Positions 1 to 64,000 of a DNA stretch of 64,000 bases are shown here, piece after piece; within the stretch, counting starts at the first letter, position 1, and every line of letters begins with the position of its first letter. The DNA comes from an uncultured Pseudomonadales bacterium (GTDB taxonomy: Bacteria > Patescibacteriota > Microgenomatia > UBA1400 > PJMF01), in assembly GCA_964495475.1 (NCBI GenBank), contig CAZBVY010000001.1, forward strand, positions 4,239 through 68,238, written 5' to 3'. The position numbers and the translations under genes are program-made. The notes under the pieces were generated by a model. That model saw only the letters and a program-made list of their open reading frames with translations. It did no database searches and was not told the DNA's origin.

Positions 1-1309
1 TCTTCTGTGTGGCGGAGTTTTGCCTTAAGATCGGTTAACTTGGTTTGGAGTTCATTCTTTTGTTTAAGAAACATCTCATCATCGATTAAATCCCGGTAGC
101 GCATCTTGGTTAGGTTATCCAACTCAGCTTGGGTAGTTAACAAGGTTTTGCTTTGCATCTCATTAATCTTAGTTCTGTCGGCAATTTCCCGATCATTATT
201 TTCGTTTAAGACTTCTAAAGCCCATTTTCTAAAATCAGGAATGATGGTAATACTGGCTAGTTCCTGCTCAATTTGTCTTTCTAGTTTATCTAGTGGCACC
301 ATCTTGCGTTGGCTGCAGTTAACGGTCTTTTTCTTCCTGGTGCAGTGGTAGTAGGTGTATTCTTTGATTTTGCCGGTTTTCTTAATCAGTTTTTTCTTGG
401 TTTCAGCCGTATAAAGGCAACCACACTCGCCACAGCGAATAAATCCAGTAAAGGCAAAGTCGTGAGTTTTACGTCTGGGTTTACCTTTTCTGCCAAGTAA
501 CATTTGGACTCGATCAAACTCATCTAAAGTAATCATTGGTTCATGTTTACCCTCATACTGTCTGCCTTTATGTTCCAGCACTCCGGCATAGAAAATATTA
601 GTAAAGATTCGGTAAATACCGCTTCTGGATAAAGGTTTGCCACCAAGTCTCTTGGTTTTTCTGGTTAAGTAGCCCCAATCCTCATTGGCAATTTTGAGAA
701 TTTGAGGAGGAGTATAAGCGCCAGTCAGCATTAATTCCCACATTTTGGTGATTAAGTTAAACCGCTCCGTATCCTTAACAATAGTATTTTCTACCTTCTC
801 GTTGAGATAACCTGCAGGAGCGAGATTGGGCAACCAGCCCTTTTGTTAAGCTTGGTTTCTAAGCCTCGTTTTACATTTTTACTTAAGTCCAGGATGTACT
901 GATTCGAGCTAGCAGCTTCCACGCTGAAAATGATGACATTATCTCCTGGCAAGTATTCTCGGTCATAGGTTTGTATTGACTTGAGCACATTTTGTTGGAG
1001 CATCCAACTCAATTTTCCACTATCAACTGGATTTCTGGAGAGACGGTTAATCTGCCAGCAAAGGATCCCATCTGCCTCACCGTTCTCAACAGTCGCCATC
1101 ATTTCTTCAAATACAACTCGATTGCCTGGTTTTTTGGCCGATTTGGCTTCGGTAAAGGTTTTGACAATCCGAAGATTTTGATCTTTTGCCAGTTCTTTAA
1201 GTTTAGTAACTTGGCTCTCAATTGATTGCACCTGCCGATCTTCACTATCTGAAGACTTACGAGCATAGAGCACATAGCGCAGACTTTTCTTATTTTTTGG
1301 TATGGTCAT
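1..1309 (-). pseudogene. large serine recombinase, interrupted: resolvase catalytic domain ORF 791-1309; recombinase + zinc-ribbon + coiled-coil domains continue 845->1 in a different frame; 3' end beyond window
   Basis: ORF 791-1309 has the N-terminal resolvase fold (YARKSS...QxxSIESQ). The reverse strand of 1-845 translates to GWLPNLAPAGY...RCGECGCLYTAE...YYHCTRKKKTVNCSQRK plus a coiled coil, typical of a large serine recombinase C-terminus. The two parts are in different frames with a TAA at 846-848, so a +/-1 shift lies near the CCC/TTTT run at 835-848. Confidence 0.7.
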
Positions 1310-1373
1310 GTTCTGTTTTTTTAGCTACATAGTAGCGCAAGCGCTTAGTAATAGCTAGATTAAAAGATGTACT

Positions 1374-1955
1374 TTAGTCATCATTTTTTACTTCAGCTTT
1401 TTTCTGCCGTAACTTGTCATAGTAATCTTTTACAGCCTGATCAATAGCCATTCCCAATTCTTCTTCCTCCGGAGTCGGTGGTTTTTGCTCAGCTTCGTTA
1501 ATTCCGTTTACAAACTCGTGTTTACTGGTGGTTTCACCAAACTCAATCCGCATCATCTCCCAGAGAGTTTTAACCTCTTGAACTGTTGCCAGCTCGCCTG
1601 ACTTCATTTGCTTTTGAACTCGCTTGAGTTTCTCCCAAAAGATCTCGGAAATAAGGTAGGCTCGACGTTGTTTGATTTTTCTGAGCTTTTCATCCAGGTC
1701 CTGCATTTCTTCTGAGAGTCTGGCATCGGCTCGCTTGACCCACTGGTGTTTTTTACTCCAGCGCTCAATAGTAGCGTGGCTAGGCCTGTTCCCAAGTTTA
1801 TTCATAAAATCCGCCCTCACTTCGCCCGAAGCCTGCCCTAACTTGTCCCAAGTATCAAAAAGTTTCCGCAGGCTTCCCACTTCGCAGTACAACAGGAAAG
1901 CGGTGTACTGCTGCTCAGTCTCTCCTGACAACTTGGCTGTTATGATGTCATTCAT
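1374..1955 (-). CDS. hypothetical protein (mobile-element gene)
   Basis: 193-aa ORF co-oriented with the recombinase; no recognisable motif. Confidence 0.5.
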   Translation of the reverse strand: MNDIITAKLSGETEQQYTAFLLYCEVGSLRKLFDTWDKLGQASGEVRADFMNKLGNRPSHATIERWSKKHQWVKRADARLSEEMQDLDEKLRKIKQRRAYLISEIFWEKLKRVQKQMKSGELATVQEVKTLWEMMRIEFGETTSKHEFVNGINEAEQKPPTPEEEELGMAIDQAVKDYYDKLRQKKAEVKNDD

Positions 1956-2265
1956 AGCTTTCCTTTCTGCCTAAGCGGCCATAGACCATTTCGATATCCG
2001 GATCCGGGAAAGGTGGAGTGGTCATAGTTCTGTCCTCGATTAAGGCTTGGTGGTTTTGTTGATGTAATGTCCAAAAGAGTTTCATGTTGCCCGTCTTAAA
2101 AGCAACTTTCATCTTGAAGAATCGCCTGCAAGCAGTGGACCTTCTGACTTTACTGTAATACTGACTCCAAGCTCTTCGTCTTAGAGCTAATTCCTGATTG
2201 TCTATTAACACCTCAGGGATCATTTTTGGTTGTTTGTCAGTTGGTTGGTCTTTTTTAAACGCCAT
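1948..2265 (-). CDS. hypothetical protein
   Basis: 105-aa ORF, overlaps neighbours by a few nt (operon-like). Confidence 0.4.
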   Translation of the reverse strand: MAFKKDQPTDKQPKMIPEVLIDNQELALRRRAWSQYYSKVRRSTACRRFFKMKVAFKTGNMKLFWTLHQQNHQALIEDRTMTTPPFPDPDIEMVYGRLGRKESYE

Positions 2266-3004
2266 ATTTCTTTCCTCCTTTGCTGAGAGTGTTAGTCACA
2301 TTCATCAAGTCCCAGCCCTGCTCGCTCCAAAAGGGATCCTTGTCCATAGCATTTAAGCAGTGATTAATTTGCTCATCGCTAAAACCTGCTTTATACATTT
2401 TGTGCATAGCATTGATTTGTTTAGGAAAATTGACAAACTTTTTACCAAATTCCACTTCGACTGAGTGAATGTTTTCAATACAGTGATGATGTCCATGAGG
2501 ATTAGGGCATTTAATGCTTCTAGATTTATTTTTACTTTTTTGAGTGGAAATATTTTCTTCTTTACCTGGTTCTTCTTTTGTGTCCCTCATTTGGGACGAT
2601 GTTTGTCCCTCTGCTGCAACTATCTGTCTATTTGATTGAGATTGTCTCTGCTTTGGGACAATCTTTTGTGAGCGATAAAAGTCGGTATTGAGTTGCCATA
2701 AATCGACAATTGAGTAGGTCATGCGAGGTTTGGTTTTAGCGGGGATAGTGCCGGATTCTTTTATCCAACCTCTTTTAAGTAGGGACCGCAATAGTCGATA
2801 GACAGTATTTTTGCTAATCCCACACTTAGCGCCCAACTCTCTGGCTGAGTAGTAGACAGTGCCGTGTTCACCAGCGATACGCTTAAGGGTTAAGTAAAAA
2901 CCGCGCTCCTCTAAACTGGAGTGATTAATGATGTAGTTTGGGACAATGGAAAAATAGGCTTTGTCGCTAGATTCGTCTTTGATGTTAAAGGTTCTGTCTT
3001 TCAT
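2255..3004 (-). CDS. winged-helix DNA-binding protein, replication-initiator-like
   Basis: N-terminal HTH segment (ARELGAKCGISKNTVYRLLRSLLKRGWI) typical of phage/plasmid replication or primase loader proteins. Confidence 0.5.
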   Translation of the reverse strand: MKDRTFNIKDESSDKAYFSIVPNYIINHSSLEERGFYLTLKRIAGEHGTVYYSARELGAKCGISKNTVYRLLRSLLKRGWIKESGTIPAKTKPRMTYSIVDLWQLNTDFYRSQKIVPKQRQSQSNRQIVAAEGQTSSQMRDTKEEPGKEENISTQKSKNKSRSIKCPNPHGHHHCIENIHSVEVEFGKKFVNFPKQINAMHKMYKAGFSDEQINHCLNAMDKDPFWSEQGWDLMNVTNTLSKGGKKYGV

Positions 3005-3195
3005 AAGTTGAATATTTGTTGCTGGCGTTTAATAACTTGCTGGTATTGCTCTTTGGTGATGGGTTTGTAAATAAGCTGCATCATCCGGACCAATTTAAGA
3101 GCTTTTTCTAAAACATCTTCTTGGCTCAACTCCTCACCAAAGTGCTGTTTGTACAAAGCTTTGAAGGTGGTAAGTTGGGCTTCGCTGATTTTCAT
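3001..3195 (-). CDS. hypothetical small protein
   Basis: 64-aa ORF, translationally coupled. Confidence 0.35.
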   Translation of the reverse strand: MKISEAQLTTFKALYKQHFGEELSQEDVLEKALKLVRMMQLIYKPITKEQYQQVIKRQQQIFNL

Positions 3196-3458
3196 ACTGC
3201 TGATGAGAAAATTCTGTTTTTAAGCATCTTGATGTTTTCAAAGAACGAGCGGGCATCAACTGATAACCGACCAGCAAAATACTCCTGAGTGGCTTGTTCC
3301 AGCTCAGGAGTTTGGGGAAATATGAAACCTATTTTTCTAGAGTTAGTTCTATCCAGAGAGAGCAACTCAAAATGAAGCGTGGTCAGCGCCGCTACTAAAC
3401 CAATGTCATAGCTTAAAAAATGGGAATCGTTGGAAGTAGAATCAAATTTTCTGGTCAT
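3192..3458 (-). CDS. hypothetical small protein
   Basis: 88-aa ORF, first gene of the element operon. Confidence 0.35.
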   Translation of the reverse strand: MTRKFDSTSNDSHFLSYDIGLVAALTTLHFELLSLDRTNSRKIGFIFPQTPELEQATQEYFAGRLSVDARSFFENIKMLKNRIFSSAV

Positions 3459-3685
3459 AATATGTTCTGCTGACTAAAAGTCTAGGCAAAACACACGACC
3501 AGAGCTAGAAAGTTTGTGGTTATAAGGGGATTTTTATGGAAATTTGTTTCACTTACTGATTACTTTGCTGTCAAGTGAAAATAGCTAAAATAGTGAAAAC
3601 ACGGAAACAATAATTTATTGGCTTCTCTAACTGACTAACTTCAGGAAAACACAACTAGTAGCAAATTTATTCTTCCTCAGAAGTT

Positions 3686-5401
3686 CTATCTTCTTGAAAA
3701 GAAAAATTTATTATGATTTGGAGCAGTGACGAACCTAAAACTCAGATGACCCAAATGTACAAATCCATAAGTGGAGTTAATTTTTTCAACACTATTAAAA
3801 GTTACTCCGCTCAAAATTTGACCTATTTTGATATGAGCTAAAGTTTGAGCTTTTTGAGTTATATTATCAATTCCTTCTCTTAGTTCTGTTCTGAGGGCAT
3901 CAAGCTGATCGCCACATGGATATCCTTTAATTAGAATTGAACCATCTTCTAAAAGAATAATTCCCTCATAGATCATTTCAAGTGGAGAATATTGATTGAC
4001 AATCTGTTTTGCATTCGTAAATTGTGTTTCCGGCAATGGAATTACGTCTAACCCAACCTCACTATAGTGAGAGTAAGAAACTATTGTGGTATGAAGATCC
4101 TCAAGAGGTGGTAACCAATATTCCAGGTTTGGATTAGCTTCCTTAAGCTCTGAAATAAGTTGAGTCCTAAATTTACTAATTTCTTTTCTAAACCTAGCCG
4201 GAAAAGGGTATCCCAAAACTAATCCTGTAGGTCTGTAAAATGAAGGATGAGGGATCCATTCCGACGCTCTTTTTTGAAAAAAAGTTTCTTTTATGTGGTT
4301 AATTTTTTGAATACTTGTACCTACTTCGTCAACCCTTTGTTTAAGTGAGTCATAAACAGCAAACATTTTTCTAATAGCTGCGATATCTTCACTCCCAAAA
4401 TAATTTGCTTGCATAAAAGCAATTGTTGGCCCAATTCCTTCGATAGGAGTTGTGGGTTCTGCTGCTAGAATTTTTTTTACCCAGCTATTTGACGCATTGA
4501 AGGATTCGGGACTATTTTTCATAATTGTAGATAGAAATTGAGAAGCCTCAGGAAGGTAACAAGTAATTCCGTTTATTATATCCTCTTTTGAAACAGAGTG
4601 CCCGCTGACCAGATATTCTATAAAAGGAATTGTGGTGGGTTTTTCTACGATGCTCCTGATAACAGAAACAAAATCATCAATATACAGATAATCTCTAGTT
4701 TCTGCGGATTCACTTCTTGATTGATGTAAGAACGCTGATAAAGCCAGTCTGCCAATTGTTCTCCTGGTTGAACAAGTAGGTCCGTAACAACTTGATATTC
4801 TTAAAATTTTTGTTGATGGGTGCCTGGCTACAAGTGTTTCTCCAACTGCTTTAGATAGCTCATACACATTCGACTTAAGTGGCAGAGGATTTTTTTTAAG
4901 AAATTTTTGAATAATTTGTAGAGCTTTGTTCTCAAAAAAATTTTCTTCGAGTAAATTTTCTTTACTAGCATCAAAAAGGGACACAAGTTTTTCAATCCAT
5001 TCTCTTTGTTGTTTGTTTTTGATATTGTCTATCCTTTGGGTAGAAGCAAAAACAAATGTTAATTGCTTATTTTTACTCAGGTGAGTTAGTAAACCAGGAA
5101 AAAAAGAATTTAATAGGAATACGCTAGAAGCTGCTTCTGGACTGTAATTCAAACTTACCATCCCGGCCATATTTAGGATGATATCTGCGTTTTTAACAAT
5201 GTTCTTTAAAAAATCCGTATCAAAGTAGGTATCTACTTCTAGTAATTGCCTAGGTATATCACCGGATCTATAAAAAAATTTTCTTTTTGATCCTTTTCGC
5301 AACACAGATACTGGGGAAATGGATGAAAGATTAAGTGATAGAGCCATCCCTAAATCACCAGTAGAACCAAGAATATAAATTGACGAATTTTTGTTATTCA
5401 A
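3686..5401 (-). CDS. NAD-dependent epimerase/dehydratase domain fused to C-terminal 2H-phosphoesterase-like domain
   Basis: N-terminus has a Rossmann ILGSTGDLG motif, the YELSK catalytic dyad and a DYLYIDDFV motif. C-terminus has two H-x-T/S-x motifs (LHTTIV, GHLSF) characteristic of LigT/2H cyclic phosphodiesterases. Start overlaps the upstream ROK gene by 4 nt. Confidence 0.6.
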   Translation of the reverse strand: MNNKNSSIYILGSTGDLGMALSLNLSSISPVSVLRKGSKRKFFYRSGDIPRQLLEVDTYFDTDFLKNIVKNADIILNMAGMVSLNYSPEAASSVFLLNSFFPGLLTHLSKNKQLTFVFASTQRIDNIKNKQQREWIEKLVSLFDASKENLLEENFFENKALQIIQKFLKKNPLPLKSNVYELSKAVGETLVARHPSTKILRISSCYGPTCSTRRTIGRLALSAFLHQSRSESAETRDYLYIDDFVSVIRSIVEKPTTIPFIEYLVSGHSVSKEDIINGITCYLPEASQFLSTIMKNSPESFNASNSWVKKILAAEPTTPIEGIGPTIAFMQANYFGSEDIAAIRKMFAVYDSLKQRVDEVGTSIQKINHIKETFFQKRASEWIPHPSFYRPTGLVLGYPFPARFRKEISKFRTQLISELKEANPNLEYWLPPLEDLHTTIVSYSHYSEVGLDVIPLPETQFTNAKQIVNQYSPLEMIYEGIILLEDGSILIKGYPCGDQLDALRTELREGIDNITQKAQTLAHIKIGQILSGVTFNSVEKINSTYGFVHLGHLSFRFVTAPNHNKFFFSRR

Positions 5402-6414
5402 TTATTCCTTTCAGCAAGAAGTCCAATACCTATTAAACAATCATTGTCATCATTTATACCCAATGAAACCATGTTAGGAATTTCCCCCCTAGGCCTTTGA
5501 TAAAAATCATGTTTAGTGATACTTCTGCGTAATGAATCCAAATATTTTTGACCACAGTTGAGAGCAAATCCGCCAATAAAAACCCATTTGTCTACTCCAA
5601 TGGTCGCTGCTAGCTGAGAAATACATCCTGTGAGAATAAATGTTGTTTCGTCTAAGATTTCAGTTGTGAAGGGGTCATCCTGTTGGAGAGCTTCAATTAT
5701 ATGATAAGTGGTAATTTCTTCTGGATTTTTAACTAATTTCGATAGATAAGAGTTCTGGTAATTTGGATGGACACTAGCTTTTTTTTGTGCCAATCGTTGA
5801 ATTCCTCGTCCAGAACAAATTGCTCCCACATGCCCTTTTCCTCCGCAATCACACAACAAAGCATCTTCAGAAAAATCTACTCTAATATGTCCCATTTCCC
5901 CACCCAATCCTCTTCTATCTAACAAAACTTTACTACTTTTCACATCGTAAATTTTGCTACCAATTCCAGAACTAACAGTAATTGCCCCTAAAAAATCATG
6001 ATGTGCATATTCTTCCATTTGTGCATACCGTTCAATAGCAGCCGTTATATCGTTGGCTACTGTAATACTTAACGAAGGGCATTCTTCCGTTAGTTTTTCG
6101 AGAAGTGGGAAATTAAAGCCTCTTTCTCCCCATACTGTGCAAGCCTGGTGTACAATTCCATCTGCGGTCATCGGTGCAGGAAAAGAAATCCCAACTTGTG
6201 AAATTGAAGAATCTTTACTTAGATAAAAACGTATAACCTCAACCATTTTTTTGATGAGTTTATTTTGAAGCTCTTCGATGGTTAACTCTGGATATAAAAG
6301 AAAGCTGGGCGTTTTCTCTCTCTTCGGTTCGCTCACAATTCCTTCTGGACTTTTGAATAAACAAGAGCGAAAATGTGTGCCCCCAATATCAATAGCTATA
6401 ACTTCCTTTTTCAT
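5398..6414 (-). CDS. ROK-family sugar kinase
   Basis: IAIDIGGTHFR ATP-binding start and the CDCGGKGHVGAICSG zinc motif of ROK/glucokinase-like kinases. Confidence 0.75.
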   Translation of the reverse strand: MKKEVIAIDIGGTHFRSCLFKSPEGIVSEPKREKTPSFLLYPELTIEELQNKLIKKMVEVIRFYLSKDSSISQVGISFPAPMTADGIVHQACTVWGERGFNFPLLEKLTEECPSLSITVANDITAAIERYAQMEEYAHHDFLGAITVSSGIGSKIYDVKSSKVLLDRRGLGGEMGHIRVDFSEDALLCDCGGKGHVGAICSGRGIQRLAQKKASVHPNYQNSYLSKLVKNPEEITTYHIIEALQQDDPFTTEILDETTFILTGCISQLAATIGVDKWVFIGGFALNCGQKYLDSLRRSITKHDFYQRPRGEIPNMVSLGINDDNDCLIGIGLLAERNN

Positions 6415-7559
6415 ATAAATTTCTCCAGGCTCAGAAAATCTAATGCTTTCTTTATTTCGCTTTCAGAGCACTTATTGGTAAATAAGGCAGATCCTGTGCT
6501 GATAGGAAGAACTAAATTTAAATTTCCTGCACGGTGTTTTCTTATATCATCAAGAGAGTTAAATAAACTTTGATGTTCTATAAGAGGTTTATTAGAAAAT
6601 CCTATTGCTTTAGCAAGATTAATGATTCGATCAAAATCAGTTTCTTTTAATATTTTTCTTTGAAAAGCAATATGAGTTGAAATTAAGATGTCTAGTCCCA
6701 CAGCTTCTCCATGTAAGATAGAGTAATTATTTGAAGTCTCGATGTATGGACTAAAAGTATGTCCGAAATCCACAAGCCTTTCTAAAATATGTTCGTGCAA
6801 GTTGGGTTCCAGTTCTTCCATCATTAATTGAGCGGAAAGGTAATTAATTTGCTGAGTTTGTTCTCCAAAATTTTTCCGCAAATAATCCAAGTAACTTTCT
6901 TCAATTAATGAAAAAAGGAGATCGCTTCGAACTATAGCCATTTTAATCATTTCATACAAACCACATCTAATTTCTGTTAAAGTCAAGGTTGTTAAAAAGG
7001 ACTGATCTACGAATACAGAATGAGGAGCATAATAGTGTCCAAGCAGATTTTTGGATTCATCCAAATTTACTCCTACTTTTATACCAACTCCAGCATCTAT
7101 TAATCCAACAAGAGTAGTAGGAATACGAATGTAGGAAATTTTGCGTCTATAAAGGGCGGCTGCCAATCCAACAATATCCATCGTGATTCCACCACCTATT
7201 GCTATGAAAAAAGAATCTCTTTTTATTCCAAAATTTTGGGCAACTTTACAAATCTTAATAGCCGATGAGATGTCCTTTTGATTTTCGTTAGCATTATTAG
7301 TGATTATTTTGTAATCGATATTTTGACTGGAAAAAAATTTTGTTATCTCTGGACCGTACAATGATTCTACGTTGTGATCTATTATCACGAGGGCTTTTTT
7401 GTCTTGGCACAGTTGACTTAGTTGATTATTAGGTGAGCAATCGAAGACATCTTTCGTAAAATGAACTTTGTAGTCTATAGAAATGTTTCTTTTTAGGTGG
7501 ATGTGATTATTATGTGTTTTCAGCATTTTAGATTTTTCAGTAAATTGCCTCAAATACAA
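6411..7559 (-). CDS. 3-dehydroquinate-synthase-like sugar phosphate cyclase
   Basis: IAIGGGITMDIVGLAAA, PTTLVGLIDAGVGIKVGVN, DFGHTF and HGEAVGLD motifs of DHQS/DOIS/EEVS-type cyclases. Confidence 0.75.
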   Translation of the reverse strand: MYLRQFTEKSKMLKTHNNHIHLKRNISIDYKVHFTKDVFDCSPNNQLSQLCQDKKALVIIDHNVESLYGPEITKFFSSQNIDYKIITNNANENQKDISSAIKICKVAQNFGIKRDSFFIAIGGGITMDIVGLAAALYRRKISYIRIPTTLVGLIDAGVGIKVGVNLDESKNLLGHYYAPHSVFVDQSFLTTLTLTEIRCGLYEMIKMAIVRSDLLFSLIEESYLDYLRKNFGEQTQQINYLSAQLMMEELEPNLHEHILERLVDFGHTFSPYIETSNNYSILHGEAVGLDILISTHIAFQRKILKETDFDRIINLAKAIGFSNKPLIEHQSLFNSLDDIRKHRAGNLNLVLPISTGSALFTNKCSESEIKKALDFLSLEKFI

Positions 7560-7887
7560 GAATTTTTAAATTAGTAGATCCCATATTTTTTAGACCGTGA
7601 CTACTTCCACTATGAGTAATAACAGCATCTCCTGGACCAATTTCTTTTTCATGGCCATCAACTGTCATTAATCCTTTCCCTGAGATAATGTAGTAAATTT
7701 CTTCATTTCCTTCATGTTTGTGGTAACCAATAGTTGAATCAGGAAGAATTTCGGTTTCATGAAGAAACTGGATAGAACTTCTGAAATCCTCTTTTTTAAA
7801 GACCTCTCGGAAGATAATTGAACCTTCTCCATTATGGCAACGTTCTTCAATAACTTTACGAGCTTCTGAAGCCAAGTTGATATGCAT
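7537..7887 (-). CDS. cupin-domain protein
   Basis: Both cupin motifs are present (GYHKHEGNEEIYYIISGKG; GDAVITHSGSSHGLKN). First gene of the overlapping four-gene operon. Confidence 0.7.
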   Translation of the reverse strand: MHINLASEARKVIEERCHNGEGSIIFREVFKKEDFRSSIQFLHETEILPDSTIGYHKHEGNEEIYYIISGKGLMTVDGHEKEIGPGDAVITHSGSSHGLKNMGSTNLKILVFEAIY

Positions 7888-8004
7888 AAATTGATTCTTT
7901 CCCCTCTGTTTTGTTTAGGTAACAAAAATTGAGGTATACTATAGTGGTTAAATGAAAAGAAGCTAATTATGTAATGTTATACATTATATAACACAAATTT
8001 AACT

Positions 8005-8556
8005 ATGAAAATCTTTTTTTTAGCTAGCAATGCTGCAGACAAAGATTTGCGGTTTGCCTATACAAAAATTGTCCATACTTTAGAACTCGAAGGAAATGAG
8101 GTTTTTTCTCAACAACCTATTCCTAAAACCGAGGAAATTGAAAGTATGCCTAAAGAAAAAAGTGAAATGAGGGCAAAACAATTCTTCAGAAAGATGTTGC
8201 AATGTGATTGTGTAGTTTTTGAAGGAACGCGTTCAACAACTGGAGGTGGCTATTATTTATGCATGGCTCTACAACATAGTTTACCAGTTCTTTATCTTAC
8301 CCAGAATAAATATAGAGGCCTATACCTTGCATCATCGAACAGATTGTTGAAAATAAGACGATATGATTTAACCAAGCAGGATAATTTAAAAAACACTATT
8401 CAGGACTTTTTAAAATTTGCTACTAAAAAGAAGCTTTCTAATAGATTTAATTTAATGATTAGTGACTCAATGGATGAATTTTTGAATGAGATGTCTCGAA
8501 TTGATGGCATTAGCAAGGCTGATATTATTCGGGATCTTATTTATGAAAAAATGTAA
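8005..8556 (+). CDS. nucleoside 2-deoxyribosyltransferase-like (NDT/LOG-fold) domain fused to C-terminal ribbon-helix-helix
   Basis: MKIFFLAS...VVFEGTRSTTGGGYYLCMALQHSLPVLYL resembles the NDT-like Rossmann core. The C-terminal DEFLNEMSRIDGISKADIIRDLI is CopG/RHH-like. Divergent from the cupin operon. Confidence 0.45.
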   Translation: MKIFFLASNAADKDLRFAYTKIVHTLELEGNEVFSQQPIPKTEEIESMPKEKSEMRAKQFFRKMLQCDCVVFEGTRSTTGGGYYLCMALQHSLPVLYLTQNKYRGLYLASSNRLLKIRRYDLTKQDNLKNTIQDFLKFATKKKLSNRFNLMISDSMDEFLNEMSRIDGISKADIIRDLIYEKM

Positions 8557-8586
8557 AAAGAATGATATTGAAGTTTAATTTCCAGA

Positions 8587-8928
8587 TCAAAACGGTAACA
8601 GTTCTGAAGAATCAACTTTCAAAGCTTTGGCAATTTTGTATAGTGTGCGGATAGTAGGGTTGCGTTCACCGCGCTCAATCATGCCGATATACGTCCTATC
8701 TATGGACATCTTGAATGCTAGTTCTTCCTGAGTAACCCCTTTGCTTTTCCTGGTTCTCTGCAGTTTAGCTCCAAACTTTTTGAGAATGTGTTGGTGTGAT
8801 ATTGGTTTACCCATGTCTTTAGGGTAGTGACTCTCAGTCACATTCAACACGGACTCCTTGTCATCATTTATGCTATATTTAGCCAGGTGAGAGAAATAAT
8901 TTGAATTTGACATTTTGGGACCACCCAA
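8587..8928 (-). CDS. XRE-family HTH transcriptional regulator
   Basis: Cro/C1-type HTH: GVTQEELAFKMSIDRTYIGMIERGERNPTIRTLYKIAKAL. GC-rich gene; the true start may be the internal Met. Confidence 0.75.
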   Translation of the reverse strand: MGGPKMSNSNYFSHLAKYSINDDKESVLNVTESHYPKDMGKPISHQHILKKFGAKLQRTRKSKGVTQEELAFKMSIDRTYIGMIERGERNPTIRTLYKIAKALKVDSSELLPF

Positions 8929-8961
8929 GCTAACATCCCATCACTCTGAAAGGAGATTTAT

Positions 8962-9852
8962 ATGAAAATCATAAAAGGTTTAATCATCACAGCTTTACTT
9001 CTGACAGTGGCTGTCTTCGGTCTTAATGTCGTACGCTCAAAATACCAGTCATTTCGGACGCAACAGTTTGAAGGTCAAAAGATCCGGGAAATCAAAGAGA
9101 TTACAGAAAAGCTCAGTACCGACCCCAAATATCGGGATCACACCGCTCAAGCCACCAAGGAGTTAAGAGAAAAGCTATGTTCTTTGACCGCGCGGCCAGT
9201 TGAAGAGCGAGAAAAATCAATAGCCGCCATTCGTGACTTCCTGGAAATGCCGACTGTTGAAGTGGAATATGAATGTAGTAACGCTTTTTATAGTCTGGAA
9301 GAAGACCAATTTATCCCAGCAAAGGGTGAAACCTATACTGTCGGCTTAACTTACTTCATTGTCGATCCCGAGACTAATAATGTCTTACGGGTAGAAGAAA
9401 CTCCCGGGACTTGGGGATATAAAATCGATGGCAGTCGTTGGTTTAGTGAAGGCAAAGAATATGATTACTCCGCCAATTATTCTCAGGAGGAAGTCGAACA
9501 AATTGTCAGAAGCTTTATTGCCAAACAATCCTCATCTATTGGCAACATTGATCTGAGCAGATTGACGCTGGAGACTGGTAAGAAGGATGGTGATAACGGT
9601 AGGGTAAATTATTTCTTCATTTGGAGAGGTGAAGCGCAAAAAGTCCAACATAATCCACCGCTTGAAACTTGTAGTGAGGACTTAAATAAGGACGTTGAGG
9701 GTTTGTACTATAACGGCAACGGTGTTCCTTGTATTAAGGTTTATGAGTCGACTGAACAACCAAGCTTAAGTATTGCCTTTACTAATGGTGGTCAGCTGAT
9801 TAATTTCTCCAATGAGTTGAATGGACCGGTGAGTAGAGCCACTACCAGATAA
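8962..9852 (+). CDS. secreted/membrane-anchored hypothetical protein
   Basis: N-terminal signal/TM segment, 296 aa, GC about 45-48% (foreign). Confidence 0.55.
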   Translation: MKIIKGLIITALLLTVAVFGLNVVRSKYQSFRTQQFEGQKIREIKEITEKLSTDPKYRDHTAQATKELREKLCSLTARPVEEREKSIAAIRDFLEMPTVEVEYECSNAFYSLEEDQFIPAKGETYTVGLTYFIVDPETNNVLRVEETPGTWGYKIDGSRWFSEGKEYDYSANYSQEEVEQIVRSFIAKQSSSIGNIDLSRLTLETGKKDGDNGRVNYFFIWRGEAQKVQHNPPLETCSEDLNKDVEGLYYNGNGVPCIKVYESTEQPSLSIAFTNGGQLINFSNELNGPVSRATTR

Positions 9853-10047
9853 TTTTATGAAAAAGCTACATCGCTTTATTGCTCTCAAGCTCTTGGTGTT
9901 TATCGAAATGCAGGTTAAGCTGTTAAAACGTTTGGTTTTCCGTTCTTCACAATGTCCCTAAGAAACGGTTTGACGGCCACATTAGGTATAACTTCTCCAA
10001 CCAGGCAGCAAACGCCCCACAAAAACGGCCACGGTGGCAAACCGTAT

Positions 10048-13000
10048 TCAGTTTTTGATAATGTCTATTAGTTTTTCCTTAACTGAATCGATATTAAGGG
10101 AAGTAATCTCACTAGCAGCAAGCGTAATTTGTGCCGCTTTCTTTATTCCTTCAACAGTCGAATCTTTACAAGCATCCAAAACATCTTTTGATTCTTGGTC
10201 ATGCCATGTCGCAAATAAATGCCCTGCCAAGTTTGTCCATCTTTTAATTAGGAGGTCCACAAGATAATCATCAAGTGTCCAGCAAAAAATAGAAAAATCC
10301 TTTAATGACGATGTTAGTAAAGCGCTAGCATACAATGAGTATTTCCTATCATCGTCTTGGGTTAATATGTGTATTGCCGCAACTGCTCTGAGTGCCACGT
10401 CTGCCGTTCCATCTTGAATAAGATGTCGAGCTTTTTCTGTGGTCATAGTAGGAGCTTCTTGGACAAAATCGACCCATTCTTTGTATTTATCTAAGCCAAG
10501 CTTCTTTCCTGATGCTTCCCATTTACTCCAGGGTACTTCCTCAAAAGTATGTGATGTTAAAAATGAAAGAAGGGTAAATGCCAATGTGTGAGCAATTGTA
10601 GCCCCATGCGTCTTCAGTGCTTCTTGAATGTCTTGGGAGCTTATTTTCCTCATTGCTATATGCCGATTTTCAATTCCGATACTTACTTGTGTTAGAGTAA
10701 AAAAGTAAATAATGTCTTCGACCAATTTATCTAAATTACCGCTCTTTAAAGAGCGAACAATTTCAACCTTTTTGGTTTCAGCTTGAAAAAGTATTGGCAA
10801 AGTGTCGAATATATTCATTAACTTGTTGAAAGCGTTATTTTTTACTTGAAGCTCAACCTCAACTTCCGCAAGGAAACTCAATAAAGTCTCTGGGGGTGTA
10901 ATGGGTAGTTCTCTAAGTTTCTCGCTGAAATCTGTCGGGCTATGTGAGCCAGCAACAGGTTCAACATAGTCTAAGCCTACACTTCGATATTCTGGGTTTA
11001 TATTTTTCTGGAAATAAATTAGTGTATTGGATGTCATTTTTAACAAGCCAAGCGACCTAAGATTGGTTTTTGGACTGGGTAGTTTGGGTAAGGTTTCTAT
11101 TACATGGACAAAAATATCAATGCATTTTTCGTATTTGCCGAGCTTCCATAAGGAAAAGCCGTAATCAGCTAAACATTGAGTTGCGTATAATTTTTCATTT
11201 TGTCTTTTGGCGAGTTCTGAGGCTTCAAGAAAATGAGTCGAAGCAGTTTTCCAGTCGTTTAAATTTGCAAATGCAACAGCAGCATCGCGATAGGCAAAAG
11301 CTGCCGTTAAGTAGTTCTTCTTTGCTAGCTTTGGCAGCACCTCTTTCCATCTTTTCAATGCAAGAGAAAAATCTTTATTAATGAAAGCCATTTTGGCGTG
11401 GTAATTAATTAATTCCGGCAGCTCTCCTAATTCTTTTTTTCCAGCAGAAATAGCTTGTTCTGCTCCTGCTTTGTCATTGGTGTACTCGTTCTTAATAATT
11501 GCAATTGCACGAACAGCTAGAGCCGAGACACTCAGAGCCTTCTTCTTAGCGAAAAAGACCTGTATTTTTTCTAGTGCAATAAGTGCTTCTTCCCAATCTG
11601 GCTTATCTTTATCTATCTGATCCAACCAAACATTATCAACAACCCTTTTTGAGAGCATTGAATCAGTATTGATAGCATCAATAAGTTTTTGGCTATCAGG
11701 GAATTTGTCGAGCGCTGACATTAACCCTTCAATATTTGATGAGTTGATTCGTTTAGTAATAGCTACTTCGGGAATTATTTCAGCCCACGAAGTTTTTGGG
11801 TCACCCCAAGGTTGCTTAAAGATAGAGTTGATTTCTGGATTCTTATCCAGAAAGTCATATGCCGCCAATATCCACTCAACACATTTCTCTATGGGGATAT
11901 TTAGTGATTCGTACCTGAATACACTTAGGAAAAACATGAATGGGAAGAATTTTGCCTCTTTCTGCTTTTGGAAAGGTCCTTTTGCAGTAAAGTTTTTGGC
12001 ATCGTTAAACCATGCATCTGCAACTGCTAATGCCGACTTCATGTCTTTAGTTTCTACAGCAATGGTAAATTGAATAAATCTAAACATTAAGTTGAGGATT
12101 TCGTCCTGACTAATAGCAGGCTTATTCGTCCCGATATGCACAACTGTTAGCCATTCAAGGTATGGATAAATTAAAGCCTTGTGTTTGTTGTCTATCGACT
12201 GGAAGGCAGCAAAAGCGAAGGATAAGATCCGACCAGAGCCACTAGCCAACCCATGAAGAAATATGTTTGATAAATCTCTCGGAACCAATGTTTTTGATAA
12301 ATATGACTCTCCAGCTAAAGCATGAAGATTTTTAATCTCTTGTTCAGAGAAATTCCCTTGGGAGGAGTTATCTAGTAAAGGGCTTAAACTAAAATATTCT
12401 TCTGTAATTTGCTCCACGTATGGTCCAACTAATTGGTTAAAAAATATTGCTGGGGTTTTAATTGATGTTGGATAGGCGGCTAGAGCAATTGCATTTTTTT
12501 GTTTAAAAGATCCCGAAAGAACACTCAGTCTTAGTAACAAGTCTCGTGCTTCTGGTGAAGGTAATTCTTGATCTAGATTACTTACCGTTTCTCGTTTGAC
12601 AGCGCTTAGCTCTTCAGTCTTAAAAATTATTTTTGACTTGTCCCATCCTTCTTCTTTTAATCTGCGAATGCGCGCGTGAACAAGTTGAGGATGGGACTTT
12701 GTAGTAAACTCTAGATCTTTAATCCATAGATTTAGTTCCGATTGAGGACAATCATTAAGTTGAAGTAGTTCCTTGATTTCTTCAGTGGTAAATACTGGAA
12801 TATGGAGTTCGTTATTAGTGTTTAATCCCAACCTTGAAGCCAAAGAAGAGGGTATCTTTTTTTGAGAGGTAACGATAATCTTTTTGCCATGGGATCTCAA
12901 ATAAAGAACAAACTGTTCAAAAGTATCGGCATAAATAGCGTAATCTTGGCCAAAATTAATATCATCCAAAATAATATTTTGGGGAGCGTGCGCGTCAGTA

Positions 13001-14085
13001 TTACAAAGCCCATTTATGATGGCCTTGATATATTCGCTTTTTATGCCTCGAAAACTAATCCGTTCCCAGTTATTTCGTTCGGCCTCAACTGCTTGTAAAG
13101 ACAGGATTGATTTTCCCATGCCACTAGAACCAGTTATTGCGAGGACGTCCAAAGTTTTTAGTCTTCCGAGAATTGTTTGTTTTAACGACTTTCTAGTAAC
13201 AAACAATTTTCTGTCTGGAATATGAGGAGCGGAAATCTTAGTATCAATCGTGTTTCCACCTGGGTTTGGAGGGATTAAATTACCTTGACTGAGAACAATA
13301 GCTGTTAATTGAGAAGCTGCATTTCTTAACAATTCCAACTCTCCTTTGGACACCGGTGTGGTGGTAAGAGCTTCAAACTCTCTAATGAAATCTGCTTTGC
13401 TCAAACTTCGTTCTTTAATTTCTTTTTTGCACACTGTTTTCAAAACAGTATCAAAAAGTAAAGGTGCTGTCTTTTTTGATTCATCTGCCTTTAGACTATG
13501 TTTATCTCCATGCACAATAAGTAAGTCTTCTATAGATTTTCGGAGAGCAGACAAGCTATCTCTTTCTGTTAACCAGCTAATTGGAAGTACTAAATTATCT
13601 AGTATTTCTTGATCGGTTGCAGTTTTTAGATATTCAACCAGATCAGTAGGGAAGCCATCAATCTGCTTCAAGAACTTTCTCAGTGGCTTTACTTGGTTGC
13701 TATTCTTGCAGTGCTCCCAATAGTCCAACCCCCTTTGACCACTAAATGGGTTGCCTTGTTCTTGCCCTCTTGCGGCAGTGGTGAAAAATCGAAATATTAC
13801 ATGCCTTTGGTCGTTTTTCTTTAATGTCCAATAGTCAATAATCGCTTTAATAACTTCTGCTGACCTTAATGTAATGTTTTTTGATAAATGTTTTACCTGA
13901 GTAGTTGTCGACGAGGAGGTGGACAGCAAATCAATGTCTTCTGCCCCTTCCAGGTATAAAATTTCGCCATCTTCTAGATTAATCCATGCATGCAAGCTTT
14001 CCCATGCTTGGTATACATACCCTTGAAAGATATCGGTGGCTTGTCTTTTGGCATCTGCCGCTAGGGGTTGCATTTCATCTGTCAT
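10048..14085 (-). CDS. antiviral-STAND-like protein: N-terminal restriction-endonuclease-like (Cap4/DUF4297-type) domain + P-loop STAND NTPase + C-terminal TPR array
   Basis: N-terminal GYVYQ...EDIDLL...QVKH nuclease-like motifs. Walker A AITGSSGMGKS, Walker B IILDD. Long C-terminal TPR-like repeats. 1345 aa. Confidence 0.7.
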   Translation of the reverse strand: MTDEMQPLAADAKRQATDIFQGYVYQAWESLHAWINLEDGEILYLEGAEDIDLLSTSSSTTTQVKHLSKNITLRSAEVIKAIIDYWTLKKNDQRHVIFRFFTTAARGQEQGNPFSGQRGLDYWEHCKNSNQVKPLRKFLKQIDGFPTDLVEYLKTATDQEILDNLVLPISWLTERDSLSALRKSIEDLLIVHGDKHSLKADESKKTAPLLFDTVLKTVCKKEIKERSLSKADFIREFEALTTTPVSKGELELLRNAASQLTAIVLSQGNLIPPNPGGNTIDTKISAPHIPDRKLFVTRKSLKQTILGRLKTLDVLAITGSSGMGKSILSLQAVEAERNNWERISFRGIKSEYIKAIINGLCNTDAHAPQNIILDDINFGQDYAIYADTFEQFVLYLRSHGKKIIVTSQKKIPSSLASRLGLNTNNELHIPVFTTEEIKELLQLNDCPQSELNLWIKDLEFTTKSHPQLVHARIRRLKEEGWDKSKIIFKTEELSAVKRETVSNLDQELPSPEARDLLLRLSVLSGSFKQKNAIALAAYPTSIKTPAIFFNQLVGPYVEQITEEYFSLSPLLDNSSQGNFSEQEIKNLHALAGESYLSKTLVPRDLSNIFLHGLASGSGRILSFAFAAFQSIDNKHKALIYPYLEWLTVVHIGTNKPAISQDEILNLMFRFIQFTIAVETKDMKSALAVADAWFNDAKNFTAKGPFQKQKEAKFFPFMFFLSVFRYESLNIPIEKCVEWILAAYDFLDKNPEINSIFKQPWGDPKTSWAEIIPEVAITKRINSSNIEGLMSALDKFPDSQKLIDAINTDSMLSKRVVDNVWLDQIDKDKPDWEEALIALEKIQVFFAKKKALSVSALAVRAIAIIKNEYTNDKAGAEQAISAGKKELGELPELINYHAKMAFINKDFSLALKRWKEVLPKLAKKNYLTAAFAYRDAAVAFANLNDWKTASTHFLEASELAKRQNEKLYATQCLADYGFSLWKLGKYEKCIDIFVHVIETLPKLPSPKTNLRSLGLLKMTSNTLIYFQKNINPEYRSVGLDYVEPVAGSHSPTDFSEKLRELPITPPETLLSFLAEVEVELQVKNNAFNKLMNIFDTLPILFQAETKKVEIVRSLKSGNLDKLVEDIIYFFTLTQVSIGIENRHIAMRKISSQDIQEALKTHGATIAHTLAFTLLSFLTSHTFEEVPWSKWEASGKKLGLDKYKEWVDFVQEAPTMTTEKARHLIQDGTADVALRAVAAIHILTQDDDRKYSLYASALLTSSLKDFSIFCWTLDDYLVDLLIKRWTNLAGHLFATWHDQESKDVLDACKDSTVEGIKKAAQITLAASEITSLNIDSVKEKLIDIIKN

Positions 14086-14095
14086 AAAATTCGTG

Positions 14096-14287
14096 TCAAG
14101 GTTTGGGGTTCAAGATCTTTTCTATCTCTTCTGGCTTATACCGTCTATCGCCGCGCTCATTTACTCGTATTGACTTGAGTTTCCCTGCCTTGTCCCACCG
14201 CCTCAAGGTTTCGACATGAACGTTCAAAACCTCAGCTGCTTGGCGGATAGTTAAAAGTTTTGGTAGAGTGGTGTTTTTCTTCGACAT
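14096..14287 (-). CDS. excisionase/AlpA-family HTH DNA-binding protein
   Basis: LLTIRQAAEVLNVHVETLRRWDKAGKL matches the Xis-type HTH_17 signature. Confidence 0.65.
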   Translation of the reverse strand: MSKKNTTLPKLLTIRQAAEVLNVHVETLRRWDKAGKLKSIRVNERGDRRYKPEEIEKILNPKP

Positions 14288-14340
14288 AACTCAACTTAAT
14301 TATACAATTTTTCGATGAAAAAGGTTATACTTAACCTGAC

Positions 14341-14643
14341 ATGAAATCAATTTTTACCATCATTGTATTTGTTGTTTTGGGTTACTTCCTCTACAGCAGG
14401 TTTATAAAATATCCATACAGATATGTGGGGTATTTTTACCCTAGTATTGATATTCTTAGTGAATGGGTAGAGTCCGAACCAATTGGATCAGTTGACGAGT
14501 GCCGTGAGTGGGCGGAAGAGATGGCTGATGAGTACGAGGTGGCTTATAGTGGCAACTACGACTATGAGTGCGGTAAAGACTGCTACAAAGGTGACCCATA
14601 TTATCAAGGGCTCAAATATACTTGCCACACCTCAGTGGATTAG
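14341..14643 (+). CDS. small membrane-anchored Cys/Tyr-rich hypothetical protein
   Basis: N-terminal TM helix; the C-terminal half is very GC-rich (foreign). Confidence 0.45.
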   Translation: MKSIFTIIVFVVLGYFLYSRFIKYPYRYVGYFYPSIDILSEWVESEPIGSVDECREWAEEMADEYEVAYSGNYDYECGKDCYKGDPYYQGLKYTCHTSVD

Positions 14644-14863
14644 TGCAATGAAAAAAGTTTATTTCTGACAGTCCCATAATGTGTTTTCTTAGCCTGTGAA
14701 GCAAAGATTTGCTTGTGGCTGTAGATCCGGAATATGGATATAGCCTGGAGTATTTTGTATAATTGTTCTAACATCGTTCACGATGTCCCGCATCCTAGGA
14801 TTCAAACTATAACGATGCAATTTGTGTTTTTCCTTTCTATTTCATCTCAAATAAATAGTTATT

Positions 14864-14924
14864 TTGACTAAATATATAGGTCCTATTCGCTTTGTTACTT
14901 GACTAAAGTATATATATATATAGG
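14864..14924. repeat. two direct copies of TTGACTAAA(G)TATATA..TAGG, the second containing a (TA)8 microsatellite
   Basis: Copies at 14864-14880 and 14899-14924, about 35 nt apart, upstream of the 73-aa gene. Confidence 0.6.
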
Positions 14925-14987
14925 TGTATATTATCGGTTGCTGTTGATTCAGCAAATCTCAAAATTCTGTTTTATGGAGGTGTAATT

Positions 14988-15209
14988 GTGAGTTGGGATC
15001 GGAAAGAGAATCGTGAATCAGCGCAGGAAAAATTCCGCAATGCATGTCAAGCTGCGGGGCTCTCCGAAGCGGAGCGTCAAGAGTTCAGCAAATACATGCA
15101 TAACAACAATTTATTATCGGATTACATGTCCTACGACGAGATTAAACGTCTCGCCGGGGAATGGAAAGGCCGCAGCGGCTACAATCCATATCATCGTAAC
15201 AATCGATAA
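14988..15209 (+). CDS. small hypothetical protein (GTG start, strong GGAGGT RBS)
   Basis: 73 aa, GC above 50%, followed by a clear intrinsic terminator. Confidence 0.5.
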   Translation: MSWDRKENRESAQEKFRNACQAAGLSEAERQEFSKYMHNNNLLSDYMSYDEIKRLAGEWKGRSGYNPYHRNNR

Positions 15210-15221
15210 TAAATTCAAACT

Positions 15222-15255
15222 GAGGGCAGAGAAATCTGCCCTCTTTTACGTTTTT
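15222..15255 (+). terminator. rho-independent terminator
   Basis: GAGGGCAG-agaaat-CTGCCCTC hairpin followed by TTTTACGTTTTT. Confidence 0.65.
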
Positions 15256-15265
15256 AAGAAATATA

Positions 15266-15736
15266 TTAATCAATTTCGTAAAAAAAGGCTATTTGGCAAT
15301 TATCTGTTTGTTTAGCTAAAGTTATTTCTTTTTTCTTATTATTAGAAATGGAAATAAGTCCAAACCTATTGGGTAAAACATTTATAACACTTTGATCATT
15401 AAACACAATTGACACTGTTTTAGCTGTGGTACTAAATTTAAATTCAGTAATTTCTTTAATTTTATTTTTTAATTTTTGCTCAACAAAGGTTTCGGTTCTT
15501 TTATATAGCTGCAAAGCCGTTTCATCATCATTTTTAAATTCAGTCATAAACAAATAATCATCACTATCATAATTCCAAACACCATCTATAGTAATTGTTA
15601 GTTTTTTACCACTCTTATCTTGTAAAATAAAATATAGTTCTGTACCAGCTGCTTTGAATATATCTATTATTGGTAAGCCAATAACTTGATTGAATGTTTT
15701 TTTATACTCTTCTACGGTAATTTCTTTTTGCATCAC
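15266..15736 (-). CDS. hypothetical protein
   Basis: 156-aa ORF with host-like AT-rich composition. Confidence 0.45.
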   Translation of the reverse strand: MMQKEITVEEYKKTFNQVIGLPIIDIFKAAGTELYFILQDKSGKKLTITIDGVWNYDSDDYLFMTEFKNDDETALQLYKRTETFVEQKLKNKIKEITEFKFSTTAKTVSIVFNDQSVINVLPNRFGLISISNNKKKEITLAKQTDNCQIAFFYEID

Positions 15737-15932
15737 TTAATTCTATACTATTTAGTCAAGAAAGATAATTTCAAAAACAAGACGCTCTCTTTTTATACTG
15801 TCTCATTTGTCTCATTTTCAGTATAATCACCTCTAGCAGGTGATGGTATTATAAAGACGTAGGGTTCCAGACCCACCTGCTCCGCAAAACGCTTTATTTT
15901 ACACGTCTAGAATTTACTTGTATAATTAAACC

Positions 15933-16580
15933 ATGCTTGAAGACAATGAAAAAACAATAGAATCTAATTCTTTAAAAAAAGAAGCCCCTAAGGCTCTAGA
16001 AAAAGAAAACCTTAAAACAGGGAGCATCGTTATTGGCGATAAAAACCCAGAAGAATTGCTAAAAGCAATGGAAGACAAAGAAATTTATATTGATTATCGC
16101 GCAAAAGAGGTAATGGAAAATCCTGACTTTACATCTCACCTAAAGATTAAATTAAATATTTTTCAAACAATTTTCAAAAAAGTTTTTGAACCCAATGAAA
16201 ACCAACCAACTACTGAAACAGTACAGTTTGTAAAAATAAGAATCAGGGATTTAGGATTTTCAACTGAGCCAACTATCGAAGAAATTTTTGAGAAAGCTAG
16301 AGAGCTCGGCCTTGAACTTTGTCCAGCAGAAGTTGGTCCCCAATATAGATTGCAATATGATGATCAGCCGGCAAAAGAGTGGCTTTATGTAGGGATGAAA
16401 CCACTTGACACTTCTAACGGAGAGGGGATCTTTTTGCTCAAAAACAATAATATTGATGGTTCAAAATTGGATTTTTGTAGAACAACAAGAGATGGTACTC
16501 TAGGATTAGATGACAGAATAAATGAAGAAATAATGTTTCGTTTTTCATCAAAGAAAAAAGTCAGTCAACTAAAAATATAG
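15933..16580 (+). CDS. hypothetical protein
   Basis: 215-aa ORF with a TATAAT-like element upstream. Confidence 0.5.
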   Translation: MLEDNEKTIESNSLKKEAPKALEKENLKTGSIVIGDKNPEELLKAMEDKEIYIDYRAKEVMENPDFTSHLKIKLNIFQTIFKKVFEPNENQPTTETVQFVKIRIRDLGFSTEPTIEEIFEKARELGLELCPAEVGPQYRLQYDDQPAKEWLYVGMKPLDTSNGEGIFLLKNNNIDGSKLDFCRTTRDGTLGLDDRINEEIMFRFSSKKKVSQLKI

Positions 16581-16658
16581 TGTTAATAGATAAAAAGCTC
16601 CAACTTCCTCCCATGCTCTCCGCCAGATGCAAGAAATCTGCTACTAAAAACAAAAGTC

Positions 16659-16931
16659 ATGACAACTAATTTCCAAAATAAAGTTTATCAAATTGTTAGT
16701 GCAATTCCGCCAGGACAAACTAGAACATATAAACAGATTGCCAATAGTTTGGGAATAAAAGCTTACCAAGCTATCGGTCAAGCTCTAAAGAAAAATCCTG
16801 ATCCAAAAAATATTCCTTGCCATCGAGTAATTAAAAGTAATGGTGAAGTTGGTGGTTATTTTGGAGAAAATAACTCGATTGCTAAAGAAAAAAAACTAAA
16901 ACTATTAAGAGCCGAAGGAGTTAAAATTTAA
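16659..16931 (+). CDS. MGMT-family methylated-DNA-protein-cysteine methyltransferase DNA-binding domain protein
   Basis: IPCHRVI active-site motif and helix-turn-wing; stand-alone 90-aa domain. Confidence 0.7.
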   Translation: MTTNFQNKVYQIVSAIPPGQTRTYKQIANSLGIKAYQAIGQALKKNPDPKNIPCHRVIKSNGEVGGYFGENNSIAKEKKLKLLRAEGVKI

Positions 16932-16964
16932 GCTAAATTATTAAAAATTACAAAGGAACAAAAA

Positions 16965-17231
16965 ATGAAAAAAGGAATAGAATGTCATGATTTTGGGGGA
17001 AACTTTTACTACGATCAATGTGGTAAAAAACAATATCATTATCAAAAAGAAGATTATCTTACTGGATTGGTTCATTTAAATTTATTGTGGTCTGCATTGG
17101 GACAAGTCAATAAAGAACTTCAACAAGCTAGAGAAAAAAATCAGGAAGAAGAAATACAATCTTTAACAATTAAACAACAACAGTTAGCAGAAAAAATAAA
17201 AAACCAATACGGTGCCCAGATTAAACAATAA
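16965..17231 (+). CDS. hypothetical protein
   Basis: 88-aa ORF. Confidence 0.35.
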   Translation: MKKGIECHDFGGNFYYDQCGKKQYHYQKEDYLTGLVHLNLLWSALGQVNKELQQAREKNQEEEIQSLTIKQQQLAEKIKNQYGAQIKQ

Positions 17232-17261
17232 TAAAAAAATAAATTTTAAAAACTTGATTTT

Positions 17262-17831
17262 TTATTCCCTACAACAATCCACCGCCTTCTTCACCAGCTC
17301 CCCCAACTTCTCAAACACGCCTGCGCTAGCCTTTTCCGCTGGCTTCTTCTCCTCGCTAATAAAGGAAATCTTTGCTACCTTATTCTGTTTCACCCCTGCC
17401 AAATCTTTAGTTCCTACTAAATTTAAATTCAAACCCCAAAACAAAGAATACAATTGATAGGCTTTTTGAAACATTTCTTCACTATCTTTTTTATCACCTT
17501 TAGTTAAGGATTTAGTTCCGACTTCCATAAATCTCATAGAAGCAGCCAGGAGATGCTTACTAATGCACCAAACTTCTCCTTCATAGTCTTTGATAATACG
17601 CTTAAGAGCACTTTTACGCATTTCTCTAATTTCATTAAGCAAATCTAAATACTTGGCATCTTTAGTCTTGTTGTAAGTAAAGAAAAAATGTTCCTCCATG
17701 GAAATAAGATTCATGATGGCAATAGATAAATCTTCGTCAGAGGAAAGATCCAATTTATGACCTTTTTCCATGGCTTTAACTTTATTCATAAATTGATTAA
17801 TGTCTGACTGTGCCGATTGATTTTTTTTCAT
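17262..17831 (-). CDS. hypothetical protein
   Basis: 189-aa ORF. Confidence 0.45.
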   Translation of the reverse strand: MKKNQSAQSDINQFMNKVKAMEKGHKLDLSSDEDLSIAIMNLISMEEHFFFTYNKTKDAKYLDLLNEIREMRKSALKRIIKDYEGEVWCISKHLLAASMRFMEVGTKSLTKGDKKDSEEMFQKAYQLYSLFWGLNLNLVGTKDLAGVKQNKVAKISFISEEKKPAEKASAGVFEKLGELVKKAVDCCRE

Positions 17832-17862
17832 AATTTATAGCTTTCTTTAAAAAATTTGTTAA

Positions 17863-18366
17863 CTAAAGAGTAATTAAAAATAAAATGAAACTCCCAATAG
17901 TTAATAAAAATACTGGAGCAATCACTTTCTGATAATAAATATAAACTTTGCCTTCATTAGTAGTGCGTAAATATTGATCAAGTTTAACACCAGCAAAAAA
18001 CAAAATGGAACCAATAATTGTGCCTAATATGATCTTATCAATTCCCCACAAAGTATTGTTTGCTAAACCAATCATTTTTGCCATATAAAGTGGAGGCAGG
18101 ACAAAAATAATCATCAATAACACCGCAAGTATTTTGGGATAAGGAATTTTCCAAGGTTTTTTACTTGCCCAATCAGCTAACCAAAAACCACTGGAAAGAA
18201 TCAGACCACCAACCCAAATTCCCATTACTGCATCATCTATGCCTATCCAACGCGAAATTCCCAATCCGCCGGCCACTGCCACTGTACAGATGGGGCAAAC
18301 GGCTTTTGCTGGAAAAACAAATATCAAAGAGAGTAAAAATAAAAAAAGAGTAAATAAAATTATCAT
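17863..18366 (-). CDS. hypothetical integral membrane protein
   Basis: Four or five predicted TM helices. Confidence 0.5.
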   Translation of the reverse strand: MIILFTLFLFLLSLIFVFPAKAVCPICTVAVAGGLGISRWIGIDDAVMGIWVGGLILSSGFWLADWASKKPWKIPYPKILAVLLMIIFVLPPLYMAKMIGLANNTLWGIDKIILGTIIGSILFFAGVKLDQYLRTTNEGKVYIYYQKVIAPVFLLTIGSFILFLITL

Positions 18367-18497
18367 CTTTAAATTCCTTAACCAAAGTATACTACATATA
18401 GATGGAGTTAAATATATAAATTTTTCTTTATTCCGGCAAGAGGTATTTCTAGTCGCTACTGTTTCCTTGTATCTTACTTTGATAGAATCAGACTACT

Positions 18498-19286
18498 ATG
18501 GAAATTTGGCAAGCATTTGTATTGGGAATTGTTGAGGGGCTAACAGAATTTTTACCTATCTCCTCCACCTTTCATCTAATTTTCGCAGGTAAATTGCTCA
18601 ATATCGAACCCAGTAATTTTCTTAAATTTTTCGAAGTATTTATTCAAGCTGGCGCCATCCTTGCTGTTTTATTTTTATACGGCAAAGAATTATGGCAAAA
18701 TCGCAAGTTGGATAAAAACATTATTTTATCTTTCATTCCGACTGCCATTCTTGGGTTTTTGTTACATTCAGTGATCAAAAACTTTTTCTTTGAAACCGAT
18801 TGGTTGATGATTAGCGCTTTTGTGATTGTCGGTTTGATTTTTATCGTCTATGAACAATGGCATAAAAAACATCCAAGTAAAGAAAAAAACATTGCTGATT
18901 TAACTTGGCAACAAGCCATACTCATTGGTATTGGTCAAGCCTTTGCCACTCTGCCGGGAGTCTCTCGCGCCGGAGCCGTGATTCTAACCATGATGATTTT
19001 GGGTCAAAAACGTTCTGAATCAGCCAAGTATTCTTTTTTGTTAGCCTTACCTACTACCTGCGCTGCCGCAGGATATGATGCTTTAAAGCTCATTGGTCAG
19101 AATCCAATTTCTGCTCAAGAATTTTTCTTGATAATCGTCGGCTTCGTCACAGCCTTCGTATCAGCCTTTTTTGTTTTAAAATGGTTTATTGCCTATTTGC
19201 AAAAACACACACTCACCAGCTTTGGCATTTATCGTTTAATTGTGGCTGGATTTTTATTAATAACTTTTGGACCAACAATTTTCTAA
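18498..19286 (+). CDS. uppP: undecaprenyl-diphosphatase
   Basis: GIVEGLTEFLPISSTFHL and SRAG motifs of BacA/UppP. Confidence 0.85.
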   Translation: MEIWQAFVLGIVEGLTEFLPISSTFHLIFAGKLLNIEPSNFLKFFEVFIQAGAILAVLFLYGKELWQNRKLDKNIILSFIPTAILGFLLHSVIKNFFFETDWLMISAFVIVGLIFIVYEQWHKKHPSKEKNIADLTWQQAILIGIGQAFATLPGVSRAGAVILTMMILGQKRSESAKYSFLLALPTTCAAAGYDALKLIGQNPISAQEFFLIIVGFVTAFVSAFFVLKWFIAYLQKHTLTSFGIYRLIVAGFLLITFGPTIF

Positions 19287-19312
19287 AATATCTTTTTGAA
19301 GGTGTAAAATAG

Positions 19313-20188
19313 TTGAACGTGAAAATAAACCAACTTAAACATCTTTATATTAATCCAATAGAGCAATGTAATTTAAATTGCAAAATTTGTTATACCAAAA
19401 AAACTAAAAGTGTATTATCCAAGCAGGAAATTCTTGATTTTATTGAACGTTATCAAAAAGTTCAAAAATTGGAATCAATTACTTTTTGTGGTGGCGAGGT
19501 TTTTTTAATTAAAAAATTTCCACAATTGATCAACGAATTGATTGACCAAGATATTTTTATTCAAATTATTAGTAATGGCACCATTGATCGTTTAGAAGAA
19601 ATTAAAGAACCAAACATGGTCAACTTAATTATTTCTCTAGACGGTTTAGAAGATTATCATGATCTTAATAGGGGAATTGGAAATTTCGCAAAAAGCATCA
19701 AATTACTTAAAAAAGCTATTAAGCTTGGTTTTCATACAGAAATTTTCTCTATCGTTACCAAAGAAAATCTTCAAGCAATTCCTCAATTTGAAAAAGAAAT
19801 TCTTAAAAACTTAGGAAAAACAGTTGAGATTACTTATCATCCACGCAAACCCATTAATTATCTTAATAATCATCCTGTTTCTAATATTTTAGGAGAAGTA
19901 AAAAATTTTAATTTTCTAAATTCAAACGAAATTACAACATTATTAAAAAATAAAAAAACTTTCCCCCCAAAAAACTTAGGCTGTTATCAGATTGCTTTAA
20001 TGTCAGATAAACAAATTTATGCCTGCTGTGAAGGCATTAATGCAATCGGCAATATTAATACCGATGTTAAAGAATTAATTAATAATTTTCAAAATCGCCT
20101 GACAAATTCATGCCATCAAAATTGTTTAGATTGCACAGAGCCAGATTTTGTTTGTGGTTTCAAAGATATTTTTTCTAAGATAGAATGA
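19313..20188 (+). CDS. radical SAM protein with C-terminal SPASM/twitch-like Cys cluster
   Basis: CNLNCKICY (CxxxCxxC) motif and C-terminal CC...C..C..C cysteines. Confidence 0.7.
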   Translation: MNVKINQLKHLYINPIEQCNLNCKICYTKKTKSVLSKQEILDFIERYQKVQKLESITFCGGEVFLIKKFPQLINELIDQDIFIQIISNGTIDRLEEIKEPNMVNLIISLDGLEDYHDLNRGIGNFAKSIKLLKKAIKLGFHTEIFSIVTKENLQAIPQFEKEILKNLGKTVEITYHPRKPINYLNNHPVSNILGEVKNFNFLNSNEITTLLKNKKTFPPKNLGCYQIALMSDKQIYACCEGINAIGNINTDVKELINNFQNRLTNSCHQNCLDCTEPDFVCGFKDIFSKIE

Positions 20189-20192
20189 TCGA

Positions 20193-21449
20193 ATGCTAAA
20201 TATTGGAAAAATTATTAAATTTCCAACAAAAACCATCGATCATAATCAAAACTTATATAACAATAATTTGTTTTATTTGAGAATTCTCAGTGTATTTCGT
20301 TCTTTGTTCTTTATGGTGCCAGTCTGGGTTTCAATGGAATTGAAATACATTAGTTTAACTCAGGTAGCCATCATCGACATGATTATTTTAGCCAGTGCTT
20401 TGGTTTTGGAATTACCAACCGGTGCTTTAGCTGATTTAATTGGTAGAAAAAAAAGCATTAGCATTTCTTTTTTAGTAAGCGCCATGGCTTATTTTCTTTT
20501 TGCCTACGCCAACAGTTTTTATTTATTTTTAATTGCTGGACTCGGATTTGGATTGGGAGATGCTTTACTTAGTGGAGCTTTAGAAGCTTTAGTTTTTGAT
20601 ACTTTGAAACAAAACGGCAAAGAACATACTTTTAGTGAAGTAAATAATAAAAATTCTTTAATTTTTAATTACAGTATTTTTTGTGCCATTCTACTGGGCG
20701 GAGTCATGTTTGAAAAATACTATCATCTACCCTCAATACTCACAGGTATTTCTTTTCTTATAGCAGGTTTTATTTCTTCAAAATTTATTGAGCCAGATAT
20801 TGATAGTGAAAAATTTACTCTTAGAAATTATTTATTACAAACTAAAATGGGCTTTAAAGAATTATTCAAAAATAAACAAGCAAGAGACATTTCCCTTTTT
20901 TATATTCTAGTTGGCACTTTTACTTGGCCGATTGTTTTAAGTTTTAAAAATTTTGCACTAGTCGATCTTGGAGTTAGCGAAAAAAACATGGGTTTTATTT
21001 TAGCTTTTGTTTCTTTACTTGCAGTGCAAATCTTGCATGTTTTAATTAGAAAAAAAGTTTTTGAACAGATGAGAATTGTTTTTTTACTTCCTGCTATTTT
21101 ATTAAGTATCTTTTTACCTCTTAGTTATTTTTATCAAATTCCAAATGTTATCATTATGATTTTCTTCGTAATGTTAATGTCTTCTATGCGTTGGAATGTT
21201 TTAGGTAGACTTAGTAATCAATGTTATAGCTCTAAAAATAGAGCCACTGCTATTTCTAGTTTAAGTATGATGATCAGTTTGACTTATATTATGGTATTAG
21301 CTTTGTTTTCTTTGCTCAATGAATATACTGACCATTCAATTAAAATCACCTTTTTAATCATGGGTTTTGGGAGTATATTTTTCTTGTTACCTATTTCTTT
21401 GAAATTAGCAAAAAAATATCATAATAAAGTTTTTCAAACTTATGACTAA
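20193..21449 (+). CDS. MFS transporter
   Basis: 12-TM profile and the GALADLIGRKK MFS signature. Confidence 0.7.
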   Translation: MLNIGKIIKFPTKTIDHNQNLYNNNLFYLRILSVFRSLFFMVPVWVSMELKYISLTQVAIIDMIILASALVLELPTGALADLIGRKKSISISFLVSAMAYFLFAYANSFYLFLIAGLGFGLGDALLSGALEALVFDTLKQNGKEHTFSEVNNKNSLIFNYSIFCAILLGGVMFEKYYHLPSILTGISFLIAGFISSKFIEPDIDSEKFTLRNYLLQTKMGFKELFKNKQARDISLFYILVGTFTWPIVLSFKNFALVDLGVSEKNMGFILAFVSLLAVQILHVLIRKKVFEQMRIVFLLPAILLSIFLPLSYFYQIPNVIIMIFFVMLMSSMRWNVLGRLSNQCYSSKNRATAISSLSMMISLTYIMVLALFSLLNEYTDHSIKITFLIMGFGSIFFLLPISLKLAKKYHNKVFQTYD

Positions 21450-22257
21450 AACATTTAAACAAAAGAAAACACTTGGCTTAGCTTTGGGTAGCGGAGGCTG
21501 GCGAGGACAGGCGCATATAGGAGTAATCAAAGCTCTACTGCAAGCCGGAATTAAAATCGATTATATTGCTGGAGCTAGTGCCGGAGCTTTAATTGGAGGA
21601 TCATATTGTGCTTTGCAAGACATTCATCTCGTAGAAAAAATCTTTAGGGAAAAAATCAATAAAATACAATTAATGTATGCTTTTTCTGATCCAGGACTTA
21701 AAGGTGGTTTATTTAAAGGTCAAAAAGTTATAGAAATTTTTGAAAAACTCATTGGCAAACCCAAAATAGAAAATTTAGCCATTCCTTTTTGTGCAGTTAC
21801 AAGTGATTTGCTGACCGGCAAAGTAGTTGAAATCAAACATGGTGATTTAGCCAAAGCTGTTAGAGCCAGTACCTCAGTACCCTTCGTTTTTGCGCCAGTT
21901 AAATATGATAAATGTAGATTAGTTGATGGAGCCACTGCCGTTCCAGTACCAGTTAAAACAGTTAAACAAATGGGAGCAGATGTGGTAATCGCAGTTAGTC
22001 TCTATAAAAATATTTTTCCAATTAAAGCTACTAAAATCAGTCCCATCAAGGCTATGTTAAAAACCAGCCACATCATGCTTTATCATTTAGCCAAATATAG
22101 TTGTCAAAATGCCGATATTGTCCTGGAGCCTAATATTAAAGAAAAGAGTACTTACTCAAATCCATTTTTTGGTTTTATTAAAAATGAGGGCACGATAGAA
22201 GCTGGAGAAGAAGTTACGCAAGCTAATCTTGCTAAAATTAAAAAGCTTTTGAGTTAA
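21442..22257 (+). CDS. patatin-like phospholipase
   Basis: GSGGWRG, GASAG (GxSxG) and DGA motifs. Confidence 0.8.
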   Translation: MTKTFKQKKTLGLALGSGGWRGQAHIGVIKALLQAGIKIDYIAGASAGALIGGSYCALQDIHLVEKIFREKINKIQLMYAFSDPGLKGGLFKGQKVIEIFEKLIGKPKIENLAIPFCAVTSDLLTGKVVEIKHGDLAKAVRASTSVPFVFAPVKYDKCRLVDGATAVPVPVKTVKQMGADVVIAVSLYKNIFPIKATKISPIKAMLKTSHIMLYHLAKYSCQNADIVLEPNIKEKSTYSNPFFGFIKNEGTIEAGEEVTQANLAKIKKLLS

Positions 22258-23182
22258 ATTTTGGTATCGCTAGTAAGCTAGCTTTCATCACTGTGAAGTC
22301 AGAACTAATTTGCAAAATTGGTAATAAATACCAAGATTCCGGACAATTATGTTTATTTTTATAAATACTCCAAATTATATAAATCAAAAAAAGACTTAAA
22401 AAATAAATTAAATTAAAATTCAAAATTAAAATTAAAAAAAACAAATATCTCACAAAAATTAACAAAACTTTTGGTCGAATAATACCCGCTTCAACATCGC
22501 TTTTAGCAAAAGCACCAATCTTTTTAATAAACGATAAAAAATCATGTGGTGGTTCCCAATAAACAATCGCTTTTTTCGCAAAAGCCATCTCTATATTTTT
22601 CTGTTTAATTCTCAGCATTAGTTGATAATCTTCACTTAGCTTTAATTTTTCATTAAGACCTCCCAAGTCTTGCCAAAGTTTTTTTTCAATTAACAAAGAG
22701 CGGGTGGTAGGAATAAAATTCTTCTCATTAACATTTTTCGACAATTGTAAAAAATAGGGAACAATCGCCTCTTCTAATTTAGAATGAACAATTCCTCTGA
22801 AAAATCCACCTACGACTTTTTTTCTTGATAAAATTAATTTTTTAAGTAATTCCTCTAACCACAACCAATCAAGTATGCATCCAGCATCAGTAAAAGCTAA
22901 ATAATCAGCTGAAGTTTTTGTAACTGCAAAGTTTCTGGCTTGACTACGATTAGTTTTTTTTCTGAAAAAACGAATATTTAGTTGTGGATTTTTTTTGCTA
23001 AAAGCTTCAATTATCAAATCAGTTCCATCAGTTGAACAAGCATCAACGATAATAAATTCCTGAGCTAAAATGCTTTGCTTTTTATAGCTCTCTAAAAAAT
23101 CATGGATGTTATTTTTCTCATTAAAAACTGTTGCTATTAAAGCAACAGAGATTTTTCTATAATCAGTCAACTGACTTGGCAT
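22238..23182 (-). CDS. family 2 glycosyltransferase
   Basis: VDACSTDGT and DxD-type GT-A motifs, with a C-terminal TM tail. Confidence 0.7.
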   Translation of the reverse strand: MPSQLTDYRKISVALIATVFNEKNNIHDFLESYKKQSILAQEFIIVDACSTDGTDLIIEAFSKKNPQLNIRFFRKKTNRSQARNFAVTKTSADYLAFTDAGCILDWLWLEELLKKLILSRKKVVGGFFRGIVHSKLEEAIVPYFLQLSKNVNEKNFIPTTRSLLIEKKLWQDLGGLNEKLKLSEDYQLMLRIKQKNIEMAFAKKAIVYWEPPHDFLSFIKKIGAFAKSDVEAGIIRPKVLLIFVRYLFFLILILNFNLIYFLSLFLIYIIWSIYKNKHNCPESWYLLPILQISSDFTVMKASLLAIPKFNSKAF

Positions 23183-23238
23183 GTTTGATAGGACTATAGC
23201 TTTTATTTAACTGCAAGTCTAGAGATAATTAAACTGCT

Positions 23239-24210
23239 ATGAAGGCCTTAATCATTACTGAATCATATTTACCCAATCTTGGCGGAGTGGAAAAACATAT
23301 TGCTGGTATCAAACCTTATTTAGAAAAAGCCAATTTTAAATTAACAATTTTTAGTAAAAAAGAAATATTTAAAAATCGTCCACTCAGAAAATTCATAGGA
23401 TTATTGCAAATTTGGTTGGAACTAGCCAAACGTATTCAATTAATTAAACAAGCAGATATTATTTTTATTCACGATGTTTTTATTTATTATTTGCCATTTA
23501 GAATTATTTTCCCAAGAAAAAAAGTCATCACTACTTTTCATGGTTGGGAAAAAATTTATCCCATTCCATTAAAAAATATTTTATATAAACAATTAGCGCA
23601 AAAATTTTCTCATAAAACCGTCAGTATTGGTAACTACATCAACAAATACTATCATTTGCATAATAAAAATAATTATTTAAACTACGGCGCTGTAAAAATT
23701 CCCACGACACAAATTGATCTGACAAAAAAAGAAAAAAACAGTTTTTTGTTTGTAGGAAGATTAGAAAAAGATACTGGTTTACCAATTTTTTTGGATTTCT
23801 TAAATATTTTATTAAAGAAAAAAATAATTTTTTCTGTTAAATTTTGCGGTGATGGGCCCATGAAAAAAAATTGTCTTCGCTATGGTCCAGTGCTTGGTTT
23901 TGTTGATGTTAAAAAATATTTAACCAAATCAGAATTTTGTTTTGCAGGTGGCTATTTATCTATTCTGGAAGCAATGATTAATAAAAACATTGTGCTAAGT
24001 GCTTTTAATAACGAACTTAAAAAAGATTATTTACTAGATAGTCCTTTTAGACAAAGCATCATTTATGCCGATCAAGCACAAACCTTGTTTGATAAATATA
24101 GTGGCATACAAAATAAGCGAAAGTTACTTGATTTAAATTATCATTTAGCCAAAAAATATAGTTTTGAACAATTAGCTAATTTATATATACAGTTAAGTCA
24201 ATCAAGATGA
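23239..24210 (+). CDS. GT4-like glycosyltransferase
   Basis: GT-B fold pattern with NLGGVEKH at the N-terminus. Confidence 0.55.
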   Translation: MKALIITESYLPNLGGVEKHIAGIKPYLEKANFKLTIFSKKEIFKNRPLRKFIGLLQIWLELAKRIQLIKQADIIFIHDVFIYYLPFRIIFPRKKVITTFHGWEKIYPIPLKNILYKQLAQKFSHKTVSIGNYINKYYHLHNKNNYLNYGAVKIPTTQIDLTKKEKNSFLFVGRLEKDTGLPIFLDFLNILLKKKIIFSVKFCGDGPMKKNCLRYGPVLGFVDVKKYLTKSEFCFAGGYLSILEAMINKNIVLSAFNNELKKDYLLDSPFRQSIIYADQAQTLFDKYSGIQNKRKLLDLNYHLAKKYSFEQLANLYIQLSQSR

Positions 24211-25760
24211 AAAAAAGTTTGATTCTAATCGTTTTACTTTCACTCACATCTTTTGTTTTAGTTTTTGGAATTTTACAAAATTACTTAGTCTTCAAATCTT
24301 TAAAAGAAATGGATTTAACGAGAGCTACCAAGACAAGTAAGACGGCGATTTTTTTACCAAAAATAATTAATCTAATTACTTTTAAACAAATTGAACTAAT
24401 TAAATTTTGGGAATTTTCAATTCAGGAAATTTCTACCATTCAGGAATTAATAACAAATACTCAGACCTACTTAACACAGGTTATAAACAATGAATTGGTG
24501 GATCAGGAATTAGCTAACAAAATTATTGAACATTTAGAAAAAATAAATAACAAATTAAATAAAATTGATATTAAGGAATTAAATGAAGTTCAATCAATCA
24601 CTGAAGATTCTCTCATTATTGCCAAAAAATTATTGCAAACCAATCAAAATTATATTGTAATTCTTCAAAATAGTGACGAACTTAGAGCAACTGGGGGATT
24701 TTTAGGTTCATTTTTTATTTTAAAAACACAAAATGGACAAATAGCTCCCTTAGAAATTCAAGATATTTATGTTCCCGATGGACAATTCAGTGGTTTTCTT
24801 GAAGCTCCTCCAGGATTGAACGAATACCTAAGCTCCGGTAAAGGTTTGCGATTGCCAGATGCTAACTGGTGGCCAAATTTTGCAGATTCTGCAGAACAAA
24901 TTCTTTATTTTTTTGAAACTGTTACAAAAGAAAAATACCAGGGAGTTATTGCTTTAAATTTAAATACCGTTGAACAATTACTGGAAATAACTGGAGAAAT
25001 ATATTTGCCTGATTACAACACTTATATCAATGAAGATAATTTTGCTCAGATTGCTAGAGCAGATCGCAATGAATTTTTCCCAGGTTCTCAAGAAAAAGCC
25101 AATTTCCTCAATCATTTTTTTAATATTTTTAAATTGCAGTTAACTCACGTTATGCAAAAAAATCCCAAAGCAATTTTCGCTCTTAGTAGAAAATTTGTTG
25201 TTGAAAAAGATTTACAAATTTATAGCAGGGACACTGAAATTAACAACATTTTACAAAGAAGAAATCTGACTGGAAAAATGTACAATCAACAAGAATTATA
25301 TTTTTTTCTAGTTGAAAGCAACGTGGGCATTAATAAAGCCAATCGTTTAGTTAATAGAGAAGTATTAATTAAAATAGGGGAAAATCAAGAAAAAATTATT
25401 ATTAATTTCCAAAACAATAATCAAGTTCCTTATGTTAATTATCAGAGACTCTATGTCAATCCCACCACTAAACTAATAAACATTTTCATAGATGGTAAAC
25501 AAATAAATTCTATTGATCAAAAAACTTTTACTACCAAAGAAGGAAATCAATTTAAAGAAATTGGTTTTTTAACATCAGTATTAGCTAAAGGCCAATCTCA
25601 AATAGAAATTAATTTAGACAGTTCTTTTTCTCTAGAATCTAAAAAAAACATTTTTATACAAAAACAAGCTGGTCTAGCGAGCACTCCCTACACAGTTAAT
25701 TATCAAGAACAAAGTCGAAGTTTTGAACTAACTAGTGATCAAAACCTAATCTTCGATTAG
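24207..25760 (+). CDS. DUF4012-family envelope protein
   Basis: N-terminal TM helix and the DELRATGGFLGS signature of DUF4012. Confidence 0.6.
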   Translation: MKKSLILIVLLSLTSFVLVFGILQNYLVFKSLKEMDLTRATKTSKTAIFLPKIINLITFKQIELIKFWEFSIQEISTIQELITNTQTYLTQVINNELVDQELANKIIEHLEKINNKLNKIDIKELNEVQSITEDSLIIAKKLLQTNQNYIVILQNSDELRATGGFLGSFFILKTQNGQIAPLEIQDIYVPDGQFSGFLEAPPGLNEYLSSGKGLRLPDANWWPNFADSAEQILYFFETVTKEKYQGVIALNLNTVEQLLEITGEIYLPDYNTYINEDNFAQIARADRNEFFPGSQEKANFLNHFFNIFKLQLTHVMQKNPKAIFALSRKFVVEKDLQIYSRDTEINNILQRRNLTGKMYNQQELYFFLVESNVGINKANRLVNREVLIKIGENQEKIIINFQNNNQVPYVNYQRLYVNPTTKLINIFIDGKQINSIDQKTFTTKEGNQFKEIGFLTSVLAKGQSQIEINLDSSFSLESKKNIFIQKQAGLASTPYTVNYQEQSRSFELTSDQNLIFD

Positions 25761-25781
25761 AATAGACCAGAGATAAAATAT

Positions 25782-26837
25782 ATGGATCACGAAACTCTCA
25801 TTGCCAATTGTCAAAAATTATTACTTGATTCTAAGTTAGCAGAAAAAAAAGCTTCTATTTTAGCGATTGAAAAAGAAAGTGAGCAGGCAGGTTTTTGGCA
25901 ACAAGACTCGGCTCAGCAAAAAATGCAGTGGTTATCTTCTTTGCAAAAAGAAGTTAAAGCATTGGAAAAAATAGAACAATTGGCCAATGATTTACAAGCT
26001 GCCATAGAATTGGAATTGTCTGAAGATATTCAAATAATTACTCGTAATTTAGAAAAGCTTTTTAAAGACGCTGAATTAAAACAATATTTAAGTGGTAAAT
26101 ATGATCGTTCATACGCAATCTTATCCATTCACCCAGGCCAAGGTGGCACAGAAGCTATGGATTGGGCTGAGATGATTAAGCGCATGTATCAACGTTATTT
26201 TGAAAGAAAAGCTTGGAAATATAGATTTGTTTCAGAAATTAGAGGTGAAGATGCTGGCATCAAAGAAGCAGTTTTTGAAATTGAAGAAGATTATGCCTAT
26301 GGTTATTTAAAAGGGGAACAGGGTACGCATCGTTTAGTAAGACAAAGCCCGTTTAATGCTGATAATTTAAGACAAACTTCTTTTGCCTTAGTTGAAGTCT
26401 TGCCTATTTTAGATCAGCAAAACGACATAGAAATCAAGGATGTTGATTTGGAATGGAATTTTACTAGAGCCGGTGGTGCTGGTGGACAATCAGTTAATAA
26501 AACTAATTCTGCAGTAGAACTCACTCACGTTCCCAGTGGAATAACAGTCAAATGTCGTGAAGAACGCAGTCAAATTCAAAATCGTGAGCGAGCAATGAAA
26601 ATGCTTAAAGCTAAATTAGCTAAAATTGAAGAAGAAAAATTTGAAAACGAATTGCAAAGTGCCAAAGGACAACATCAAAATGCTAGTTGGGGGACACAAA
26701 TTCGCAATTATGTTCTCCACCCTTATCAATTAATCAAAGACACCCGAACTCAAGTAGAAACCAGTCAAAGTGGCGAGGTTTTAGATGGTGATTTAGATCA
26801 ATTTATTTTAAGTTTTATTCATTATAGAAAAAGTTAG
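25782..26837 (+). CDS. prfB: peptide chain release factor 2 (no programmed frameshift)
   Basis: SPF tripeptide and GGQ motif; contiguous 351-aa ORF. Confidence 0.85.
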   Translation: MDHETLIANCQKLLLDSKLAEKKASILAIEKESEQAGFWQQDSAQQKMQWLSSLQKEVKALEKIEQLANDLQAAIELELSEDIQIITRNLEKLFKDAELKQYLSGKYDRSYAILSIHPGQGGTEAMDWAEMIKRMYQRYFERKAWKYRFVSEIRGEDAGIKEAVFEIEEDYAYGYLKGEQGTHRLVRQSPFNADNLRQTSFALVEVLPILDQQNDIEIKDVDLEWNFTRAGGAGGQSVNKTNSAVELTHVPSGITVKCREERSQIQNRERAMKMLKAKLAKIEEEKFENELQSAKGQHQNASWGTQIRNYVLHPYQLIKDTRTQVETSQSGEVLDGDLDQFILSFIHYRKS

Positions 26838-26863
26838 CTATTTTGGGCTAAAATAGGAGCACT

Positions 26864-27436
26864 ATGTATAAAATGCAACTGCAAGAAAACGATCAAAATC
26901 AAATCAATGACCAAGTAGGACAAAATGCTTACGAAGAAAAACAAGTTGACGAATTTCCAAATTTGAGTCAAAATCAGAATCTTATGAGTAAAAAAGCAAA
27001 AAAAACCTTCATTATCATTTGTGGTATTGCCATACTAGCCGGAACTTTAACTGGTTTTGGAGCATATAAACTCAAGAATAAAAACGGAGGAACCGTGGCT
27101 CAAGTAGAAAACGTTACTGTTGAAGACGCTAATAAAGTTAAAAACGGTGACGTTTTTGGCGTGCAAGATAAAGATACTTTTGCCGATAATGCCACTGGTT
27201 ATGTTGAAGCAGGTGGCGTAGAAGGTGAAGGTTCTCATAAATTGTTAAGAGAAGGTGGCGATAGTCAAACAGTCGCTCTCACCTCTTCTGTGGTCGATCT
27301 AGATAAATTAGTCGGCTTTGAAGTGAAACTCTATGGAGAAACTCACAAAGCAGAAAAAGCCGGATGGTTCATGGATGTTGGCCGAGTTGAAGTGGTTAAT
27401 ACGGAAGCAGAAGCTCCTATTCAAACTTTAGATTAA
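26864..27436 (+). CDS. hypothetical membrane-anchored protein
   Basis: Single TM helix at about aa 48-68. Confidence 0.45.
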   Translation: MYKMQLQENDQNQINDQVGQNAYEEKQVDEFPNLSQNQNLMSKKAKKTFIIICGIAILAGTLTGFGAYKLKNKNGGTVAQVENVTVEDANKVKNGDVFGVQDKDTFADNATGYVEAGGVEGEGSHKLLREGGDSQTVALTSSVVDLDKLVGFEVKLYGETHKAEKAGWFMDVGRVEVVNTEAEAPIQTLD

Positions 27437-27455
27437 ACATGCTTAAATAGACCTC

Positions 27456-28316
27456 ATGCCCATGATAGTTTTTTCAGCTGTTAGCAAGTCATTTGCTGAT
27501 AAGCCCACTGCCATCGTCAACCTGGATCTAGAAATTAATGAAGGAGATCTTCTCATTATTACTGGACCATCTGGAGCAGGCAAAACTACCTTGATGAAAT
27601 TGCTTATTAAAGAGTACTCTCCCACTAATGGAGAGATTACTTTTGAAAATACTCCACTGAGTCAATATAAAAAATCAGATATTCCTAATTTACGTCGCAA
27701 AATAGGCGTAGTTTTTCAAGATTATAAATTGATAGAAGACATGAATGTCTGGGAAAACATTGCTCTTCCTCTTTATATCAGTGGCAAAAAAGATGAAGAA
27801 ATTGAATCAAGAGTAACGGATTTACTAAATTTAATTGGTTTGGCTGATAAAGCTTCACTTTTCCCTAGACAACTTTCTGGCGGTGAAGCTCAACGAGTTA
27901 GTATTGCCAGAGCTCTTTCAACTGCTCCCAAAGTTATTTTTGCCGATGAACCTACTGGAAATTTAGATCGTGAAGCTACTATTAAAATTACTAAACTTTT
28001 AAAAAAGATTAATGAGCTCGGTACTACTCTATTATTTGCTACCCATGATCCATTAGTTTTAGATGAACTTCATGACGAAAAAATTGTTCATCTAGAAAAA
28101 CAAGCTCCTGCGACTGAAGAGAAAAAAGAAGATAAAAAAGATGAGGAAAGAGAAAAAGTTAAAGAAAAACAAGAAAAATTAGAAAAAGAAATTAACGAAA
28201 AAAAAGAAATTAAACAAAGTCATAAATCAAGTTTGCCGAAATTAAAACTTAAAATTAATTTTAAGAAAGATAAAAAAGAAGAGTCAAAACATAAGGAAAA
28301 ACATGAAAGCACTTAA
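27456..28316 (+). CDS. ftsE: cell-division ABC ATPase FtsE with Lys/Glu-rich C-terminal tail
   Basis: Walker A GPSGAGKTT, LSGGEAQR signature; synteny with ftsX. Confidence 0.85.
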   Translation: MPMIVFSAVSKSFADKPTAIVNLDLEINEGDLLIITGPSGAGKTTLMKLLIKEYSPTNGEITFENTPLSQYKKSDIPNLRRKIGVVFQDYKLIEDMNVWENIALPLYISGKKDEEIESRVTDLLNLIGLADKASLFPRQLSGGEAQRVSIARALSTAPKVIFADEPTGNLDREATIKITKLLKKINELGTTLLFATHDPLVLDELHDEKIVHLEKQAPATEEKKEDKKDEEREKVKEKQEKLEKEINEKKEIKQSHKSSLPKLKLKINFKKDKKEESKHKEKHEST

Positions 28317-29172
28317 TTCTGCCATGGTTGCTATCCGACGCTCACCTTATCAAAGTACTTTAACTATTTTTATCTTAACTATTACTTTCTTTGTAGCTTA
28401 TTGTTTTTCATTGTTGAGCATTGGTAGTGAAAAAATCTTATCATTTTTCGAAACTCAACCTCAAGTAATCGCTTTTTTGAAATTAGAATCAAAAAATGAA
28501 GATGCAGAGAGAATTAGCCAAAAAATGAAAGAAAAAAGCTATGTTAAAGAAGTCAAAATAGTGACTAAACAGGAAGCTTTACAGATTTATCAAAAAGAAA
28601 ATCAAGATGATCCTCTTTTATTGGAATTAGTAACTGAAGAAATTTTGCCAGCTAGCATTGAAGTCGCTGCTAAAGACGCTAAAAGTCTAGACACCATTAA
28701 AAATGATCTAAAAGAAGAAAGTGCAGTCGAAGATGTAGCCTTGCAAGAAGATGTGATTAATAATTTGATTCGCTGGACTAATGCCATGCGTATTATTGGT
28801 CTGTTTTTATTAGGCACTTTGACGGTAACTTCATTTGTCATGATTATGACTACTATTTCCATGAAGATTTCCACTAAACGAAAAAACATCCAAATTATGC
28901 AATTTGTTGGAGCTTCTAACAGCTATGTAAGCCGTCCTTATTTATTAGAGGCAATTGTAATAAGTAGCGTCGCCAACATCTTAGCTTTTGCTCTATATGG
29001 AGCAGTCATGCTTTATATTAATCCTTGGCTTGAAAACTTCTTAGTTGGCATTATTGATCTTCCCATTGCCTGGCAATTTTTTGCCTATCAATTTATGGCT
29101 GGCCTCGGATTGGCAATCCTACTTGGAATTATCGCGAGCTACAGTGCTGTAGCGCGCATGTTAAAAAAATAA
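28303..29172 (+). CDS. ftsX: cell-division permease FtsX
   Basis: FtsX topology and C-terminal conserved region; overlaps ftsE. Confidence 0.8.
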   Translation: MKALNSAMVAIRRSPYQSTLTIFILTITFFVAYCFSLLSIGSEKILSFFETQPQVIAFLKLESKNEDAERISQKMKEKSYVKEVKIVTKQEALQIYQKENQDDPLLLELVTEEILPASIEVAAKDAKSLDTIKNDLKEESAVEDVALQEDVINNLIRWTNAMRIIGLFLLGTLTVTSFVMIMTTISMKISTKRKNIQIMQFVGASNSYVSRPYLLEAIVISSVANILAFALYGAVMLYINPWLENFLVGIIDLPIAWQFFAYQFMAGLGLAILLGIIASYSAVARMLKK

Positions 29173-29175
29173 ATC

Positions 29176-30354
29176 ATGAGAAGATTGTTAAACCTTTTTC
29201 TACTCTCTTTAGTTTTTCTTGTGTCTATTAATGGTCGTGCATTTGCTGAAGATTGTGATCAAAAATATAAATGTAATGAGGGTGATGACAATTACGAAAG
29301 TTGTTTAGAAAACTTGGAAGGATGTTGGCAAAACGAAGTTAATAGAGTTCAATCTGAAGCTAATACCTTGCAATCAGCTATTAATATTATTAATGGCCAA
29401 ATTAGAATACAAAGTTTGAAGGTTCAACAAACAGTAGCTGAAATCAATAGTTTGGAAAAAGAAATTACTGAATTATCAGAAAGAATTGAAGGATTAGGTA
29501 TTTCTCTTAATCGCTTGAGCGAAATACTTATTAAGAGAATTAGACAAAGCTATAAACAAAGTCGTCTTCCATATAAAAATAATATTTTTGCTTCTCAATC
29601 TTTCAATGATTTTGTCAGTCAATATCGTTATATGAATTTAGCTCAAGATCAAACTTTAGATCTTATGAAAAAAACCGAATTACAACGTCTTACCTATAAT
29701 CAACAAAAAGAACTAAAAGAAACCAAACAACAAGAAATTGAAAAGAAAAGACAAGAATTACAAAGTCAAAAAAATATTCTTGATTCTCAAAAAGCTAGTA
29801 AAGACGCTTTACTCAAAGAAACCAAAAACAATGAAGCTACTTACCAACAAAAATTAGCTGAAGCCAGAGCAGAGCTTAATGCTATTAGAAATATTGTGGC
29901 TGGTTTAGGAACGGAAGCAAAAGTTGGAGATATTAAAAAGGGTGATCGAATAGCTTCAATTATTCAGGGAAGGTCAGCTTGTTCAACTGGCACACATTTA
30001 CATTTTGAAATAAGTCAAAACAATGTGCGTCGCAACCCTTTTGATTTACTTAAAAACATAAATTTAATTTGGGATAATGCTGATCCAGCAAAAAATGGTA
30101 CTGGAGGATGGGATTGGCCACTTAATGATCCTATTCGTGTTACCCAAGGATACGGTTATACTTCTTATTCATCTCGATATGTAAATGATATTCATACTGG
30201 CATAGATATCGCTAGTACTAACCAAACAGTTAAATCAGTTGAAGATGGTGAACTTTATAGAGGTAGCATGGCTTGTGGTGGAGGGGTTTTAAAATATGTA
30301 AGAGTCAAACAAAAAGATAATTTTGATACTTATTATCTCCATGTTAACTATTGA
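29176..30354 (+). CDS. coiled-coil M23/LytM-domain protein (EnvC-like) with unusual motif order
   Basis: Signal peptide and a long coiled coil. GTHLHFEIS (HxH) lies before HTGIDIA (HxxxD). The protein ends at YLHVNY. Confidence 0.65.
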   Translation: MRRLLNLFLLSLVFLVSINGRAFAEDCDQKYKCNEGDDNYESCLENLEGCWQNEVNRVQSEANTLQSAINIINGQIRIQSLKVQQTVAEINSLEKEITELSERIEGLGISLNRLSEILIKRIRQSYKQSRLPYKNNIFASQSFNDFVSQYRYMNLAQDQTLDLMKKTELQRLTYNQQKELKETKQQEIEKKRQELQSQKNILDSQKASKDALLKETKNNEATYQQKLAEARAELNAIRNIVAGLGTEAKVGDIKKGDRIASIIQGRSACSTGTHLHFEISQNNVRRNPFDLLKNINLIWDNADPAKNGTGGWDWPLNDPIRVTQGYGYTSYSSRYVNDIHTGIDIASTNQTVKSVEDGELYRGSMACGGGVLKYVRVKQKDNFDTYYLHVNY

Positions 30355-30395
30355 TCTCTTCTATTCAAAAATTAAAAATTTGTTAATATATTTCT

Positions 30396-30701
30396 ATGTC
30401 GCAAACCAAACCTCAATACCTCGATCAAGCTTTTGACGAGGAACTCGCTAAATTATTGAAAATTTTTATTAAAAAAAACAAAGATTATGGTAAAGACAAT
30501 ATTTTAGATAATGGAGAGTTGGGGATCATTTTTCGCATTAATGATAAATTGCGCCGTTTACAAAATTTAGCCATAAAAGGCGCTGAACCTGAAAACGAAA
30601 GTTGCTATGAGAATTGGCAAGATATTGCCGTATACGCAGTAATTGCTTTGTTACTAAGAGATGGACGTTTCAAAGATCTTAATCTAGATCCTGCAAAATA
30701 A
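30396..30701 (+). CDS. small hypothetical protein (DUF1599/MazG-like helical fold?)
   Basis: KNKDYGKDN...GELGI...R..DKLRRL pattern. Weak assignment. Confidence 0.35.
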   Translation: MSQTKPQYLDQAFDEELAKLLKIFIKKNKDYGKDNILDNGELGIIFRINDKLRRLQNLAIKGAEPENESCYENWQDIAVYAVIALLLRDGRFKDLNLDPAK

Positions 30702-31583
30702 TTAAATCAATTCGCTATTTTCTTCTTTAGAAAGATCCTTTTTTGATCTCTCCATGACGTAAATATCCTGATGATAATCATTTTCGCCCACAAATTCTGC
30801 CTCGCCACGAATAATTTTTTCAAAGGGTCGACAAGCAAAACAGCCAGCTTCTCCATGAGGACATTTAAAGCGTTCAAGTTGACGCGCAAGCTTCATTTCT
30901 TTGGCAATCTTTAATATTTGCTGATGAGCAGTTTCTAAATCTGGTAAGGGTTTCTCTGCTATTTTGCCCGTCTCTAAATACCAATAACTGGCTTTACTGA
31001 CTTTGCGATGTTGACAGTTGTGTACCAAAAGATGATAAATCGGTAATTGCAATGAACTTTCATTTTCTTCATTTTTGCTGGTTTTAAAATCAATAATATT
31101 GACACTGTCGTCTGCTTGTAGATACTCCAACCAATCAATTTTGCCACACAGAATCAAATTCTCTTCTTCCGACAACCAATAATGTGGTAGATCTTCTTTA
31201 ATTTTGACTGCCAAATCATTTAAAGGCCCAGGATTATCCATTACTTTTTGTAACATTACTCGACCGCGTTCTTTGTATTCTGCTTCTGTTTGTTCCTCAA
31301 AAAAACCACCTTTTTTACCGGTTACAGCTTGCCAATTACGTTCAAATTTAACAATTAAAGACTCTTTGAAACGTTCTGAGCCAGGTAAAACCGACAAAGA
31401 TTCCAGAACACTATGAACTACTTGCCCTAAAGCTAATGGAGGTGACATGAGTTGAATTTTGTGACGAGTTTTTGGATCTTTATAAACATTCTTGAGGTAA
31501 TAGGCTCTAGGACACTGTAAAAAATCGCTAATTGAAGTGTGAGAGACCCACACTGCTGTATATTTATCAGGCATGTTACTCAT
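30702..31583 (-). CDS. PD-(D/E)xK nuclease, Cas4/RecB-family with C-terminal Fe-S cysteines
   Basis: SISDFLQCPRAYYL, IDFKTSK and CPHGEAGCFAC motifs; no CRISPR nearby. Confidence 0.65.
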   Translation of the reverse strand: MSNMPDKYTAVWVSHTSISDFLQCPRAYYLKNVYKDPKTRHKIQLMSPPLALGQVVHSVLESLSVLPGSERFKESLIVKFERNWQAVTGKKGGFFEEQTEAEYKERGRVMLQKVMDNPGPLNDLAVKIKEDLPHYWLSEEENLILCGKIDWLEYLQADDSVNIIDFKTSKNEENESSLQLPIYHLLVHNCQHRKVSKASYWYLETGKIAEKPLPDLETAHQQILKIAKEMKLARQLERFKCPHGEAGCFACRPFEKIIRGEAEFVGENDYHQDIYVMERSKKDLSKEENSELI

Positions 31584-31599
31584 TATAAAGAAAAATTTG

Positions 31600-31608
31600 C
31601 TATAATCT
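31600..31608 (+). promoter_or_regulatory. extended -10 promoter element TGcTATAAT
   Basis: TGCTATAAT about 185 nt upstream of the 31794 gene, immediately followed by a 23-bp inverted-repeat arm. Confidence 0.4.
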
Positions 31609-31611
31609 ATT

Positions 31612-31774
31612 GAGAATCAAGAACTTTAATACAGTCACGCTCAACTAAAATTGTTTCTCCCTTCGAAAAACAATCTTTGTTTTGCTCAGTGAAGTCGCTG
31701 TCTATAAACATAGCTACTTATTTATGTTTATTAATCAGCTCCTTCAATGGCCTGTATTAAAGTTTTTGATTCTC
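31612..31774. promoter_or_regulatory. 23-bp inverted repeats (GAGAATCAAGAACTTTAATACAG / CTGTATTAAAGTTTTTGATTCTC) flanking a 117-nt spacer
   Basis: Arms at 31612-31634 and 31752-31774 with 22/23 complementary, in the divergent intergenic region. Confidence 0.6.
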
Positions 31775-31793
31775 ATAAAATAAAAATTGAATT

Positions 31794-33512
31794 ATGTCAG
31801 ATACCACAACTCCAATAGAAAATAATAACATTCCTCAAGTAGATCTAGTTGTCGCAGAAGAAAAACCAGTTGAACTTAAAGAGTTATCTGCTTACGCTAA
31901 AGAATATACCAGACAGTACCAAATGGACTGGGAATATCATCATCGCGCTATTATTTCTCCTCTAGAAGTAGACGAATTGGCTTCTAAAATTGCAGAAGCT
32001 TACGAAAAAGTGCGCAAGGTTATCGATTGGAAAGAAGAAAATTTATTACGTCGTGGTGCCATCGAGCGCATTCTCAAACGTCGTCTAGTCTCTGAATTAT
32101 ATGGAATTAATATTTTGCCAGATCTTAATGCCACTGAAATGGCTGAACCAATGATCTTGGAATTAATGCGCAGTGGATATTTTGATAACGGCAAAATTGC
32201 TAAAAAACAAATCAAAGAAATCGAAAACATTCTTAATAAATACATTCGTATTTTAGATAATTCCAGATTACCTCAAGCTCCTAGTAAAAAACATGTCAAA
32301 AATAAAATGGAGTTTTATACTTGGATGTTGGAAATCGCAGCTTGTGAAATTGAAGAAGTACTAGCACCTGCTTTTAAAGAAAACGCTCTACTTAATCTCA
32401 TGACCAATGTTATTTTTGAACGCAATCGTATTTTACCAAGTGACAGATTAAGTGATTTAGATAGATTAGTTCAAGTTTATATTGCTTGTATGCGCACTTT
32501 ATATAATTTTGATGATCCCATCATTTCTTACAATGTTATTAAAATTCGTTATCCTTTTTGGATAGAAGAAGTTGACAGTAGTATTGAAAAAATAATGGAA
32601 CAAGTTCACGACATTCGTCAACAAATTGAAACAGACTTAGATAGTGAAGAAGGTAAACAATTATTTAAACTAGCTGGCAAATACGATGCGGCTTATCGCA
32701 TCATTGGCGATGTTCTAGATAAAATTAATAACACTCCAGAAATTGTTCGTGAAAAACTTGCCAATCCAGAAGAACTTAAAAAAATGGTGGAAGAAAGTTA
32801 TTTTAAAAGAAAGGCCAGTCTCAAAGGTCGTCTTTTCCGCAGTGCTATTTACTCTACGCTTTCCATTTTTGTAGCTGGCATTGCTAGTTTCATTATTTTT
32901 GAAGGACCAGTGGCCAAATTAGCTGGATTAGAATTTAGTCTACTTTCACTTTTTATAGATTTATTAATTCCTAGTTTGGTAATGTTCTTGTTAGTAATTT
33001 TTATTCGCCCGCCAAAAGATCAAAATTTGAGAGTGGTGCAAAAAGAAATTGCCAAAATTATTCATAAACAAAATAGCGAGGACGTTTATGAAATTGATTT
33101 TCGTCGTAAGAAAAACAAAGCTTTGAATATCATTTTCATTATTATTTCTGTTATTTGTGGGATTGCGAGCATGCGTTTTATTTTTTGGATATTTGAAATT
33201 GGCAGAGTTCCATGGACATCCATGTATTTGGATACCGTGAATGTTGCCATGGTAGTTTTTGCAGCTATGGCTATTAAACAAAAATCCAAAGAAATCACTA
33301 TTGAAGATCATGGCAATTTTATTGAATTCTTATTAGAACTTTTTTCCATTCCATTAGCCAAAATTGGTCAATGGTTTTCTGCTAAATGGAAGAAATATAA
33401 TATCTTTTCTGCTCTATTCACCGCCGTGGTCGATTTGCCATTTTCTGCCTTAATTCGCATCGTCGAAGATTGGCGCAACTTCTTGAAAGAAAGAAGTTCA
33501 GAAATGCATTAG
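31794..33512 (+). CDS. hypothetical protein with soluble N-terminal domain and C-terminal multi-TM region
   Basis: 572 aa; four or more TM helices after about aa 340. Confidence 0.55.
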   Translation: MSDTTTPIENNNIPQVDLVVAEEKPVELKELSAYAKEYTRQYQMDWEYHHRAIISPLEVDELASKIAEAYEKVRKVIDWKEENLLRRGAIERILKRRLVSELYGINILPDLNATEMAEPMILELMRSGYFDNGKIAKKQIKEIENILNKYIRILDNSRLPQAPSKKHVKNKMEFYTWMLEIAACEIEEVLAPAFKENALLNLMTNVIFERNRILPSDRLSDLDRLVQVYIACMRTLYNFDDPIISYNVIKIRYPFWIEEVDSSIEKIMEQVHDIRQQIETDLDSEEGKQLFKLAGKYDAAYRIIGDVLDKINNTPEIVREKLANPEELKKMVEESYFKRKASLKGRLFRSAIYSTLSIFVAGIASFIIFEGPVAKLAGLEFSLLSLFIDLLIPSLVMFLLVIFIRPPKDQNLRVVQKEIAKIIHKQNSEDVYEIDFRRKKNKALNIIFIIISVICGIASMRFIFWIFEIGRVPWTSMYLDTVNVAMVVFAAMAIKQKSKEITIEDHGNFIEFLLELFSIPLAKIGQWFSAKWKKYNIFSALFTAVVDLPFSALIRIVEDWRNFLKERSSEMH

Positions 33513-33562
33513 TTTTTTTGGCATAGGCATTTTTCTGATATAATCACCTAGCATTTTAATAA

Positions 33563-33650
33563 GGAGGCATCGCATAGTGGCCAATTGCACAGGTTTGCTA
33601 AACCTGACCCCTTTTGGGGTTCCTGGGTTCAAATCCCAGTGCCTCCGCCA
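33563..33650 (+). tRNA. tRNA-Ser (anticodon GCT), CCA encoded
   Basis: Acceptor GGAGGCA/TGCCTCC, anticodon stem CAGGT/ACCTG with loop TTGCTAA, long variable arm CCCC-TTTT-GGGG, T-loop GTTCAAATC, G73. Confidence 0.9.
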
Positions 33651-33849
33651 TTTTTCAATATCGTTAGTTTTATGAGGAATACGGGTTGGAAGAATAATGG
33701 TGGCAAAAAGATAACGTCATTAAAACTTAAACGAAATACTAAGTTTATTTAGCCTCAAAACGTTTATTGTATCAAATAACATCTTTTTATATCAGCAGAA
33801 AAAAGTTATGTATTTAAGAAAAAAAGACGATTTTGAAGCATTTTAAGGC

Positions 33850-33878
33850 TTGACAAACACCAAAAAAAGCGTATACTA
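33850..33878 (+). promoter_or_regulatory. near-consensus sigma70 promoter TTGACA-N17-TATACT
   Basis: TTGACA at 33850-33855 and TATACT at 33873-33878, about 120 nt upstream of the DUF3892 gene. Confidence 0.6.
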
Positions 33879-33998
33879 TATGCCATTAAAAATACAGCCT
33901 CAACTGGGTTTAAATATTTAGCTGATAAAACTCGTATTAACAGCATAAACTATTTCTTTCTTGGTTGTCAACTGTGCTCTATTAAAGAAAGGCTGAGA

Positions 33999-34292
33999 AT
34001 GTCAGTCAGAATCACTTGTATAAATAAAGATGGAGGAAACCATCAAAATCCGCATGAAGGAATTACCGATTATGGGTGGATAAATGAATCCACCAATAAA
34101 ACTGGGAAAAGCACGCGAAGTCAAATGGTTTCTTTCATAGAAGATAATAACGGCAAGGCATATGTAGAAGACGCAGCTGGAAATAAAGTTTACTGCTATG
34201 TTAGAAGCATAAATAATGTTAAGTTTTTGCAAACTTACTCAAATGATAAGCCAACAGATAATCTATTAACACTTAAAGAGTGTCAAATTTAA
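33999..34292 (+). CDS. DUF3892-domain protein
   Basis: ITCINKD..HQNPHEGITDYGWI...YVEDAAGNKVYCYV...FLQTYSNDKPTDNLLTLKEC matches the DUF3892 pattern (C-terminal DNLL.L.EC). Confidence 0.6.
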   Translation: MSVRITCINKDGGNHQNPHEGITDYGWINESTNKTGKSTRSQMVSFIEDNNGKAYVEDAAGNKVYCYVRSINNVKFLQTYSNDKPTDNLLTLKECQI

Positions 34293-34341
34293 TAATTAAA
34301 ATAAGCTGCTTTAAGAAATTAAGGCAGCTTATAAAAAATTT

Positions 34342-35508
34342 ATGGATTCCCTAAATAAAATGCTAAAAGAAAATATTAAAGATATAAAAATAAGCGACAT
34401 AGAACAGTTAATTTCTCAATCCGTTGTAGAAAATAAAACGATAGAATATAAACAAAATTTACCTGAAAATTCTGATACAGATAAAAAAGAATTTCTTGCA
34501 GATGTTTCTGCGTTTGCTAATACTAATGGAGGGTACCTAATATATGGAGTATCAGAATCTAGTGGAAAACCAACTGACATATTGCCAATAAAATCAACTG
34601 ATCAAGATGCTGAAATAAGAAGGTTAGAATCAATTCTGCAATCTGGAATTGAGCCAAGAATTAGTTGCGAAATAAGGTCTATTGAACATGAAGATGGTTT
34701 CCTATATTTAATAGGTGTTAAACAAAGTTGGAATATTCCACATAGAGTTATATTTAAAGGTTATGATAAATTTTATGCGAGAAATTCTGCTGGAAAATAT
34801 CCATTGGACATTGATGAATTAAGAAACTTGTTCACCTTGCCTATGACAATAAACGAAAAAATAGAAAAAAGAATCTCTGAAAGAAGAAGATATTTAAATA
34901 GCAATTCGCTTCCTATAAAACAGGATAATAAACCAAAACTATCTTTACACTTGATACCAGAAGAGTCGTATAGAAATAGAAATTATCCAGAAATATTCTC
35001 CATAAAAAATGATCCTTTAATTATGCCAATGTCTTACTTTGGATCAAATTTAAAAATAAACCTTGACGGATTTATGACCTATTCAGTTAGTAGAGAATTG
35101 GGAACTTTTTCTTACACTCAAATGTATAGAGATGCAATGATTGAGGCTTTACGCACTGAAATTGTTGATGAAGAAGATGGATCTCTTTACTATAAAGAGG
35201 TAGAAAAAAGCTTGATCGAAGCTATAAGTAGGTACATGGAGGTTTATAAAAAATTAGGCATTGGCGCACCAATAGTTGGCTATATCTCTTTCTATAAAAT
35301 GAATAAAACAAAGTTAATACACCCCATGCAAATATCAAGAAGTACACGCGGGATAGATATAGATGAAATTTATCTACCAGATTTCTTAATTGAGGATTAT
35401 GAAACAGAGATTGGAAAAATTATAAAACCAAGTTTAGACGTATTCTGGAATGCATTTGGATTTGAAGAGGATCCAAACATAGATCGAGATGGAAAATCTA
35501 CTCAATAA
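34342..35508 (+). CDS. Schlafen-like AlbA_2 (divergent AAA-4) domain protein with uncharacterised C-terminal domain
   Basis: EYKQNLPEN...EFLADVSAFANTNGGYLIYGV matches the AlbA_2 core; 388 aa. Confidence 0.6.
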   Translation: MDSLNKMLKENIKDIKISDIEQLISQSVVENKTIEYKQNLPENSDTDKKEFLADVSAFANTNGGYLIYGVSESSGKPTDILPIKSTDQDAEIRRLESILQSGIEPRISCEIRSIEHEDGFLYLIGVKQSWNIPHRVIFKGYDKFYARNSAGKYPLDIDELRNLFTLPMTINEKIEKRISERRRYLNSNSLPIKQDNKPKLSLHLIPEESYRNRNYPEIFSIKNDPLIMPMSYFGSNLKINLDGFMTYSVSRELGTFSYTQMYRDAMIEALRTEIVDEEDGSLYYKEVEKSLIEAISRYMEVYKKLGIGAPIVGYISFYKMNKTKLIHPMQISRSTRGIDIDEIYLPDFLIEDYETEIGKIIKPSLDVFWNAFGFEEDPNIDRDGKSTQ

Positions 35509-35543
35509 AAAAATAATAAACTAAAGTTATATTTATCAAACCA

Positions 35544-36320
35544 ATGATTGAAAATAAAACTATATTTCCCCACTTTTTGTCTTTAGTTCCAATAAAAATC
35601 GAGCTTATGTTTAACAATGTCAGCTTAGCTCTCGGAACAGCTTTTATTTATAGAAAAAACAATAAGCTATATTTAGTTTCTGCATGGCATAATTTTTCAG
35701 GCATAAATCCGGAAACTAAACAACCGCTGTCTGCTCATGGTGGCTTACCAAATAAAGTTAAGTGTAGATTGATATTAAATGAAGAACTAATTTCTTGGTC
35801 AGATGAAATGTTTGATTTAACTAAAAATGATTATGAGAAACTATGGATGGAGCATCCAACTCATAAAGAAAAGGTAGATATTGGAGTGTTGCCAATTTCT
35901 GTAAATAAAAAATTTAAAGTAAATGCAATTAATGATTATAAATTTTCTGATATGAGAACAGAAATAGCTCAAGATGTTTTTATCTTAGGTTTCCCAAGAG
36001 GAATCCCGGGAAGAAGAGAGCTTCCAATATGGAAAAGGGGAAGCATAGCAAGTGAGCCAGGAGGAAATTATCCTAAAATCTTAATAGATTCAGCAACAAG
36101 AGAAGGAATGTCTGGATCTCCAGTTATTATGAGATATAAAGGATTTTACTTTAAAGAACCAGGAAAAATAAACAATGATGATTGGATGGGAGAAGGAGAT
36201 TTATTTCTTGGGGTTTATTCAGGAAGACTTGGAAAAGAAGAAATTAAAGCACAATTGGGTGTTGTATGGAAAAGCTATATAATAGACGAAATTATAAATC
36301 AGGCTGAAGAATTAAATTAA
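35544..36320 (+). CDS. cytoplasmic trypsin-like serine protease (Trypsin_2)
   Basis: Catalytic triad contexts SAWHNF (His), DIGVLPI (Asp), GMSGSPV (GxSGxP Ser); no signal peptide. Confidence 0.65.
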   Translation: MIENKTIFPHFLSLVPIKIELMFNNVSLALGTAFIYRKNNKLYLVSAWHNFSGINPETKQPLSAHGGLPNKVKCRLILNEELISWSDEMFDLTKNDYEKLWMEHPTHKEKVDIGVLPISVNKKFKVNAINDYKFSDMRTEIAQDVFILGFPRGIPGRRELPIWKRGSIASEPGGNYPKILIDSATREGMSGSPVIMRYKGFYFKEPGKINNDDWMGEGDLFLGVYSGRLGKEEIKAQLGVVWKSYIIDEIINQAEELN

Positions 36321-36417
36321 AAAAGTTCCAATTTCATCCCACGACGCCCGCACCAAGCAAATTTAACAAAAATTATCCTTCTCTGTTATTTTTTCCCCCA
36401 ATAGCTATACTAAAAGC

Positions 36418-38097
36418 ATGTCATTTTGGAAGATTTGGGGAATTGGTGCTGTAGTAGCAATTTTTCTATCACTATTAATGTGTTTGCCAAAATATGGTCA
36501 AGTTCCAGCCGGTCTTAATAGAGATGAAGTTGCCTTGGGCTATAACGCTTATAGTTTGTTAAAAACTGGGAAAGACGAATGGGGAAAATCTTGGCCAATT
36601 AGTATTACTTCTTTTGGAGATCAAAAATTACCTGGCTATATTTATACTTTAATTCCTTTTATTGCTTTTTTTGATTTAGAAATTTGGGTAGTTCGTTTAC
36701 CATCTCTTTTAGCCGGTTTAATCGTCATGATTAGTATGGGTCTTATTGCCATGAAGTTAGCTAAACTGGCTAAATATTCATCAAGTTGGCAATTGATAGC
36801 TAGTTTTATAGTAATGATATTAATCGCCATTAGTCCCTGGCACATGCATTTTTCTAGAGTAGCTTATGAAACTCATCTAGCCATGGCTTTTTTTGTAAGT
36901 AGTGTGGCCTGTTTATTTTTTGCTTTGAATACTCAGCGTAAATTGCTACAACGAATCTTATTAGCCAAAGCTGGTTTGTTGGCAGGATTAACTTTATTAA
37001 CTTACCATGGCTATCAAATCTTTACTCCTTTGTTTTTATTAGCTTTTTTAATCATCTTTTTTCAGCAAATTAAAAAATTAGATAAAATTGGCTTAGCAAT
37101 AGGCGTATTTTTAGGTGTATTAAGTGTAGGGTTATTGATCGGTGGCGGAATTCTTCAAGCTAATCAAGCTAAAAGCCAAGGTATTAATCCTTTTAATAAT
37201 CAGGTTTTGTTAAATAAAGCAACTGAATATCGTAGTACAAGTAATTTTCCACCATTCGTTAATAAAATTTTATTTAATAAAGTTAACGAAGGTTTAATCA
37301 CTTTCACTCAAAATTACATCTCTACTTTTTCTGGAACTTTTTTCTTTATTCACGGCAGTGGTCATGGAGATCACAATCCAGGAAATGGTAACAATACTAA
37401 TTTATTTTTAGCACCACTTATTTTGTTGGGTTTATTGACTTTGGGCAGACACTATAAAGAAAAAACTACTCAAATAATTATTGCTTGGATATTATTAGCG
37501 CTGATTCCTTCATCACTAACCATTAATCCATTATTAGAAGTTCGTTTGGGAACAATTTTCCCAATTCTAGAATTACTTGCTGTCATTGGTATTTTTTCTT
37601 TATTAATTTTCTTGTCTAATTTGCAAAAAAAATTAGTAAGTATTTTATTAATTAGTATTGGCTTAATTTTTACCATAAGATTATTTATTTTTTACACCAC
37701 TCTTGCTCCAATAACTTCCGTTGATAATACTCATTATCATTTATTAGCCAGAGCTTTATTTAAATATCAAGGAAATAATGAAGCTGTATTAACTCAATCT
37801 CCAGCTAGCTCTCCATATATTTGGTATTTGTTTGAAAATAAAATTGATCCTGCGTTTGCTCAAAAATCGATTGTTCATCATCCTACTACAGATGAGGGAT
37901 TTAAACATGTTAAACAATTAAATAATATTTATTTCGAGACTATTAATTGGAATGATTTAGATAAAAAATCATACATTTTAATTCTTAAGCCCACTGAAAT
38001 TTCTATAGATCAAAGAATTAGTTCTCAATTTTCACTAATTGAAGTAATTACCGATGCAAAAAACCAAACTATTTATGAAGTTTGGAAATATAATTAA
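36418..38097 (+). CDS. GT-C fold membrane glycosyltransferase (GT39/ArnT/PMT-like)
   Basis: N-terminal RDE motif in the first loop and 10 or more TM helices. Confidence 0.65.
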   Translation: MSFWKIWGIGAVVAIFLSLLMCLPKYGQVPAGLNRDEVALGYNAYSLLKTGKDEWGKSWPISITSFGDQKLPGYIYTLIPFIAFFDLEIWVVRLPSLLAGLIVMISMGLIAMKLAKLAKYSSSWQLIASFIVMILIAISPWHMHFSRVAYETHLAMAFFVSSVACLFFALNTQRKLLQRILLAKAGLLAGLTLLTYHGYQIFTPLFLLAFLIIFFQQIKKLDKIGLAIGVFLGVLSVGLLIGGGILQANQAKSQGINPFNNQVLLNKATEYRSTSNFPPFVNKILFNKVNEGLITFTQNYISTFSGTFFFIHGSGHGDHNPGNGNNTNLFLAPLILLGLLTLGRHYKEKTTQIIIAWILLALIPSSLTINPLLEVRLGTIFPILELLAVIGIFSLLIFLSNLQKKLVSILLISIGLIFTIRLFIFYTTLAPITSVDNTHYHLLARALFKYQGNNEAVLTQSPASSPYIWYLFENKIDPAFAQKSIVHHPTTDEGFKHVKQLNNIYFETINWNDLDKKSYILILKPTEISIDQRISSQFSLIEVITDAKNQTIYEVWKYN

Positions 38098-38124
38098 ATT
38101 AAGTGATTTTACCTATTATTTACA

Positions 38125-38340
38125 TTGATGATAAAATGTAACTCTATTATGACAAATGAATCTCAACTAAACATGGAACTAATTAACCAAGAATTTCAAA
38201 GATTGCAAACTGAAAAAGAATTAAGTGATTGTAAAGCATTGGAAATATTAGTTGGTATATATGGACCCAGTGAAATGGCTCAGTTTTTAAATTGGCTTGG
38301 ATCACAAAATAATAATGCGAGAAAAAATAAAAATGGCTGA
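38125..38340 (+). CDS. hypothetical small protein
   Basis: 71-aa ORF. Confidence 0.3.
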   Translation: MMIKCNSIMTNESQLNMELINQEFQRLQTEKELSDCKALEILVGIYGPSEMAQFLNWLGSQNNNARKNKNG

Positions 38341-38632
38341 AACACAATACACCCCTCCATTTTATCCAGAAGATATTAGTGCTTTAGAAGGTCCCTTGCC
38401 TTTTACCACATCTTTTAATTTAGATGAACCAAGCATGATTGATCTTAGTTTGCTTGATAAACAAGAAAAAGAAGCGTTGTTAAAAGAGTTAGAAAAAAGA
38501 CAAAATCATCATGATGCGTCAACTAGTTGGACTAAAGATCATGTAGATTTACTTTTTAAACTGCGAGCTCAGCTTGATAAAAATACGAGTGCCGATACTT
38601 ATATCCCATTAAAAGATCGACCCAGACGCTAA
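38333..38632 (+). CDS. hypothetical small protein (start probably at the internal Met)
   Basis: ORF 38297-38632; the Met at 38333 avoids overlap with the previous ORF. Confidence 0.35.
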   Translation: MAETQYTPPFYPEDISALEGPLPFTTSFNLDEPSMIDLSLLDKQEKEALLKELEKRQNHHDASTSWTKDHVDLLFKLRAQLDKNTSADTYIPLKDRPRR

Positions 38633-38671
38633 GACTTTTGTTTGGTAAAATACAGTTCTGTTACTTAAAAA

Positions 38672-38756
38672 GGAGGGATCGCATAGTGGCCTAGTGCAGC
38701 GGTTTACTAAACCGCCATAGCGCAAGCTATCCAGGGTTCGAATCCCTGTCCCTCCG
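38672..38756 (+). tRNA. type-II (Ser-like) tRNA with apparent anticodon ACT, no encoded CCA
   Basis: Acceptor GGAGGGA/TCCCTCC, anticodon stem GCGGT/ACCGC with loop TTACTAA, variable arm ATAGC-GCAA-GCTAT, T-arm CAGGG-TTCGAAT-CCCTG, G73. Confidence 0.75.
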
Positions 38757-38777
38757 CTCTACATTTTTAAAGAAAAA

Positions 38778-38805
38778 ATCCCCGTTTGCACGGGGATTCT
38801 TGTTT
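38778..38805. terminator. bidirectional intrinsic terminator
   Basis: ATCCCCG-TTTGCA-CGGGGAT hairpin with flanking A/T runs, between the tRNA and the convergent 38819-39220 gene. Confidence 0.6.
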
Positions 38806-38818
38806 AAATCACTGAATT

Positions 38819-39220
38819 TTATGCTGATCTCCTTTCAAACTGTGTGCTTTGAATAAATTCAAAAAACTTTTCTTCTGGGGTGAAATATTCTTCCAACCCA
38901 AAGTGCTTTCGGGAGAAAAACCCCTGATCGCACAGTTCGCCAATTTTGCGTCTAATTTCCCAGGTAGCAAAAATGCCTATCTGAGAAACTTTCTGCAAAT
39001 CAGAAGCTTTAACCGGGCTTCCGTACCGTCCAACACATGTTGCCATCATACTCATGGCCATGTTGGTTGCAGTGTAGTATTGAGGGTCTGGTCTGAGGAA
39101 AACGAATGCTTCATTCTCCGACAACCTCTCCAAAAAGTCTACGAACTGCAATTCCGGAACTTCCTTGGAATTACCGATTACTGCCATTTTATGGCTCCTT
39201 TCAGTGATTTTAATGTTCAC
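38819..39220 (-). CDS. hypothetical protein (GC-rich, likely horizontally acquired)
   Basis: 133-aa ORF with local GC 40-48%, immediately 3' of the tRNA. Confidence 0.45.
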   Translation of the reverse strand: MNIKITERSHKMAVIGNSKEVPELQFVDFLERLSENEAFVFLRPDPQYYTATNMAMSMMATCVGRYGSPVKASDLQKVSQIGIFATWEIRRKIGELCDQGFFSRKHFGLEEYFTPEEKFFEFIQSTQFERRSA

Positions 39221-39373
39221 TACCTAATCTTAGAGAGAAGTTTCCCCTCCAGATATCAGTAGCTAAATTAGACTAATGATTATATGCAAAAAAGAGCCAT
39301 AAGTCAATTATATTGATTAATTTATATAATTGATCAAGCTAGCTAAACAAAAATAAAGTTATAAAATATTCAT

Positions 39374-40081
39374 ATGCATGATTTCCTCACAAAACTACAG
39401 AATCAATTACAACAAAATGCCGATGTTAAAACAAAAGAATCCGGACAAAGATTTTTTAAAGAAACGATCAAAATGCATGGTGTCAAAACAGCCACTGTAA
39501 GTAAAATTGGAAAAGAAGCTTTTAAGGAAATTAAAAACGAAAGTAAAGAAAAAATATTTTCTTTATGCGAAAAACTTTGGCAATCAGGTTATATGGAAGA
39601 AACTTTTATTGCCTGTAATTGGTCTTACAATGTTTGGAAACAATACGAGAAAAAAGACTTTTTTGTTTTTGAAAAATGGATAAAAAAGTACATTAATAAT
39701 TGGGCTTCATGCGATACTTTTTGCAATCACACAGTTGGTAAGTTTATAGAAATGTTTCCAGAATATTTATCTGAATTAAAAAAATGGACTAAATCAAAAA
39801 ACAGATGGGTAAAAAGAGCTAGTGCTGTTTCGCTCATTGTTCCAGCTAGAAAAGGTCAATTTTTAAAAGATATCTTTGAAATTTCAGATCATTTATTGCT
39901 CGATCCAGATGACATGGTGCAAAAAGGTTACGGCTGGTTATTGAAAGTTGCTAGCCAAATTCATCAGCAAGAAATTTTTGATTATGTCATGAAAAATAAA
40001 GCCGTAATGCCTAGAACTTCTTTGCGTTATGCTATCGAAAAAATGCCATCAACATTGAAGAAAAAAGCCATGACTAAATAA
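39374..40081 (+). CDS. DNA alkylation repair protein (AlkD/AlkC-like HEAT-repeat glycosylase family)
   Basis: Helical-repeat protein whose sequence pattern is consistent with the AlkD family. Confidence 0.5.
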   Translation: MHDFLTKLQNQLQQNADVKTKESGQRFFKETIKMHGVKTATVSKIGKEAFKEIKNESKEKIFSLCEKLWQSGYMEETFIACNWSYNVWKQYEKKDFFVFEKWIKKYINNWASCDTFCNHTVGKFIEMFPEYLSELKKWTKSKNRWVKRASAVSLIVPARKGQFLKDIFEISDHLLLDPDDMVQKGYGWLLKVASQIHQQEIFDYVMKNKAVMPRTSLRYAIEKMPSTLKKKAMTK

Positions 40082-40090
40082 AGTCATTTT

Positions 40091-40579
40091 CTATAAATTC
40101 ACCGCTTCTAAAGCTTTTTTGACATCTGCATTATTAGCAAAAACGTCATATTTCAAAGCTAAAATTTCCTCTTTGCTCATCCAAATAGTGTCGAAGATAT
40201 TTTCCAATGTTGCGGGGTTTTGATTGATATTTATTTTTGAATTGCCAATTAATTGACATTGATAACCCAAACAAATAATTTGCACACTAAAACTTGGGTC
40301 TTCAAAACTCGGAATGACAAAGTCCCAATTTCCAACTGCTTTACCAATAGCAATATTTAAGCCCACTTCTTCCATCACTTCACGATGCAATGCTTCATAT
40401 AAATTTTCACCTGGCTCAATGCCTCCCCCTGGTAAATCATAAATAATTGTTTCTTTACCATGACGTCTGACTCGTTCTTTAACAATTAAAATTTTGCCAT
40501 CATGAACAATAAAAGCCTTTACTCCGGGACGAATAAATTTAACTGGCAATTTAGAATTTGGTGAAAAACTACTCTCCAT
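40091..40579 (-). CDS. NUDIX hydrolase
   Basis: Nudix box GGGIEPGENLYEALHREVMEEVGL. Confidence 0.8.
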   Translation of the reverse strand: MESSFSPNSKLPVKFIRPGVKAFIVHDGKILIVKERVRRHGKETIIYDLPGGGIEPGENLYEALHREVMEEVGLNIAIGKAVGNWDFVIPSFEDPSFSVQIICLGYQCQLIGNSKININQNPATLENIFDTIWMSKEEILALKYDVFANNADVKKALEAVNL

Positions 40580-41363
40580 CTAAACTATAATCTTTCATCA
40601 TTTGCTCAATTTCTGCTTGAGAAGGCATGTCGGCATTTGCACCTTCTTCGCTGTCAGGAGCATCAAACATTGGCATCTCTTTAATAGGAGATGGTTTACT
40701 AATCTGTACTGCTTCGTATTTATATTCCATAACATTTGATCCACCCTTAAAACTAAACTCTATCTTACGAGCCAAGTGTTCTTTAGTATCAATCCAAACA
40801 TAGGTCACACTATCATCTTCACCCATGGTATCGATAATTTCATATTTGTCACAACTCAAATTGCCGCAAGCTTCGTTACCCACTTTCTTAATTTGCATGT
40901 CTAAATTATCTTCGTTGTAAGTAGCTTGAATTTCTACCAAACTTTCTTTAGGATCACTAAAATTGCCTTCAGCATCGCCAACTTGATACCAAGAATTATC
41001 TTTTACATCTTTAAAATAAGTCACTCCGTCAAAAGAAATCATGCTTGATTCTAATTGACCATCTTTATAACTATTTACCTCCATGTTGCTTCCGTTCATC
41101 TTCATTTCGCTAGTGCTAGTGCCATATTCACCTAAATTAGCCACTGTATTAATGATGACGCCTTTTTCCATAGCTTTAGCCTGAGCAACAAAATAACTAC
41201 AAATATCTTTGTCATATTTACAATTAGCCAGCATTTCTGAAACAACAACTTTTTCAGCCACTTCTTCTGCATTTTGTGGATTATTTTTTTGACTGAAAAA
41301 ATAATAGGCTCCGCCAGCCAAAGCCAACACTAACACCAAAATAATAGGGAGTTTTTGTTTCAT
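40569..41363 (-). CDS. secreted/lipoprotein-like hypothetical protein
   Basis: N-terminal signal peptide MKQKLPIILVLVLALAGG. Confidence 0.5.
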   Translation of the reverse strand: MKQKLPIILVLVLALAGGAYYFFSQKNNPQNAEEVAEKVVVSEMLANCKYDKDICSYFVAQAKAMEKGVIINTVANLGEYGTSTSEMKMNGSNMEVNSYKDGQLESSMISFDGVTYFKDVKDNSWYQVGDAEGNFSDPKESLVEIQATYNEDNLDMQIKKVGNEACGNLSCDKYEIIDTMGEDDSVTYVWIDTKEHLARKIEFSFKGGSNVMEYKYEAVQISKPSPIKEMPMFDAPDSEEGANADMPSQAEIEQMMKDYSLDGE

Positions 41364-41461
41364 TGAAACCTTTTTTAATTTATAGCTATCTAAGGCTCAT
41401 TCTAAGTAAGATGAGCTCTTTTGTAAAGAACGTTTGACTAGAATCAACTTTAAAAGTTATA

Positions 41462-41893
41462 GTGAAGCATATGCAATGGTTTTTCTTCGCTGTCTTATCT
41501 GCTATTTTTGCTGCTTTAACTGCCATTTTAGCCAAAATTGGAATCAAAGATGTAAATTCTAATTTGGCAACTGCTATTAGAACGACTGTCATTTTAATTT
41601 TTAGCTGGGGTATTGTTGTTGCTCAAAAAAATCTTGGACAAATTACCAATATTAGCAAGCATTCTATGTTGTTTTTAATTTTATCAGGATTAGCCACTGG
41701 TCTTTCTTGGTTGTTTTATTTTCGCGCCCTGCAGCTCGGTGAAGCAAGTAAAGTTGTTCCCATTGATAAGTTAAGCTTAGTAATTACTCTCATTTTTGCA
41801 ACAATCATTCTCAAAGAACAATTTACTCTTTACACTGCTTTGGGAGCAATTTTAATGACCGCTGGAGCTCTAATTATCGCTTTTGCAAAATAA
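41462..41893 (+). CDS. small EamA/DMT-type membrane protein
   Basis: Four TM helices, EamA-like half-transporter. Confidence 0.55.
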   Translation: MKHMQWFFFAVLSAIFAALTAILAKIGIKDVNSNLATAIRTTVILIFSWGIVVAQKNLGQITNISKHSMLFLILSGLATGLSWLFYFRALQLGEASKVVPIDKLSLVITLIFATIILKEQFTLYTALGAILMTAGALIIAFAK

Positions 41894-42008
41894 ATTCCTC
41901 TTGTTAGCACTATTTGACAAAGACTGCTAAATTTGCTTTAATACAACTTAGCAATCGACTATAGCGATTGCCAGAAAATATAAATTAGTTTTAAAAAGGA
42001 GCATATTT

Positions 42009-42416
42009 ATGTCCATTATTAGATATAGTCCTCTGCAAGCTATGTTGAGTCGTTGGCCAGATATTTGGGATGACGATGTTTTTGATCAAAACAACAGTCA
42101 TCTCAATGTCTATGAAAGCAAAAATAAAGTGGTTATTGAAGCCAATGTAGCCGGAGTAGCCGATGAAGATGTTGATCTCACTTTTGAAAAAGGCGTGCTT
42201 TGGATTCAAGCTAAGAAACAAGAAGAAAAATCAGATGAAGAACGCAAATATTACAGTCGCTCATCTTTTTCTTACTCATATAAAGTAGCCATTCCAGGAG
42301 ATGTGGATTTGAGCAAAGAACCAGAGGCAGAAATTAAAAATGGAGTACTTAAAGTAGAATTCCAAAAATCTGCTTTGGCTCAACCAAAGAAACTTAAGAT
42401 TAAAAGTGGAAAATAA
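42009..42416 (+). CDS. Hsp20/alpha-crystallin small heat-shock protein
   Basis: ACD region with the GVLKVEF C-terminal motif. Confidence 0.75.
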   Translation: MSIIRYSPLQAMLSRWPDIWDDDVFDQNNSHLNVYESKNKVVIEANVAGVADEDVDLTFEKGVLWIQAKKQEEKSDEERKYYSRSSFSYSYKVAIPGDVDLSKEPEAEIKNGVLKVEFQKSALAQPKKLKIKSGK

Positions 42417-42442
42417 AAATATTAACCGCTGATGAATTAAAA

Positions 42443-42467
42443 CCCCACCCTAATCGGTGGGGTTTTT
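42443..42467. terminator. bidirectional intrinsic terminator
   Basis: CCCCACC-ctaatc-GGTGGGG hairpin followed by TTTTT, between convergent Hsp20 and metK. Confidence 0.65.
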
Positions 42468-42472
42468 AGTAA

Positions 42473-43585
42473 TTAAACAATTTTTTCCCAACTAAATTCT
42501 GATTTACCAAAATGACCATAGGTCGAAGTTTTGGCGAAAATTGGCTGACGCAAATCAAGTTGTTTAATGATTTTTTGTACAGACATATCCAATAAACCCA
42601 AAGCATATTTTTTTATCTCTTCATCGCTAATCTTACCTGTTCCAAAAGTTTCTACATCAAAAGAGACTGGCGTAGCTTGACCAATGACGTAAGCTGCTCT
42701 TACTTCACAACGATCTGCATATCCTTTTGCAACAATATTTTTAGCTAAAAAACGACAAGCATAAGCAGCGCTACGATCAACTTTACTTGGATCTTTACCA
42801 GAGAAGCAACCGCCACCATGACGCCCCATACCTCCATAGGTATCGATAATGATTTTACGCCCCGTTAAGCCCGTGTCAGAAGCTGGACCACCTATTTCCC
42901 ACGCTCCAGTACCATTAATAATTAATTTAATATCATTTTGATTTAAAATTTGATTGGGCAAATATTTTTTAACTGCCGGCACGATTACTTTGTCCCAAAG
43001 ATCATTTTCTAACTGTTCTTTTTTAATTTGTGGATCATAGGGTACCGCCATAATGATAGTCGATACTTTATTTGGTTTACCCTCAATGTAATCAATTACT
43101 ACTTGAGCTTTACCATCTGGTCGCAAATAAGAAATAATTTTGTCTTCACGAACTTGATCTAAATTACGCATCAATTGATGAGCCAGCATAATTGGCATCG
43201 GCATCAATTCTGGAGTTTCATTACAAGCATAACCAAACATAATTCCCTGATCTCCAGCGCCACCATCGTCCACGCCAAGAGCAATGTCTCTAGATTGTTG
43301 ATGAATGTAGATTTCTAAATCTGATTTGTCAGAAAAACCCCAATTGGGATTTGTATAACCAAGTTTTTTAATGGTTTGACGAGCAATATTTTCGTAATCA
43401 ATTTTGCCAGAACAAGTCACTTCTCCTGCTAAAATAATTTTATTAGTTGTTACTAAAGTTTCTACAGCCACACGACTTTGAGGATCGATTTTTAAACAAG
43501 CATCTACAATGCTGTCTGAAATTTGATCACAAATTTTGTCAGGATGACCAGAGGCCACTGATTCTGAAGTAAATTGTTCCAACAT
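42473..43585 (-). CDS. metK: S-adenosylmethionine synthetase
   Basis: GHPDKICDQISD, GAGDQG and GGGCFSGKDPSKVDRSAAY motifs. Confidence 0.9.
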   Translation of the reverse strand: MLEQFTSESVASGHPDKICDQISDSIVDACLKIDPQSRVAVETLVTTNKIILAGEVTCSGKIDYENIARQTIKKLGYTNPNWGFSDKSDLEIYIHQQSRDIALGVDDGGAGDQGIMFGYACNETPELMPMPIMLAHQLMRNLDQVREDKIISYLRPDGKAQVVIDYIEGKPNKVSTIIMAVPYDPQIKKEQLENDLWDKVIVPAVKKYLPNQILNQNDIKLIINGTGAWEIGGPASDTGLTGRKIIIDTYGGMGRHGGGCFSGKDPSKVDRSAAYACRFLAKNIVAKGYADRCEVRAAYVIGQATPVSFDVETFGTGKISDEEIKKYALGLLDMSVQKIIKQLDLRQPIFAKTSTYGHFGKSEFSWEKIV

Positions 43586-43630
43586 ATTTTCCCCTTCTTA
43601 TTACAGATTAACCTTAATATTTATTGGGGA

Positions 43631-43785
43631 GAAAATAAAAAACACTCTGCAAAGAGTGTTTGAATTTCTCAAACGAGCGAATCTCCCTCTTGCGAGCTAG
43701 ATTTAGCACCGTGTTCTATACAAAATCGGTTGCTGAATGGGTCAAAAGGCTAGTTCCCTCACCATTTCTCTTGATTTGATTTGTT
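43631..43785 (-). promoter_or_regulatory. SAM-I (S-box) riboswitch with terminator in the metK leader
   Basis: The minus strand reads UCAAGAGA..UGGUGAGGGA..GCC..GACCC..AGCAACC...GGUGCUAAAUCUAGC...GGGAGAU, then an AACACUCUUUGCAGAGUGUU hairpin and a U-run. Confidence 0.7.
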
Positions 43786-43853
43786 AATCTAGCATGTAGT
43801 ATACAAATTAAAAAGTAATTTGTCCATGTTTTTGCTAAAATGAAGTAAAAATT

Positions 43854-45560
43854 ATGAAAAAGTATTTCTGGCTAATTTTAATTGTTTTGCTAGCGGCTTT
43901 TTTACGTTTGTGGAAACTAAACAGCTTGCCACTCGACACTCATGTTGATGAAGTAATGAATGCCTATGTAGGCAATTTCACTTTAAAAAATGGCACAGAT
44001 CTATATGGTAATAAGTGGCCAATTTTATATTTTAATAACTTCGGTGATTATCCAAATATTTTACCCATGTATCTTTCTGGTTTAGGGATTTTATTGTTTG
44101 GAAATAATGAATTTGGTATGCGTGCGCCCATCGCCTTATTTGGTATTGTCAGCATCATTTTGGCTTATTTTGTAGGAAAACTAATTTTTCAAAAAAAATC
44201 TTTAGCTCTCTTTGCTGCTTTTAGTTTAGCTATTTTTCCATGGCATATAATTTTGTCACGCGCTACTGCAGAAGGAATAACGGCCAGCACAGTTTTTCTT
44301 TTAGGAATTTATTTGTTGCTACGCAATTTAAAAAAGCAAAAATTATTACCTTTGGTAATTGCTTGGCTAATTTTGCTTAGCACTTATTTGCTCTACCCAG
44401 CCTACCGCATTATTGTTCCATTGGCATTGCTGCCAACATTTTTACTGAGCAAAGATAAAAAAACAAAAATATTTTGTATCGTTATTGCAGTAGTTAGTCT
44501 CATTTTAACTTTTATGATCAGCCAAACTGCTTGGGGCACTGGTCGGTTTGAACAAACTAGCTTATTTAGTCAACAGAGTTCAGTTTATCCACTACAAGCA
44601 GAGTTTATCGCCGGAGAGGGTCACGAAAATGCTCTGAAAGCTCGCGTTCTATACAACAAAGCCATAATGTTTGGCAAAGAATTTATTAAACAATATGCCA
44701 GCTATTTTTCTATTGATTTCTTATTTGCTAGTGGCGGATTACCAATGCGATACTTTGTCCCTAACCAGGGTTTATGGTATTACAGCTATTTACTACTTTG
44801 GTTAATATTTATTGGACTAGCCTTATTAAAAAACCAATACTTCACTAAAAGCATTAGTTTTATTTTACCCACTAAGGATCAAAGAAAATATCTTTTTTAT
44901 TTTATATACTTACTTTTACTTTCTCCACTGTCAGCAGCCCTAACCATTGATGACGTACCCAATGTTCATCGAGCTACTTTAATGCCACTAATATTAAGTA
45001 TTTTATCTGGTCTGCTTTTATCTGTTTTTTACAAATTACCAAAAAAGAAGATTATTTTTACTTGTTTTATGTTTTTAGTCATTTTTGAAAGTTTTTATTT
45101 TTTTAATAAATACGCTGTACATGCTGGTAAATTTCAACAAGTTTATCGTAGTCCAGCCATGAAAAATTTAGCTTATTACTTAGCTGAGCAAAAAAATAAT
45201 TACGACAGTATTTATATTGAAAGAAAAGGCGAAACAGCAATCTATTATTTATTTTATAATCAAATTTATGATTCTAAACTCAATCAACAATTTCAAACAA
45301 AACTACAAATCCCTCAAGTTGAAAGTATTCACTTCACTAAACATGAATGCGTTTATCCTGGTTTAATTGAAACTGATTTAAGCCAAAAAACAAGCTTATT
45401 TATAGTTAGTAGCTCTTGTTATGATGAAAGACCAAAAATTTTGGAAGATCATCCAAAGTTACAAGAAATAGCACAAATTAAATCAAGTCAGGGAGATACT
45501 ATTTTTAAGGTTTACCAATTCGAAGCTACTAATAGCGCTAAACAACAAAAACCCATCTAG
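43854..45560 (+). CDS. GT-C fold membrane glycosyltransferase (GT39/ArnT-like)
   Basis: HVDEV motif in the first loop and multi-TM topology; paralog of 36418-38097. Confidence 0.65.
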   Translation: MKKYFWLILIVLLAAFLRLWKLNSLPLDTHVDEVMNAYVGNFTLKNGTDLYGNKWPILYFNNFGDYPNILPMYLSGLGILLFGNNEFGMRAPIALFGIVSIILAYFVGKLIFQKKSLALFAAFSLAIFPWHIILSRATAEGITASTVFLLGIYLLLRNLKKQKLLPLVIAWLILLSTYLLYPAYRIIVPLALLPTFLLSKDKKTKIFCIVIAVVSLILTFMISQTAWGTGRFEQTSLFSQQSSVYPLQAEFIAGEGHENALKARVLYNKAIMFGKEFIKQYASYFSIDFLFASGGLPMRYFVPNQGLWYYSYLLLWLIFIGLALLKNQYFTKSISFILPTKDQRKYLFYFIYLLLLSPLSAALTIDDVPNVHRATLMPLILSILSGLLLSVFYKLPKKKIIFTCFMFLVIFESFYFFNKYAVHAGKFQQVYRSPAMKNLAYYLAEQKNNYDSIYIERKGETAIYYLFYNQIYDSKLNQQFQTKLQIPQVESIHFTKHECVYPGLIETDLSQKTSLFIVSSSCYDERPKILEDHPKLQEIAQIKSSQGDTIFKVYQFEATNSAKQQKPI

Positions 45561-45648
45561 GACTATCTAATTAGCCAATTCAGGATATAATAGTCGACAG
45601 TATTAATTGTCTTGGACACATTAGTCCAAGAAAGAAGAGTCCATATTT

Positions 45649-46005
45649 ATGTCAGATCAAAATGACAACATGGAAAACAAGAAAAAAATCTTCGTGGGTA
45701 ACTTGCCTTTCAGCATGACCCAAGATGGTTTACAAAGTTTGTTTTCCGAATTTGGCGAAATTACCCAAGTCAGTTTAATTACTGACAGAATGACCGGCCG
45801 TTCTAAGGGTTTCGCTTTTGTAGAATTTGCCGAAGAATCTGCTGCTGAAGCTGCCATCGCTAAGATGTCTGGTTTCAGAGTAGAAGAGAGAGAGTTGGTA
45901 GTTAATATCGCTCGACCTCGTGAGCCAAGAAACGATAGTTTCCAAAGAAGAGACAATCGCGGTTTTGGTGGTGGAAGACCACAAAATAGAGATCGTAGAT
46001 ATTAA
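45649..46005 (+). CDS. RRM-domain RNA-binding protein with Arg/Gly-rich tail
   Basis: RNP-2 IFVGNL, RNP-1 KGFAFVEF. Confidence 0.8.
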   Translation: MSDQNDNMENKKKIFVGNLPFSMTQDGLQSLFSEFGEITQVSLITDRMTGRSKGFAFVEFAEESAAEAAIAKMSGFRVEERELVVNIARPREPRNDSFQRRDNRGFGGGRPQNRDRRY

Positions 46006-46024
46006 TCTTTAGATCAAAATTTAG

Positions 46025-46056
46025 AAACGCCAGGATAAAACCTGGCGTTTTTTGTT
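46025..46056 (+). terminator. intrinsic terminator
   Basis: AACGCCAGG-ataaaa-CCTGGCGTT hairpin followed by TTTTTGTT. Confidence 0.7.
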
Positions 46057-46100
46057 ATTTTCATAATTTTTTTATTCAAAGAAATGATAGAATAAAGGAC

Positions 46101-46760
46101 ATGGTTAATGGCATGGAAAAAAATAATTCTATAGGCTTAAACCCTAAATGGCGCGAGATTAGTCCTTTACCACCCCCAGATTCTTCCACTAGTGTGCCTT
46201 ATTTAGATGCGGTTAATAAGTTTGTGACTCGCAGAGAAGAATTAGAGGCTAATCTTTTACTTGACGAACTAACAGGATGCTGGAGACGTAGATATTTTTA
46301 TGATTTTATTGCTAAAAAATTTGATCCTAATCGCAATGATGGTCAAATCGGCATTATTAATGTAGATATTAACGAACTTAAAAAAATAAATGACGATCCT
46401 AAACTTGGCCATCAATATGGAGATATGTTGATCATCAATTTTGTACAATACATTAAATCACAATTAAGAAAAGGTGATGAAATTGTTAGAGTTGGCGGAG
46501 ATGAATTTATCGTCATTTGTCGCAAAGGCATCAACGATGAGAAATTTGAAGAAAACTTAAAAAATAGAATGCAAAGTATTTATTTAAATTCCCCACAATC
46601 AGATGTTGATCCCACAAAGAATATTAGTTTTGCTTATGGAGTAGCCGTTTATGATAGAGAAAAAGATAAAAGTTTAATAGAAACCGGAAATCGAGCTGAT
46701 GCACTTATGTATCTTCACAAAAGCCAACTTAAAAATCAAAAATCCAAATTAAAAATATAA
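46101..46760 (+). CDS. GGDEF-domain diguanylate cyclase (stand-alone)
   Basis: LTGCWRRRYF and RVGGDEF motifs. Confidence 0.7.
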   Translation: MVNGMEKNNSIGLNPKWREISPLPPPDSSTSVPYLDAVNKFVTRREELEANLLLDELTGCWRRRYFYDFIAKKFDPNRNDGQIGIINVDINELKKINDDPKLGHQYGDMLIINFVQYIKSQLRKGDEIVRVGGDEFIVICRKGINDEKFEENLKNRMQSIYLNSPQSDVDPTKNISFAYGVAVYDREKDKSLIETGNRADALMYLHKSQLKNQKSKLKI

Positions 46761-46800
46761 GATTAAATCTGACTTTTTCTGATATAATTTGACGATACAA

Positions 46801-46885
46801 GGAGGTGTCGCATAGTGGTCAATTGCACACGCTTGGAAAGCGTGAGCCGCAAGGCTTCGCAGGTTCGATTCCTGTCACCTCCGCC
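46801..46885 (+). tRNA. tRNA-Ser (anticodon GGA), CCA encoded
   Basis: Acceptor GGAGGTG/CACCTCC, anticodon stem CACGC/GCGTG with loop TTGGAAA, long variable arm, T-loop GGTTCGATTCC. Confidence 0.9.
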
Positions 46886-46954
46886 ACATATTAAACATTA
46901 ATATTATTTAATTAGTTATACTCTTCTTATAACAACTCCAGTAAAATAAAATAA

Positions 46955-48397
46955 GTGATTAAGAAAATATTTTTAAAATATCAATTTTGGATTCTTATTT
47001 TTTTGTTTACATTAGGAATTTTTAATAGATTTTATTCTCTAGAAAAAACTGCAACTTTTTTTTGGGATCAAGCATATGATTTAAGACAAATTGAACTCTT
47101 TTATCAAGAAAAAAGAATAACACTCATAGGACCAATTTCAGAAGAAAATGATAAAATCTATGGTTCATTAACATATTATATGTTAATGCCATTTGCTTTA
47201 TTAAAAAATTTTCATACAGTATCAACAACATACGGATCTGCTTTTTACGGATCTTTAACAGCCATATTTTTAGTATTGTTACTTTATTTAATAAATAAAA
47301 AAACTTGGTTAAGCACAGCTCTAATAGCAGTAATTTGGTTTCCGTTAATCGAAACAAGTCGTTGGGCTTGGAATCCACATCTTGTTTTATTTTGGATAGC
47401 TCTTGGATTGATTTTTTTTCAAAAAAAATCAAAAGCATCTTTATTCTTATCGGGCTTATTTTTAGGCTTATCAATTCATCATCATTATTTAAGTTTCATT
47501 TCTACAGCAAGTTTTATATTTTTAACCTTAATTAGTAATTTAAAAAATAAAGAAATTAAAAACTATTTATGGATTGTTCCAGGTTATTTTTTAGCCATAT
47601 TACCTTTCATATTATTTGACTTAACTCATCCACCAGGATTATTTATAACTAGATTTATATTATTTCAACAAGAAAATATAGACAAAAATTTTATTGTGTT
47701 TTTATCAGATTTTATTAAAAATCTATGGATCGTCATTCATCATTACGCTGTAAATAATATTTCTGGATCAATATTATTTATATATCTGGGAAGTCTTATC
47801 ATTTATGATTTTAAAAAATCTAGAATTTATTTAATCTATATTTTTGTTTGGTTGTTTCAAATATTTGGTGTTACTTTGATAAAAGCTTCCTTTACCCATT
47901 ATTTTTTACCAGGCTTAATTTTCTTCTTAATATATTTATATTTACCAAGAAAATTCAAAAAAATAAATTTAGTTGTTGTTTCAACATTACTTTTATTAAA
48001 TGGCTCTCTTTTTAGCATTATTCCACAAATAACTACTCAAAAATATGTTCCAGAAATGTGGCAACCCAATATAGAAACGGTCGACAATATAACCAACGTT
48101 CTTTATCAGGAAATAAAGAATAATAACCTATCTGGAGTAAATTTGGCTGTTTTAGGTAGTCCAGATCCTAATAGATATGGGTGGAAATATCGAAGCCTTT
48201 TGGAAATAAAAAATATTCATATCATGAGTAAATATGAATATTTTACAAATAATTATCTTTTTGTAGTATCTCAACAAAGTGAAGAAAAACTTAGAAACGA
48301 TCTTTCTCCAGAAATGGAAAGGTTTCGAAATCAAAAATTATTAAAAAGTTGGGAAATAAAAAATTCAAATTGGTTTATTTATTTATTTTCTTTTTAA
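46955..48397 (+). CDS. multi-TM membrane protein, GT-C-like paralog family
   Basis: Shares the FFWDQ..D...TLIGP.S..YG.L.YY N-terminal motif with 49456-51009 and 51017-52531. Confidence 0.55.
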   Translation: MIKKIFLKYQFWILIFLFTLGIFNRFYSLEKTATFFWDQAYDLRQIELFYQEKRITLIGPISEENDKIYGSLTYYMLMPFALLKNFHTVSTTYGSAFYGSLTAIFLVLLLYLINKKTWLSTALIAVIWFPLIETSRWAWNPHLVLFWIALGLIFFQKKSKASLFLSGLFLGLSIHHHYLSFISTASFIFLTLISNLKNKEIKNYLWIVPGYFLAILPFILFDLTHPPGLFITRFILFQQENIDKNFIVFLSDFIKNLWIVIHHYAVNNISGSILFIYLGSLIIYDFKKSRIYLIYIFVWLFQIFGVTLIKASFTHYFLPGLIFFLIYLYLPRKFKKINLVVVSTLLLLNGSLFSIIPQITTQKYVPEMWQPNIETVDNITNVLYQEIKNNNLSGVNLAVLGSPDPNRYGWKYRSLLEIKNIHIMSKYEYFTNNYLFVVSQQSEEKLRNDLSPEMERFRNQKLLKSWEIKNSNWFIYLFSF

Positions 48398-48420
48398 AAC
48401 AAATGTTTTTGATAAAATTT

Positions 48421-49413
48421 TTAAGAAACTTCAGTTGAATCATATTCCCTACTTAAACCACTGTATTGAGAAGCATAAGCAATTTGTAAATATGGATCCT
48501 TATGGTTGGCTATTTTAAAAACATCGTTTCCGGCGGATTTTTTGATCAAATCAATACTAGCTTGATCAATGGCAACTGGATTATCTCCATACAGTACACC
48601 CACATCTTCTGCTAACTTAGGACTATCACAATTAGAACAATCACAGAACTGAACAACTTTTTTAATAACGTTAATGTAAAAAGTATTTTTTGGCATTAAT
48701 TTAACTGCCGACATAGCTCCCATCGCCAAAGCTTCATCAAATATTTTTAACTTTGGTTTGAGTGCTAAATGAGGACATTGTATTTGACAGATTGAACAAC
48801 CATAGCACTTGTCATAATCAACTGTCATTTTGCCATTTTTAATTTCAATTGCTTTGGCTGGACATAAATTTGCACAGGTTCCGCATCCAACACATAAATT
48901 TTCTTCCAATACTGGTTTAGCACTGTCATGAATAAAAGATTTGCTTTTGGCTGACAGCGCTCCCATACCTAAATTTTTAATTGCTCCCCCAAAACCCGCG
49001 CATTCATGGCCCTTAACATGACTTAAAACAATTAAATTTTTACTTTCTGCTAAAACTTTGGCTACTTCAAAATCTAAACCACCAACTTTTTGTACGACAT
49101 ACTCATCTTCAATGAGAAACTTACTTAATTGATCAAAACCATGTTTTACGACAACTTTTTCATAACCAATTTTACTATCACGTGGTGAATGATAAGTTAC
49201 CGGAGTGTCTACTAATAGCGTCTCAAGGCCCAAATCAGTTAATATTTTCAGTAATGGTTTCACATCTTCTTTAGTAAAAGCATTTGGATTTCCCGGCTCT
49301 CCAAAATGCATCTTAATGACCACTGGTGAATTTTTACTGAAACGACTGGCAAAATCTTCTTTCAAAAAATCTTCTTGAAAATCAAATTTATTGGAAAATT
49401 TTAGATGAGTCAT
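48421..49413 (-). CDS. DUF362 protein with two 4Fe-4S ferredoxin-type motifs
   Basis: CVGCGTCANLCP and CYGCSICQIQCP cysteine motifs. Confidence 0.65.
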   Translation of the reverse strand: MTHLKFSNKFDFQEDFLKEDFASRFSKNSPVVIKMHFGEPGNPNAFTKEDVKPLLKILTDLGLETLLVDTPVTYHSPRDSKIGYEKVVVKHGFDQLSKFLIEDEYVVQKVGGLDFEVAKVLAESKNLIVLSHVKGHECAGFGGAIKNLGMGALSAKSKSFIHDSAKPVLEENLCVGCGTCANLCPAKAIEIKNGKMTVDYDKCYGCSICQIQCPHLALKPKLKIFDEALAMGAMSAVKLMPKNTFYINVIKKVVQFCDCSNCDSPKLAEDVGVLYGDNPVAIDQASIDLIKKSAGNDVFKIANHKDPYLQIAYASQYSGLSREYDSTEVS

Positions 49414-49455
49414 ATCTTTGTTAGAATAGCACGTGGTTTATAATTACTAATCATG

Positions 49456-51009
49456 TCATTGAATAGGTCTAAATTCAATCGTTGTACTTCCAAACATTTT
49501 TTTCTCACCAACCGGTGCAAGTCTATCTTGTTCTGCAATGAATAAATCTCTGGTAATTTGTGGAACAATATCAAGATTTGGCTCTATAATTGTAAAGTGA
49601 ATTTTTGTTCTACTCACATCATCTCTAAGCAATAATTCTTCACCAAATAAACCCATTTGATCTGGACCTACAAAAGTTGGTTTATATCCATATTTTTTCT
49701 GACCATACCAATCATATAAATACGCCCAAGTTATGTAATATCCATTCGGATTTGTAAATGCAGAAAAAGTAAAATTTTCCCCATTTGCCTTCAAATAAGT
49801 GTAATCAATTAGAGATAATTGATTTGCTAAATTTGTACCTTTTTGAGGTGAAAAAATACTACTAGCCATAGTTTTATGAATCCTAAGCATCATTAGGTTG
49901 CTAAATAAATAGGTACTAATAAGCATTGTCGCAATAATTTTTGGAATTAAACCATTTTTTTTCCAAATTTGAAAAACTTGAAAAGATAAAATTAAGATCA
50001 TTGCTACTTCTAAAGACATGAGAATATGAATACTTCCTCTTGGCTCAATGAAAAAAAGCCAAAATGGTCCAAAAATCCAAGAAAGCAAAAATATTCTATT
50101 GGTTTTTGGCAATTGAGAAAAACCATTTATTGAAGCAACGAATATTATGAATGCAACTACTGGTGTATAGGGACCTATGGTTTGAATTGCTTTCAATAAG
50201 TAATTATTAAGTAAAGGCAAAAGCACAGATATATTAGTAATTTTTTCTGAAAAATTAAATCCATTGGTTAAAAATACTCCATTCTTCCATAACATAAATT
50301 GACCAATTAATATTGAAGAAACAAACAAAAATAATATTGATAAAAATATAATATTATTTTTCTAATTCTTTAAAATACTTTTTTTTGAAAAATGATTATA
50401 GTTATATAACAAAGCTACTAATAAGGTTCCAAAAAGATAAACTAACCATAAAGCAGATTGTAAAGAAACCCCCATGGCTATTGCTAATGGAATTACGAAA
50501 GATTTATTATTTTTGAAACCAACTTCCCAAAGACTCCAATAAAAGATTATTAATGGCATAACAGCTAAAGATGGATTTGACAGCCAATATGAAAGTTGAA
50601 TAATTTCTACTGAAAATATATATCCAAAAACTGTAATCCATGCAATTGCTTTTGATGAAAAAAATCTTTTAGAAAAATAATAAAGCGGAATTACTCCAAT
50701 GCACCCCAAAAATGACAGCGCCATTGCTGGAATCATTGGATTTCCATGACCGAAATAATAAAGTGGAGCTAAAAAATAATAATAAAGCACTCCATGATAG
50801 ACAGCGTCATTAGTACCACTTGCTGATGGACCTAAAACCTTAAAGTCACCATTTTCTATAATTTGCCTTGAAACATGAGCATCTCTACTTTGATCAAACC
50901 AAAAAGTAATACTGTTATTTTTCATTGATAACCATCCAATGAAAAATGCTAGCAATGTTGTAATAATTAATAATAAAATTGTTGTACGCTGATTGTATAA
51001 AATTTTCAT
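49456..51009 (-). pseudogene. GT-C-like membrane protein paralog interrupted by one in-frame TAG (ORFs 50362-51009 and 49456-50328)
   Basis: Both ORFs are in the same frame. The stop at 50362-50364 is TAG. The combined length of about 505 aa matches the 504-aa neighbour paralog. Confidence 0.55.
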
Positions 51010-51016
51010 AAATTTT

Positions 51017-52531
51017 TTACCTAAATTCTAATCCTCGTACTAAATTAGGATCCACTGGCTCGTTTAAGGTTTTTTCATCTAATAAATATTTTTCCAGAAC
51101 ATATCCATATGGATAAAACTTAGTATAAGTTGATTCCATATTAATGTTTATTTTGCTAGTTTGCCAATGACTAGAAGTTGACCAAGGATTGTCTGGATTA
51201 TCGGCGGATTTAATTAAAATCGTTGTGGGTTGTTTGACAAAGTGTGCCCCTTTTAAGTTTGGATTTTCTTGTTGATGAAAAGCAAAAGCATATTTAAGTG
51301 GATAAGCAAACTGATCCTGTGAATAAAGAAAGTAGCCAACCCCTTGTTCGCTTAAGCTATCAGCAGCAATATTGGATAATAGTTTCCAAGAAGAACTATT
51401 AAAACGATCTGGACTATATGAAAAATTACCACGACTTTGAAAAATAGAAAAAAAAGTCAAAATGATTAATAAATATTTAGCAACTGATGATTTGCTAGCT
51501 ATCACTCCAACTGTTAATAAAAGAATGCTCACGAACGGATCAAAATAAAAACTCCAGATAGTTCCAGAAAAAGCCAATGTTAGTATCCACCAAGAAAAAT
51601 ACCAATAAATAGTCGTAAAATAAAATTTTTTGAGTTCTTTGTTTGAGTGGCGCCAAGCTAAAAACGAAAAAACAAACCAGATCAATAAATTCAGCCACAA
51701 ATTTTTTAAACCAAACAAATTTATACCATTATAGAAAGCCAGGCTTATTCTTTCAGTTAATCTCAGATAAAAACTCATATCTGATTTGGCTGTTTGTATA
51801 TATGTTAAAAAAGAATTAGTTTGTAAAAAATCATGTCTTAAATCAAAAATAATGAAAGTGAAAAAAGGTAAAATAAAAAAAAGCGGAGCAAATAGTTGCG
51901 ACCACTTTTTTTCTTTAATAATTTTCCATAGAAAAACAAGTCCCCAACTCAAAGCTAGTGGCACTATGAAAGCCATCTGAAATTGAGCCAATAAACCCAT
52001 AGTTAACCATCCGATAGCAGCTAGTTTAATGCTTGGTTTTTGGTGCCACCGCCAAAATAAAATGAATGGTACAAAAGCAAATAGATTAGCAAAAAAAATA
52101 TTTGTTGGACCAGCGGCTCCAGGAAGTTCCAATAAAATAAAGCAAATTGTTAATAACAAACTGATGGTGAGATTTTTAATCAACGAGTGACTAATAAATA
52201 AAAACAAAATTGCAACAAATAAAACTACTGTGAACCAAAACCAACCCATTAATAATGGATCCCCATGACTTAAAATAAAAGGAATTAAATAAATATAATA
52301 CCAAAGTGCACCATGAAAAACTCCAGGAATACTAGATCTAGGACCAATCAGAGTAACTTGTTTATTTTCAACCATTTCGCGCACAACCAATAAATCTCTA
52401 GCGACATCAGTATGAATTAGCACATCACCGTGCCAAAGATAAGAGGACATTATTACTACTAAGGCAATTAATACTAAAGCTAAAAAATATTGAAATAAAG
52501 ATAATTTACGAAACAATCTAGACACCATCAA
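51017..52531 (-). CDS. multi-TM membrane protein, GT-C-like paralog
   Basis: 504 aa with the same N-terminal motif family. Confidence 0.55.
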   Translation of the reverse strand: MMVSRLFRKLSLFQYFLALVLIALVVIMSSYLWHGDVLIHTDVARDLLVVREMVENKQVTLIGPRSSIPGVFHGALWYYIYLIPFILSHGDPLLMGWFWFTVVLFVAILFLFISHSLIKNLTISLLLTICFILLELPGAAGPTNIFFANLFAFVPFILFWRWHQKPSIKLAAIGWLTMGLLAQFQMAFIVPLALSWGLVFLWKIIKEKKWSQLFAPLFFILPFFTFIIFDLRHDFLQTNSFLTYIQTAKSDMSFYLRLTERISLAFYNGINLFGLKNLWLNLLIWFVFSFLAWRHSNKELKKFYFTTIYWYFSWWILTLAFSGTIWSFYFDPFVSILLLTVGVIASKSSVAKYLLIILTFFSIFQSRGNFSYSPDRFNSSSWKLLSNIAADSLSEQGVGYFLYSQDQFAYPLKYAFAFHQQENPNLKGAHFVKQPTTILIKSADNPDNPWSTSSHWQTSKININMESTYTKFYPYGYVLEKYLLDEKTLNEPVDPNLVRGLEFR

Positions 52532-52594
52532 ATTTTACATCATCAAGTAAACTATTGGCAAATCTTAAGTTTTTATTCCCCTCAATCCTTTTTT

Positions 52595-53287
52595 ATGTTA
52601 CTATCAAATCCTATGTCTATTATTGATCAAATTATTACTTGGCTAGAACATTTATCACAAACTATTAATTTACAACTCTTTGTGGTAATTGGTTCATTTT
52701 TGGAAGAAATTATTGCTCCTATTCCTTCACCTTTTGTCATGACTACTACTGCTGCTTTAGCTCAAGCGCAAAATTATGTATTTTTACAATTAGCAACAAT
52801 TGTAATTGTTGCTTCTCTAGCTAAAACAGTCTCCAGTTTCTTAATTTATCTAGCTGCCGACAAACTAGAAGATGTGGTAGTTGGAAAACTAGGTAAATAT
52901 ATTGGTGTCAGTCACAAGCTAATTGAACAAATTGGCGGATTTTTAACTGGCACTTGGGTGGATGATTTTTTAATGATTTTGGCTAGAGCTTTACCTTTTA
53001 TTCCTACTAGCCTAGTTTCGGTGGGAGCTGGAGTGATTAAATATCATAAAAAATCTTTTGTGATCACTACTTTTCTTGGAGTAATGATTAGAAATGCTTT
53101 TTATTTATGGGTAGGTTATGTAGGCATTACACAACTTGAACACATTTGGCAACAAGTTAAAGGTAATCCTCTTTTAATGGCCATCCTAATCATCGTTTGT
53201 CTATTAGTGCTATATTCTTTACTCAAAATTAAAGATCATTTATTTGAAAAAATGATGAATCTTAAAAAAGATAAAGCTAAAAAATAG
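52595..53287 (+). CDS. DedA/VTT-domain membrane protein
   Basis: VTT-domain pattern with conserved G and E residues. Confidence 0.55.
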   Translation: MLLSNPMSIIDQIITWLEHLSQTINLQLFVVIGSFLEEIIAPIPSPFVMTTTAALAQAQNYVFLQLATIVIVASLAKTVSSFLIYLAADKLEDVVVGKLGKYIGVSHKLIEQIGGFLTGTWVDDFLMILARALPFIPTSLVSVGAGVIKYHKKSFVITTFLGVMIRNAFYLWVGYVGITQLEHIWQQVKGNPLLMAILIIVCLLVLYSLLKIKDHLFEKMMNLKKDKAKK

Positions 53288-53296
53288 TTAAAAATT

Positions 53297-54331
53297 TTAT
53301 TGAATAATTCCGCCACCAAGCACAACATCTCCTTGATAAAAAACTGCTGACTGACCGGCAGTTACCGCTCGTTGTGGAGTTTTAAATTCAATTTTAAATA
53401 AATTTTTATCCTGTGGAATAATCACTGCATCTGCTTCTTTAGCTCCATATCTAATTTTTACGCTAACTGAAGTTGATTCGATTAATTGGTCTACTGGAAT
53501 AAAATTCACATTTTTTACTATTAAACTTTTAAATAAAATATCTTCTTCTTCACCTAGAACAATTTCGTTGTTTACTACATTAATCTTAGAAACAAAAACT
53601 GGCTTACCAGTCGCTATTCCCAAACCTTTGCGCTGACCAATGGTGTATTTATAAATACCTTTATGTCGACCTAAAATATTTCCCTGTCTATCAAGAAAAT
53701 TACCATAACGCATTTTGATGCCAGTTCTTTTTTCGATAAATTCAGCATAATTATTATTAGTGATAAAACAAATATCCTGGCTATCTGCTTTATTAGCTAC
53801 TTCTAGATTAAAATCCTGAGCTATTTTTCTAACCTCACTTTTATCATAATCAGCCAAAGGGAACATTATATTAGATAGTTGCTGTTGAGTTAAATGATAA
53901 AGAGGATAAGTTTGATCTTTATTACTGCTTAGACTCTTTTTGAGTAGATAGCGATTTTTTTCCTTAACAATTTTGGCATAATGACCAGTAGCAAGATAGT
54001 CTGCTCCCATTGATTTGGCCCAATCAAGTAGAGCACCAAACTTAATATGATGATTACAAGTCACGCAAGGATTGGGAGTTCTGCCTAGCAAATACTCGTT
54101 AGTAAAATAAGTAATTATTTCTTGTTCAAAAACTTTTCTAAGATCAACGACATGATGAGGAATGTTTAATCTCTTAGCTATTAATTGCGCATCTTTAATA
54201 GCAAGATCTTGAGTGTCTTGCCAAACTTGCATTGTTACTCCAAACACATCGTAGCCTTGCTTTTGTAATAAAGCTGCCACTACAGAACTATCAACACCAC
54301 CACTCATCGCCACTGCAATTTTTTGTTTCAT
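53297..54331 (-). CDS. mnmA: tRNA-specific 2-thiouridylase
   Basis: PP-loop SGGVDSS and catalytic Cys context. Confidence 0.85.
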   Translation of the reverse strand: MKQKIAVAMSGGVDSSVVAALLQKQGYDVFGVTMQVWQDTQDLAIKDAQLIAKRLNIPHHVVDLRKVFEQEIITYFTNEYLLGRTPNPCVTCNHHIKFGALLDWAKSMGADYLATGHYAKIVKEKNRYLLKKSLSSNKDQTYPLYHLTQQQLSNIMFPLADYDKSEVRKIAQDFNLEVANKADSQDICFITNNNYAEFIEKRTGIKMRYGNFLDRQGNILGRHKGIYKYTIGQRKGLGIATGKPVFVSKINVVNNEIVLGEEEDILFKSLIVKNVNFIPVDQLIESTSVSVKIRYGAKEADAVIIPQDKNLFKIEFKTPQRAVTAGQSAVFYQGDVVLGGGIIQ

Positions 54332-54549
54332 TTTTTCTTCACAACTTTTTTATTTAATTCTTGTATTAATTCTTCTATTTCATCTTCTTCTAAACCATGA
54401 GACATGGCTCCAGCTTCTAAAGTATCATAACCAGCGGCATAACAATCACCACAATAAAGACCATATTCATAAAGCACATCATTCATTTCTGGATTTTGTT
54501 CAATAAGTTCAGCAATGTTAGTGTTCTTATTAATTGTTTTCCTGTTCAT
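54328..54549 (-). CDS. DUF1858 redox-disulfide small protein
   Basis: CGDC motif in the ...LYEYGLYCGDCYAA context. Confidence 0.5.
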   Translation of the reverse strand: MNRKTINKNTNIAELIEQNPEMNDVLYEYGLYCGDCYAAGYDTLEAGAMSHGLEEDEIEELIQELNKKVVKKK

Positions 54550-54919
54550 ATTGATTAATAGCTTCCTGCAAAGCCTTGAGTGTTAAAGTTGCGCAAGCAA
54601 TGCGACTAGTACTTAAATTTAAGTCAATTAATTCTAACAATTTTTTTTGATCAATTTTTTTAATTTCTTCAATAGATTTGCCAATAATTTCTTCTATTAA
54701 GAATTCTGCTCCAATAATACTAACAAAACACAAGCTCCCCTCAAATTTAGCATCTTCAATAATATTGTTTTTTATTTTTAAAGTTAAATGAAGTTGATCA
54801 CCACAAAAAGCATTATGTTTTTCTAAAACTACAGATGGATCAGTAAGATGACCCCTATGAATTGGGTCTTTATAAATTTCCATTAACTCACTGCGATAAA
54901 GATCATCCATAATAAGCAA
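54530..54919 (-). CDS. sufU: SufU/NifU-like Fe-S scaffold
   Basis: NAFCGDQ motif and conserved Cys residues. Confidence 0.65.
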   Translation of the reverse strand: MLIMDDLYRSELMEIYKDPIHRGHLTDPSVVLEKHNAFCGDQLHLTLKIKNNIIEDAKFEGSLCFVSIIGAEFLIEEIIGKSIEEIKKIDQKKLLELIDLNLSTSRIACATLTLKALQEAINQYEQENN

Positions 54920-56117
54920 TTGCCTTTTCTAAATTATTAAGTAAAGATTTTAAATCTTGTTCATTATTATATAAATAATAGGAAGCTCTAAGCGTTGCTC
55001 CACAATGATGACTCTGATGAAGTGGCATGCTACAGTGAAAACCAGCTCTAAGAGCCAAACTTTTTTTAGCTAAAAAATCATTTAAATCATGAGCGTGAAT
55101 GCCATTAACGTAAAAAGAAACTAAACCAGTGCGCTCCATGGCATTGGCCGTACCTAATAATTTCACTTGTTTTATTTTTGATAAACCATTTAATAAATAT
55201 TCACTTAACTTAATTTCATGTGCTCTAATTTCTGCCAAACCAATTTTAGATAAATAATTTATCGCTTCTACTAAAGTAGTCGCCCCTTCGACGTTGGGCG
55301 TGCCTGCTTCAAACTTTTCTGGATATGAAGCATAAATAGTTTTGTCCATAGAAACTGACTCAATCATTCCACCGCCTAATTGGTAGGGAAACATTTTAGC
55401 TAAAATTGTTTCTTTAACATATAGCACCCCAATACCCATTGGACCTAACATTTTATGTCCACTAAAAGTGTAAAAATCACAATCTAAGTCTTGCATGTTC
55501 ACTGACAAATGCGGAACAGCTTGTGCACCATCAACCACCAAAACCGCCCCAACATTGTGAACCATTTCGGCAATTTTTTTAATATCATTGATTGTTCCTA
55601 AAACATTGGAGGCGTGAGCAATAGCTACTATTTTGGTTTTTTTATTTAATTTATTTTGCCATTCCTTTTGACTAATAAAGCCTGATTCATCGCTATTTAA
55701 AATTTTTAAACTGGTGCCGGTTTTTTGACAAACCATTTGCCAAGGTAAAAAATTGCTATGATGTTCAAAATCAGCGACTAAAACTTCATCGCCATTTTTT
55801 AAACTTTCCAAAGCAAAGCTTTGCGCCACTAAATTTAATGATTCAGTCGTACCCTTGGTAAAAATTATTTCTTTGCCAGTTTTAGCACCAATAAAATTAG
55901 CTACTGCTTGTCTCGCTAAATCATAAGCTTCGCTAGCCTGTTCACTGAGTGGATAAACACCGCGATGCACATTAGCGTTTTCATTACTATAAAATTTAAC
56001 AATTCTATCAATTACTATTTGTGGTTTTTGGCTAGTGGCCGCATTATCCAAATAAATTAATTCTTGGTGATTATTAAAAATGGGAAAATCTTTTTTTATT
56101 TTTAGAGCATCTAACAT
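54903..56117 (-). CDS. sufS: cysteine desulfurase
   Basis: PLP Lys context SGHKMLGPMGIGVLY; class-V aminotransferase fold. Confidence 0.85.
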   Translation of the reverse strand: MLDALKIKKDFPIFNNHQELIYLDNAATSQKPQIVIDRIVKFYSNENANVHRGVYPLSEQASEAYDLARQAVANFIGAKTGKEIIFTKGTTESLNLVAQSFALESLKNGDEVLVADFEHHSNFLPWQMVCQKTGTSLKILNSDESGFISQKEWQNKLNKKTKIVAIAHASNVLGTINDIKKIAEMVHNVGAVLVVDGAQAVPHLSVNMQDLDCDFYTFSGHKMLGPMGIGVLYVKETILAKMFPYQLGGGMIESVSMDKTIYASYPEKFEAGTPNVEGATTLVEAINYLSKIGLAEIRAHEIKLSEYLLNGLSKIKQVKLLGTANAMERTGLVSFYVNGIHAHDLNDFLAKKSLALRAGFHCSMPLHQSHHCGATLRASYYLYNNEQDLKSLLNNLEKAIAYYG

Positions 56118-56698
56118 AAGTAATCCTTAATTAGTTTACGCGCTGTTTCTACTTTAATTGAATCTAAAACTTTGTTAAAAAAAGCTTCTTCTAAAATTTT
56201 TTCTGCTTCAACTTTTTTAAAACCGCGACTCATTAAATAAAAAAGGTCAGCTTCGTCCAATCTGCTACTGCTAGCACTATGCGACGCTTTGACCTGATTA
56301 TTAAAAATTTCTAAAATTGGGCGAGAGCGATTATAAGTAGCTTTCCCCAATATTAAACTTTGTTCTTTCAAAAATGATTTGGTTTGAGAAGCTAAACGAT
56401 CAATATAAATTTGACCAAAATAATCGATTCTAGACTCATTAGATTGAGTCAAAAAAACTTCTGTTAAACAACTCGTCTTTGGCACCAAATGTCTCATATT
56501 ACTTTCGATTTGCCAACTACTTTTACTTTGCAATTTACCCAAAAAAAGCAATCTGCAATTAACACCGCTTTTTTTTAAAATTAAATCAACTTTTATTTTA
56601 CCTACACTAGTGTTTTTATCTAACAAAACTAAATAAAAAGTATCCACTTTTGCTTCTAGGATAAATTCAGTTTGTTTCTCTAATAGAACCATTTTCAT
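56111..56698 (-). CDS. sufD: short SufD-like Fe-S assembly protein
   Basis: Position between sufB and sufS; C-terminal SufBD-type helix. Confidence 0.5.
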   Translation of the reverse strand: MKMVLLEKQTEFILEAKVDTFYLVLLDKNTSVGKIKVDLILKKSGVNCRLLFLGKLQSKSSWQIESNMRHLVPKTSCLTEVFLTQSNESRIDYFGQIYIDRLASQTKSFLKEQSLILGKATYNRSRPILEIFNNQVKASHSASSSRLDEADLFYLMSRGFKKVEAEKILEEAFFNKVLDSIKVETARKLIKDYLC

Positions 56699-58107
56699 TA
56701 GCCCACACTCCCTTCCATTTCCAACTCAATCAGACGATTTAATTCAACAGCATATTCAAGGGGTAATTCTTTAACAATCGGTTCAATGAAACCTGCGACT
56801 AGTAGCGTCATCGCTTCAGTTTTAGTTAAACCACGACTCATTAAATAAAAAAGTTTTTCTTCTTCGATTTCGCTAACACTTGCCTCATGCTCCACAATGG
56901 CATTCTCTCCAGAAATTTTCATATCTGGGTAAGTACAAGTTGTAGAATCTTTGTCTAAAATTAATGCATCACATTCCACTTTACTTTTACTATTAGTGGC
57001 TGATTTAGCAATGTAAACCAAACCACGATAGTTGCTTTGTCCGCCACCAAGACTAACTGATTTAGCAATGATTTTAGAGGAAGTGTTTTTAGCTAAATGC
57101 AACATCTTTGCGCCAGTATCTTGAATTTGATTATTCTTAGCATAAGCAATGGAAAGCATTTCTCCATAAGCACCTTCTTCTGATAAATAACAACTGGGGT
57201 ATTTCATGGTGGTTTTGGCTCCTAAATTACCATCAATCCATTCCATAACACCATTTTTAAAAACTTTAGCACGCTTGGTCACAAGATTGTAAATATTGCC
57301 CGACCAATTTTGAATGGTAGTGTAACGAAAACGGGCATTTTTTTTCACAAAAACTTCTACTACTGCAGCATGCAATGAATATTCACTATAAACTGGTGCA
57401 GTACAACCTTCAACATAATTGGCGCTAGAGCCCTCATCAGCAATAATCAAGGTTCTTTCAAACTGACCCATGCGAGCAGCGTTAATACGAAAATAGCTCT
57501 GCAATGGCCTCTTAACATGAGTATTTGGTGGAATATAAACAAAAGAACCACCTGACCAAGCTGTGCTATTAAGAGCAGCAAATTTATTATCAGCAGGTGG
57601 AACTAATTTGCCAAAATATTCTTTAAAAAGATCGCTGTGTTTTTGTAAAGCCTCTTCCATCGAACAAAAAATTACTCCCTGCTCATCCAACTCTGCTTGT
57701 AATGAAGAATACGCCACTTCACTGTTGTATTGAGCCTTCACTCCAGCTAAAAATTCTTTTTCTGCCTGTGGAACTCCAAGACGATCAAAAGTATCTTTAA
57801 TTTCTTTTGGTACTTCATCCCAAGTTTTCTTTTCTACGTCAGTGTCTTTTATAAAATAGCGAATCTTCTCAAAATCTATTTCTGCTAAACTTGGCCCCCA
57901 ATTAGGCAATTTCATTTTTTTAAAAACTTGCAAAGATTTTTGACGGAATTCTCTCATCCAAGTTGGTTCATTTTTACTAATAGAAATATCAGTAATAATT
58001 TTTTGCGAAAGGCCAAAGTCAAAGCTCAAAACAGATTTTTCTGGCATCGCAAAACCAAATTTATCCGCATAAGCATCGTTGAGTTTTTTAAGATTTGCCC
58101 GCTTCAT
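56698..58107 (-). CDS. sufB: Fe-S cluster assembly protein SufB
   Basis: SufB beta-helix region motifs; 469 aa. Confidence 0.85.
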   Translation of the reverse strand: MKRANLKKLNDAYADKFGFAMPEKSVLSFDFGLSQKIITDISISKNEPTWMREFRQKSLQVFKKMKLPNWGPSLAEIDFEKIRYFIKDTDVEKKTWDEVPKEIKDTFDRLGVPQAEKEFLAGVKAQYNSEVAYSSLQAELDEQGVIFCSMEEALQKHSDLFKEYFGKLVPPADNKFAALNSTAWSGGSFVYIPPNTHVKRPLQSYFRINAARMGQFERTLIIADEGSSANYVEGCTAPVYSEYSLHAAVVEVFVKKNARFRYTTIQNWSGNIYNLVTKRAKVFKNGVMEWIDGNLGAKTTMKYPSCYLSEEGAYGEMLSIAYAKNNQIQDTGAKMLHLAKNTSSKIIAKSVSLGGGQSNYRGLVYIAKSATNSKSKVECDALILDKDSTTCTYPDMKISGENAIVEHEASVSEIEEEKLFYLMSRGLTKTEAMTLLVAGFIEPIVKELPLEYAVELNRLIELEMEGSVG

Positions 58108-58116
58108 GTAATATTT

Positions 58117-58848
58117 TTATGCCTTAAGAAAATTGGCAAAACCTTTTTTTTCAATTTTCTTAATTAAATCTGCTGAACCAGTTTTAATAATTTGCCCTTT
58201 ATTTAAAACGTGCACAAAGTCGATATTTAAAAAATTTAGAATTCTCGAATAGTGAGTAATTAATAAAACAGCAACTTGTTTTTCTTGTTTCAAATAATTA
58301 ACTGCATTTGCTACAGCCTGAATAGCATCGATATCTAAACCACTGTCAATTTCATCTAAGATAACTAGTTGTGGTTCCAAAACCAACATTTGTAAAACTT
58401 CCATTTTCTTTTTTTCTCCCCCTGAAAAACCATGATTCAAAGATCTTTTTAAGAGTTCTTCATTAAAATTTAGAATCGCCATTCTTTCTTTTAAGAATTC
58501 TTTAAATTTTAGTGGAGTAAGTTTTTTTTCGTGGCTAGTTTTATAAAGTAATTTCAAATAATCATAAACTTTCACTCCGGGAATTTCTAAAATTTGTTGA
58601 AAAGACAAAAAAATTCCAAGCTTAGCTCTTTGTTGTGGATCTAATTTCAATAAATTTTGTTTAGCAAAAATTATTTCACCTTTTACTAAATAATTTGGGT
58701 TACCCATAATACTTTGGGCTAAAGTACTTTTACCAGCACCATTTTGACCCATTAAAATATGTGTCTCACCTTTTTTGATTGATAAATCAATTTTATCCAA
58801 AATATTTTTTTTATTTAATGAAACTTGAACATTTTTTATTTTAAGCAC
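58117..58848 (-). CDS. sufC: Fe-S cluster assembly ATPase SufC
   Basis: Walker A GQNGAGKST, signature FSGGEKK, Walker B ILDE. Confidence 0.85.
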   Translation of the reverse strand: MLKIKNVQVSLNKKNILDKIDLSIKKGETHILMGQNGAGKSTLAQSIMGNPNYLVKGEIIFAKQNLLKLDPQQRAKLGIFLSFQQILEIPGVKVYDYLKLLYKTSHEKKLTPLKFKEFLKERMAILNFNEELLKRSLNHGFSGGEKKKMEVLQMLVLEPQLVILDEIDSGLDIDAIQAVANAVNYLKQEKQVAVLLITHYSRILNFLNIDFVHVLNKGQIIKTGSADLIKKIEKKGFANFLKA

Positions 58849-58866
58849 AAGAAATCCTTTAATAAT

Positions 58867-59148
58867 TTAGTTGGTGAAATGCATTTGTTTAAGCATGCAA
58901 ATTTTTTGATTATGTGGGCAATTTTTATTAACTTGGTAATAAATTTCTTTACCAATTCTTTGTTTTGATAATAGACCATCCGCTTCCATAGTTTTTAGAT
59001 GATAAGAAACAGTTGGTTGACTTAAGACAGTTTGTTCGACAATTTCTGAAACTGTTTTTTGTCCATGATCTTTAAGAAAAATAAAAATTTGCATTCGAGA
59101 ATTAACAGCTAAATTACTAAAGCAATGACTGCAAGAGGTGAATTTCAT
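58867..59148 (-). CDS. ArsR/SmtB-family HTH regulator (likely suf operon regulator)
   Basis: wHTH TVSEIVEQTVLSQPTVSYHLKTM. Confidence 0.6.
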   Translation of the reverse strand: MKFTSCSHCFSNLAVNSRMQIFIFLKDHGQKTVSEIVEQTVLSQPTVSYHLKTMEADGLLSKQRIGKEIYYQVNKNCPHNQKICMLKQMHFTN

Positions 59149-59207
59149 AACATATAGATCATAATCTATTTGTTATAAAACTTCAAGATGCGTAAAGATT
59201 AAAATTA

Positions 59208-59618
59208 CTATAGTAAATCGCCAATTTGAAAATCATTTAAATAACTTCTGGCTGTATTAGAATGAGGAGTACCAGAACCCATTGGGCGAGTATTAAACAA
59301 AATAGTAGCATCCTTACCACAACCTTCTAATATAGCTTCCTTACCTGGGTGCATACCACCAGCTATATATGAAGTAACATCATAAACTTTACCACTAATA
59401 GCAAACCAGCAACTATCTTTAGTATTGTGTTTTTCTATTTCAGCGAGAGAATATTTGTTTATTGAGGGAGACGGATTAGTTTTCTCTGTAACTTTTTCCG
59501 TTGGTTTTTCAGCTTTAGTTTCTGGTATTTCTTGCTGAACTTTTTTATTGGATTTTTGATAAAAATAAAAGGCAGGGATTAAGACCAATACTAACAACAG
59601 TGGAAGAATTTTTTTCAT
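59208..59618 (-). CDS. membrane-anchored cytochrome b5-like heme/steroid-binding domain protein
   Basis: SLAEIEKHN..DSCWFAISGKVYDVT...HPGK...GKDAT.LF pattern. Confidence 0.6.
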   Translation of the reverse strand: MKKILPLLLVLVLIPAFYFYQKSNKKVQQEIPETKAEKPTEKVTEKTNPSPSINKYSLAEIEKHNTKDSCWFAISGKVYDVTSYIAGGMHPGKEAILEGCGKDATILFNTRPMGSGTPHSNTARSYLNDFQIGDLL

Positions 59619-59727
59619 AAGTTACTTTTTATAATTTGTACTAATCTAACTTTTAACAAAAAAATATAAATAATACAACGACAACGTTGTCACACTTATT
59701 GCAAACCAGAGATGAAATACTATAAAA

Positions 59728-60507
59728 GTGGAACCACAAATTCTAATTAATGAAGTTCATCCTAATCCAGATTCTGGAAGTGAATGGATTGAACTACTGC
59801 TAATCACTGAAGAAACTAATGAAAATTTTAACCTAACGAATTTCACTATTTTTGACAGCGCTCGTCAAATCTATAAATTCAGCAATGAGCAATTTATCGA
59901 TCAAATACTAGTGATAGAAGTCAGTGGCCTCAATAATGATATTGACAGCGTTATCCTTAAAGATGAACTTGGTACGATTATAGATTCTTTTACTTATAAC
60001 CAAAGCGAAAAAGGACTAAGTTGGTCAAGAGAAAACAATGTCGATACTTTTATTCTCACGGTTCCTAGTCGAAATATAAAAAATCCATACATAACTCCCA
60101 CTCCAACTCTTACACCAACCACTACAATTACTCCTACTCTAACTCTCACACCAACACCAACTATCAACTTAACACCCATCAATACTCCAGCTCCCATTGC
60201 TCCACAAAAAAAGAATCAACAAATTGCTGATGATGAAATTAAACAAATATTTAAAACCTATGATTTAAATAAAATTAAACTAAATATACAAGACAAAGAA
60301 AATTTAAAAAGAGAACTACGCTTAGTTTTTATTGGTAAACAGATGGAACAGGCAGAGATCATAAATGCTATAATTGGAAGTTTTCTACTTATTCTAGGTG
60401 CCTGTCTTTTTATTTATGTCAAAATCAAAAATAAGCGCCACAACAAATTACTTACTTGCTTATTCATTGCCTGCGCTCTGGGCTGGAATAATTTTTTTCT
60501 TATCTAA
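59728..60507 (+). CDS. lamin-tail-domain (LTD) protein with Thr/Pro-rich linker
   Basis: INEVHPNPDSGSEWIEL LTD signature followed by a TPTPTLTPT low-complexity region. Confidence 0.65.
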   Translation: MEPQILINEVHPNPDSGSEWIELLLITEETNENFNLTNFTIFDSARQIYKFSNEQFIDQILVIEVSGLNNDIDSVILKDELGTIIDSFTYNQSEKGLSWSRENNVDTFILTVPSRNIKNPYITPTPTLTPTTTITPTLTLTPTPTINLTPINTPAPIAPQKKNQQIADDEIKQIFKTYDLNKIKLNIQDKENLKRELRLVFIGKQMEQAEIINAIIGSFLLILGACLFIYVKIKNKRHNKLLTCLFIACALGWNNFFLI

Positions 60508-60805
60508 TCAAGAAGTGCTTCCAGGTTTTTCAGTTTCTGTTTATGATTTCATTTTCAAAAAAACTGCACACATGTTCGTTTACGCTGTTTTATATCTTCT
60601 ACTTTTTAGAGCTTATAAAAAAACAAACAGTCAAAAAATCACCAAAAAGCATTATCTCGTTCCTATTTTCATAAGTTTACTTTATGCCCTTACTGATGAA
60701 TTTCATCAAAGTCTGGTGCCGGGACGTCATCCCACCATTAGAGATGCTGGTTATGATATGCTCGGAGTGTTAACTGTATTGTTGTATCAACTAAAATTGC
60801 TTTAA
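60398..60805 (+). CDS. VanZ-like membrane protein (start uncertain; overlaps the LTD ORF in another frame)
   Basis: LTDEFHQSLVPGRHPTIRD is the VanZ signature. Confidence 0.55.
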   Translation: MPVFLFMSKSKISATTNYLLAYSLPALWAGIIFFLSNQEVLPGFSVSVYDFIFKKTAHMFVYAVLYLLLFRAYKKTNSQKITKKHYLVPIFISLLYALTDEFHQSLVPGRHPTIRDAGYDMLGVLTVLLYQLKLL

Positions 60806-60894
60806 TTACTTCTTGACTTACTGAATCAAAATAGTACACTTAAAATAGTATTTAACAGGTTCACCTCGAACCAATTATTATATAGAAAGGTGCC

Positions 60895-61170
60895 ATGACC
60901 AAATCAGATTTGATTAACGTCGTTGCCAAAAAAGCTCATTTAACTAAAAAAGCTTCCTTTGAGGCCGTAGAGGCAATGTTTGAAGAAATTATTAGAAGTT
61001 TGAAAAAAGGTGATAAAGTTGTTTTATCAGGTTTTGGTACTTTTTATGTAAACAAAGTCGATGATAAACATGTAGAACCATTTGGTGACAAGGCTAAAAG
61101 ACAATTAGTTAAAGCCCATAAAGTCATTAACTTCCGTGTTGGCAAACCTCTTAAAAAAGAGATTTGGTAA
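60895..61170 (+). CDS. hup: HU/IHF-family DNA-binding protein
   Basis: Typical HU arm GFGTFYV and the R..P.G motif. Confidence 0.85.
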   Translation: MTKSDLINVVAKKAHLTKKASFEAVEAMFEEIIRSLKKGDKVVLSGFGTFYVNKVDDKHVEPFGDKAKRQLVKAHKVINFRVGKPLKKEIW

Positions 61171-61195
61171 TTAGGAAAATTTAAACTGAACTTAA

Positions 61196-61222
61196 AAACC
61201 CGCTTAAAAAAGCGGGTTTTTT
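61196..61222. terminator. bidirectional intrinsic terminator
   Basis: AAACCCGCTT-aaaaa-AGCGGGTTT hairpin followed by TTTG. Confidence 0.7.
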
Positions 61223-61243
61223 GTAACAAAAAATATATAAAGC

Positions 61244-61759
61244 TTAACGCTTTGGAGATTGACGTTTTCTTCTAGCTTTACCACCAGTACCAATTTTTCT
61301 GGTTTCTTTCATACGATCATCTCTAGATAACAAGCCAGCTGGTTTCAAAAAAGTACGAAACTCTGGATTAAAAGCAGATAAAGCCTTGGCTAAACCATTT
61401 AATAAAGCATCTAATTGAGAATTAATTCCTGATCCAGAAATTTTAGCACTCACTGCAAATTTTCCCTTAGTACCAGTCAATTCAAAAGGTTTTAAATAAA
61501 TAGTAGCAGCATTTCTGACATTGGCAAAATATTCAGATACTAATAAATCATTAACTACAAAATCACCTTGACCCTCATAAATACGTACTCTGGCACTGGC
61601 GACTTTACGACGGCCGATACCTTCGACATATTTTGTTTTTGGAAACTTAAAGTTTTTTTCGACTTCGACAGTTTTTTTATTACTGACAGCAACTGGGGTA
61701 ATTATTTTTTTAATTACCTTTTTGGCTTTAGCATTTTTCTTATTCATTCTTATTGCCAT
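61244..61759 (-). CDS. rpsI: 30S ribosomal protein S9 (Lys-rich N-terminal extension)
   Basis: GRRK.A.ARV and the C-terminal GGKARRKRQSPKR motif. Confidence 0.9.
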   Translation of the reverse strand: MAIRMNKKNAKAKKVIKKIITPVAVSNKKTVEVEKNFKFPKTKYVEGIGRRKVASARVRIYEGQGDFVVNDLLVSEYFANVRNAATIYLKPFELTGTKGKFAVSAKISGSGINSQLDALLNGLAKALSAFNPEFRTFLKPAGLLSRDDRMKETRKIGTGGKARRKRQSPKR

Positions 61760-61760
61760 A

Positions 61761-62195
61761 TTATTTTGCCTTTTTTATCATTCCTTGATATGGATTTTCA
61801 TTGCCAATAATTACTTTTAATCTGTTAATTCTTTCATCTCTCAATCTGTTTTTTGGCAACATGTTTTTAACAGCTCTTTTAATCAATTTTTCTGGATTCT
61901 TGGCCAACATTTCTGCAAAAGTACGTTGTCTGAGTCCACCTGGAAAACCACTGTGCCAAGAATAAACTTTAGCAGTGGCTTTATTTCTGGTGACTTCAAT
62001 TTTTTCAGCATTGATTAAAACTACATAATCTCCACCATCTACATTAGGAGTATAAGTTACTTTGTTTTTGCCAATTAATTTTTCAGCAATTTCAGTAGCT
62101 AAACGACCCAATACTTTGCCGGTGGCATCATACTGCACCCATTCTCTTTGTACTTCTTCTTTCTTTTGAATAAAAGTTTTAAATTTTTGAAACAT
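61761..62195 (-). CDS. rplM: 50S ribosomal protein L13
   Basis: W...DA.G..LGRLA..IA..L.GK motif. Confidence 0.9.
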   Translation of the reverse strand: MFQKFKTFIQKKEEVQREWVQYDATGKVLGRLATEIAEKLIGKNKVTYTPNVDGGDYVVLINAEKIEVTRNKATAKVYSWHSGFPGGLRQRTFAEMLAKNPEKLIKRAVKNMLPKNRLRDERINRLKVIIGNENPYQGMIKKAK

Positions 62196-62719
62196 TATTT
62201 TTTCTCCTCTGTTTTCTTTGCTTTGCTAGCTGATTTCTTAGCAGGAGCTTTTTTAACTGCAGTTTTTTTAGCAACGACTTTGCTTTCAACTTTAGTTTCA
62301 GTTTTGGCTTCAGTCTTTTTTACAGTAGCAACTTTTTCTTTTTTCAAAGAAGAAAGTTTTAAATCTCCAGTAAGTAAAGATAATTTAAAAAGAACAGTAT
62401 TATCTCCACGTCTAGCTGCTAGTTTTTCTAAAGCGGTAAAACCAGATTTCTTTTCACCAAAAGCTGGAACAATTTTATCGACTAGGGTGTTAACCACGTC
62501 TCTTCTACCAAAAAATTTATGTAAGTCGCGACGAGCAGCTAAAGTATTTTTTGAAGCTGTAGAAATTAATTTATCAGCTAATCTTCTAACTTCTTTGGTT
62601 CTAGCTTCACTAGTTTTAATTTCACCATGTTTAAAAAGATCGCGCAAAAGATTCTTCAACAAAGCCTTACGACTTGAATTGTCTCTATTGAAATGCTTAG
62701 CTTTTACTCTGTGTTTCAT
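62195..62719 (-). CDS. rplQ: 50S ribosomal protein L17 with Lys/Ala-rich C-terminal tail
   Basis: MKHRVK..HFNRD..SR.AL N-terminus. Confidence 0.85.
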   Translation of the reverse strand: MKHRVKAKHFNRDNSSRKALLKNLLRDLFKHGEIKTSEARTKEVRRLADKLISTASKNTLAARRDLHKFFGRRDVVNTLVDKIVPAFGEKKSGFTALEKLAARRGDNTVLFKLSLLTGDLKLSSLKKEKVATVKKTEAKTETKVESKVVAKKTAVKKAPAKKSASKAKKTEEKK

Positions 62720-62737
62720 AATAAACTTTCAAAAAAA

Positions 62738-63760
62738 TTAATCTGTTAAGACAACTCCTTTTTTACTAAGAGCTTCTTCGATAAGATCAATACTCTTGCC
62801 ACCCAAATTTTTTACTCTAGAAATTTCATCTTTAGGTGATTTGGTTAAATCAGCAACAGTTTCAAAACCACCTTTACGAAGAGCGTTAGCAATTCTGGTT
62901 GGTAAATCAAGTTCTTCTACTGTTAACTTCATGGTCTCAACTTCTTCAGGACTCATGCTAGTTAATTCTTCTTCAGCTTCTTTGATCACTGGATTCACAA
63001 TTTGATTAAATTGTGCAATTAAAATTTCAGCAGCTTGTTTGATGGCATCTAAAGGAGAAATGGAGCCATTGGTTTCAATATCAAAAACAATTTTATCAAA
63101 GTCAGTACGACGACCAACGCGAGTAGCCTCTACTTTATAAGAGACTTTGATCACTGGTGAAAAAAGAGCATCGACGGCAATTTGGCCAACAGCTTCTGTT
63201 TCAATTTCAGTAGCTAATTTATAACCTACGCCAGATTCAACAACCATTTCAATGCTTAAAGTTTTACCTTTGGCTAAAGTGGCTAAATATAAATCTTTAT
63301 TAATTACTTCAAAACCTGCTTCACATTCAATATCATTAGCAGTAACTTCTTTAGCACCTTTAACATTGAGGCGTAAAATTCCAGAATCATCAGATTCTGA
63401 TTTAATGCGCACTTGTTTAAGATTCAAAATTAATTCAACTACATCTTCAGTCATTCCCTCATAAGAGGTGAATTGATGAGCGACACCATCAATAGTTAAT
63501 TTAGTGATGGCTGTGCCAGGCAAAGAAGTTAATAATACTCTACGCAAAGCATTGCCTAAAGTGTGGCCGTAACCACTCTCTAGAGCTTCAATTACTATGG
63601 TAGAACGAAAAGCATCAGCCTCTACTTCGACTACGCTGAAGTTTGGATTCATGACTGCGCAATTTTTGATTTTATTTGACATATTTTCCTTTGTTTCATC
63701 TCTCTCCAGAAGGAGAAATCCGTTTCCGTAATTTATAATTTTATCTATTGTAATATTCAA
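62738..63760 (-). CDS. rpoA: DNA-directed RNA polymerase alpha subunit
   Basis: EPLERGYGHTLGNALRR-type N-terminal domain and C-terminal CTD. Confidence 0.9.
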   Translation of the reverse strand: MNITIDKIINYGNGFLLLERDETKENMSNKIKNCAVMNPNFSVVEVEADAFRSTIVIEALESGYGHTLGNALRRVLLTSLPGTAITKLTIDGVAHQFTSYEGMTEDVVELILNLKQVRIKSESDDSGILRLNVKGAKEVTANDIECEAGFEVINKDLYLATLAKGKTLSIEMVVESGVGYKLATEIETEAVGQIAVDALFSPVIKVSYKVEATRVGRRTDFDKIVFDIETNGSISPLDAIKQAAEILIAQFNQIVNPVIKEAEEELTSMSPEEVETMKLTVEELDLPTRIANALRKGGFETVADLTKSPKDEISRVKNLGGKSIDLIEEALSKKGVVLTD

Positions 63761-64000
63761 CGATTAATTGTTCTTCAACTTTTTCAGTGATATCTTCTCT
63801 CACTGGTAATTTACTAACATGAGCAGCTCCATTTTTGGCTTCTAACCAAGCTGGTAGCTTAACCTCTTGTTTCATAGCTTCTACGACTACTGGAATTTTA
63901 GCTGTTTTGGGTTTCATAGCCAAAACATCACCTACATTTAACTGATAAGAAGGAATATTCATTTTTTTACCATTTACAGTAAAGTGATCGTGATTAACTA
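63741..64000 (-). CDS. rpsD: 30S ribosomal protein S4, 3' portion only (5' end beyond window)
   Basis: C-terminal S4 domain ...VGDVLAMKPK...; gene order rpsD-rpoA-rplQ. Confidence 0.8.
   Translation of the reverse strand, partial: VNHDHFTVNGKKMNIPSYQLNVGDVLAMKPKTAKIPVVVEAMKQEVKLPAWLEAKNGAAHVSKLPVREDITEKVEEQLIVEYYNR

Follow-up and report, generated by a model that had tools for sequence, protein, structure and literature searches.

We asked what a DHQS-like cyclase is doing in a tight gene cluster of a Woesebacteria-like Patescibacteria bacterium with a tiny genome, and whether its neighbours form one pathway with it. The cluster occupies 3686-7887 of the window, the 64-kb stretch of DNA that was analysed, where the minus strand encodes a cupin, the cyclase, a ROK kinase and a 571-aa SDR fusion. 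These four ORFs lie exactly where they were first placed, and the early view that the genome is CPR-like agrees with a SufB that shares 85% identity with a protein of Candidatus Woesebacteria. Together with a divergent fifth gene they form a compact, conserved module. Judged from its sequence, we read this module, with a probability of roughly 0.68, as a compact gene cassette that would make a C7 cyclitol (carbasugar).

7537-7887, minus strand: metal-binding cupin of 116 aa that opens the operon (Pfam Cupin_2, 4e-17)
6411-7526, minus strand: predicted EEVS-type sedoheptulose-7-phosphate cyclase, 371 aa (DHQ_synthase and DHQS_C)
5398-6414, minus strand: ROK-family sugar/cyclitol kinase, 338 aa (Pfam ROK, 6.6e-30)
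3686-5401, minus strand: SDR and 2H-like fusion, whole ORF, 571 aa
4385-5401, minus strand: extended-SDR domain, NAD(P)-dependent oxidoreductase (fusion residues 1-339)
3686-4384, minus strand: predicted 2H-phosphoesterase (LigT/CPDase)-like domain (fusion residues 340-571 and stop codon)
7888-8004, no strand: intergenic region between the divergently oriented genes, containing a promoter-like site that could serve the operon, and an inverted repeat
8005-8556, plus strand: putative DNPH1-like and ribbon-helix-helix gene, 183 aa, fifth conserved gene, divergently transcribed

A conserved operon with a divergent fifth gene

The original prediction had the four genes overlapping by 4-23 nt. This holds for two junctions of 4 nt each: ATGA, where the ROK ATG lies on the cyclase stop codon, and TTGA, where the TTG start of the SDR fusion lies on the ROK stop codon. 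The 23-nt overlap between cupin and cyclase probably does not hold. The longest cyclase ORF (6411-7559) begins at TTG 7559, but gene callers and all homologues place the start at ATG 7526, so that a 10-nt gap is likelier; gaps of 3-10 nt in relatives are consistent with this. No terminator-like site was found within the operon region, and this absence, with the two 4-nt overlaps, supports an operon serving one pathway.

All five genes occur together at two other loci (L005 and L089) and part of the set at four (L090, L093, L094 and L096). Mobile-element-like stretches of foreign composition flank the cassette on both sides, as might be expected if the genes had come together by chance or as mobile-element cargo rather than as one pathway. 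We consider this highly improbable: the same set recurs in unrelated genomic surroundings and in two different arrangements, fusions tie cupin to cyclase and SDR to 2H domain, and the cassette and the housekeeping genes have equal GC3.

The fifth gene encodes a putative ligand-sensing regulator, with a DNPH1/nucleoside-deoxyribosyltransferase-fold domain and a C-terminal ribbon-helix-helix. Top Foldseek matches of its AlphaFold2 model (mean pLDDT 91.8) were DNPH1/Rcl and nucleoside deoxyribosyltransferase, at target-normalised TM-scores of at most 0.8, and Pfam returned weak RHH_1 and Nuc_deoxyrib_tr matches. Homologues adjoin the cyclase in L005 (32% identity, 1e-23) and L089; since the family counts 315 cluster representatives, it is not specific to the cassette. 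The intergenic region holds, on the minus strand, a promoter-like site (TTTTCA, a 17-nt spacer and TATAAT, extending to 7983) that agrees at 10/12 positions; shuffled sequence yields matches of this kind at least as often. An inverted repeat (7967-7977 and 7981-7991, 91% complementary) overlaps the operon's -10 box, and the equivalent stretches in L005 and L089 contain palindromes, GTATAATTATAC and TTGTATAATTATACAA, readable as back-to-back extended -10 boxes. Site and repeat hint at a possible control region for the operon.

Identity of the cyclase

Pfam matched the cyclase to DHQ_synthase (8.8e-33) and DHQS_C (9.6e-20), and the NAD and zinc motifs ascribed to it at the outset are both present, as GGGITMD and as E/H/H metal ligands. 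Were it a true 3-dehydroquinate synthase (AroB), the cluster would be a remnant of aromatic amino-acid biosynthesis, and names do point that way: the Pfam and top-scoring NCBIfam models are called DHQ synthase, and relatives carry the label '3-dehydroquinate synthase' in some database sources. The scores against the two aroB NCBIfam models (209.6 and 211.8) were nevertheless too low for their cut-offs (305 and 333, respectively). DHQS-specific residues are swapped (K250 to M, N268 to D, H275 to P and K356 to H), and a scan of ORFs throughout the 64 kb turned up no aro or other shikimate gene, as had been remarked. Among PDB entries, ValA (EEVS, 4P53) ranked first (2e-65, 224 bits), followed by DDGS (3e-60, 207 bits), with true DHQS at about 1e-39.

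The original prediction, that this is not a true AroB, had proposed a phylogeny and a comparison of active-site residues, and both bear it out. By neighbour-joining, 188/200 bootstrap replicates placed the cyclase in a group of EEVS and DDGS, apart from DHQS, EVS and DOIS. Its fingerprint, RRDKNEKMERDHPHH, compared at 15 active-site positions with reference sequences from the supplement of PMC4426668, is identical to that of the characterised EEVS AcbC and CetA at 15/15 positions and unlike those of EVS, DDGS, DOIS and DHQS; ValA, PrlA, zebrafish EEVS and B. kirkii EEVS deviate from it at variable site 277 only. An AroB identity is refuted at the sequence level by the cut-offs, the residue swaps, the bootstrap and the lack of aro genes in the 64 kb, leaving this reading with almost no probability.

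Within the EEVS and DDGS group, the Patescibacteria cyclases form a clade of their own (190/200), whose branching relative to characterised EEVS and DDGS has bootstrap support of 16-45%. The tree leaves this clade unplaced between the two; the basis of the EEVS call is the fingerprint. A DDGS, as in mycosporine/gadusol-type sunscreens, would accord with the missing split and with a PDB score near that of ValA. DDGS, however, have Ala and Thr where our cyclase and all characterised EEVS have Asp and His (ValA D281 and H360). An EVS, producing 2-epi-valiolone, would resemble DHQS at sites 263, 281, 288 and 360, with K, N, H and I/V there. Neither O-methyltransferase nor ATP-grasp genes were found near the cassette. 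We therefore regard a DDGS or EVS as very unlikely, and the residues support a predicted EEVS-type sedoheptulose-7-phosphate cyclase.

Cupin, kinase and fusion protein

Of all its neighbours, the cyclase is accompanied most constantly by the cupin, more so than by the kinase. Both were named correctly at first sight. The cupin metal ligands, HxH...E...H (H55, H57, E61/E62 and H97), are kept in at least 85% of 33 cyclase-adjoining cupins from many phyla. The gene lies immediately upstream of the cyclase in L005-L008, L089, L094 and L095, its neighbourhood is conserved in Bacillota, Methanomassiliicoccales, Acidobacteriota, Actinomycetota and Paraburkholderia, and one protein (P0104; 33% identity, 2e-19) is a natural cupin-cyclase fusion. 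Among solved structures it comes closest to that of TM1287 (1O4T, 2e-16), whose function is unknown. The presence of the cupin in strictly anaerobic archaea disfavours a role as an oxygenase.

The kinase carries the ROK motifs DIGGT, GGEMGH and CDCGGKGH...C, and a DNA-binding domain is absent from its 338 aa. ROK glucokinases of the ordinary type in the PDB match it at 4e-15 at best. Closer homologues adjoin cyclases in Rummeliibacillus (36%, 1e-56) and Methanomassiliicoccales (33%, 1e-49), and a ROK homologue lies within 8 kb of the cyclase, often directly downstream, in about half of 80 genome loci; the loci nearest ValA had no match to this ROK at E<1e-5. The claim that a cyclase paired with a ROK kinase is a hallmark of cyclitol pathways agrees with this frequency, with AcbM and ValC, which are ROK-like cyclitol kinases (PMC9200736), and with the core of Burkholderia cyclitol clusters, composed of EEVS, ROK and a phosphatase (bioRxiv 10.1101/2022.09.27.509721).

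Kinase and cupin could also act before the cyclase. The ROK protein would then phosphorylate salvaged sedoheptulose, mannose or another hexose or heptose, and the cupin, as a metal-dependent sugar-phosphate isomerase, would prepare the substrate from which cyclase and SDR yield a cyclitol, possibly a C6 one made from a hexose phosphate. Patescibacteria rely heavily on salvage, and free sugars are the usual ROK substrates, as in the NCBIfam matches of this protein (glucokinase, ManNAc kinase and allose kinase). The cupin is weakly similar to a putative sugar-phosphate isomerase (3L2H, 5e-07), mannose-6-phosphate isomerase (7ZVM, 5e-06) and Pfam MannoseP_isomer (0.0019), relatives with which a role upstream of the cyclase would fit too. 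Substrate calls in the cyclase superfamily can also fail, since EboD, a relative once thought to use sedoheptulose 7-phosphate, in fact uses mannose 6-phosphate (PMC12904256). We still judge this order of events unlikely: the substrate-contacting fingerprint is that of bona fide sedoheptulose-7-phosphate-using EEVS, cupin and cyclase also occur in free-living actinomycetes that make their own sedoheptulose 7-phosphate and in loci without any ROK, and the characterised ROK-like kinases from EEVS clusters act on cyclitols (PMC9200736).

For the fourth gene, taken to be an epimerase/dehydratase fusion, the N-terminal extended SDR was upheld, and the partner, left unnamed at the time, is by its modelled fold a highly divergent 2H-phosphoesterase-like domain. 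The SDR half matched Pfam Epimerase (8.7e-07, confined to the C-terminal part of that region) and NAD_binding_4 (5.7e-05), and a profile search recovered RmlD and sugar-nucleotide epimerases/dehydratases weakly (best 2e-06). Across 15 homologues GSTGDLG, S120-T121-Q122 and Y180 never vary, and K184 hardly does. The C-terminal half had no significant Pfam or PDB match by sequence; the top Foldseek PDB matches of its AlphaFold2 model (mean pLDDT 92.9) were all 2H enzymes, drCPDase 5h7e first (6.9e-06), with 1iuh, 1vdx, Usb1, ASCC1, AKAP18 and LigT further down.

As in the 2H superfamily (LigT, CPDase, Usb1, AKAP18 and ASCC1), a first motif, H-x-T, lies on the expected strand, with H437 invariant and T439 nearly invariant in 15 sequences. 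The second, H523-x-K525, has an invariant Lys and a His replaced by Tyr in 2/15, giving H/Y-x-K as opposed to H-x-S/T. Because this motif is non-canonical and its His not invariant, the domain may not be an enzyme. It also differs from the superfamily in matching no 2H Pfam family by sequence, and in its context, which is an SDR as fusion partner and a sugar-like pathway rather than RNA/nucleotide metabolism. The fusion has 16 relatives, each of about 570 aa. For seven of them the contig is as long as that of a cyclase match; every one with a visible neighbourhood lies in this cassette, and the ROK and SDR-2H genes are adjacent or overlapping in every case.

A proposed route and its known counterparts

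In the C7 cyclitol route that we favour, the cyclase, with bound NAD+ and Zn2+/Co2+, would turn sedoheptulose 7-phosphate from the pentose-phosphate pathway into 2-epi-5-epi-valiolone, releasing phosphate. We infer the roles of the cupin, SDR and 2H domain, and the product, as follows. For the cupin, the likeliest role is a direct one on the ketocyclitol, with non-redox enolate chemistry leading to C-2 epimerisation (as with the unrelated ValD and CetB) or dehydration. By analogy to AcbM and ValC, the ROK kinase would add a phosphate to the cyclitol, with its C-7 hydroxymethyl group as the probable site. The SDR half may then reduce the ring ketone, or oxidise and re-reduce; next, the 2H-like domain may act on the phosphate ester, hydrolysing or forming a cyclic or diester phosphate, or may just bind the phospho-intermediate. 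Control of the promoter region probably falls to the DNPH1-fold and ribbon-helix-helix protein, which would respond to a phospho-sugar-like ligand.

The early acarbose and validamycin steps use AcbC/ValA (EEVS), AcbM/ValC kinases, AcbO/ValD epimerases and AcbL/AcbN oxidoreductases (PMC9200736). The cassette shares the AcbC fingerprint, the combination of EEVS, ROK-family kinase and NAD(P)-dependent oxidoreductase and, as we propose, a scheme that runs through phosphorylated cyclitol intermediates. It differs in having a metal cupin, not AcbO or a VOC-family enzyme, in the likely epimerase/dehydratase slot, an oxidoreductase fused to a 2H-like domain, and a Patescibacterium with a reduced genome, rather than an actinomycete, as host. 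It contains no nucleotidyltransferase, pseudo-glycosyltransferase or aminotransferase, and thus no acarbose- or validamycin-like end product is encoded; a HAD phosphatase is also absent from it.

The Burkholderia leaf-symbiont clusters for streptol glucoside ('S') and kirkamide ('K') likewise join EEVS, ROK and a phosphate-removing enzyme in a reduced-genome symbiont with adjoining mobile elements (bioRxiv 10.1101/2022.09.27.509721), and a Paraburkholderia locus (L050) has homologous cupin and ROK genes. Those clusters have 8-10 genes, with a HAD phosphatase and aminotransferases, whereas the cassette has five, and its only phosphate-handling candidate is the 2H-like domain. Uncharacterised triads of Bacillota, Methanomassiliicoccales, Eisenbacteria, Vulcanimicrobiota and Acidobacteriota (L009, L010, L012, L014 and L021) have the three homologous genes in the order cupin, cyclase, ROK, and their cyclases are the nearest tree neighbours of the Patescibacteria clade. 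Neither the SDR-2H fusion nor the ribbon-helix-helix gene is present in these triads. For this bacterium, candidate end products of the cassette are a glycosidase-inhibiting pseudosugar, a solute and a building block of the cell envelope.

Gene layout and the divergent intergenic region

Four minus-strand ORFs and one divergent ORF make up the cassette (protein-family matches from Pfam):

3686-5401, minus strand: 571-aa protein; Epimerase, 8.7e-07, the weaker match
5398-6414, minus strand: ROK protein, 338 aa; ROK, 6.6e-30
6411-7559 as the longest ORF, minus strand: DHQS-like cyclase; DHQ_synthase, 8.8e-33, and DHQS_C, 9.6e-20
7537-7887, minus strand: cupin, 116 aa; Cupin_2, 4e-17
8005-8556, plus strand: divergent 183-aa ORF; homologues adjoin the cyclase in the relatives' loci L005 and L089

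The four minus-strand ORFs that the original prediction placed over 3686-7887 are present exactly as it described them. Its overlaps of 4-23 nt stand at two junctions, cyclase/ROK (ATGA) and ROK/571-aa gene (TTGA), each of 4 nt. The 23-nt overlap of cupin and cyclase requires the cyclase to begin with the TTG at 7559. The start that gene callers chose on four independent contigs from the same organism, and that all homologues use, is the ATG at 7526, which leaves a 10-nt gap between the two genes (3-10 nt in relatives); the four-ORF observation is therefore confirmed with one correction.

The model of the 183-aa protein (pLDDT 91.8) matches DNPH1 and nucleoside deoxyribosyltransferase over its first ~140 residues, and its end is predicted to form a strand-helix-helix of the kind characteristic of ribbon-helix-helix DNA binders. 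With 315 representatives, the family is fairly large. The 117-nt intergenic region that separates this gene from the cupin contains a -35/-10-like site with an inverted repeat over the -10 box, and the corresponding regions of relatives carry palindromic back-to-back TGTATAAT elements. Taken together, the site, the repeat and the relatives' palindromes support a putative divergent promoter region, and weakly suggest an operator. Shuffled sequence gave promoter-like matches at least as often, and a search for a terminator-like site found none. The perfect palindromes GTATAATTATAC and TTGTATAATTATACAA (L005 7600-7625; L089 1975-2000) can be read as back-to-back extended -10 promoter elements.

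Class of the cyclase

The cyclase has the two-domain architecture of DHQS-like enzymes, and the NAD and zinc motifs attributed to it are there: the Gly-rich NAD-binding motif GGGITMD, and metal ligands at the equivalents of E213, H284 and H300 (Glu/His/His; numbers of cyclase sites here and below are ValA positions unless marked as DHQS). It had been argued that this is not a true aroB, and the family models agree, with scores below the equivalog cut-offs of both aroB NCBIfams (TIGR01357, 209.6 vs 305; NF004852, 211.8 vs 333). Among solved structures, the best match was ValA, an EEVS (4P53, 2e-65), followed by the Anabaena DDGS (5TPR, 3e-60) and, far behind, true DHQS (~1e-39). NCBI labels several relatives 'sedoheptulose 7-phosphate cyclase', one of them from a Patescibacteria MAG.

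To place the protein among the related cyclases, we used a fingerprint of 15 sites, obtained by mapping DHQS active-site residues onto ValA through alignments, as distinct from the published 14-site table. Sequences of characterised enzymes were the source data of PMC4426668 (eLife 2015).

Residues of cyclase classes at the 15 fingerprint sites
Window protein: RRDKNEKMERDHPHH
AcbC, CetA (EEVS): 15/15 as window protein
ValA, PrlA, zebrafish (D. rerio) EEVS, B. kirkii EEVS: 14/15; sole difference at variable site 277
EVS (Amir_2000): MRDKNEKKRRNHHHI
DDGS: RRDKNEKMDRAHPHT
DOIS: FRDKNEKKGLEHHHL
DHQS: xRDKNEKKR(A/R)NHHH(V/K)

This check, which the original prediction had proposed, matched the protein to AcbC and CetA at every site. 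At 281 and 360 it has Asp and His, where DDGS has Ala and Thr; at 263 and 288 it has Met and Pro, where DHQS and EVS have Lys and His. On this fingerprint we rejected DDGS and EVS. All four DHQS residues for the DAHP carboxylate and phosphate (DHQS K250, N268, H275, K356) are replaced.

The proposed phylogeny was answered in part. In a neighbor-joining tree of 70 sequences with 200 bootstrap replicates, the Patescibacteria cyclases formed a coherent clade (190/200), and the cyclase fell inside an EEVS+DDGS superclade that left EVS, DOIS and DHQS outside (188/200). Branching within the superclade reached bootstrap values of only 16-45%, so the EEVS assignment rests on the fingerprint. Model cut-offs, fingerprint, tree and context together rule out an AroB/shikimate identity, and, as had been claimed, no shikimate-pathway genes were found among the ORFs scanned within the 64-kb window. 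We conclude that the protein is, on sequence criteria, an EEVS-type sedoheptulose-7-phosphate cyclase and not AroB, with the caution that EboD, at first taken to act on sedoheptulose 7-phosphate, proved to cyclise mannose 6-phosphate (PMC12904256).

An EEVS-like subgroup that includes Methanomassiliicoccales carries Arg in place of His at 360 (loci L010, L059, L068 and L069; proteins P0092, P0096 and P0112); its members possibly have a different product or substrate anomer.

Partners of the cyclase

A cyclase paired with a ROK kinase had been put forward as the hallmark of cyclitol pathways, and the pairing is borne out by known clusters and by gene neighbourhoods. AcbM and ValC, both cyclitol kinases, belong to the ROK-like proteins (PMC9200736). 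In Burkholderia, the common core of the cyclitol clusters consists of an EEVS, a ROK protein and a HAD phosphatase, with flanking mobile elements (bioRxiv 10.1101/2022.09.27.509721). We searched the window proteins by tblastn against the 80 genome loci listed with related cyclases, a mostly actinomycete set that does not contain the closest relatives. About half of these loci had a ROK homologue no more than 8 kb from the cyclase, often directly downstream of it, and about one third had a cupin homologue nearby. The complete cupin-cyclase-ROK triad occurred, among the loci listed, in Rummeliibacillus, a Methanomassiliicoccales archaeon, Eisenbacteria, Vulcanimicrobiota, Acidobacteriota and Paraburkholderia. 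In the window protein, the ROK domain covers residues 6-311 of 338 with no N-terminal DNA-binding domain, and the translation shows the ATP motif (DxGxT), the ExGH sugar motif and the Cys/His zinc motif. In the main rival explanation, which we consider rather unlikely, this kinase and the cupin would precede the cyclase in the pathway, serving sugar salvage and isomerisation, rather than act on its product.

In every examined Patescibacteria relative the cupin gene immediately precedes that of the cyclase, except at a Saccharibacteria locus (L017), where a search for a cupin found none. At least 85% of 33 cyclase-associated cupins retain its His/His/Glu/His metal ligands, and one relative (P0104, 520 aa) is a natural fusion with the cupin N-terminal and the cyclase after it. 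The reverse order also exists: the actinomycete EEVS just before CetA in supplement 1 of PMC4426668 has a C-terminal cupin-like extension. Oxygenase chemistry is unlikely for the cupin, because the triad is present in strict anaerobes (L010). The cupin is a widely conserved EEVS partner; a search of the literature for cupins linked to valiolone gave nothing relevant and no description of a cupin family accompanying EEVS genes.

The 571-aa protein had been called an NAD-dependent epimerase/dehydratase fusion. Its N-terminal 339 residues are indeed an extended SDR with intact GxxGxxG, Ser/Thr and YxxxK motifs, only distantly similar to RmlD-like reductases and sugar-nucleotide epimerases/dehydratases. 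In 15 homologues G12-x-T14-G15-x-L17-G18, S120/T121 and Y180 are invariant, and K184 nearly so. The C-terminal 232 residues gave no significant match in Pfam or PDB profile searches; their structure model (pLDDT 92.9) adopts a 2H-phosphoesterase (LigT-like) fold. All of the best PDB structure matches were 2H proteins (CPDase, LigT-like, Usb1, ASCC1, AKAP18), with E-values down to 6.9e-06, probability 1.00 and target-normalised TM-scores of 0.55-0.64. The first 2H motif, H-x-T, is kept, with H437 invariant and T439 nearly invariant in 15 sequences. The second is H523-x-K525, with Tyr for His in 2 of the 15 and an invariant Lys, and departs from the canonical H-x-S/T pair, so that canonical 2H catalysis is uncertain. 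The domain may work like a 2H enzyme, but we do not file it as a canonical member.

Only 16 relatives of the fusion, all of ~570 aa, were present among 5.8 billion proteins, and a metagenome scan with the fusion protein gave 5 loci only. Named sources are Patescibacteria/Woesebacteria, except for one MAG labelled Scalindua. The SDR-2H fusion is unprecedented. Wherever its surroundings are visible, its gene adjoins the ROK gene and the cupin-cyclase pair. We conclude that, at the sequence level, the EEVS-type cyclase, metal cupin, ROK kinase and SDR-2H fusion form one conserved, translationally coupled unit.

Truncated or stand-alone copies of the 2H-like domain occur on two long contigs with no cyclase cassette (L091 7287-8246; L092 7150-8666, which looks frameshifted).

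Other relatives vary the set. One locus (L094 1-15128) has a second ROK gene after the cyclase and lies among YfhO, GT1, HAD, GT2, DUF2079 and PTPS_related genes, a glycosylation setting which hints that the product could end on the cell surface. Three loci of other Patescibacteria pair cupin and cyclase with a DegT/DnrJ/EryC1 aminotransferase (L006 5184-13896, L007 2623-10917, L008 4681-13548). Directly beside the pair is a giant class-II aminoacyl-tRNA-synthetase paralogue (986-989 aa; 620 aa in L006), with a normal-sized AsxRS/LysRS-like gene also nearby, and the cyclases have Gln at site P288. This set looks like an aminocyclitol variant with an aminoacyl-tRNA-synthetase-like ligase. In another relative (L095 1936-3336), the pair is followed by a gene for a phosphoglucomutase/phosphomannomutase, a kind of enzyme that could move phosphate on a pseudosugar.

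Genomic setting and proposed pathway

A CPR-like host had been suggested, in keeping with SufB, which shares 85% identity with a Candidatus Woesebacteria protein and 65-70% with those of other Patescibacteria. The content of the rest of the window is typical of a Patescibacteria chromosome (Suf genes, RpoA, a release factor, FtsEX, MetK and many family-less ORFs). A SAM riboswitch (43676-43780, minus strand, 51.7 bits) lies directly upstream of metK (42473-43585). ARAGORN called a tRNA-Ser with anticodon ACT, with A at position 34 (38672-38757, plus strand; Rfam tRNA, 51.8 bits), which is unusual beside the regular tRNA-Ser(GCT) at 33563 and tRNA-Ser(GGA) at 46801.

The cassette sits between two mobile-element-like stretches, 1-3458 and 8587-15736. 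The first contains a split serine integrase running off the window start, a TerS/HEPN-like protein, a DnaD/O-like replication initiator and DUF5659; the second contains an XRE repressor, an HTH_17 gene and proteins of 296 and 1345 aa. The ORFs for these two (8962-9852, plus strand; 10048-14085, minus strand) had no Pfam or PHROG match, and sit between the XRE repressor and an excisionase-like HTH gene. GC3 was 0.32-0.50 in the flanks, 0.22-0.28 in the five cassette genes and 0.22-0.26 in housekeeping genes: the flanks are compositionally foreign and the cassette is host-like. Cassette sites in relatives are unrelated, between pilus genes in L005 and within an envelope-glycosylation locus in L094. 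The IMG/VR scan gave only two distant cyclase relatives, on contigs classed as viral (L097 and L098, 36-38% identity); together with the host-like GC3, this led us to reject a phage-borne auxiliary gene.

In the proposed pathway, the cyclase would convert sedoheptulose 7-phosphate to 2-epi-5-epi-valiolone, and the cupin would alter this ketone product without redox chemistry, by epimerisation or dehydration. The ROK protein would phosphorylate the cyclitol in the manner of AcbM and ValC, the SDR would reduce the ketone and the 2H-like domain would handle the phosphate ester. Acarbose/validamycin-type clusters have a nucleotidyltransferase, a pseudo-glycosyltransferase and an aminotransferase, whereas no cyclitol genes of these kinds were found in the cassette or its immediate flanks. 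The cyclitol reading of the original prediction is supported: the cassette would provide the early, EEVS/ROK steps of cyclitol chemistry in a minimal form specific to Patescibacteria.

A more far-reaching reading, to which we give a probability of roughly 0.3, involves two enzyme types not recognised so far. Patescibacteria would make a phosphorylated C7 carbasugar not described before, perhaps in the form of a cyclic phosphate or phosphodiester, for their episymbiotic lifestyle; the metal cupin would be the general first tailoring enzyme of EEVS pathways in bacteria and archaea; and the substrate of the SDR fused to a divergent 2H phosphoesterase would be a cyclitol phosphate rather than RNA or nucleotides. 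In a literature search on Patescibacteria or CPR and cyclitols, none of the best-ranked results connected the two. Some C7 cyclitols, acarbose and validamycin among them, are glycosidase inhibitors of clinical and agricultural importance. If this reading is true, the product could be, for example, a host-directed glycosidase-inhibiting sugar mimic or a component of the cell envelope. Two enzyme leads have wider reach: the EEVS-accompanying cupin family in many phyla, and a 2H-like domain recruited to sugar-analogue metabolism. To our knowledge, the general view of Patescibacteria is that they have hardly any biosynthetic capacity; a pseudosugar cassette that is conserved and native in composition would therefore be among the group's few dedicated small-molecule pathways, and a candidate contributor to envelope biology or host interaction.

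Follow-up and report, generated by a model that had tools for sequence, protein, structure and literature searches.

Antiviral STAND (Avs) proteins of the Cap4-STAND-TPR type, i.e., Avs3 and Avs7, tetramerize upon binding a phage protein and cut double-stranded DNA (dsDNA) (PMC13581612), and the nuclease activity of DUF4297 proteins needs both the PD-(D/E)xK motif and dimerization (PMC11291478). This kind of protein (Avs/NLR-like) is well known: Lee et al. 2026 (PMC13581612) catalogued 198 defense STAND clades and at least 90 Avs families, including Cap4-STAND-TPR proteins such as Avs7. Here, we compare with these systems a gene in a 64,000-nt stretch of bacterial DNA (the window), for which a first-pass annotation had proposed a nuclease-STAND NTPase-TPR architecture next to an AlpA/Xis-type helix-turn-helix (HTH) gene. 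In agreement with the proposed CPR origin, the host is by sequence a Patescibacteria (Microgenomatia, Woesebacteria-like) genome, in which SufB is 85% identical to that of Candidatus Woesebacteria. Such a gene had been called notable in a minimal CPR-like genome; we see little cause for surprise, since a high density of defense systems has been reported in CPR (PMC12259885).

Domain architecture of the STAND protein

The ORF list contains both the 1,345-aa ORF and the adjoining HTH ORF, and the domains of the former are as follows:

10048..14085, minus strand: STAND ORF (ATG start, 1,345 aa, single ORF), with a Cap4-like nuclease, a STAND NTPase and a presumed helical-repeat sensor
13276..14085, minus strand: predicted Cap4/DUF4297-type PD-(D/E)xK nuclease effector domain, aa 1-270 (HMM matches, Foldseek, conservation)
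12376..13200, minus strand: STAND NTPase core (nucleotide-binding domain, helical domain, winged helix), aa ~296-570 (AF2, Foldseek, conservation)
10051..12375, minus strand: all-alpha TPR-like repeat domain, presumed sensor, aa ~571-1345 (AF2, TPR profiles)
14096..14287, minus strand: HTH ORF (63 aa), 10 nt upstream of the STAND ORF on the same strand

All motifs that had been annotated were found in the STAND translation, namely, GYVYQ (G22-Q26), EDIDLL (E49-L54), QVKH (Q63-H66), GSSGMGKS (Walker A, G319-S326), and IILDD (Walker B, I371-D375). They are not chance occurrences, because in an alignment of 105 full-length homologues E46, E49, D50, Q63, R298, G324, K325, and H465 are invariant, and K65, D374, and D375 are conserved in at least 90%.

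The nuclease domain was matched by the PADLOC DUF4297 model (2e-7) and by NCBIfam DUF4297_antiphage (2e-6; a domain-only match), and the family profile matched DUF4297 in the PDB (6e-7), with the RxA..GYxYQ, EGAEDxD, and QxK motifs aligning with solved DUF4297 nucleases. The AF2 model of this domain (pLDDT 92) yielded Foldseek matches to 9c1m (6e-8), 8zue (6e-7), 9nxx (1e-6), 6wam (2e-5), and 8dgc (Avs3; 4e-5), a range that covers HerA-DUF4297, HamA, LmuA, Cap4, and Avs3. HMMs, structural models and the family profile all reveal the nuclease-fold similarity that had been proposed, and we assign aa 1-270, by predicted fold and motifs, to the Cap4/DUF4297-type PD-(D/E)xK nucleases, with E46, E49, D50, D52, Q63, and K65 as candidate active-site residues.

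In the STAND core, R298 precedes the P-loop, and a GHPQLVHA-type motif carries H465/P466. The AF2 model (pLDDT 92.3) shows an alternating beta-alpha topology and then a winged helix, and its Foldseek matches comprise the STAND protein PH0952 (1e-7), MalT (2e-5), Avs4 (3e-5), CED-4 (7e-5), Roq1 (1e-4), and Avs5 (6e-4). Topology, structural matches and invariant residues thus bear out a central P-loop STAND NTPase. Pfam nSTAND3 and nSTAND1 gave sub-threshold matches only. Two observations were counted against the Avs reading: (i) nSTAND3 reached 16.5 bits versus a gathering score of 27.2; and (ii) at what we take to be the sensor-1 arginine position, the protein has TSQ (T406-Q408) versus TxR in STANDs.

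The C-terminal domain was modeled by AF2 as helices only, with high confidence. Pfam TPR_12 matched aa 930-997 (window 11095-11298) below threshold (0.0023), and consensus TPR proteins matched the family profile with an E-value of 1.7e-13. Across the 105 full-length homologues, this domain is conserved over its whole length and across phyla; W1283 is invariant, and W820, R933, W945, and D974 are conserved in at least 90%. The earlier description of ~700 aa of TPR-like repeats therefore holds in that AlphaFold predicts a helical repeat over ~770 aa, but TPR profiles match only part of it. We presume that this domain is the sensor.

Family and genomic context of homologues

We collected 135 homologues, most of ~1,340 aa and full length; at 50% identity, the family comprises 366, 838, and 1,315 clusters at E-values of ≤1e-30, ≤1e-10, and ≤1e-3, respectively. 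Since matches in the cluster search nearly always start at target residue ~285-300, the ~1,340-aa architecture is fixed, as judged from these alignments. Members occur in CPR, Acidobacteriota, Poribacteria, Latescibacterota, Proteobacteria, Verrucomicrobia, and Nitrospirota, and on rhizobial and Burkholderia plasmids; some bear generic JGI names (“TPR repeat protein,” “DnaA/DnaC ATPase”). The Avs models of PADLOC v2.0.0 matched neither the window protein nor three distant members, which counts against the Avs reading and places the protein outside Avs1-5. Pfam and NCBIfam likewise returned no Avs match to the window protein, and the family has no name in these three libraries. To that extent, the suggestion of an unclassified Avs clade stands, but its novelty was overstated, as such families are already listed (PMC13581612). 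A search of a phage collection retrieved no relatives of the STAND protein and hence gave no hint at its trigger.

Known defense genes lie within about 7 kb in 6 of 11 Pfam-annotated contexts; the background for such neighbors is about 1.5% within 5 kb (PMC13581612). The STAND gene is inserted in a Type I restriction-modification operon in L004, and in L092 it lies in another, overlapping hsdS by 4 nt and followed by TIR_2 and ThsB_TIR genes. Its neighbors elsewhere are a Type ISP restriction-modification gene, a DNA methyltransferase gene and an HNH gene (L001), CAP12/PycTIR and Shedu SduA_C (L005), a Gabija/OLD-like ATPase (L003), or, nearby, KAP NTPase and SLFN-AlbA genes (L091). Type III restriction-modification genes adjoin it in 12-13 loci, although related Poribacteria genomes account for many of the Type III and PIN associations, which are therefore not independent. 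In L002, L003, and L089, the gene is carried by integrative elements that also encode PrimPol or AAA_25 and a recombinase, and the L002 and L089 elements end in large serine recombinases. The contexts of L086, L087, and L090 show no neighboring defense gene, which was counted against the Avs reading. Given the restriction-modification operons, defense islands and integrative elements, and a protein without a DNA-binding output domain, the family groups with defense-type STANDs rather than with housekeeping TPR/ATPase regulators.

The HTH gene and the surrounding island

Further features flank the two ORFs in the window:

14299..14306, minus strand: TGTATAAT, resembling an extended -10 element, within the 53-bp divergent intergenic region and 12 nt ahead of the HTH start codon (read from sequence)
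10030..10046, no strand assigned: terminator-like hairpin with a T-run on both strands, directly after the STAND stop codon, between convergent genes
8962..9852, plus strand: 296-aa protein whose N terminus has a hydrophobic segment; convergent with the STAND gene, no family match
8587..8928, minus strand: XRE-family HTH protein, 113 aa (Pfam HTH_3, 8e-18; PADLOC “control protein,” 2e-17)
420..1309, minus strand: serine recombinase (resolvase domain), split over two frames near position 840 (Pfam Resolvase, 3e-19; two frames by tblastn)

The 63-aa HTH protein scored 35.1 bits against TIGR01764, the NCBIfam excisionase-family DNA-binding domain (curated cutoff, 28.8), and matched Pfam MerR_1 (9e-11) and HTH_17 (1e-10) above thresholds. 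The AlpA/Xis label was therefore right as to the excisionase family, but the type is HTH_17/MerR, and the AlpA model returned no match. The HTH gene and the STAND ORF are probably cotranscribed. The TGTATAAT element is a possible operon promoter, put forward by inference because a consensus scan found no excess of promoter-like sites over shuffles; reading the hairpin as a terminator is similarly weak, because the regional number of terminator-like hairpins equals chance expectation.

Within the CPR clade, the XRE-family HTH gene recurs in the neighborhood of the STAND gene, with homologues nearby in L086 (75% identity), L002 (59%), L089, L006/L087, and L001. The 296-aa protein, matched by neither Pfam nor PADLOC, is kept with the STAND gene in L086 only (67% identical homologue, same position). 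GC content is 0.34-0.42 over 1-14 kb versus about 0.32 elsewhere in the window, and this GC-richer part holds the resolvase and a DnaD/HTH_36-like gene; we take the region at 1-14.3 kb to have been acquired as an island, with the split serine recombinase as its marker.

Proposed function and alternative explanations

With its three domains, conserved catalytic and nucleotide-binding residues, fixed architecture, and defense-island or mobile-element context, all directly seen, the STAND gene is best read, at a probability of about 0.8, as encoding a single-protein antiviral STAND (Avs/bacterial NLR-like) pattern-recognition receptor on horizontally acquired DNA. As to trigger, oligomeric state and abortive outcome, we infer the following by analogy with Avs3, Avs4, and Avs7. 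In a resting, ADP-bound state, the Cap4-type nuclease would be kept inactive against the NTPase and sensor. Binding of a protein of an infecting phage or other mobile element by the ~770-aa C terminus would open the NTPase, allowing ATP uptake and oligomerization, most likely to a tetramer; this would unite the N-terminal PD-(D/E)xK domains as an active dsDNA nuclease, and degradation of phage and host DNA would result in abortive infection.

The gene might instead be a weapon or addiction module of an integrative element that acts on competing plasmids or mobile elements, or kills cells losing the island, rather than sensing phages of the host. Such a role would suit the close relatives L002, L003, and L089, which lie at the margins of elements that carry an XRE repressor, PrimPol or AAA_25, and a large serine/tyrosine recombinase, as well as the plasmid-borne members and the GC-richer island of the window copy; we nevertheless hold it to be improbable. 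Defense cargo is the norm on mobile elements, and a location on them therefore fails to discriminate between the two readings; many members lie on chromosomes, inside restriction-modification operons without mobile-element hallmarks, and the architecture fits phage-protein-sensing Avs proteins. Far less credible still is a housekeeping STAND/TPR signaling ATPase (MalT-, AfsR- or NPHP3-like) unrelated to immunity, to which one might be led by the generic JGI names and by MalT and the MalT-like PH0952 being among the best Foldseek matches of the NTPase-sensor part: the protein has no DNA-binding or other regulatory output domain, its N terminus is by sequence a nuclease that is conserved and keeps its active site intact, and its patchy spread across phyla and its plasmid, island, and restriction-modification-operon sites poorly fit a vertically inherited housekeeping gene.

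A different question is whether the HTH and STAND genes form an obligate two-gene system, in which the HTH_17 protein would act as a DNA-bound co-sensor or as a repressor that licenses expression when infection occurs, in the manner of the regulators of CBASS (CapH/CapP) or BREX (BrxR). The 10-nt gap on one strand and the candidate single promoter upstream of the HTH are consistent with this, as is the resemblance of the HTH protein to PADLOC mad1, the small HTH of the MADS defense system (1e-13), and the pair is kept at the same position in L002 and L086 (HTH, ~85% identity; STAND, 77-82%). We regard the idea as possible but doubtful. In 84 of the 86 loci scanned, among them those of the relatives L001 (68% identical) and L006 (53%), no HTH homologue lies within ±10 kb, and none is present on the Pfam-annotated contigs of L087 and L089, CPR relatives of 53-54% identity, so the HTH cannot be required for the function of the family. 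In L003, moreover, the tyrosine integrase has an HTH_17 gene as its partner, the classic Xis-Int arrangement, which suggests that genes of this kind serve excision or the element itself. Of about 90 loci examined, 3 carry the HTH gene, those of the three closest relatives only; it is a lineage-specific add-on and not a conserved partner or core component of the STAND family, and its product most likely acts as transcriptional regulator of the operon that the two genes form or as an excision/regulatory factor of the island.

Comparison with known systems

The antiviral-receptor reading can be set against several described groups. Weak matches to nSTAND3 and nSTAND1 (Pfam PF20720 and PF20703, whose names we take to follow Kaur et al. 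2021) span the P-loop to Walker B region, and precomputed PF20720 matches exist in about 10 of 120 homologues; as all those for the window protein are below the Pfam gathering threshold, the family would be at best a distant relative of these clades. Avs4 (EcAvs4, PDB 8dgf), PH0952, MalT, CED-4, Roq1, and Avs5 have in common an NBD-HD-WHD core and then helical repeats (Foldseek, 1e-7 to 6e-4), but TM-scores to solved STANDs are low (0.15-0.22, normalized to the query), and the likeness is thus confined to the core fold. Avs4, unlike the window protein, combines a nuclease of the Mrr type with a sensor of another kind, which binds portal. HerA-DUF4297, CBASS Cap4, Lamassu LmuA, and Hachiman HamA, all defense effectors activated by oligomerization, share the nuclease fold and the RxA..GYxYQ, E-G-A-E-D-x-D, and Q-x-K motifs; their nucleases work together with SAVED, HerA, SMC-like or helicase partners, whereas here the nuclease is fused with a STAND NTPase and sensor.

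The classical Avs1-4 families show effector swapping, in contrast to the fixed effector domain here, a difference counted against the Avs reading. Avs7 and Dsr1 have homologous sensors; PADLOC, which presumably includes Dsr1 models, returned only DUF4297 for the window protein. Motif spacing also differs (K292/D358/H545 in SeAvs7 versus K325/D375/H465), Avs3 is longer (2,028 versus 1,345 aa), and PDB profile searches gave no sequence-level match between Avs3 and the window family, although the Cap4 domain of Avs3 matches the N-terminal model by Foldseek (4e-5). Avs7 (SeAvs7, PMC13581612) and Avs3 (SeAvs3, PDB 8dgc) nonetheless have the same single-gene order of Cap4-type PD-(D/E)xK nuclease, STAND NTPase and large TPR-like sensor, and by this likeness ligand-induced tetramerization activating dsDNA cleavage would be expected here too.

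A predicted immune receptor gene preceded by a short HTH gene

The STAND gene of the window encodes a predicted Avs-like (antiviral STAND) immune receptor with a Cap4 nuclease, a STAND NTPase and a sensor; it belongs to a Patescibacteria (CPR) genome and lies on probably acquired DNA. It is preceded by a small gene on the same strand:

10048..14085, minus strand: STAND ORF (ATG start, 1345 aa)
14096..14287, minus strand: HTH ORF (63 aa, 10 nt upstream of the STAND ORF)

The first-pass annotation had described a nuclease-STAND-repeat protein of Avs type beside an excisionase-type HTH, and both its observation and its interpretation were essentially correct. All of the motifs that it listed are present, namely GYVYQ (residues 22-26), EDIDLL (49-54), QVKH (63-66), GSSGMGKS (319-326), and IILDD (371-375), and the three-part architecture is borne out by HMMs, AlphaFold2 models, Foldseek searches, and residue conservation. 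The ORF is real and conserved, as public metagenomes hold one identical protein and ten relatives sharing 53-83% identity with it.

The N-terminal domain is a Cap4/DUF4297-type nuclease

The DUF4297 model of PADLOC (PADLOC-DB v2.0.0) matched residues 12-108 of the window protein (E 2e-7), and DUF4297_antiphage of NCBIfam matched residues 14-79 (2e-6). The latter is a domain-only match that misses the NCBIfam equivalog cutoff (300 bits) by far, because it covers only the N-terminal ~70-100 positions of a 400-position model. An AlphaFold2 model of residues 1-285, built from a 105-sequence alignment, had a mean pLDDT of 92, and its top Foldseek matches in the PDB were all Cap4-type defence nucleases (6e-8 to 4e-5).

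Foldseek matches of the nuclease domain (match; PDB entry; E value)
DUF4297 of HerA-DUF4297; 9c1m; 6e-8
HamA of Hachiman; 8zue; 6e-7
LmuA of Lamassu; 9nxx/9hr5; 1e-6
Cap4 of CBASS; 6wam/6vm6; 2e-5
Cap4 domain of Avs3; 8dgc; 4e-5

Consistently, a profile made from the N-terminal domains alone retrieved three solved DUF4297 proteins from the PDB (6e-7 to 3e-5), to which the RxA..GYxYQ, E-G-A-E-D-x-D, and Q-x-K motifs aligned residue for residue, so that the nuclease fold proposed for this domain is found by both structure and profile searches. Among 105 family members, E46, E49, D50, and Q63 were invariant, and D52, V64, and K65 were conserved in at least 90%. DUF4297 has been shown experimentally to be a dsDNA nuclease whose activity needs the PD-(D/E)xK motif and dimerisation (PMC11291478). 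The window protein carries this PD-(D/E)xK fold with its catalytic motif intact, i.e., a defence-type effector fused to an NTPase, as in Avs proteins.

A STAND core is followed by a long helical, presumed sensor

In the AlphaFold2 model of residues 286-1345 (pLDDT 92.3), a five-stranded alternating beta-alpha nucleotide-binding domain is followed by a helical domain, a winged helix, and then ~770 helix-only residues. The first three, with Walker A/B in the nucleotide-binding domain, constitute the STAND NTPase core expected of an Avs protein, and Foldseek matched the model to STAND proteins that include Avs4 and Avs5.

Foldseek matches of residues 286-1345 (match; E value)
MalT-like STAND PH0952; 1e-7
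MalT; 2e-5
Avs4; 3e-5
Avs5; 6e-4
SAMD9, CED-4, plant NLR Roq1, NLRP9; matched

In the 105 homologues, R298 (before the P-loop), G324, K325, and H465 were invariant, H465 falling within the GHPQLVHA motif of the family consensus, and D374, D375, and P466 were conserved in at least 90%. Pfam matches of the window protein to nSTAND3, nSTAND1, and TPR_12 were all sub-threshold; more specifically, nSTAND3 (PF20720) reached 16.5 bits (E 0.007) against a gathering threshold of 27.2. A PDB search with the window protein as single sequence gave chance TPR matches only, and a family profile was therefore needed, which found consensus TPR proteins at 1.7e-13 and, weakly, Apaf-1. The C-terminal repeat region proposed as the sensor is present: its ~770 residues, all helical and with a TPR-like stretch, exceed the at least 400 aa expected of an Avs sensor, and the domain is conserved over its whole length and among phyla.

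The architecture is fixed across a large family

A word-indexed search returned 135 relatives of the window STAND protein, almost all of them ~1340 aa long and aligning end to end at 23-29% identity. With residues 286-1345 as the query, exhaustive HMMER searching yielded 366 clusters (50% identity) at E<=1e-30, 838 at 1e-10, and 1315 at 1e-3. Nearly all of the top 150 representatives aligned from target residue ~285-300 onwards, which indicates that the Cap4 domain is a fixed rather than a swappable feature; effector swapping inside the family, which we also considered, was not seen in this set.

The same Cap4 subtype does join other STAND cores. Cap4-like N-terminal domains (34-36% identity, ~245 aa) occur on different STAND cores (NACHT, nSTAND5-like) or with other C-terminal parts at three of the loci carrying STAND homologues (given L numbers), namely L069 (9776-14746), L076 (9905-13285), and L073 (292-2748). 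The Cap4 effector module occasionally moves between STAND clades. Six cluster representatives of ~1035-1047 aa (P0142, P0198, P0213, P0231, P0208, and P0238) start at query position 38-39, which is a Met in the Walker A motif GxGMGKS, and this suggests that, in one subclade, starts were miscalled or genes are split so that Cap4 domain and NTPase are separated.

The closest species-representative genome is from Candidatus Daviesbacteria (53% identity), and other holders are Acidobacteriota, many Poribacteria, Latescibacterota, Verrucomicrobiota, Nitrospirota, and Alpha-, Beta-, Gamma-, and Deltaproteobacteria. Members are also borne on rhizobial, Burkholderia, and other plasmids, and none of 50,697 phage records encoded a relative. 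The family is coherent, comprising hundreds of clusters (50% identity) of fixed architecture in many phyla, and none of PADLOC v2, Pfam, and NCBIfam identifies it as Avs.

Homologues lie beside defence genes and on integrative elements

Restriction-modification, TIR, Shedu, Gabija-like or KAP genes were found within ~7 kb in 6 of the 11 annotated contexts, and three contexts (L086, L087, and L090) had no defence-related neighbour.

Neighbours of STAND homologues (locus; context)
L004; STAND gene between hsdS and hsdM in a Type I restriction-modification operon
L092; 4-nt overlap with hsdS, followed by TIR_2 and ThsB_TIR genes
L005; flanked by a CAP12/PycTIR gene and a Type III restriction-modification system, with a Shedu SduA_C gene near
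L001; Type ISP restriction-modification, methyltransferase, and HNH genes
L003; preceded by a Gabija/OLD/AriA-like ATPase gene
L091; KAP NTPase and SLFN-AlbA genes near

All-against-all clustering of the ORFs neighbouring 86 loci, with representatives verified using Pfam and PADLOC, identified as recurrent neighbours PIN (14), Type III methyltransferase (13), Type III restriction enzyme (12), PycTIR-like PDC-S35 (6), and HsdM (4) genes. The enrichment beside known defence genes is semi-quantitative, the counts being uncontrolled and phylogenetically non-independent, as many of these loci are from Poribacteria. In the CPR clade, the STAND gene is found inside or bordering integrative elements in L002, L003, and L089; these elements have an XRE repressor, either PrimPol or AAA_25, and a large recombinase of the serine or tyrosine type.

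In locus L019, a PIN-domain (VapC-like) gene (14287-14703) has a 4-nt overlap with the STAND stop codon, and its homologues recur beside the STAND gene in 13 further loci (Poribacteria/Latescibacterota). This arrangement suggests that, in those lineages, a second nuclease or toxin is co-transcribed with the STAND gene.

The window gene probably lies on an acquired island of a CPR genome

SufB of the window shares 85% identity with a protein from Candidatus Woesebacteria and 65-69% with those from other Patescibacteria, which places the host in the CPR, class Microgenomatia, as the first-pass annotation had suspected. That annotation considered the gene notable in such a host. CPR genomes, however, are reported to carry few defence systems per genome at high density, Microgenomatia being one of the classes with the greatest diversity (PMC12259885), and a defence gene there is therefore not in itself surprising.

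GC content is 0.34-0.42 in the first ~14 kb and ~0.32 in the rest of the window. The GC-richer region also carries a DnaD/HTH_36-like gene and a resolvase-type recombinase that spans two frames:

420-1309, minus strand: serine recombinase (resolvase domain 3e-19; second frame after ~840)

Either the gene is frameshifted or a pseudogene, or the split arose in assembly. Given the higher GC content, the recombinase, and the DnaD/HTH_36-like gene, the STAND gene probably sits on an acquired island. A block of four genes (HTH_17 > STAND > < 296-aa protein, XRE >) is common to the window and L086, whose STAND protein is 82% identical.

The GC-richer island also contains a minus-strand cluster (3686-7887) encoding an epimerase/NAD-binding-like protein (3686-5401), a ROK kinase (5398-6414), a 3-dehydroquinate-synthase-like enzyme (6411-7559), and a 116-aa protein (7537-7887) that is cupin-like by eye; this cluster may be sugar- or cyclitol-modifying cargo. 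Pfam gave no match for the flanking ORFs 8005-8556 (plus strand, 183 aa), 14341-14643 (100 aa), and 15933-16580 (215 aa), the first of which was without a PADLOC match as well. Over the whole window, Rfam reported three tRNAs and a SAM riboswitch only, and nothing at the STAND locus. The SAM (S-box) riboswitch (43676-43780, minus strand; 51.7 bits, above the gathering score) lies upstream of a 370-aa ORF (42473-43585). ARAGORN identified the tRNAs, all confirmed as such by Rfam, as tRNA-Ser(GCT) (33563-33650), tRNA-Ser(GGA) (46801-46886), and a tRNA-Ser with anticodon ACT, i.e., A at position 34 (38672-38757, plus strand). In bacteria, a serine tRNA with A34 is unusual.

The HTH gene is a recent companion

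Judged by its profile matches, the 63-aa protein is a predicted HTH_17/MerR-type, excisionase-family DNA-binding domain: it passed the TIGR01764 (excisionase-family) cutoff (35.1 bits versus 28.8), as had been expected for the gene beside STAND, and scored 41.8 with Pfam HTH_17 (threshold 27) and 42.2 with MerR_1 (21.6). The PADLOC mad1 model of the MADS defence system also matched it (1e-13); a PADLOC scan of four other neighbouring ORFs (8005-8556, 8587-8928, 8962-9852, and 1374-1955) gave no match to mad2-mad8.

We considered the HTH as a conserved partner of the family and rejected this idea, since phmmer, run over 10 kb on either side of 86 loci, detected it adjacent to STAND in the window and in L002 alone, to which L086 was added later. 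Among the loci examined, the pair is limited to the window, L002 (77%), and L086 (82%); relatives sharing 68% identity or less lack the HTH, as do all 80 species-representative loci, which indicates a recent, lineage-specific companion. Owing to the 10-nt gap and to TGTATAAT 12 nt upstream of its ATG (a weak signal read by eye), it is probably co-transcribed with the STAND gene; promoter and terminator scans showed no excess over shuffles, and the operon signals, read by eye, are weak. Its product may regulate the operon or may serve as an excision factor of the island.

Comparison with known Avs systems

None of the Avs1-Avs5 (AVAST types I-V) HMMs in PADLOC-DB v2.0.0 recognised the window protein, for which DUF4297 was the only matching model. 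Likewise, the distant members P0016, P0054, and P0034 had no match to PADLOC Avs models, and only N-domain models (DUF4297 or LmuA) were matched. In the PDB profile search, the 60 best matches listed included no Avs3, Avs4, or Avs5 sequence. Assignment to Avs1-5 is not supported. The earlier suggestion of an unclassified Avs clade therefore holds in that the family is not identified as Avs by PADLOC v2, Pfam, or NCBIfam and is new to these libraries, but the kind of protein is well established. A recent census (Lee et al. 2026) described 589 clades, 684 sensor clusters, and 198 defence clades, Avs8 and Avs10-24 being among the groups that it covers (PMC13581612). As it started from Cap4-based BLAST seeds and NCBI nr (PMC13581612), and NCBI contains family members (WP_296993040.1 and MFZ3123426.1), the family is probably already inside the 198 defence clades.

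A bolder reading, to which we assign a probability of only about 0.3, is that this is an unnamed and uncharacterised Avs family with a fixed ~1340-aa Cap4-STAND-sensor architecture, ranging from Patescibacteria to Proteobacteria, whose sensor may detect a protein of phages or mobile elements not covered by Avs1-24, and that in a Microgenomatia subclade a dedicated HTH_17 regulator was gained, adding a level of control that has not been described for Avs proteins. If true, a new Avs family with such a regulator would offer a tractable entry point to CPR-phage immunity. Identification of the trigger would extend the Avs catalogue by one pair of phage protein and receptor, and the receptor could then also be informative on the poorly known phages of Patescibacteria. 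How STAND immunity is currently understood is not altered by the window gene. The analysis gives a confident functional annotation to a 4-kb "hypothetical" gene, which is a sizeable part of a CPR genome of roughly 1 Mb.

The likeness to antiviral STAND (Avs / bacterial NLR-like) proteins, as broadly defined by Gao 2022 and Lee 2026, lies in the match of both architecture and context. Avs7 combines Cap4, STAND, and a bilobed TPR sensor of the major capsid protein, which is related by homology to the Dsr1 sensor, and the motif spacing of SeAvs7 (residues quoted in PMC13581612) differs from that of the window protein. In Avs3 and Avs7, tetramerisation induced by a phage protein assembles the nuclease (PMC13581612), and the order of Cap4 nuclease, STAND, and TPR sensor in these two proteins is the order found in the window protein.

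Follow-up and report, generated by a model that had tools for sequence, protein, structure and literature searches.

We propose that three consecutive genes downstream of a tRNA-Ser gene in a Patescibacteria genome are independent, horizontally mobile single-gene modules of conflict or defence, and not parts of one three-component system; we put the probability of this reading at roughly 70%. The block is an ordinary small defence-gene cluster. It lies in the 64,000-nucleotide stretch of DNA that was analysed (the window), and its three modules would be arranged head to tail within a long co-directional run of this AT-rich genome. The claim of a new three-gene immune system, as made in the first-pass annotation of the locus, does not stand; single-gene leads remain.

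Layout of the locus and the tRNA-Ser site

We refer to the three genes as A, B and C. The features of the block are as follows, with positions given in the window.

33563-33650 (+): tRNA-Ser gene (anticodon GCU), upstream edge of the block; found by ARAGORN and by Rfam (RF00005, 55.4 bits)
33850-33877 (+): sigma-70-like promoter match TTGACA-N16-TATACT, 11 of 12 positions, about 120 nt 5' of gene A; putative function
33999-34292 (+): gene A, small stand-alone DUF3892 protein of 97 aa (Pfam DUF3892, E 6e-10)
34301-34332 (+): hairpin between genes A and B, stem of 14 bp and loop of 4 nt (repeat search; RNAfold, -18.3 kcal/mol)
34342-35508 (+): gene B, 388-aa protein read as a prokaryotic Schlafen (pSlfn) from Pfam, homologues and an AF2 model
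34429-34806 (+): nuclease domain of gene B (Schlafen/AlbA_2, aa 30-155), containing the motif E30-x4-E35-x-K37
34834-35505 (+): alpha/beta domain at the C-terminus of gene B (aa 165-388), which matches no Pfam family
35544-36320 (+): gene C, 258-aa predicted stand-alone chymotrypsin-fold serine protease, PDC-S45-like, with H49, D112 and S190 (Trypsin_2, PADLOC)

The tRNA gene and the three co-oriented genes of 97, 388 and 258 aa, reported in the first-pass annotation as members of the DUF3892, Schlafen/AlbA_2 and Trypsin_2 families, are all present, and the family assignments have Pfam support; NCBIfam gave no usable match for any of the three. Gaps of 49 nt and 35 nt separate A from B and B from C, respectively, and a 348-nt spacer, in which a search for a riboswitch or other leader gave no Rfam match even at E<=1, lies between the tRNA and gene A. 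Upstream, the only neighbours of gene A in the window are the tRNA gene and a gene for a 572-aa membrane protein. The 559-aa protein encoded 3' of the block had been called a housekeeping GT-C glycosyltransferase. It has no Pfam match above threshold, and its 27% identity (E 1.6e-10) to the window's PMT_2 protein makes the GT-C assignment plausible, but "housekeeping" is not upheld. By annotation, the window has no known defence system on either side of the block, and the only defence-type neighbours of gene B there are genes A and C. All features between 31794 and 38757 lie on the + strand, i.e., co-orientation reaches beyond the trio.

A near-perfect sigma70 promoter with a 17-nt spacer had been described upstream of gene A. 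The site exists and matches the consensus at 11 of 12 positions, but its spacer is in fact N16. Such a match is not significant by itself and is not unusually rare: the window contains 5 sites with at least 11 of 12 matches, versus 3.6 +/- 2.2 in Markov-1 random sequence, and a 5-kb scan gave 20 promoter-like sites versus 22.6 expected. It is nevertheless plausible as a promoter, since four of the five best sites in the window lie just 5' of co-oriented genes, and it would then drive gene A. The hairpin between genes A and B has no U-tract on the + strand and was not called by the terminator scan, which found no terminator-like site on this strand anywhere between 33650 and 37500; the hairpin might act as an attenuator, as a stabiliser of an RNA 3' end or as a terminator for the minus strand. 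Genes B and C, with neither a hairpin nor a terminator in the gap between them, are probably co-transcribed. Their adjacency is a juxtaposition and does not by itself indicate coupling, though a lineage-specific functional link is conceivable.

It had also been suggested that the block has the anatomy of a cassette inserted at a tRNA. Such an event would be marked by an integrase, by att repeats and by an altered base composition, all of which are missing. Neither the region 33651-36417 nor the flanking genes contain an integrase or recombinase. Within 33400-38900 no direct repeat of the tRNA 3' end occurs, and none lies 3' of the block; the only tRNA-related repeat there is the 5' half of a second tRNA-Ser. 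The GC content of the block, said to be a few points above that of the host, differs in the opposite direction (30.8% for the islet vs 33.5% for the window), and all three genes fall within the host range, with no outlier (GC z-scores of +0.07, -0.71 and -0.41 for genes A, B and C; GC3 z-scores from -0.66 to +0.32). A search for an empty site at tRNA-Ser(GCU) found none: exact-protein look-ups with gene B and with the downstream gene returned same-strain contigs only, and all of those with an identical downstream gene and enough upstream sequence carry the block.

Linkage of the three gene families elsewhere

The main evidence for independence is the genomic context of the three families elsewhere. 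We compared family-level HMMs (120 homologues per family) with the six-frame ORFs of all fetched loci, which came from genome contigs around gene B homologues (80), metagenome contigs around gene C homologues (80) and the contexts of the closest homologues. The viral contigs searched numbered 4 for gene A, 21 for gene B and 2 for gene C loci. None of the 84 non-redundant loci of the gene B family, 71 of which have at least 1.5 kb on each side, carries a member of the gene A or gene C family. The gene A family is likewise absent from all 99 non-redundant loci of the gene C family, although only 46 of these have at least 1.5 kb upstream and many metagenome loci in this test are short. The sole AlbA_2 domain among the gene C loci (in L140) belongs to an unrelated gene about 0.8 kb away, across an opposite-strand ORF. 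The 8 non-redundant loci of the gene A family contain neither partner.

Closest homologues give the same picture. Those of gene C (59-60% identity) have neither partner and no Schlafen neighbour, and the closest DUF3892 homologue of gene A (about 62% identity) does not have the families of genes B or C beside it. When the immediate neighbours of B and C were grouped by all-against-all BLAST, no recurrent partner family emerged, and the trio was seen only on contigs that are at least 99.9% identical to the window. Because partners are missing from the B, C and A loci, apart from one unrelated AlbA_2 gene, the trio is not a conserved unit. The first-pass annotation itself had named dispersal of the genes in other genomes as what would refute a single three-gene system, and across these 84, 99 and 8 loci the families are unlinked.

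What does hold is a link between every one of the three families and conflict or defence, which is supported by the established role of pSlfn proteins for gene B, by the PDC-S45 match and the neighbours of its homologues for gene C, and by DUF3892-containing defence operons for gene A. All three turn up patchily in distant phyla, with identities of about 40-65%, and their carriers include plasmids, prophages and conjugative elements.

The individual genes and alternative explanations

For gene B, the best reading is that of a self-contained pSlfn defence protein, i.e., a candidate of a kind described in 2026 (PMC13056530). Its N-terminal domain, which matches SLFN_AlbA_2 (PF04326) at aa 30-155 with E 3e-20 and 73.3 bits, is a Schlafen fold. 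In pSlfn proteins the catalytic motif is Ex4(E/D)xK (PMC13056530); the corresponding residues of gene B, E30-NKTI-E35-Y-K37, are strictly kept among 120 homologues in the case of E30 and K37 (120 of 120 each), while position 35 is occupied by E in 84 of them and by D in the other 36. The protein as a whole, whose AF2 model has a pLDDT of 87.3, joins this nuclease domain through a helical linker to a C-terminal domain of about 220 aa. It has 483 homologues in many bacterial and archaeal phyla, at about 40% identity over the full length. Among 150 immediate neighbours of these homologues are 4 type I restriction enzymes, 4 type I specificity subunits and 3 mad5 genes.

The roughly 230 residues outside the nuclease domain have no Pfam match. 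The C-terminal domain (aa 165-388) is nevertheless conserved among homologues, and it recurs C-terminal to TIR and PNP_UDP_1 (nucleoside-phosphorylase) effector domains, although the alternative fusions inspected number three, and many shorter matches may be gene fragments. Given these fusions, the domain appears to behave as a swappable sensor-type module, which makes it a candidate phage-sensing domain. By analogy with RorSlfn5, Cash and human SLFN11, this part of the protein would sense a cue of infection and free the nuclease, which would then cut tRNAs, stop translation and lower phage yield. Gene B would be a clear case of an immune nuclease of the Schlafen type among Patescibacteria, a group with few recognised defence systems.

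Gene C is predicted to be a stand-alone cytoplasmic S1 serine protease and is a single-gene candidate of the PDC-S45 type. Its Trypsin_2 match (28.7 bits) is barely over the Pfam cut-off of 27.6, and no relatives of the family were found in the PDB by sequence. The intact triad described in the first-pass annotation is borne out by 120 homologues, in which the residues appear in the order H49 (119 of 120), D112 (120 of 120) and S190, within GMSGSPV (120 of 120). So is the absence of a signal peptide, as judged from hydropathy: no signal-peptide-like or membrane-spanning stretch is present, and the highest Kyte-Doolittle mean over 19 residues is 1.33. The protein consists of the protease domain only. 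In PADLOC it matches PDC-S45 with E 3.6e-16 and 57 bits (residues 16-226 aligned to positions 24-235 of the 293-position profile), and more weakly RT-Protease_XI (E 5.5e-7) and LmuA (E 2.5e-4); it also matches phrog_7688 (E 3e-33). It has 1135 homologues. The gene stands alone on 98 plasmids and also in Shigella phage SfII, near the right genome end between a copy of IS911 and an HNH endonuclease gene. The immediate neighbours of homologues include mad2/3/8, AriA, PycTM, PD-T7-1, PD-T7-5, AbiEi, BrxL, OloB, AbiLi, capP and DolB; the systems beside them, on plasmids and in prophages, include MADS, PARIS AriA, Pycsar, AbiE, PD-T7-1/5 and Olokun. This PDC-S45-like family is thus common on mobile elements and beside known defence genes, and is without a published function. 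Gene C would act alone on a phage or host target.

The homologues of gene A elsewhere are 55-65% identical to it, and none of its relatives was found in the PDB by sequence. DUF3892 has been tied to defence operons with LexA-like or CapH/CapP-like regulation (10.1101/2022.04.27.489752; Burroughs & Aravind 2020 as cited in that source). Our contexts agree with this report: a DUF3892 gene lies opposite LexA/S24 in two loci (L094 and L178) and beside M78 plus a small or HTH gene in two others (L183 and L215), i.e., a LexA/S24 or M78 regulator is present in four of the six DUF3892 contexts that have Pfam-annotated neighbours. A search for a shared operator 5' of DUF3892 genes, in the intergenic regions of five loci, found no common palindrome.

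These data bear on several alternatives. The original model, in which genes A, B and C form one defence system whose effector is the protease and whose sensor of nucleic acid or nucleotide is AlbA_2 and/or DUF3892, could appeal to the co-orientation of the genes, to their short gaps, to one good promoter match 5' of the trio and to the conflict association of all three families. We regard it as highly improbable, since none of the 191 independent loci that were centred on one or another of the families shows co-occurrence. In addition, the hairpin parts A from B, and the co-orientation spans the whole 31794-38757 run. The assignment of roles fails as well: the Schlafen domain is a catalytic nuclease effector with an intact active site and not a sensor, and gene B already has a modular sensor-type domain of its own. 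The chance is similarly slight, if not quite as small, that B and C are a lineage-specific pair in which protease C cleaves pro-nuclease B, e.g., in its linker, and so frees the Schlafen RNase from the C-terminal domain. This idea draws on the published modules of an MBL pro-nuclease and a trypsin-like protease in Hachiman, AVAST, Lamassu and DRT (Tuck et al., Science 2025, PMC12799240), in which the nuclease gene likewise lies directly 5' of the trypsin-like serine protease gene. The gap between B and C and the weak HMM similarity of gene C to the LmuA and RT-XI protease modules are in keeping with it. However, the known pairs combine an MBL-fold nuclease with a protease fused to a sensor or other defence enzyme, and they co-evolve, whereas here the nuclease is a Schlafen, the protease is unfused, and the two families show neither co-occurrence nor co-evolution (0 of 84 B loci, one unrelated AlbA_2 in 99 C loci, and no Schlafen gene beside the closest homologues of gene C). 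A further form of the idea, to which we give an equally low probability, is that B has newly been paired with C in this lineage, possibly with A as a third part, as a Schlafen-based analogue of the MBL-nuclease/protease pairs; a module caught during its assembly would so far be absent elsewhere.

A non-immune function is less easily set aside but still seems unlikely to us. The genes would then be ordinary accessory ones of this lineage, with B as a nucleic-acid-binding regulator or RNA processor, C as a cytoplasmic quality-control or regulatory protease and A as a stress protein. Since a defence neighbour is missing for 30.4% of pSlfn genes (PMC13056530), such a role is conceivable for gene B, and just 2 of 7 pSlfn genes tested in E. 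coli were protective (PMC13056530). The block itself, with no known defence system beside it, no mobility genes and the composition of its host, would also suit this explanation. Against it stand the patchy distribution of all three families over distant phyla and their carriage on mobile elements, the many known defence genes among the neighbours of homologues, and the recurrence of the C-terminal domain of gene B on TIR and PNP effectors, which are of the sort typically seen in abortive infection. Three independent defence modules therefore remain our preferred explanation.

Comparison with known systems

The operons in which DUF3892 is under CapH/CapP-like or LexA-like regulation contain the same small protein family as gene A. 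Unlike them, gene A has no adjacent HTH, M78 or S24 regulator, the window has no DUF2188 or DUF1883 partner, and what precedes gene A is a tRNA and a sigma-70-like promoter match. PDC-S45 resembles gene C in being a single gene, and homologues of gene C are found in defence islands, plasmids and prophages. However, PDC-S45 is a computational candidate for which we found no published validation, being named in one paper as a PADLOC hit in Sinorhizobium prophages (PMC12429752), and the match of gene C to it is moderate and not strong.

For gene B, the closest solved structure by profile is Cash (CRISPR-associated Schlafen; PDB 9ylu), with E 2.9e-8 over residues 23-159. Cash is a tRNase activated by cA4 (PMC13462974), in which a fused sensor domain switches the nuclease on, and it shares with gene B the combination of a Schlafen domain and a fused domain. 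The sensor of Cash is a Csx15 Rossmann-like cA4 domain linked to type III CRISPR; the C-terminal domain of gene B differs from it, and gene B has no CRISPR locus nearby.

The nearest parallel is with the pSlfn proteins, e.g., RorSlfn5 and EcoSlfn7, whose role in phage defence has been shown by experiment (Perez Taboada et al., Nat Microbiol 2026, PMC13056530). In this paradigm, a Slfn effector is combined with diverse fused sensors, 17% having unannotated domains (PMC13056530). Gene B has the same plan, in that one polypeptide joins a predicted Schlafen/AlbA_2 RNase with Ex4(E/D)xK to a non-catalytic domain, the presumed sensor. The family of gene B also shares with them a wide and patchy distribution; a subset of its members adjoins restriction-modification genes.

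Gene content and tRNA setting of the block

The gene content proposed in the first-pass annotation is borne out: ARAGORN, Rfam and ORF calls place three co-oriented genes of 97, 388 and 258 aa after tRNA-Ser(GCU), and the family named for each was matched in Pfam. The relevant features are as follows.

33563-33650, + strand: tRNA-Ser(GCU) (ARAGORN, Rfam)
33850-33877: promoter-like site TTGACA-N16-TATACT, 11/12 match
33999-34292, + strand: gene A, 97 aa, DUF3892 (ORF; Pfam E 6e-10)
34342-35508, + strand: gene B, 388 aa, SLFN_AlbA_2 on residues 30-155 (ORF; Pfam E 3e-20)
35544-36320, + strand: gene C, 258 aa, Trypsin_2 (ORF; Pfam 28.7 bits, cut-off 27.6)
38672-38757, + strand: second tRNA-Ser, with an ACU anticodon (unusual; position 34 is A), located 5.1 kb beyond tRNA-Ser(GCU)
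38819-39220, - strand: orphan 133-aa gene, directly past tRNA-Ser(ACU) and the terminator hairpin of that tRNA

The rest of gene B, about 230 residues, has no Pfam match. The catalytic triad claimed for gene C, H49/D112/S190, is kept in 119, 120 and 120 of 120 homologues, respectively, and S190 sits in GMSGSPV. Hydropathy agrees with the claim that the protease has no signal peptide, as it reveals no signal-like or membrane-spanning stretch in gene C or in the other two proteins.

Other aspects of the layout are less distinctive than had been thought. The site described as a near-perfect sigma70 promoter is present, and it is plausible as a promoter because four of the window's five 11/12 matches sit directly upstream of co-oriented genes. 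However, its spacer is 16 nt rather than 17, and an 11/12 match is not rare in the window (5 sites, versus 3.6 +/- 2.2 in random sequence matched to it in first-order composition). The shared orientation of genes A, B and C is nothing special to the trio; the whole stretch 31794-38757 is on the + strand. The A-B gap contains a 14-bp hairpin (-18.3 kcal/mol) lacking a U-tract on the + strand, and no structure was found in the B-C gap. The identification of the downstream gene as a housekeeping GT-C glycosyltransferase is weak: this 559-aa membrane protein has no Pfam match above threshold, and its only resemblance is to the window's PMT_2 protein, with which it shares 27% identity. A PD-(D/E)XK nuclease whose signature is weakly Cas4/Dna2-like is encoded two genes upstream of the block, at 30702-31583 (-).

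The block had also been taken for a typical cassette inserted at a tRNA, with GC content a few points above the host. In fact, its GC content is 30.8%, versus 33.5% for the window, and genes A, B and C all lie within the normal range of composition (z between -0.71 and +0.07). Such an insertion is not borne out: neither an integrase nor a repeat of the tRNA-Ser(GCU) 3' end nor a shift in composition was found at the block, and no empty site at this tRNA was seen among same-strain contigs.

The strain-variable junction is not tRNA-Ser(GCU), but rather tRNA-Ser(ACU), 5 kb downstream. Contig L003 (ERZ724082), which comes from a different sample, matches window positions 33594-38757 at 99.98% identity, 38757 being the last base of the second tRNA-Ser. 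Past this junction (38757/38758; 5164/5165 in L003), that contig carries ThiF-family and radical-SAM genes, and the window carries the GC-rich orphan gene. No Pfam family matches the orphan gene (GC 42.3%, z +2.1; GC3 45.5%, z +2.8), for which an 11/12 promoter match lies at 39307 (-); the gene is probably foreign cargo. The two tRNA-Ser genes, each taken with 7 nt upstream, share 86% identity over 49 nt, and AGY codons would be read by both. Further along, a SAM riboswitch (RF00162, 51.7 bits, 43676-43780 (-)) lies upstream of an S-adenosylmethionine synthetase gene (42473-43585 (-)), which is an ordinary arrangement.

Linkage of the three gene families

It had been proposed that the trio is one defence system. 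The search for the exact trio turned up only contigs sharing at least 99.9% identity with the window (ENA assemblies ERZ724080-84; runs SRR3330211/2). Each family is large and scattered over distant lineages, with 468 homologues of gene A, 483 of gene B (E<=0.001) and 1135 of gene C. The top homologues of gene B, which reach about 40% identity along the whole protein, come from Acidobacteriota, Planctomycetota, Chloroflexota, cyanobacteria, Patescibacteria and several archaeal groups.

To assess linkage, one HMM per family was made from 120 homologues and run on six-frame ORFs of every fetched locus. Neither A nor C occurs in the 84 non-redundant B-anchored loci (71 of them flanked by 1.5 kb or more on each side), and neither B nor C in the 8 non-redundant A-anchored loci. 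Among 99 non-redundant C-anchored loci, none has A, and one (L140) has an AlbA_2-domain gene of another kind, which lies some 0.8 kb from the protease, with an opposite-strand ORF between them. Because the trio families do not co-occur in any of these sets, barring the unrelated AlbA_2 gene, they are dispersed and unlinked in other genomes, and the one-system proposal is not sustained. The nearest protease relatives (59-60% identical) have no DUF3892 or gene B family beside them, nor does the nearest DUF3892 relative (about 62% identical) have gene B or gene C families alongside. When immediate neighbours were clustered, neither B nor C had an unannotated partner that recurred. The block is best read as three conflict modules of one gene each, independent of one another and lying in a small cluster.

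Individual genes as probable conflict modules

Gene C is best read as a candidate resembling PDC-S45, a PADLOC single-gene phage-defence candidate whose model it matches (E 3.6e-16). It also matches phrog_7688 (E 3e-33) and, weakly, the RT-Protease_XI and LmuA protease modules. Its homologues turn up singly, as "serine protease" genes, in mobile settings, including 98 plasmids (mostly Klebsiella IncF-type) and 21 IMG/VR contigs. One homologue adjoins the replicon and an IS110 transposase on a Raoultella IncFII plasmid, another adjoins replication genes and a RelE/ParE toxin-antitoxin pair on an Acinetobacter plasmid, and a third lies near the right genome end of Shigella phage SfII, with a copy of IS911 on one side and a gene for an HNH endonuclease on the other. 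Immediate neighbours include mad2/3/8, AriA, PycTM, PD-T7-1, PD-T7-5, AbiEi, BrxL, OloB, AbiLi, capP and DolB. This context is the pattern of a lone defence-island gene. Our literature search found no experimental study of the family, and the sole paper found naming PDC-S45 reports a PADLOC match in prophages (PMC12429752); this stand-alone, uncharacterised protease family is one lead. In a single contig family (L090 203-1894, L091), one of the nearest protease homologues (60% identical) and an alpha/beta-hydrolase gene are convergently oriented; such hydrolases are described as one effector class activated by linked proteases (10.1101/2025.11.14.688446).

Gene A is best read as a deregulated DUF3892 gene. 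Relatives lie opposite a LexA-like S24 repressor (L094, L178-180), adjoin an M78 peptidase accompanied by an HTH or other small gene (L183), or follow DUF2188 and DUF1883 and adjoin an HTH and M78 pair (L215). These neighbours agree with the reported CapH/CapP-like control of DUF3892 operons (10.1101/2022.04.27.489752); no S24, HTH or M78 regulator for gene A was found in the window. On a conjugative-element-like contig (L216), the DUF3892 gene has a type III restriction enzyme on one side and further cargo on the other. This locus (1-4291; relaxase, TraG-like) again co-locates DUF3892 and AlbA_2 families in a defence island, with a different AlbA_2 architecture: DUF3892 is 3.4 kb downstream of an AlbA_2+HATPase_c_4 protein. 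Across the family alignment, C7 and C95 are invariant and H15 nearly so, and these residues may form a metal site or disulfide.

Comparison with known nucleases and proteases

Prokaryotic Schlafen nucleases (pSlfn) are phage-defence effectors that have a catalytic Ex4(E/D)xK motif and very diverse sensor domains fused in the same polypeptide, 17% being fused to domains without annotation, according to a 2026 paper (PMC13056530). In RorSlfn5, an Ig-like domain recognises a T5 protein, leading to cleavage of tRNA anticodon arms (PMC13056530). Gene B resembles these proteins in its motif, E30-x4-E35-x-K37 (E30 and K37 invariant and position 35 always E or D in 120 homologues), and in the match of its family profile (E 2.9e-8) to the solved structure (9ylu) of Cash, described as a CRISPR-associated Schlafen tRNase (PMC13462974).

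Most matches to its C-terminal domain are the same Schlafen fusion of about 390 aa. However, the domain also follows a TIR domain (P0376, 696 aa), a PNP_UDP_1 nucleoside phosphorylase (P0422, 508 aa) and an N-terminal region without domain assignment (P0488, 460 aa). These fusions suggest a modular sensor common to different abortive-infection effectors, and the swapped domain would act as a common sensor or regulatory module. With the motif and this domain in one polypeptide, gene B is therefore predicted to be complete as a sensor-effector without a partner. Of 150 genes immediately next to gene B homologues, 4 encode type I restriction enzymes and 4 encode type I specificity subunits. Gene B is best read as a further pSlfn bearing an unannotated but modular sensor-type domain, and this swappable domain is a second lead.

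It might be supposed that genes B and C are coupled in this lineage only, since their nuclease-then-protease order recalls the MBL pro-nuclease/protease modules, in which a nuclease gene also lies upstream of a trypsin-like protease (PMC12799240). However, genes B and C show none of the three hallmarks of those modules, namely a nuclease of the MBL fold, fusion of the protease to a sensor enzyme and co-evolution of the pair (PMC12799240), and we regard such coupling as very improbable.
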